The translations under genes were made by a program, and so were the position numbers. Positions 1 to 19,709 of a stretch of 19,709 nt of DNA are shown here, one piece after another. The notes beneath the pieces are model-generated. The model saw only the letters and a program-made list of their open reading frames with translations, had not been told where the DNA came from and ran no database searches. The stretch is from Bdellovibrionota bacterium. Lineage in GTDB: Bacteria > Bdellovibrionota_C > UBA2361 > JBIKWN01. The DNA lies in the NCBI GenBank assembly GCA_044356295.1, contig JBIKWN010000049.1, positions 1 through 19,709 of the forward strand. The letters are read 5' to 3'. Every line of letters starts with the position of its first letter. The first letter of the stretch is position 1.

Positions 1-662
1 GGTAAAACAGATGGAAGTGCAGCAGAAGCAAATCCATGCTTTGCATGAAGTTGTTCTCGGTAACATACTTCGAATGAAGCGCCTTCGAGTACTTCAGGTG
101 AGATGCGTTGGTGTGTACTTGCAAATAAAAGAGGGCGACGAGCGAATCCCTCAACAGTAGTCATTACAGCAACTGCTTGAAGTTTTGGGTCTCTCACATG
201 CGGAGCAAGTCCACCGTAGCTATCGATAATCTCATCAATACGATGCATTAAGGGCGAGGGGTCAAAAATTGCAAGATTTGTAGCCGAAGGCCCAGGGGAA
301 AAATATTGAATCGAGGCCATTTTGATAGCACGAAAGAATGATCCAGTAGGGGAACCTGCAAAAGTATTCCGCCAAGTCCGCTCTCTCCAAAGATCGGATA
401 AAACATCAACGCTTTGAGGTAGTCCCTCCTTAAGGGCGGCACCAAGGACTAGGCCGTTGATAGATCCAATACTGCTTCCTATGATGATTGAAAATGGGTT
501 TTTTTCACTTAAAAATGGAATAAGAGCTCTGAGTGCGCCGGCCTGATATGCCGCTCTTGAACCGCCGCCGCTGAGCACTAGCGCAAGGTTCCCAGAGGTG
601 TCCAAAGTGCTTTTCTTGAATCCTACTGATGGGTTACTGTCTTCTTGTGGTTTACGTCTCAT
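1..662 (-). CDS. Patatin-like phospholipase family protein (partial, runs off the left edge)
   Basis: Not in the ORF track. I translated it manually from ATG at 662, which is preceded by an AAGGA SD-like sequence: MRRKPQED...NLALVLSGGGSRAAYQAG...IIGSSIGSING...GFASAALPSVL. This has the glycine-rich GGGxR oxyanion loop, the GxSxG nucleophile and the ASAAxP block. The frame is open to the window edge. Confidence 0.9.
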   Translation of the reverse strand, partial: MRRKPQEDSNPSVGFKKSTLDTSGNLALVLSGGGSRAAYQAGALRALIPFLSEKNPFSIIIGSSIGSINGLVLGAALKEGLPQSVDVLSDLWRERTWRNTFAGSPTGSFFRAIKMASIQYFSPGPSATNLAIFDPSPLMHRIDEIIDSYGGLAPHVRDPKLQAVAVMTTVEGFARRPLLFASTHQRISPEVLEGASFEVCYREQLHAKHGFASAALPSVL

Positions 663-784
663 CTGTCCTTACAGATATGATGTCGGAATTATTAAAAGCG
701 TTCTAAACAATTGAGCGCTAAATTGTTGTTTTTATGGTGTAAAAAACCATTCCAGGCTTTCCAAACAAGGTAGATCCAGAAAAA

Positions 785-1660
785 TTAGGATAATAATTGA
801 GCATTAAAGCTAATTTGAAAAGTGAAGTTTTCCTCAGGTTTTAATACTGGAGCAGGGGAAATAACTCCTGATTCAACACACACAAATGTAGGTTCTAAGA
901 GATCTTTTAAACCGTGTTGAGTTCCAGGATTCCAAAGAACAGAACCACCGCAATTTTCAGTTTTAATTGTTAGCTGATATTTATCTGAAATGACTTCTAA
1001 GTTTTTGTCAGATTTTGGATATACCCGGTCGAATGGTGGGTGAAAAAGTGTTGGAAAAGGGCTCTCATGTTCTTTAAGTGAAAGCTTATCAAGATTATCA
1101 AGGTAAGAGCCTCCGAGTCCTGAAACGATTGTCTTTGATGGATCAGTTGTTTCCCAATAGCAATGAATAACAAACTGAGCGGGAGCTTCCTCTGTTCCAA
1201 TATTTTTTATTGAGCAGTTTATTTCAATATCACTTTGTTTTGAGAAGTCATAGGAAACGGTTAATCTAAAATTGGTCTCGTTATATCCAGGAGCAGATGC
1301 ATGTGTAGTTGTAAAATGAATTGCGTTTGCGTCGTCTATATTTAGACAATCCCAAACACTTTTCCTCGCATTACCATGTTGCGGCTCTACAATTGTTTTA
1401 TTAGGAAGTAAAAGCCCTTTACCAAAATACGGCGCACAGATTGGGGCACCTCCGCGGTAAGCTGTCTTTCCATCTGTTATAGCTGACTGATTATTTTCAA
1501 AAAGTATAGGGGTTCCTTCTTTCTCCCATCCAAGTAATTGTCCACCAAATCGAGATAACCTAAAAATATTATCTCGGTTTCTTACTTCAATAATATCAAG
1601 TTCACCACGTTGATAGTTGGTAACATTACAAAGAGGTGTTATTTTTTTTGTTTCGATCAT
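785..1660 (-). CDS. D-hexose-6-phosphate mutarotase / aldose 1-epimerase family protein (YeaD-like)
   Basis: Motifs RGGAPICAPYFG (cf. RGGIPICWPWFG), QHGNAR (cf. HGFAR), IHCYW, FDRVY, VLWNPG and FVCVE. Its start overlaps the menE 3' end by 35 bp. Confidence 0.85.
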   Translation of the reverse strand: MIETKKITPLCNVTNYQRGELDIIEVRNRDNIFRLSRFGGQLLGWEKEGTPILFENNQSAITDGKTAYRGGAPICAPYFGKGLLLPNKTIVEPQHGNARKSVWDCLNIDDANAIHFTTTHASAPGYNETNFRLTVSYDFSKQSDIEINCSIKNIGTEEAPAQFVIHCYWETTDPSKTIVSGLGGSYLDNLDKLSLKEHESPFPTLFHPPFDRVYPKSDKNLEVISDKYQLTIKTENCGGSVLWNPGTQHGLKDLLEPTFVCVESGVISPAPVLKPEENFTFQISFNAQLLS

Positions 1661-2777
1661 ACAAATATTGATTCTTTAATTCTTGAGTCATTATCTTTCC
1701 GAGAGTATTTCGTGGGAAAGCATCACAGATAAAAGTATCAGAGATCTGAGCATACGGTGGAAGTATTGAATTATAAATAGATAAAAGATCTGGTTTTGCA
1801 TCTTTTCCTTCAAGTGCAAGAATTATCTTATTCTCAGAGCGATTATCTGGTATTGGAAAGATTGTTGAGTGAAAAATAGATTCATCATCAAGTTTTTTTG
1901 AAATTTTGTGGATTACAGAATCTAGGTTTAACAACTCGCCATTAATTTTTATAGTGTTTTTTGATCTTCCAAGAGGTTTTATGAAATCTTGGTTCTGTTC
2001 AAAGTAGTCATCGGTGACAAACCAACCATTCTGTTTAGGATCTGTATAGCTAACCTTGTTATCTTTAATTTCAAAGTATCCTTCAAAAAGGCAGGGGCTT
2101 TTTATTGAAAGAAGATTATCCTGAGTAATATTCCACTCAACATGCGGCAAGGGTTTTACGAATAAGTACTGGTCGTCTACAAGCAATTCTTTTGTGACAA
2201 TTCTAGCAGCAAGCATTGCTGAGCTTTCTGTCATTCCAAATGTATTTATTATTTGCCAACCCAATGCTAATGCTTTTTTAGCAACCGAATTCGGCAGTAA
2301 TCCACCACCTATCAGCACTGCTTTTAAAGACTGTGGGGGATGTAAATTCCCTTCAGTGATATCGAAAAGTTGAGTTGGTACTAAGGATGTATGGGTGACA
2401 TTGTTAACTAAGAGTTGATTGTGAAAATCAACAACATTCCAGTTTGAAAAAGATAAGAGAGAAGCACTACTTAACCAACTTCGCGCTGCTATAGCTAAAC
2501 CTCCGACATGAAAAAGAGGAAGAGGATTGAGCCAAATATCATTTTTTGAAGCACCGAGAAATTGATTTACAGAATCTGCCGCAGCAAGAAATGAGTGTTT
2601 CTTAATCGCAGCAATTTTGGCAGTAGTCGTTGTACCTGACGTTGCAACTAAAATCAGAGACTGGTTGTTATCAATTGTTTTCAGTATTTGATTAAAAAAC
2701 TCTTTATCTTCATTACTGATTCGTGGATTGAAAATCGCTATATTTTGTTCTGATTCAAAGTCAATAATCGTTGTCAT
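1626..2777 (-). CDS. menE: O-succinylbenzoate-CoA ligase (compact AMP-binding enzyme)
   Basis: Adenylate-forming motifs TSGTT..AK, LPLFHVGGL, SLVPTQL, FGMTE, GR...IKINGE and PRNTLGK; lies directly downstream of menC. Start moved from 2870 to ATG 2777 (10 bp after the menC stop) to avoid an 83-bp overlap. Confidence 0.88.
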   Translation of the reverse strand: MTTIIDFESEQNIAIFNPRISNEDKEFFNQILKTIDNNQSLILVATSGTTTTAKIAAIKKHSFLAAADSVNQFLGASKNDIWLNPLPLFHVGGLAIAARSWLSSASLLSFSNWNVVDFHNQLLVNNVTHTSLVPTQLFDITEGNLHPPQSLKAVLIGGGLLPNSVAKKALALGWQIINTFGMTESSAMLAARIVTKELLVDDQYLFVKPLPHVEWNITQDNLLSIKSPCLFEGYFEIKDNKVSYTDPKQNGWFVTDDYFEQNQDFIKPLGRSKNTIKINGELLNLDSVIHKISKKLDDESIFHSTIFPIPDNRSENKIILALEGKDAKPDLLSIYNSILPPYAQISDTFICDAFPRNTLGKIMTQELKNQYLYDRNKKNNTSL

Positions 2778-2787
2778 GACAGTTCTT

Positions 2788-3744
2788 TTATAGTTCTTGC
2801 CAAGGAATGTTTTCAAGGAGTTTATCAAACCCAAAACCTGTACCCGTGGCTGGGACAAAAAGTCCATCACGGTCGGTTATTTCATTAAAAAAAGGATCTT
2901 CTTGATAGGCAGAAAAGCTTGAATAGCCACCGGTTAGAACCTCATTGGGATGCTTTTTAAAAAGCATCCCACTTGCCCATGCGGCTGCAGATACGCCTAG
3001 TGCATGATCCATAGAGCTTGTTACTACAATCTTTCTTCCTCTCTTCACTTCTTCTTCAGCAATACTTTCATACGTTTGTACCATTGGTTTAATTATTCGA
3101 ACGCTATAATGTTCGCCAATAAAGTCAGAAGAATAAAAATCATAGGCTAGGGGAATAGTATGGCTCTCTGCAAGCAAAGCCCAATCTTTTTGATTGTACG
3201 GAATTGGATCTTCAATAAATTCGATTTTTGATTTTACTGCATCACTTAGTGATAACCAAAAAATTAAAAAAGTATCCAACGTATAAAGTGCATTTGCATC
3301 GAGCCGAATTTTTTTAGAATACTCGGCGCAAGCTGTAACATTTTTAAAATCTTTTTCCGGATCGCAGGTGAGTTTAATTTTTATACATTCATGTATAAAA
3401 GATTCATTTTGAATTTTGATAAATGAATCGACATCTGTTACGAGCCTATGACTTTTTGGAACTGTTACAGAAGCGAAAAGAGAGACCTGTTGTTTTCTAG
3501 CTTCGGCATCAATCTCGGCAAAATGGAGTGCGGCACTGACGAGGTTTGTTTTGATTTTTGAGTTCCTTATCGAATTTATTTGCTCTTCGAGAGGTTCATC
3601 GCCAAATTCTGTCCAAGGAAAGACAGAGCTGTATCCCCCGTCATATTTAATAATAACTCCATGACGTGTTGTCTTTTTCTGGACAGCTGAATTGAGGGCT
3701 CCTTTTGATTTCAATGTGAAGTGCGAGAATGCTCTTGGTACCAT
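2788..3744 (-). CDS. menC: o-succinylbenzoate synthase (enolase superfamily)
   Basis: KxK motif (CIKIKL), metal ligands RLDAN, FIEDP and LAYD, plus IIKP. The N-terminus contains PWxExGDxxLEEQ. Men-cluster context supports the call. Confidence 0.88.
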   Translation of the reverse strand: MVPRAFSHFTLKSKGALNSAVQKKTTRHGVIIKYDGGYSSVFPWTEFGDEPLEEQINSIRNSKIKTNLVSAALHFAEIDAEARKQQVSLFASVTVPKSHRLVTDVDSFIKIQNESFIHECIKIKLTCDPEKDFKNVTACAEYSKKIRLDANALYTLDTFLIFWLSLSDAVKSKIEFIEDPIPYNQKDWALLAESHTIPLAYDFYSSDFIGEHYSVRIIKPMVQTYESIAEEEVKRGRKIVVTSSMDHALGVSAAAWASGMLFKKHPNEVLTGGYSSFSAYQEDPFFNEITDRDGLFVPATGTGFGFDKLLENIPWQEL

Positions 3745-3847
3745 GAGATTTTGTATCGATTTGGATTAAGTCGGATATATATAGATATTTTACTATTTTT
3801 CAAATTTAGTTTGATTATGGAGCTAAAATATTGGATTCTCTCGGGCA

Positions 3848-6121
3848 ATGCAGTACGAATCTAGGGGCTCTAACGACGAACCTCCCATCCCTATAACGCC
3901 TTCTTTACGTGATGGTACACAAGATTTTCGGAATTTTACAGCGTCCGCTTCTCATGAATCGCATGAATCGACCCCAGAAAAGTCGCTTCTCGATGGCCGT
4001 CCGATGCTTGAATATCTCGATGAATTCGCTCGTCTCGTTCTAGCAAACGATGTAGTCATTCTTGATGCTGAAACGGGGGCAGGAAAATCTACACTTGCTC
4101 CTGCTCATTTACTCAAATTATTCAAAAAAGTTATTTGTACACTACCTCGAAGACTTCTTGCACATGCTCTTGGTCCATTTGTCGCAAAAGAGAAAGGTCT
4201 TGAATATGGTAAAGATGTTGGAGTAATGACCGCTCAAGTAAAAGAAGCTTCAGCAAAAGATACTAGGCTTTTGTTTTGTACTGATGGATGGGCCGCTCAA
4301 GTTTTAATGAGTCAGAATAATAAAGATGATAATCCTCATAAAGATAAGAGCACCTCTAAAGCTTGGTGGAAGAAAGGAGAACCAGACGCTTTAGTTATCG
4401 ATGAAGCTCATGAACAAAATTTAGCGCAAGAATTGCTTTTGGCTCATTGGAGAGAACAATATATTAGATGGTCTCAAGGGACTATTTCAGATGGAGTGCC
4501 TGTTCCAAAACCACCAAAACTTATTTTAATGTCTGCAACATTAGGTATAGAGAAGCTTCTAAGGTTCTTTATTGAAAGTTGTGGGGTTAAAGAGGGCTCC
4601 ATTGATCTCCTAAAAGTTCCTGGAAGACAATTCCCAATAGAAGATAGATACCAACCAAACCTTTTTATTCCAGATGAGATATTGAAGACTTCCCAGGAAG
4701 GAAGAGAAACTTTGATTTTTGAAAAAGGCAAACGTGAGATCGAAGAATTATGTGATGCCATTAATGTCATTGGTGCCCCAACTATTACTTTGCCCCTCTA
4801 CCGTGATTTAACAAGAGAGAGGCAAGAGGCATGTTTTAGAAAATATTTGCTTCCAAGAACTATTGTTTCAACAAATATTGCTGAATCAGGAGCTACGCCT
4901 GATGTAGATGAGGTCATTAGTACAGGATTGATGAAGGCATTAATGCCAAATGAACGCGGAGGGTATTGTCTCTCTATTCTAGAATGTCCTCAATTTAATT
5001 TAACTCAGCAGAGAGGGCGCGTTGGAAGAACAAAGCCTGGTATTTGGACACTAGCTGGTGGATCTCCGTTTGAAAAACGCGATGAGATGTTACCCCCTGA
5101 ATTAAGACGTGCACCTCTTGAAGGAATGATGCTCAATATTATTAAAGGGGGATTTAATCCTGAGAATTTATCGTTTTTAAACGGTGATTCTAAAACATCT
5201 GAACGTATGAAAGCCGCTGTGTTAAATCTAAAATCTTTCGGATATGTAACACACACTAATCAAGGACTACAGCTTACAGAGAAAGGTGTGAAGTTTAAGC
5301 CTTATTCAGTTCGTTTTGAACTCAACGTTTTCTTAAATGAACTTAATGAAACTGTTGAAAAAGAGAAAGTTAAAAATCCTGCATTAGCAAAAGATCTTGA
5401 GAGATGGGGGCTCATTATTGCCGCTGTTGTGGAAGTTGGAAGGATTCATAAGCGTTGCGGGGACGATCCAACGAGGGAACCTTGGTTTCTTTTTGGAGAG
5501 ATAGCAAATGTAACGACAAATGATATTTTTGCACATGCCATTCTATTCACTAAAACTTTTAACATGGTTTCTACTTTAGCAATAGAATCTCAAAAAGAGG
5601 TTTCACCGAAATATTCATTTGAACAGAAGCTTGAAGCTCAGTTTGCAAATCTTCATCTTGATCCAAGAAAATATCAGCAAGTATTAGATATGCTGGATAT
5701 GATGACAAAAGGAGATCTTGATAAGGTACTGAGTAAAAGAGAACCTGATGAATTACTGGTGATGCCTGATAGCATTCCTAAAAATGGTACCGAAACAAGA
5801 ATCGTTGATGCTCTTATTAAAGGATTTAAAAATAATATCTTTGAGGTTATTCCCCAACCAAAAGAGCCAAAGAAAACCGAGAAAAAAGCAAAATATTATC
5901 AAAAACCAAAAGAGCAGATTTATGTAAGACATTCCGGATCAAGAGATGATTCTGAACCTTACGAAGTTGTAAAAAGTACCCTTATAAAAACCCCAACCAA
6001 TAATGATTGCATCATAGGATTGCCGTTTAGTCTTGAGAAAGATACAGGTGAAGTTGTGCACTTACTGCAATTCCCAGTTCTCGTATCGAGGCAACGCCTT
6101 AAGGGAGTACTTGAGAAGTAG
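3848..6121 (+). CDS. Divergent DEAH/RHA-family (HrpA/HrpB-like) ATP-dependent helicase
   Basis: Motif I AETGAGKST, Ia TLPRRLLA, Ib CTDG, II DEAHE, III MSAT, GRQFPIE, IV LIFEKGKREI, V STNIAESGAT, VI QQRGRVGR, followed by a WH/HA2-like LTEKG segment. Confidence 0.9.
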   Translation: MQYESRGSNDEPPIPITPSLRDGTQDFRNFTASASHESHESTPEKSLLDGRPMLEYLDEFARLVLANDVVILDAETGAGKSTLAPAHLLKLFKKVICTLPRRLLAHALGPFVAKEKGLEYGKDVGVMTAQVKEASAKDTRLLFCTDGWAAQVLMSQNNKDDNPHKDKSTSKAWWKKGEPDALVIDEAHEQNLAQELLLAHWREQYIRWSQGTISDGVPVPKPPKLILMSATLGIEKLLRFFIESCGVKEGSIDLLKVPGRQFPIEDRYQPNLFIPDEILKTSQEGRETLIFEKGKREIEELCDAINVIGAPTITLPLYRDLTRERQEACFRKYLLPRTIVSTNIAESGATPDVDEVISTGLMKALMPNERGGYCLSILECPQFNLTQQRGRVGRTKPGIWTLAGGSPFEKRDEMLPPELRRAPLEGMMLNIIKGGFNPENLSFLNGDSKTSERMKAAVLNLKSFGYVTHTNQGLQLTEKGVKFKPYSVRFELNVFLNELNETVEKEKVKNPALAKDLERWGLIIAAVVEVGRIHKRCGDDPTREPWFLFGEIANVTTNDIFAHAILFTKTFNMVSTLAIESQKEVSPKYSFEQKLEAQFANLHLDPRKYQQVLDMLDMMTKGDLDKVLSKREPDELLVMPDSIPKNGTETRIVDALIKGFKNNIFEVIPQPKEPKKTEKKAKYYQKPKEQIYVRHSGSRDDSEPYEVVKSTLIKTPTNNDCIIGLPFSLEKDTGEVVHLLQFPVLVSRQRLKGVLEK

Positions 6122-7058
6122 CAGTTCTAAGAACTAAATAGATCGAAGTGATAAGACAGAAGATAAGCTGATTTAATGCAATTTTCCCTAAAAATGAATT
6201 GAGCTTTTCACTAGGCTGGCTTTTATACAATTGAATAATAATGAGAGCAGAAATGATTAACGGAATACTAAATAGTAGGGTTGATGGATTTGCTCGAAGA
6301 GAGTCTCGATTGAGAAAAATCGCAGTTATGATGTAAGGAATTACTAAGAAGCAAATAATTGATAATTTTGAAAAACCTTCCCCATATCTTACAGCAAGGG
6401 TTTTTTTTGAAGCCCTACGATCTTGATAAATATCACGAAAATTATTGAGTCCAATCAGAGCCATCCCGAACGAACCAACTGCAATTCCATATGGTAATGT
6501 AGTAGTTAAATTCCAAGATAATGTTTGTAGATAAAAAGTTCCAACGACTGCAACAATGCCGTAATAAATCAGAACAAATAGTTCACCGAGACCATTATAA
6601 GCAAGTGGATAGGGGCCGCCTGTGTAAGCCCAACTAAAAAAAGCAGCAGAGAGTCCAACGGCAAGAATTGGCAGACCGCCTTTGATGACAAGTGGTATTC
6701 CAAAACATACAGCTATAATTATGCAAAGAAGCCCTGCACGTTTTACTTGAGAAGAAGTAAATATACCTGATTGCGTAACTCTTTTGGGGCCAAATCGCTC
6801 GTTGGTATCAGAGCCTTTGTCAAAGTCTATTGCATCGTTAAATAAATTTGATGCAATTTGCAGAAACATTGCACTGAATAATGTGCATAAAAAAATCAGA
6901 GTAAAGTTGTTAAGAGGATCCTCAAAAAAATCAACGGAGATACTTTTATGTGCATTGTAGGCGATTGCACTACCTACAATTACGGGTGAAATTGAAGCAG
7001 TCAGAGTTTTCGGACGAGCTGCTTGAATATATCCACTGAGGTTCGGCATAGATATCAT
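6099..7058 (-). CDS. menA: 1,4-dihydroxy-2-naphthoate polyprenyltransferase (UbiA family)
   Basis: ARPKTL N-terminus, Asp-rich motifs NDAIDFDKGSD and NNFRDIYQD, YTGGPYPLAYNGLGE, and multiple hydrophobic helices. An alternative start at ATG 7049 is possible. Confidence 0.93.
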   Translation of the reverse strand: MISMPNLSGYIQAARPKTLTASISPVIVGSAIAYNAHKSISVDFFEDPLNNFTLIFLCTLFSAMFLQIASNLFNDAIDFDKGSDTNERFGPKRVTQSGIFTSSQVKRAGLLCIIIAVCFGIPLVIKGGLPILAVGLSAAFFSWAYTGGPYPLAYNGLGELFVLIYYGIVAVVGTFYLQTLSWNLTTTLPYGIAVGSFGMALIGLNNFRDIYQDRRASKKTLAVRYGEGFSKLSIICFLVIPYIITAIFLNRDSLRANPSTLLFSIPLIISALIIIQLYKSQPSEKLNSFLGKIALNQLIFCLITSIYLVLRTATSQVLP

Positions 7059-7067
7059 TTAGGAATA

Positions 7068-7880
7068 TTACGGTAATCGAGGAAACTTTTTAAAGTTAGG
7101 TTTTCTTTTCTCTACAAATGCTTGTTTTCCTTCTTTTGCTTCTTCAGACATGTAGTAAAGAAGTGTTGCATTCCCTGCAAGATCTAAAAGTCCCATCTGC
7201 CCATCGCAATCTGCATTGAGTGATGCTTTAAGGCACCGAAGTGCCATCGGTGAATGTTCAAGCATTTCTCGGCACCATTTCACTGTTTCTTTTTCAAGTT
7301 GTTCGTATGGAACAACATGATTGACGAGCCCCATATCCAGTGCTTGCTGAGCATCGTACTGTCTACAAAGATACCAGATCTCTCTAGCTTTTTTTTGCCC
7401 AACAATTCTTGCTAAATAACTAGATCCCAATCCACCATCAAAGGATCCAACCTTAGGACCAGTTTGTCCAAACTTTGCATTATCAGCAGCAATTGTTAAG
7501 TCGCACACTACATGGAGTACATGTCCGCCACCAATTGCATACCCTGCAACCATTGCAACAACTGGTTTTGGAATCTGCCTAATTTGTTTCTGAACATCTA
7601 AAATATTGAGACGAGGGATACCGTCACTGCCAATATATCCAGCACTGCCACGAACTTTTTGATCACCACCTGAACAAAACGCTTCTTTGCCTTCACCGCA
7701 AAGAATCACTACACCGATAGAAGCATCTTCACGTGCAAGGTTAAAAGCTTCTTGCAGTTCGAAAACTGTTTTTGGACGGAATGCATTACGAACTTCAGGA
7801 CGATTGATAGTGATTTTACCAATACCGTCTTCAGTTTTTTCGTATTTAATATCTTCGAATTCTTTAATTTTGTTCCACAT
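7068..7880 (-). CDS. menB: 1,4-dihydroxy-2-naphthoyl-CoA synthase
   Basis: Highly conserved crotonase-fold MenB motifs: [60 protein letters not shown]. Start set at ATG 7880 (MWNKIKEF), overlapping the menH end by 17 bp. Confidence 0.97.
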
Positions 7881-8595
7881 AAGTGCGTATAAGAGTATCA
7901 ACAATAGAAGGTTTTTCCCACATGACGCGGTGCCCAGCGTCAGGAATGATTTCTAGTTGGATATTTTTAGCAATTTTGGCGCATTCTTTTGCTAAGGTGA
8001 CAAATTTATGGTCATTTTCGCCTACTATCCAAAGCAAAGTGAAAGGAAGAGTCGAAATTTTATGAGGTAGATAATCTTGTTTACCAAGTGACCAGTTGGT
8101 CAGTGCTCGATGTAATGCTTTGCGACTAAAGTCAGACTCTTGTCGAAATGGAGTTTGTAGGGAAGTTAGAGTAGGTTGAAGATTCCAGTCTTTGATTACT
8201 TCTTCCCAAGAATCATGGAGGAACCTGTTTGCCCAATGCAGATCGTTAGTGAGACGACCGGATCTCTCGGTTTCGGTCTGAAGTCCTGGATGAGATGAGA
8301 TTATCACTGCTTTTTCAAAAATGGTTGGATCCATTGTCATCGTTTGCAGAAGGAGCCTTCCACCAAATGAATATCCGATAGCAGTTTTAGGAGAGATTTT
8401 TTTTTCTTTAAAGCAATCCAATAGAAAAGAAGGAAGCTCTTTACTATCTTTTGAAAGTAGCATTGCGTCGGTTGAGTTATTTTTATTTGCACTAAAATAA
8501 TCAATAGTGAGATATGGAATTGATAGAAACGAAAAATCACTCTTTTCACCAAGAAAGCCTGGAAAACATACTGCACTTTTATCCGGCGAGTTCAT
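7864..8595 (-). CDS. menH: SHCHC synthase (alpha/beta hydrolase)
   Basis: PGFLG oxyanion loop, GYSFGGR nucleophile elbow, SSHPGL, GENDHKF (Asp) and AGH (His). ATG 8595 forms an ATGA overlap with the menD stop, implying translational coupling. Confidence 0.88.
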
Positions 8596-10118
8596 CTCAG
8601 AGAATTCCAGAATGTATTCCATGTATCCCAAAATTTATTTGTCTGAGTAGGATCAGGATTAACTTCAATCAGACTTTTTCCAAGTGTTCTTAAAGGTTTT
8701 GTAAATGTAGTCATTCTCTCAAAGTCGAGTCCCCACATTTTTGCGACATTACTAAAATCAAGATGATGGTGATTTGTAATTAAGGATTCCAGAGTTGGGT
8801 TTTCTTTGAAACTACTTTTTAGTTGAGGAAGTCTTCGAAAGATATCTCCGCCGTTATTATTAATAACGATAATAGTCACCGGTACTGAGGGGAACTCCTT
8901 CAGAATCCAAAACGAATTCAAACCGTACAGTGTGGTTAGATCACCAAAAATTCCCCAATTATGGCGATTTCCATCTAGATTCCCAAAGAAATGCGAAAGT
9001 TGTCCATCGATTCCGTTTGTTCCTCGCTGAACTGTAATTATAGGATGAGCTGTTTTTCTTGATGATGCTAAATCCCATTCCCTAATTGGCAAACTATTAC
9101 CAAGAAAGATTGAGTCATTACTGTGGATTAAGTGTGAAAGAGAATAAAAAAGAGATGGTTCAGAAAGAGGGTATTCATACAGCAGTCGATGAAGTTCTCG
9201 GTGCCCTCTGGCATCAAGCTGTTTAACTTCATCATCAATAGTAATAGGGGAGCCCAACGTTGCGTCCAAGAGTATCTCAGAAATATCACCAGTTATCAGG
9301 TGACCACGTGGTGTTCCACTAAATGGTTTAGAATCTATTGAAAGAACTGGAATCTGAGCGTTATCTAGATCCCTCCAACTTCGAAGTGTTGGAATAGAAC
9401 CGAGCCTAAGGACGCAATCAAATTTGTCTTTTTCAAGAGCCTTCTTTATGACTCTATCAGAGCCTTTGATTAAAATTTGCTCTAACCTTTTTAATTCCCT
9501 CAGTCCTGAGGGAGCCTCGGCATAGGTGATAGCACCGAGTTTAAGCAGAAATTGTTCGACTGCTTTTTGATCCTTAGAAGATAGTTCACCGAGAATAACG
9601 AGGGGTTGTTTCTTATTTTCAAGAAAATTTTGAATCGAAGTAGTTTCTTTTTGGGAATTTTGAACGGGAGTCGATATTTTTTGCCCTACATCTTCAATGC
9701 AAATATTTATATGGGAGGGTTTGTCACTAGGAACTTGAATTGAATCAAAGTCAATCATTTCATCTTCAACATCAATGCTATGTTCAATGTAATTTCCAAA
9801 AATATTTTTTTGCTCAATGGTTTGAGGAGCTCCGGTGCCTCGATATCGTTTTGGACGATCTGCGCTAATTATGACAAGTGGAATGCCACTATAAAAAGCT
9901 TCGATTACAGCAGAATGACACTCGCTTACCGCAGTGCCTGAAGTACAAACTACAGCGACTGGCTGACCCACTTTTTTCGCCAAACCAAGAGCAAAAAAAC
10001 TTGCTTCACGCTCATCAAAATGTGGGATGAGTCGATTCTTGGTATCTTTTGAGAGACGCTCAATGACGGGGATATTTCTAGACCCTGCACAAATAATAAA
10101 ATAAGAGATAGATTTCAA
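8592..10118 (-). CDS. menD: SEPHCHC synthase (ThDP-dependent)
   Basis: CAGSRN, DEREASFFALG, CTSGTA, SADRP, GAPQTI, GNSLPIR, RGTNGIDG and the ThDP motif GDLT...NNNGG. The start codon (TTG 10118) is uncertain. Confidence 0.95.
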   Translation of the reverse strand: MKSISYFIICAGSRNIPVIERLSKDTKNRLIPHFDEREASFFALGLAKKVGQPVAVVCTSGTAVSECHSAVIEAFYSGIPLVIISADRPKRYRGTGAPQTIEQKNIFGNYIEHSIDVEDEMIDFDSIQVPSDKPSHINICIEDVGQKISTPVQNSQKETTSIQNFLENKKQPLVILGELSSKDQKAVEQFLLKLGAITYAEAPSGLRELKRLEQILIKGSDRVIKKALEKDKFDCVLRLGSIPTLRSWRDLDNAQIPVLSIDSKPFSGTPRGHLITGDISEILLDATLGSPITIDDEVKQLDARGHRELHRLLYEYPLSEPSLFYSLSHLIHSNDSIFLGNSLPIREWDLASSRKTAHPIITVQRGTNGIDGQLSHFFGNLDGNRHNWGIFGDLTTLYGLNSFWILKEFPSVPVTIIVINNNGGDIFRRLPQLKSSFKENPTLESLITNHHHLDFSNVAKMWGLDFERMTTFTKPLRTLGKSLIEVNPDPTQTNKFWDTWNTFWNSLR

Positions 10119-10162
10119 TATGTTATGAGTGTATCTTATAGTCTCTAAGATGAAAAATATTT

Positions 10163-10189
10163 AGAGTAACAATGCGGAATTAAAGTCAA
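10163..10189 (-). promoter_or_regulatory. Candidate sigma70-type promoter for menD-menH-menB-menA
   Basis: Minus strand reads TTGACT (10189-10184), a 15-bp spacer, then TGn-TACTCT, an extended -10 (hexamer 10168-10163). The spacer is short and this is a prediction only. Confidence 0.35.
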
Positions 10190-10220
10190 TTTCTGAAAAT
10201 TATACCCCATATCAGAAGTG

Positions 10221-10226
10221 TATAAT
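10221..10226 (+). promoter_or_regulatory. Candidate -10 box for the 1360-aa ORF
   Basis: Perfect TATAAT 30 bp upstream of TTG 10257. No convincing -35, and the region is AT-rich. Confidence 0.25.
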
Positions 10227-10256
10227 TTAAATTAATTGAACGGTTAGGTAGTACAG

Positions 10257-13200
10257 TTGTCCGATAAAATTCGAATACAAAATCTTTCAACGAATCCCCA
10301 AAAGGGGACAGAAGATGCGCACCTGCTCGCAGGTTGGCAGTTTGGTACTGAAAAGGATTTTGGTGTCGAATCAGGAAGACTTCCTGCAATAGTAACAATC
10401 CGAAAGCTCATGGTTCGACTTATGAGTGCACCACTTCGAAGTGGTATCTTTGATGTTTTAAAGCATTTTGAAATTAACAGGTCTACATTTTCTTCTTTCC
10501 CAAAAGATTCTCAGCATAAATTTAAAGAAGGATATTTAATTTCAATTGCTGAAAGTATTTATAAAGGAGTTGATAAAGGATTTGGAGCAGGTACAAAAGA
10601 TAAACAATCACTCGGAAAAATTGCGAGTCTTATATCATCTGCATTAAAAAATGTTCGTTATTGGGAAGAGAATTTTAGTGATGTTACAGTAAGAATTCCT
10701 GAAAATAGATCTCAGTGGGCTGAAAATAAATCACATCTATTTGGTTATTTTTCAGAAGAGAATTCAGAAAATCTTAAGAAAAAGTATATTAATATTGCCC
10801 CTCATCTCTTAAATCCTATTTTTGGTGATAAGGTTCGAATATTTCTTGTTTCACTGGTGATAGCAAAGTGCATGGCAGATCATTGGGCTAAAAAAAATAG
10901 AATGGCGCTTCGTGAAAAAGATCCAAAGAACCCAGCACATCATCTTTATAAAGTGATGAAGCGAAGAGTCAATACCTTTGGAATTACTGAAGCAGCAGCA
11001 ATGGATTCCGCAATTGGAAATCTCATAATAGGACGTGAAATTTTGAGAAGTAATTGGGGGGTTGCTCCGCGTCTTCGAGTTCTTATTTCCGAACCGTTTG
11101 AAATATTTCGAATACGCCGGAAACAAGTTCCATCTTTTATTATTGATGTAAAAAATGCATTAGACCGAGTTAGTCTGAGCCCTAAATTTGACTCAGGTGA
11201 TATATTATTTTCAATTGCAGCATCACGTCTTGATAAGAGTGCTTCTGATATTAGTAAAACTGAAGTTTCCTCAGTAGTGAAAAAAGAGGAGCGTGATGCA
11301 ATTACTTTAGCACACCAGAAACTAAGCCTCGCCTTTGCAGATCTTACTAATAATATTGAGCAGCAACAGGCTTATCACAAGGTAACTGCAATAGGAAATT
11401 GGCTCGGTCATAAAAAGCAACCTGCTGATGTTATTGTAGCAGGAATGCTTCTTGAGATTGCAGAAAGTAATCAGGAATATTTTGAAAAATTAGTTACTGC
11501 TTTTAGCTCTCATCAGAATCCCTACTTAAAGCGTGCTTCTGCACTAGCAAAGAATCAGTATCAATGCAAAGAGCATTTACAATACCCCGTAGAGTTGCCG
11601 AAGAATCTCGGTGATAATTTCTTCGAACAAAATGAAGTTGAGAGAGTGTTAGGTGTTTGGACGTATACAGCTCAAACGCTTGTCGTAGATGGTGATTTTG
11701 ATGATGTCATTAAAACTAGAAAACAAATTGCAACACTTGCAGCAGCGAAGTTGATCTTTAGTCTTAACCGTGATTATACAGATCTAACGAAGAATGAAAT
11801 TGTCGCACAAAGTATTATTGGTAGATTTTCATTAGTACCCGCTTTAAGAAAGCTTCAACTGGATTCAATTGCTAATAAAATTGAGCATGAAGTATTGGTT
11901 CAAAGAGGAGATCAGTACTACGAGATTATTCAGTCGATTCGTGAATCGCTCGGAATGGACCATGAGCAAGCAGAAAATTTCTTACATATCCTAGGTGGTG
12001 AAGTAAAAAGTAAGGTCAATTTTCCAATAAAAGCTGAATTAATAGAGATTTTTGGTAATGGAATCGAAGCTTTCTTCTACAAACCAATTAATGTTTCTTC
12101 TCTCAGGAGCTACGTAAACGAACAAATAAAAATCAAGAAAAATACTGTTAAAGAAAAATTCCAGTCTCAATTCCAAATGACCTTGAATATTGAAAATATT
12201 CAAAAAATACTTGAAGAAGATATAACGCAGTTGAAATGGGAAGCGAGAGAAAAAACCCCTGCATCAGAGCGCTCCAAAATATTTGATTCATATCGAGAAA
12301 ATCTTGATGCGATCTTGCGTGGTGAACCATCTCGATTTTCGGATACCCCTACCATTGATGAGATTTCCTCTACTCATATTGATAAGCTAGGAGCTCGAAT
12401 TCTTTTTAAGAATCAAAAAGACCTACAGAGCACACTTAATGAATTACTTCCTTGGATTGAAAAGGCTAAATCTCCTGATGTTGAAGATGAGTTAGTGAGG
12501 TTGCATCCGAATGCTGCACCGTTTATACGTGAAAAAATCTTAGAACTCGCTTTTCAACTCAATGCAACAGTAGGCGAGTCTGATTTTGTTCGTACGATGA
12601 TTGTTGTTAATCCCCGTGAGTTAACTCAAGACGTAAGCTATCCAGATAAGCTTATTATGCTTGATCTACATCTTGTAACAGAAGAACAAGTTGAGAAGAT
12701 GCTAAAAGGTGAAGCTGATAGCAAATATAAACGGGCTCATGGAGATATGAAATCTTCAAGAGAAGTTGTCAATTTCGCATTTCTTTCTTTCCTCAGAGAA
12801 CATGGAATCAAATTTACAGATGAAGGATTGCCTGTTTCTATACAAGAAGTTTTAAAAATATATCCTAAATTCTTACAATCTCTTGATTCGTATAAGCCTT
12901 TTCGATCATATGAGACAAATGAAATTGATTCCGAGTATGAAAATCATTCTGTTTCAGAGCCTGTATTAGAGAAAGGATTAGATGGAAAGTTTAAGATTGT
13001 ACCACCAAAAGAATTAATTTTAAGTGAGTTGATCTCACGAAATGGCCAAGTTTATCGAAAAAATTTCAGAGTGCTTGCTGGAACCCATACAGATGAGGTC
13101 TGTTTTAGATATCCGACCCAAGAAGGCAGATATCATAGAGTAGAATTTCATAATCCATGTGAAGTGATTTCAGAACGTATTAATTTCCCTGGCACAGTCG

Positions 13201-14339
13201 TGAGGAGCATTGAAGAAACAAGAAGACTGAAAGTTGATGATCCTGTTGCTCCGAAAGCTATATTAGATCTACTTGATCGACTTGCTATTAGGCCAAGCGA
13301 TCTCACACCACGTTATGCTATTGATGCAATTCGAAGAGATTCATGCCTTGCATCTAAAGAAGATGATCTTAAGAGAATCTTTGATGATCAAACCGTACAG
13401 ACGATAGTCGATTCATGGACTAAAAAAATATTTGCGCCGTATTCCGGGTTGTATGAATTAACTCCTAATGAATTAATTCACTTACTTGGTGATATTAGTA
13501 TTAGAGAGAGCAGTGCTCCAAATAGCGCTGGTCAGAGTGAGATTAAAAGTGAAGTATTTCCAAACGTTGTAAAAACAACAAAGTACTTACGAAGAAGAAT
13601 CCGGCAACGCCTCATACAATCTTTTCTAAGCGTAACTGCAGAAGAGCCATCACTATATACCGATAGTCAGTCTTGTGTGATGACTATAAATTTTGATGAG
13701 CGACGAAACGCTTTCCACACAATGATTGGGAGAATTGTCCAGGAAGAGAGTAGTAAGTTGGGGATAGCTGTCTCCGTTGATGGCTTTACAACTAGAGACG
13801 GTGGTGGGACTTCACGTGAAGCTAAGTGTTTGCAGTATACCTTTAGTCATTGGAATCAAGACGAGACATCGACACTTGAAATGTTACATAAACTTGCAAT
13901 CTCGGTTGCGTCACGCCTCGACTATGAACTACTTCCACGGATGGATGTTGCACCTGCACGTCGAGTAGAGAGAAAGCTTTCTATTAATGTTCCTCGAGAG
14001 CTCAATAGTTTTTGGAGGCTCGCTGCGGCTCTTGAAAAACTTGGATTGAGCGTTAATTCATCTGATACATTAGAAAACCCTTCGGAAGATCGCTTTAATA
14101 ACGAATCTGGATTCGTTGAAGTGTTACTTGGCTGTGAAGAATTGCAGACGTATCGAGTTATGGAAATTAAAGATTTGAGCGACCGAAATTATCGGTCTGA
14201 TGAAAAAGGGCGGTTGAAACGAGCAACCTATGCCTTAGAAAGCGAAATTATTGAAGCGTTAAAAGAATTTTTTACAGCAGAACAGGTGGAATCGATGAGA
14301 TCTTCTTTGAATCTATCTGTTATTGGACTGGACGGATAA
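10257..14339 (+). CDS. Giant divergent long RelA/SpoT homologue (RSH)-like protein with degenerate HD domain and N-terminal extension
   Basis: Colinear RSH-like motifs seen by eye: AYHKVTAIGNWL...VIVAGMLLEIAES (HD region), SLVPALRKLQLDSIANKIEH (cf. IYAPLAHRLG...ELED), REKTPASERSK (RxKxxxSxxxK), DKLGARI (DxxGxR), DLHLVTEE (cf. EIQIRT), AHGDMK (cf. AHWxYK), a TGS-like segment and C-terminal ACT-like segments. Confidence 0.72.
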   Translation: MSDKIRIQNLSTNPQKGTEDAHLLAGWQFGTEKDFGVESGRLPAIVTIRKLMVRLMSAPLRSGIFDVLKHFEINRSTFSSFPKDSQHKFKEGYLISIAESIYKGVDKGFGAGTKDKQSLGKIASLISSALKNVRYWEENFSDVTVRIPENRSQWAENKSHLFGYFSEENSENLKKKYINIAPHLLNPIFGDKVRIFLVSLVIAKCMADHWAKKNRMALREKDPKNPAHHLYKVMKRRVNTFGITEAAAMDSAIGNLIIGREILRSNWGVAPRLRVLISEPFEIFRIRRKQVPSFIIDVKNALDRVSLSPKFDSGDILFSIAASRLDKSASDISKTEVSSVVKKEERDAITLAHQKLSLAFADLTNNIEQQQAYHKVTAIGNWLGHKKQPADVIVAGMLLEIAESNQEYFEKLVTAFSSHQNPYLKRASALAKNQYQCKEHLQYPVELPKNLGDNFFEQNEVERVLGVWTYTAQTLVVDGDFDDVIKTRKQIATLAAAKLIFSLNRDYTDLTKNEIVAQSIIGRFSLVPALRKLQLDSIANKIEHEVLVQRGDQYYEIIQSIRESLGMDHEQAENFLHILGGEVKSKVNFPIKAELIEIFGNGIEAFFYKPINVSSLRSYVNEQIKIKKNTVKEKFQSQFQMTLNIENIQKILEEDITQLKWEAREKTPASERSKIFDSYRENLDAILRGEPSRFSDTPTIDEISSTHIDKLGARILFKNQKDLQSTLNELLPWIEKAKSPDVEDELVRLHPNAAPFIREKILELAFQLNATVGESDFVRTMIVVNPRELTQDVSYPDKLIMLDLHLVTEEQVEKMLKGEADSKYKRAHGDMKSSREVVNFAFLSFLREHGIKFTDEGLPVSIQEVLKIYPKFLQSLDSYKPFRSYETNEIDSEYENHSVSEPVLEKGLDGKFKIVPPKELILSELISRNGQVYRKNFRVLAGTHTDEVCFRYPTQEGRYHRVEFHNPCEVISERINFPGTVVRSIEETRRLKVDDPVAPKAILDLLDRLAIRPSDLTPRYAIDAIRRDSCLASKEDDLKRIFDDQTVQTIVDSWTKKIFAPYSGLYELTPNELIHLLGDISIRESSAPNSAGQSEIKSEVFPNVVKTTKYLRRRIRQRLIQSFLSVTAEEPSLYTDSQSCVMTINFDERRNAFHTMIGRIVQEESSKLGIAVSVDGFTTRDGGGTSREAKCLQYTFSHWNQDETSTLEMLHKLAISVASRLDYELLPRMDVAPARRVERKLSINVPRELNSFWRLAAALEKLGLSVNSSDTLENPSEDRFNNESGFVEVLLGCEELQTYRVMEIKDLSDRNYRSDEKGRLKRATYALESEIIEALKEFFTAEQVESMRSSLNLSVIGLDG

Positions 14340-14349
14340 AATAGGCATT

Positions 14350-15387
14350 TCAAGGATGCGCAGTAATTTTATCCTTAATTGATCTTCGCTTTAATGCCAA
14401 CTCAGCAATCTCACTTTCCACGATACTTTCCTCAATAACGCCACATCCAGCACCGAGTCGAATCTGATCACGCTCCCAAAAGAGTGAACGAATTGCCGCA
14501 ATACATAAAGACTTCTTAGAGATAGGATCATAAACGCCGAATGGGGCTGCAAAATAGTGACGAGGAATTTTCATATCACTCCCCTTCAAGATAGCTTTTG
14601 CGTTATCAGTTCTTGGATACACTCCTACAGCTGCAGTGGGATGTAATGCTTGAACGAGTTCTTCAAAATGCAACAGTCGTTGCGACTGGAGCTGTATTTT
14701 AGCTCTAAGATGGATGAGAGATCCGTTCCAATATGGAATAGTTGAGCTTACTTTGACATCACCGAATTGTTTTAGTTGCTGTAAAATATCATCGATGACT
14801 AATTGATGTTCACGGATATCTTTAGGATTCTTTATTGATCGATCGCCAAATTGTGAAGCTTGAGTACCTGCAAGTGCAGCAGATGTAATAGTGGATTCTA
14901 TCTGTTCAAAGAGTAGCTCCGGTGTTAGCCCGCAAATGCCAATACCATTTTTTTGAAAACCAAACAGATATAAATCGCTTGAAAGGTACTTCATGAAGCG
15001 CTCTGTTAGTATACTGAGAGTCTCATTGTTCCAAGAAGGAGGAGCTATCCCAGTTTCAAACGATACGGGTACTATCTTTTCTAGCAGACCTTCATCGATG
15101 GATTGTTTTATTTTAAGAAAGAATTTTCTGAATTTTTGATCATCAGAATGTTGCCACTCAATGTTATCCTGTGAATGGTTATGATTTTTTAGAAACGTTT
15201 CGGCAAATGTATTGATTGAAATCTCTTGTACAGTCTCAGGAATAATCCAAGGCGTTTTATTTTGGAGAAAATAATCATTCAGGTAAAAGCTCTTTTTTAC
15301 TGAATCAGGCTCTTTTGAAGGATGTAAAGCGCCAGACCCAACAATAATTGTCTCTGGATTAGTTTGGATGAATATATAATCGCTCAT
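14350..15387 (-). CDS. menF: Isochorismate synthase (chorismate-binding MST family)
   Basis: EKIV, TPELL, ALAGT, KDIREHQLV, HL, LHPTAAVG, AIRS and GAGCGV motifs. Same strand as, and upstream of, the men cluster. Confidence 0.9.
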   Translation of the reverse strand: MSDYIFIQTNPETIIVGSGALHPSKEPDSVKKSFYLNDYFLQNKTPWIIPETVQEISINTFAETFLKNHNHSQDNIEWQHSDDQKFRKFFLKIKQSIDEGLLEKIVPVSFETGIAPPSWNNETLSILTERFMKYLSSDLYLFGFQKNGIGICGLTPELLFEQIESTITSAALAGTQASQFGDRSIKNPKDIREHQLVIDDILQQLKQFGDVKVSSTIPYWNGSLIHLRAKIQLQSQRLLHFEELVQALHPTAAVGVYPRTDNAKAILKGSDMKIPRHYFAAPFGVYDPISKKSLCIAAIRSLFWERDQIRLGAGCGVIEESIVESEIAELALKRRSIKDKITAHP

Positions 15388-15480
15388 GACTGGTAACTGC
15401 TTCTTTTGTATGCTCTTTCCTCAGAGCATCGTTTTAATCATAATTCTCTTACAGAAAAAAAAATAGGGATTGGGGCTTTG

Positions 15481-16200
15481 TTGAATACGAAACACAGAAT
15501 AGTGATTGCAATTGATGGTTTAGCCGGTACTGGTAAATCTACTTTGGCAAAGCTTCTTGCTGAAAAATTACAGTATCAACATTTAAATACTGGGCTTATT
15601 TATAGGTCAGTCGCCTTCCTTATGACTGAGCATAACCTTTCAGTGACTGAGCCAGATAAAATACTCTCTGTAATGAGTCAGAACACGATCTCTATTGAAA
15701 GTGATACTGATGCTCGATCGCTCGTTAGGTTTTCGGATGGGCGCATTTTTTATTATGAGGACCTCCTGAGTGAAGAGGTCAGTAAAAATGCATCCCAGGT
15801 TGCTGCATTAGAGCCTATTAGATCTTCTTTGCTTGATTTGCAGAGAAAAGCTTATCCGAATACTCCAATTGTTGCAGAAGGAAGGGATATGGGTACGGTC
15901 ATTTTTCCTGATGCTGATATTAAGTTTTTTATTGAAGTTCCTTCAGTAATTAGGTCCGAGAGAAGGCTTAGACAGCTTCAAGAGGCTGGAGTTTTGGTTG
16001 GAAAAAACATAGAGGAAGAGAAAAAACAGATAGAATCCGATATCTTAGACCGAGATATGCGAGATTCAAAGCGCTCCGTTGCCCCATGTATTCCAGCAAC
16101 AGATGCCATTATTTTTGACAACAGTATTCTAAGTTTGACCCAAGCGGTCGCCGAGCTGTATCATCAGATATCTTTACGCCTTACCAAACAAGCCAATTAA
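15481..16200 (+). CDS. cmk: Cytidylate kinase
   Basis: IAIDGLAGTGKST P-loop, LNTGLIYR, VAEGRDMGTVIFPDA and RDMRDSKR; conserved cmk-rpsA synteny. Start set at TTG 15481 after a GGGG SD-like stretch (the track start at 15406 is also a TTG). Confidence 0.95.
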   Translation: MNTKHRIVIAIDGLAGTGKSTLAKLLAEKLQYQHLNTGLIYRSVAFLMTEHNLSVTEPDKILSVMSQNTISIESDTDARSLVRFSDGRIFYYEDLLSEEVSKNASQVAALEPIRSSLLDLQRKAYPNTPIVAEGRDMGTVIFPDADIKFFIEVPSVIRSERRLRQLQEAGVLVGKNIEEEKKQIESDILDRDMRDSKRSVAPCIPATDAIIFDNSILSLTQAVAELYHQISLRLTKQAN

Positions 16201-16259
16201 ATGGTTCTTTTGGTCGAACAAACAGCGCGAAAGAAATCATAAAAAGGAAAATAAATTAA

Positions 16260-17957
16260 ATGACGCACGCTGATAGTAACGTAGGGGGCTCGTTTGCCTC
16301 TGAATTTGAAAAATATTTTAACGAGCGAGGAAATCTTCGCCCGGGTAAAGTAGTCACTGGAAAAGTGACAGCAATTGGAAAAGATGTCGTTTCAGTCGAT
16401 ATCGGTTTTAAATCTGAAGGAGTTGTTCCAATTGAGCAATTCTCTGATAGTGAAGGTAAATATCAAGTAGCACTTAATGATGCTGTTGATGTTTATATTC
16501 TTGCGCTTGAAAATGAACATGGTCAGGTTATCCTCTCAAAAGAGAAAGCTGATCAAAAGAAAGTATGGGACCACGTAGAGAATATTTATAAATCTGGTGG
16601 AACACTTTCTGGAAAAGTAACACACAAAGTTAAAGGTGGATTACAAGTTGATATTGGAATACCTGCGTTCTTGCCAGGCTCACAGCTTGATATTCGTCCT
16701 CACCGAAACCTCGATAAATTTCTTGAGCAGGTTTATGACTATAAAGTTCTAAAAATCACCCGTGATAAAGGTAATATCGTTCTTTCACGACGCGCAGTTC
16801 TTATGAATGAGCGTGACTCACTTCGTTCAGAAACACTTAAAGTGCTTCAAGAAGGAGTTGTTATGGAAGGTGTTGTTAAAAATATCACTGATTACGGGGT
16901 CTTTATTGATCTTGGTGGTATTGATGGACTACTCCATATCACTGATATCGCTTGGGGTCGTGTTAATCATCCAGCTGATAAACTATCAGTTGGTCAAACT
17001 GTCCCAGTGGTTGTTCTTAAGTATGACTCAGATAAAGAACGAGTCAGCCTTGGTATGAAGCAGTTAACTGCTGATCCATGGACAACTGTACATGAGCGTT
17101 ACCCAGTCGGTGGACGTATTAAAGGTAAAGTTATCTCAGTTACTGATTACGGTGCGTTCGTTGAAATCGAGCAAGGCGTTGAAGGACTTATCCACATCAG
17201 TGAGATGAGCTGGACGAAGAAAGTTAAGAATCCAAACAAACTTGTTAATGAAAGCGAAGTTGTTGAAGCAGTTATTCTTGGCATTGATTCAGACCAACAG
17301 AGAATTAGTTTGTCGCTTAAAGCGCTTCAAGCAAATCCTTGGGACGATATCAAACTCAAACATCCAAAAGGTTCGAAAATCAAAGGACAAGTTCGTTCGA
17401 TTACAGAATTTGGAATCTTTGTTGGTGTTGAAGACGGTATTGATGGTCTTGTTCACATCTCTGACTTTTCTTGGACCAAGCGTATTAAGGATCCGAAAGA
17501 GATTCATGATATGTACAAGAAGGGTGATGAAGTTGAAGCTATGGTTCTTGATGTTGATGTTGAGAACGAAAGACTTAGCCTTGGTATCAAACAACTTGAG
17601 TCTGATCCTTGGGAAGCAATTGCTCAGCGATATCCTGTTGATTCCAAAGTTAAAGGAACCATTAGTTCAGTTACTGACTTCGGTGTGTTTGTTCAGATCG
17701 AAGATGGTGTTGAAGGACTTATTCACAACACTCACCTTGGAATCGAAAAAGGTGAAAACGTTGCTGATAAGTTCAAAGCTGGTGAGCCGATCGAAGCGCA
17801 AATCATCAAGATTGAGCGTGACGAGCGACGTATTTCACTTTCTGTTAAAACGATTAAACGTCGTCAAGAGAAAGATGATATGTCTGGTTATATGGAAGAC
17901 CAAGGAACCGCAGTTACCTTCGGTGATCTTATTCGCCAGAAAATGGAGAATAACTAA
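16260..17957 (+). CDS. rpsA: 30S ribosomal protein S1 (six S1 domains)
   Basis: DIGFKSEG, AFLPGSQ, repeated (D/E)(Y/F)GxFV...G(I/V)(D/E)GL(L/I/V)H units; AAAGGA SD upstream. Confidence 0.98.
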   Translation: MTHADSNVGGSFASEFEKYFNERGNLRPGKVVTGKVTAIGKDVVSVDIGFKSEGVVPIEQFSDSEGKYQVALNDAVDVYILALENEHGQVILSKEKADQKKVWDHVENIYKSGGTLSGKVTHKVKGGLQVDIGIPAFLPGSQLDIRPHRNLDKFLEQVYDYKVLKITRDKGNIVLSRRAVLMNERDSLRSETLKVLQEGVVMEGVVKNITDYGVFIDLGGIDGLLHITDIAWGRVNHPADKLSVGQTVPVVVLKYDSDKERVSLGMKQLTADPWTTVHERYPVGGRIKGKVISVTDYGAFVEIEQGVEGLIHISEMSWTKKVKNPNKLVNESEVVEAVILGIDSDQQRISLSLKALQANPWDDIKLKHPKGSKIKGQVRSITEFGIFVGVEDGIDGLVHISDFSWTKRIKDPKEIHDMYKKGDEVEAMVLDVDVENERLSLGIKQLESDPWEAIAQRYPVDSKVKGTISSVTDFGVFVQIEDGVEGLIHNTHLGIEKGENVADKFKAGEPIEAQIIKIERDERRISLSVKTIKRRQEKDDMSGYMEDQGTAVTFGDLIRQKMENN

Positions 17958-17974
17958 TCAGTTCTTTCTGATGC

Positions 17975-18006
17975 AGCGGTTGAAACTTCAGCCGCTTGTT
18001 GTTTTT
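17975..18006 (+). terminator. Hairpin with U-rich tail after rpsA (first candidate intrinsic terminator)
   Basis: AGCGGTTGA-AACT-TCAGCCGCT forms a 9-bp stem with one G-U pair, followed by TGTTGTTTTT. Confidence 0.55.
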
Positions 18007-18007
18007 C

Positions 18008-18037
18008 AAAAAGCACTCCGAAAGGCGTGCTTTTTTT
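18008..18037 (+). terminator. Rho-independent terminator after rpsA (second hairpin, possibly bidirectional)
   Basis: AAAAA-GCACTCC-GAAA-GGCGTGC-TTTTTTT: GNRA loop, one mismatch, 7-T tail. Confidence 0.7.
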
Positions 18038-18114
18038 GTAATATGGTCTTCGAGTTACAAAGATAAAAATAAAAGATAGGATGAAATTGTAATTTATTAA
18101 GAGATGGGTGATAC

Positions 18115-19203
18115 GTGGAGCCACTGAAAGAAATGTTTAACAAGAAATTCTTTGTTGATCTTTCAAATGAATTTCAAGCTATCGATAAGAACTTTTCCTG
18201 CTCATTGTTTCTGAAAGATATTACAAAAAATTTAGAAGAATTAGAGCTCAATCAACGTTTGCGGCATGCAACGACAGTTCTTAATAAATATCTACCATCT
18301 GATTTTAAAAAAGCGATACCAGTTTTAAAAAAAGTTATCCCTGCTATAAAAGCTGGGTACACCACCCTCATTTTTCCTGATTATGTTGGGCAATTTGGAA
18401 AGAATCATGTTCAAGAGTCGCTTGATGCATTAAAGTATTTTACTCGTTTTGGGTCCTCAGAATTCGCAATAAGAGAATTTCTACGAATAGATTTTGAACA
18501 TACTATTTCTGTTATGCAGCAGTGGGCTACCGATGATTGTTATCATGTACGAAGGCTTGCTTCTGAGGGAAGTCGCCCCCGTCTTCCTTGGTCATTTAAG
18601 TTAGATCAAGTAATCAAAAATCCAATCGTAACGTATCCAATCTTAGAAACTTTAAAAGATGATCCTGAATTATATGTAAGAAAGTCTGTAGCAAATCATT
18701 TGAATGATATATCTAAGGATAACCCCAAATTCTTCATAGATATTCTTAAAAACTGGAAAGGTGGTAGCAATACTACTGAATGGATTTTAAAGCATGGTAG
18801 TCGCACACTCCTTAAAAAAGGTGATGTTATAGTTTTAAAACAATTTGGCATCAAACATCATGATGAGCTGAGAATCGTAGATTTTAAAATCGTAAATCCT
18901 AAAATAAAAATTGGTGAGCTTTTATCTTTTCACTGTACAGTCATAAATAATTCTTTAAAAAAAACAAAAATTCGAATCGAATATGCTGTGTATTTTAAGC
19001 TTAAGAATGGGATGTATTCTAAAAAAGTTTACAAAATCAAAGAAACGGAATTGTCTTCTAAGGAATCTTTGTTGGTATCAAAAAAACATAACTTCAAAGT
19101 GATTTCTACTCGTCGTTTTGTTGTTGGAGAACAAGGATTATCGGTTATAGTGAATGGGAAAGAGCATAAAAAGCTTGAATTTAAGCTGACGGCTAAATCA
19201 TAA
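18115..19203 (+). CDS. alkC: AlkC-type HEAT-repeat 3-methyladenine DNA glycosylase with C-terminal Ig-like extension
   Basis: SSEFAIR, HVRRLASEGSRPRLPW and YVRKSVANHLNDISKD motifs, plus a beta-rich ~110-aa C-terminal domain. GTG start. Confidence 0.85.
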   Translation: MEPLKEMFNKKFFVDLSNEFQAIDKNFSCSLFLKDITKNLEELELNQRLRHATTVLNKYLPSDFKKAIPVLKKVIPAIKAGYTTLIFPDYVGQFGKNHVQESLDALKYFTRFGSSEFAIREFLRIDFEHTISVMQQWATDDCYHVRRLASEGSRPRLPWSFKLDQVIKNPIVTYPILETLKDDPELYVRKSVANHLNDISKDNPKFFIDILKNWKGGSNTTEWILKHGSRTLLKKGDVIVLKQFGIKHHDELRIVDFKIVNPKIKIGELLSFHCTVINNSLKKTKIRIEYAVYFKLKNGMYSKKVYKIKETELSSKESLLVSKKHNFKVISTRRFVVGEQGLSVIVNGKEHKKLEFKLTAKS

Positions 19204-19329
19204 ATTTTTCTTAAGAAAGATGATTTTGATATAATTCGTACATGTCTGAGTTAACTGATTTAGGCAAAGATAGGTAGTTTAAAAAAATATTATAAAATTT
19301 CAAAAATTAAGATTGATTCTCTTTCGCGC

Positions 19330-19709
19330 ATGGAACAAATAGTACACAAACCCATCCTTCCAATAGTAATTCCTGAGCCAGCTTTTTATGGTAGGCATGG
19401 TTTGATGCTTTCTGAAATGTTTGGCACTACATTAGATCAATTCATTGGACTGAAGATACTTGATATTCCCGGTGGTCCATCAACGTTAAATCAAATGATT
19501 ACTAAACTGGCAAGTCGAGTTGGATGTTTTAAAACTCAGGTTATTTCATGTGATCCAGTTTATGAGTTACCTGAGGCAGAAATCTGGAAAAAAGCGGTTG
19601 ATGATATCAATAGAATAACAGATCTTTATTTTCAGCATCCACAATCTTTAAATCCTTCTTACTTTGATGCTAGGACTCAACTTTCGATGCGACTCGCCGC
19701 CGTGATGGA
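19330..19709 (+). CDS. Putative class I SAM-dependent methyltransferase (partial, runs off the right edge)
   Basis: Not in the ORF track. Manual translation: MEQIVHKP...FYGR...EMFG...KILDIPGGPST...VISCDPVY. This has a motif I-like LDxPGGP and an acidic motif II. The frame is open to the window end. Confidence 0.65.
   Translation, partial: MEQIVHKPILPIVIPEPAFYGRHGLMLSEMFGTTLDQFIGLKILDIPGGPSTLNQMITKLASRVGCFKTQVISCDPVYELPEAEIWKKAVDDINRITDLYFQHPQSLNPSYFDARTQLSMRLAAVM

Follow-up and report, generated by a model that had tools for sequence, protein, structure and literature searches.

The window, by which we mean the whole stretch of 19,709 nucleotides that was analysed, belongs to the metagenome-assembled draft genome (128 contigs) of an uncultured lake bacterium. 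Seven genes of menaquinone (vitamin K2) synthesis (men) were found in it, all on the minus strand and grouped into three blocks, with two large plus-strand genes between the blocks. The order along the locus is menF, a 1360-aa ORF, menD-H-B-A, a DEAH helicase gene and menC-E (Table 1), and the ORF map and family searches agreed with the initial annotation in men gene content, order and strands. The short spacers described there between men genes were borne out inside each block, where spacers are short or the genes overlap. With two opposite-strand genes inside it, this cluster of the classical menaquinone (o-succinylbenzoate) pathway is not a single uninterrupted co-directional operon; co-oriented related genes split by an opposite-strand gene, as in a noncontiguous operon (NcO), occur at two places, between menF and menD (F|D) and between menA and menC (A|C).

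Table 1. Genes, spacers and junctions of the men locus (positions are those of the window)
Feature	Position	Strand	Remarks
menE (o-succinylbenzoate-CoA ligase), short form	1626..2870	-	Longest ORF 414 aa; Pfam AMP-binding 77 bits; best NCBIfam TIGR01923 menE 148.8 bits, below cut-off 330.15
menC (o-succinylbenzoate synthase)	2788..3744	-	Pfam OSBS_N 74.7 bits; best NCBIfam NF047905 MenC (Bdellovibrio-type model) 155.5 bits, below cut-off 500
menC/helicase divergent spacer, 103 bp	3745..3847		Sigma-70-like match toward menC, TTGAAA-16-TATATA
DEAH/RHA-type RNA helicase, 757 aa	3848..6121	+	Pfam DEAD 32.2 bits (cut-off 26), Helicase_C 24.4 bits (cut-off 23.5)
helicase/menA tail-to-tail reading-frame overlap, 23 nt	6099..6121		11 nt in G002
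menA (DHNA polyprenyltransferase)	6099..7058	-	TIGR00751 166.1 bits, above cut-off 102.15; Pfam UbiA 108 bits
menB (DHNA-CoA synthase)	7068..7904	-	NF005637 503 bits, above cut-off 380
menH (SHCHC synthase)	7864..8631	-	TIGR03695 141 bits, below cut-off 208.55; alpha/beta-hydrolase Pfam matches
menD (SEPHCHC synthase), short 508-aa form	8592..10118	-	TIGR00173 268.6 bits, above cut-off 244.2
menD/orphan divergent spacer, 138 bp	10119..10256		Men strand: TTGACT (10189-10184), 19 nt, CTAAATA (10164-10158)
1360-aa orphan ORF	10257..14339	+	No family match; relatives in own genus
Gap between converging stop codons, orphan ORF/menF, 10 bp	14340..14349		Junction without terminator-like site
menF (isochorismate synthase), short 345-aa form	14350..15387	-	Pfam Chorismate_bind 126.7 bits; TIGR00543 146.9 bits, below cut-off 224.75
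menF/cmk divergent spacer, 93 bp	15388..15480		10-mer common to G002 at 15437-15446; hairpin 15410-15429

MenD, MenB and MenA exceeded the curated NCBIfam cut-offs. For MenF, MenH, MenC and MenE the right family was the top match at scores under the cut-offs, and the identities of these four are based on best match together with conserved gene context. MenB is too conserved to place the organism, since records of both Bdellovibrionota and Verrucomicrobia stand among its best hits; even with the Bdellovibrio-type model as top match of MenC, an assignment to Bdellovibrionota is no more than a guess. Inspection of the menE start pointed to a probable ATG at 2777, 10 nt past the menC stop.

The 757-aa product of the first intervening gene has two RecA-like domains with DEAH-family similarity, as expected of a DEAH/RHA-type helicase. 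Prp43-like and HrpA chains in PDB matched it over residues ~42–483 (E 3e-24 to 3e-22). Assignment as an HrpA or HrpB equivalog was rejected, with scores of 99.3 against a cut-off of 722.75 for HrpA and 107.1 against 546 for HrpB, both models matching the helicase core only (residues ~41–483). Of the 30 other genera searched, 13 had a homologue (14 of 31 once the window's genus is counted); the homologues in the six genomes of other families that were inspected had no men neighbours, their contexts being unrelated.

The second intervening gene, the 1360-aa orphan ORF, is a real, fast-evolving and genus-restricted gene. It gave no match in Pfam, NCBIfam, PADLOC or PHROGs. An exhaustive HMMER search with residues 161–1360 returned two relatives among 1.84 billion representatives, a word-index search returned only the orphan itself, a profile word search returned itself and protein P0004, and scans of genome contigs and metagenome contigs found no relatives. 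In a second species of the genus (G002), stop-free fragments with 31.5% and 38% identity were present, and in a third (G001) the equivalent position holds a 1197-aa ORF that is remotely homologous (hhalign 74%, E 2.8e-5; three controls gave 0.1–0.5%). The orphan adjoins menD in all three species although it has diverged almost beyond recognition. The three controls, orphans near men genes at other loci, L006 (695 aa), L005 (552 aa) and L004 (563 aa), are unrelated to it.

The initial annotation had called this ORF RSH-like, a label that was not supported. The RelA_SpoT synthetase domain (PF04607) gave no match at E ≤ 10 in four overlapping pieces of the protein, and a PF04607 search of the genome itself (E ≤ 1) returned only a true 740-aa RSH on contig C72, to which the orphan aligned with an hhalign probability of 0.3%. 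Against a 30-sequence synthetase alignment the probability was 1.15% (P 0.046), with a single aligned stretch on the Asp-x-x-Gly-x-Arg strand. AF2 models of the two halves, built from alignments of just 4 and 3 sequences, were poor (pLDDT 48.2 and 47.1). Foldseek with the model of the C-terminal half gave nothing at E ≤ 0.001, a small alarmone synthetase standing at rank 26 (E 0.22) in a search with this poor model. RelA_SpoT made up 15% and 12% of the members among language-model neighbours (scores 0.79 and 0.88), the best hit of a PDB sequence profile search had an E of 0.32, and a wide fold search with model residues 486–589 and 596–721 yielded common ferredoxin/ACT-like matches only, at Z ≤ 9, about the level typical of models without a clear match (best Z 7 to 8). 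The suggested coupling of quinone synthesis to two RNA/stress-type proteins fits the helicase at most; for the orphan no relationship to RSH proteins could be demonstrated.

This layout is genuine, and it is inherited in the genus. Contigs from another sequencing run (X2) bridge 9579–10601 and 3422–5544, and one from a further run (X3) bridges 14136–14458, all with 0 differences, so that 3 of the 4 junctions are spanned by independent assemblies; the helicase/menA junction is bridged by X1 only, which may be the source sample. Among the runs listed for positions 5500–15400 there was no RNA run. In G002, one contig carries the orphan diverging from menD-H-B-A, followed by the helicase gene in the opposite orientation and, diverging from it, menC-E; another carries rpsA-cmk, divergent menF and, converging on menF, the orphan. 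Protein identities between G002 and the window range from 94% (MenB) down to those of the orphan. Mis-joining of opposite-strand genes to men fragments by assembly or binning, one condition under which the initial annotation would have withdrawn its reading and a concern with a draft of 128 contigs, can be rejected for practical purposes, given the contigs of the other runs at three of the four junctions and the same junctions in G002. In G001, menD-H-B-A diverges from the 1197-aa ORF and menF does not adjoin. The divergent helicase/menC pairing was seen in both species in which the region is assembled.

Comparison with other lineages indicates how the layout arose. In other families of the order, menF lies next to menD at 6 of 7 loci, and at the seventh (L013) menF was undetected. 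An uninterrupted, colinear menF-D-H-B-A-C-E, which the initial annotation had proposed to look for, was found in five other lineages (L023, L049, L050, L055 and L064). Since F and D adjoin in the order's other families and uninterrupted clusters exist elsewhere, both interruptions are derived. The E. coli men operon is contiguous (menFDHBCE). The present locus shares with it, and with the five uninterrupted clusters, the gene order and the tight or overlapping junctions within blocks; unlike them, it has opposite-strand genes interrupting it at F|D and A|C.

Such breaks were looked for in a survey of 80 menB loci, 45 of which had at least 3 colinear men genes. A gap of 1.2–9 kb was present in 20 of the 45, and 8 of these 20 contained an open frame of 200 aa or more on the opposite strand. 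Only L048, with large (>800 aa) opposite-strand genes at H|B, was counted as a clear case, because most others were 1.3–1.8-kb menA-menE gaps in which menC was undetected (L038 and L052 were left out); it was the sole such case among the 45 loci, and none of the 45 had two opposite-strand breaks in one men cluster.

At both convergent junctions, intrinsic terminators were missing. The reading-frame overlap of the helicase gene and menA leaves no space for an intergenic terminator. No stable hairpin was found there (z -0.2 and -0.8) or at the orphan/menF gap (z -0.2 and -0.5), and neither in the window's genome (G000) nor in G002 is menF or menA followed by an intrinsic terminator, while rpsA has a clear one in the same window and in G002. 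Terminator-like counts were near shuffle expectation (21 against 14.0 ± 2.7 in the window; 8 against 8.9 in a second scan), and weak sites inside genes were left out of interpretation. From the missing terminators, some read-through into the antisense genes is expected, and the 3′ ends of the convergent mRNAs probably overlap for some distance. Genes for Rho (695 bits) and RNase III (229 bits) are present in the genome. Over the first 250 nt past the menF stop, the minus-strand RNA is C-rich, with C:G of 23:12, 26:13, 26:14 and 27:13 per 100 nt; over the first 250 nt past the menA stop it is not C-rich.

Most convergent genes of this genome end close together or overlap. A crude gene set based on ORFs gave 370 convergent pairs; 92 of them overlap and in 119 the gap is 0–35 bp, making 57% tight or overlapping. 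Genome-wide, 91 single opposite-strand ORFs stand within co-directional runs. With tight ends so common, the local geometry needs no special explanation.

Promoter-like elements were found upstream of menD and menC, and a word common to G000 and G002 upstream of menF. Upstream of menC, G002 has TTCACA-17-TAGAAT at the same place as the match in the window; these are consensus matches only, at 9/12 and 10/12 in G000 and G002. Upstream of menD, where a promoter had been proposed at 10163–10189, TTGACT recurs at the equivalent place in G002 with near-equal spacing (18 nt) to CTAAATA, in support of the candidate; G001 lacks both upstream of menD, which speaks against it. The menD and menC spacers of G000 and G002 are otherwise unalignable. 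The distance from the end of the 10-mer upstream of menF to the menF ATG is 49 nt in G000 and 48 nt in G002. The 10-mer gives TATGAT in the direction of menF and CATAAT in that of cmk, and it could equally be a promoter of cmk on the opposite strand. The cmk start is probably the TTG at 15481, because the G002 alignment begins at residue 29. The hairpin in this spacer (z -2.7) is terminator-like on the plus strand and is not evident in G002. The spacing of TTGACT and CTAAATA is long for sigma-70. Across the window, 40 promoter-like matches were found against 54.7 ± 7.8 expected from shuffles, with no enrichment.

We consider it likely that the locus comprises three men transcription units with overlapping 3′ ends, formed by ordinary break-up of an old operon. 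In the ancestor of the genus, an operon with menF-D-H-B-A-C-E on one strand would have been broken twice, by arrival on the opposite strand of the lineage-specific orphan gene between menF and menD and of the DEAH RNA-helicase gene between menA and menC. The present units would be menF, menDHBA and menCE, each starting in the spacer it has in common with its divergent neighbour (cmk, the orphan and the helicase gene, respectively). Rho would stop the untranslated, C-rich RNA of any read-through, and RNase III would cut the duplexes where 3′ ends overlap. This corresponds to the second alternative of the initial annotation, in which the operon has been split into three units, each with a promoter of its own, and which is favoured by synteny and, indirectly, by the shared promoter-like words; we infer the promoters, how far read-through extends and what Rho and RNase III do. 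Several observations count against three units: promoter-like matches are unenriched, the menD pair is long-spaced and absent from G001, the RNA past the menA stop is not C-rich, the word upstream of menF may belong to cmk, and with no intrinsic terminator after menF or menA some read-through is to be expected.

The strongest rival is a true noncontiguous operon, possible if rather unlikely, in which transcription started at menF or menD runs antisense through the orphan (4.1 kb), the helicase gene (2.3 kb) or both. The men blocks would then be co-transcribed, with stable RNA coverage over the antisense genes, and men and intervening genes might, with the same low probability, repress each other through transcriptional interference and RNase III cleavage of duplexes. 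Saenz-Lahoya and colleagues reportedly described a men noncontiguous operon in S. aureus in 2019. The antisense genes of S. aureus are probably several times shorter than those of 2.3 and 4.1 kb found here, in an organism from a phylum distant from S. aureus. In the account of Iturbe et al. (2024, PMC11034616), an NcO is defined by at least one long transcript spanning both co-oriented sets and the entire antisense gene, and is, according to these authors, not predictable computationally; the S. aureus examples given are menE-menC-[01914]-ytkD-01912 and 00979-[menA]-00981-menFDHB. The menE-menC precedent invoked by the initial annotation is thus experimentally established, and as both S. aureus men clusters are NcOs by experiment, this reading has direct precedent in the same pathway; disturbing one of them alters menaquinone levels (PMC11034616).

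The likeness to these operons extends to the pathway, the splitting of co-oriented men genes by an opposite-strand gene, the presence of an RNase III gene and the number of interruptions, two. The required structure occurs twice here and is kept in two species, the convergent junctions lack an intrinsic terminator or stable hairpin, and the orphan has stayed beside menD in three species despite extreme divergence. The cases differ in that co-transcription in S. aureus was demonstrated by direct RNA sequencing and RT-PCR (PMC11034616), whereas for the present locus it is a hypothesis. Moreover, by the same account menA itself is one of the S. aureus antisense genes and the flanking partners include non-men genes, whereas the two antisense genes of the present locus are foreign to the pathway. 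Against co-transcription stand the several kilobases of untranslated RNA that the antisense stretches would form in a genome with Rho, the strongly C-rich RNA past the menF stop, the promoter-like elements common to two species upstream of menD and menC, and the tight convergent ends that are the rule in this genome. In G001, menDHBA adjoins the orphan homologue with no menF alongside and so is apparently expressible without upstream menF. Reads spanning the antisense genes were few even in S. aureus, at 35 of 1510 and 3 of 9168 (PMC11034616). The locus also resembles excludons and other overlapping convergent transcription (reviewed in PMC7154746) in having opposite-strand neighbours with expected transcript overlap; the excludon concept is based on mapped long antisense transcripts, while the proven overlap here is 23 nt of coding sequence.

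In its most extended form, which we regard as improbable, a single men transcript of ~13.8 kb would cross 6.4 kb of the two foreign genes in the antisense direction, expression of men and that of the helicase and the 1360-aa protein would be mutually exclusive, and the orphan might carry a very diverged RelA/SpoT-like nucleotidyltransferase core. It is very improbable that, in place of antisense RNA, the orphan/menD and helicase/menC spacers act as shared bidirectional control regions that tie the opposing genes functionally to menaquinone synthesis, with one regulator site per spacer driving both genes: the pairings (3 of 3 and 2 of 2 species) and the short words common to the orphan/menD spacers would suit such control, but neither protein has a known regulator, operator or function, none of the six helicase homologues inspected in other genomes lies beside men genes, and inheritance alone explains conservation within the genus.

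Most likely, then, the layout reflects ordinary operon break-up rather than a proven new control device. Co-transcription across the opposing genes, if true, would give the first indication of an independent recurrence of S. aureus-type antisense-gene control of menaquinone synthesis, in an unrelated, uncultured freshwater bacterium and over much longer distances. The locus also flags a large orphan protein family that adjoins menD while diverged almost beyond recognition, and it offers a clean and dated case in which the operon of a widely conserved pathway was broken by gene insertion and yet kept.

The window carries seven minus-strand menaquinone (men) genes, which run menF, menD, menH, menB, menA, menC, and menE along that strand and are interrupted twice by a large gene on the opposite strand, as the initial annotation had described. 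MenD, MenB, and MenA passed the curated NCBIfam cut-offs (268.6 vs 244.2, 503 vs 380, and 166.1 vs 102, respectively); for MenF, MenH, MenC, and MenE, the expected NCBIfam family was the best match each time, with scores below the cut-off. All of the men proteins are short forms (e.g., MenF, 345 aa; MenD, 508 aa). Neighboring genes within the men blocks abut or overlap, and the menE start is probably the ATG at 2777, 10 nt past the menC stop. The two intervening genes, an orphan ORF and a helicase gene, both start divergent from the men block at their left, with spacers of 138 bp (orphan) and 103 bp (helicase), and both end convergent on the men gene at their right; the orphan and menF stop codons are 10 bp apart, and the helicase and menA reading frames overlap by 23 nt.

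Intervening genes of the men locus and contigs covering its junctions
Feature	Coordinates	Strand	Location or coverage
Orphan ORF, 1360 aa	10257-14339	+	between menF and menD
Helicase gene, 757 aa	3848-6121	+	between menA and menC
X2 contig	9579-10601		menD/orphan starts
X2 contig	3422-5544		menC/helicase starts
X3 contig	14136-14458		orphan/menF stops

Three of the four junctions were spanned, with 0 differences, by contigs of other public sequencing runs (X2 and X3), and the helicase/menA junction was bridged solely by a 7078-base contig of run X1, possibly the source sample itself. The same architecture was found in G002, a second species of the genus, spread over two contigs: one carries the 5′ part of the orphan, menD, menH, menB, menA, the helicase gene converging on menA (11-nt overlap), menC, and menE, and the other carries rpsA, cmk, and menF, with the 3′ part of the orphan converging on menF. 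Protein identities between the two species were 94% for RpsA and MenB, 69% for MenD and MenF, 56% for MenA, 48% for MenH, 41% for the helicase core, and as low as 31.5–38% for the orphan; the layout has therefore outlived considerable divergence.

Several further features of the window were observed. The cmk start is probably the in-frame TTG at 15481 instead of the listed TTG at 15406, because both the alignment to G002 and the Pfam match start only at about residues 29–34. With this start, the spacer between menF and cmk contains a hairpin at 15410–15429 (z −2.7; on the plus strand a short T run comes next), which could either terminate plus-strand transcripts that have read through across menF or form a stem-loop at the 5′ end of the menF mRNA; no counterpart was evident in G002. 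A 362-aa ORF (18115–19203) had a weak, sub-threshold match to the Pfam family DNA_alkylation (HEAT-like) and none in NCBIfam, and the ORF at 19330–19707, cut by the window end, had no match whatever. In rpsA (17164–17523), contigs of all four runs showed a joint omitting 358 bases at a depth of 35–51, compared with 2–10 for the local organism; this is probably S1-repeat sequence of other organisms and no variant of the window's rpsA. Run X4 gave short contigs with many substitutions across 830–17003, pointing to the presence of a related strain or species in a different lake sample.

Comparison with other genomes indicates that the two interruptions are derived. Of seven loci from genomes of other families within the order, six have menF next to menD; in the seventh (L013), menF was not detected. 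Of 80 loci fetched by MenB from species-representative genomes, 45 had at least 3 colinear men genes. An uninterrupted F-D-H-B-A-C-E order with all seven genes detected, the relative that the initial annotation had proposed to look for, was present in 5 of these 45 (L023, L049, L050, L055, and L064), and several more were complete but for menC, which is poorly detectable. Large opposite-strand genes inside the men row occurred in only one of these 45 loci (L048), and two breaks in one row in none. In L048, from another lineage, the break between menH and menB (3551–9546) holds a 1077-aa SF1-helicase-like gene (AAA_11/AAA_12) and an 867-aa multicopper-oxidase-like gene on the opposite strand, which makes L048 a second men cluster with a helicase gene antisense inside it. 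In L006 (12538–17783), a locus of another genome in the order, 6.4 kb separate menF-menD from menB-menA; this stretch contains two opposite-strand orphans of 695 and 172 aa lacking Pfam matches and, in the orientation of the men genes, a gene for an LD-carboxypeptidase. The 695-aa product was ruled out as a relative of the window's orphan (hhalign, 0.1%).

The orphan is a real gene: it stays open over 4.1 kb of AT-rich DNA, and in G002 it is conserved with no stops. It had been labeled RSH-like, and this label was not supported. No Pfam or NCBIfam match was obtained with the whole protein or with four overlapping pieces at E ≤ 10, and a genome-wide search with PF04607 (E ≤ 1) returned a normal 740-aa RSH on another contig only. 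With hhalign, the orphan matched its own genome's RSH at a probability of 0.3%, and its core (residues 680–900, the best conserved among four sequences) matched an alignment of 30 RSH synthetase domains at 1.15% (P 0.046). In the sole aligned stretch, a conserved Asp-x-Leu-Gly-x-Arg strand of the orphan falls on its counterpart in the synthetase; the orphan sequences show no apparent basic ATP-binding motif of the kind that precedes this strand in RSH enzymes. Language-model neighbor clusters contained RelA_SpoT in 15% and 12% of members (scores 0.79 and 0.88), and Foldseek placed a small alarmone synthetase at rank 26 (E 0.22, poor model). These hints point one way and are weak leads only. 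Structure models were poor (pLDDT 48 and 47), and the only fold signal was two common ferredoxin/ACT-like units in the last ~230 residues at Z ≤ 9, about the typical level of the tool for models without a clear match.

The orphan belongs to a very small family. An exhaustive HMMER search with residues 161–1360 against 1.84 billion representatives found two relatives, P0004 (1256 aa, 37% identity) and a fragment of 307 aa; word-based searches added nothing. The third species of the genus, G001, likewise has a large ORF (1197 aa) divergent from menD, in which BLASTP recognized no similarity to the orphan. By hhalign, the two matched at 74% probability (E 2.8e-5, 179 columns), compared with 0.1–0.5% for three other orphans near men genes used as controls. 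The orphan has thus been kept beside menD in 3 of 3 species, with its sequence almost dissolved. The gene converging on the G001 homologue (L004, 7284–8975) is not menF but a further orphan, at least 563 aa long and without a Pfam match.

The helicase core (residues ~42–483) is of the DEAH/RHA type, matching Prp43-like and HrpA chains (E 3e-24 to 3e-22), but its scores fall far short of the equivalog cut-offs for HrpA and HrpB; the C-terminal 270 residues had no Pfam or NCBIfam match. Homologues of 715–751 aa were found in 13 of 30 other genera searched, covering many families of the order, and the six such genomes inspected showed unrelated neighborhoods with no men genes nearby.

In the ancestor of the genus, two insertions or relocations probably split an ancestral menFDHBACE operon into three units, and the convergent 3′ ends would overlap in an ordinary fashion. 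The initial annotation had also proposed a noncontiguous operon, in which co-oriented genes are co-transcribed across an opposite-strand gene; we consider this rather unlikely here. It has a direct precedent in the same pathway, both S. aureus men clusters being proven noncontiguous operons according to the authors of the concept (PMC11034616), who also describe such operons as not computationally predictable. Indirect sequence evidence for read-through is that an intrinsic terminator or stable hairpin is lacking at both the orphan/menF and the helicase/menA junction (z −0.2 to −0.8), whereas rpsA ends in a clear intrinsic terminator in both the window and G002, and that the RNA past the menA stop shows no initial C-richness. 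Equally indirect evidence favors separate units. In the predicted untranslated minus-strand RNA past the menF stop, C is about twice G over 250 nt, and the genome encodes Rho and RNase III. The candidate menD promoter of the initial annotation recurs in G002 as part of a bipartite element, TTGACT-N19-CTAAATA in the window and TTGACT-N18-CTAAATA in G002, at the same place in a spacer otherwise unalignable. Sigma-70-like matches (9/12 or 10/12) precede menC in both species, and a 10-mer common to both ends 49 and 48 nt from the menF ATG, although it may belong to cmk instead, because its −10-like hexamer is readable on both strands. Moreover, menDHBA in G001 stands without an adjoining menF; the menF start there, its first 87 residues only, lies at the edge of another contig (C339).

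As a baseline, a crude ORF-based gene set was built for the window's own genome (2418 ORFs, contigs ≥5 kb). Its 370 convergent pairs (median distance, 20.5 bp) include 92 that overlap and 119 with 0–35 bp between them; with 211 pairs this tight, an intergenic terminator would not fit in most. Single opposite-strand ORFs inside co-directional runs numbered 91, only two of them ≥700 aa, one being the window's helicase. Neither tight convergent ends nor opposite-strand singletons are therefore unusual for this genome, which reduces the surprise of the local geometry; the special feature is solely that a widely conserved pathway operon is struck twice.
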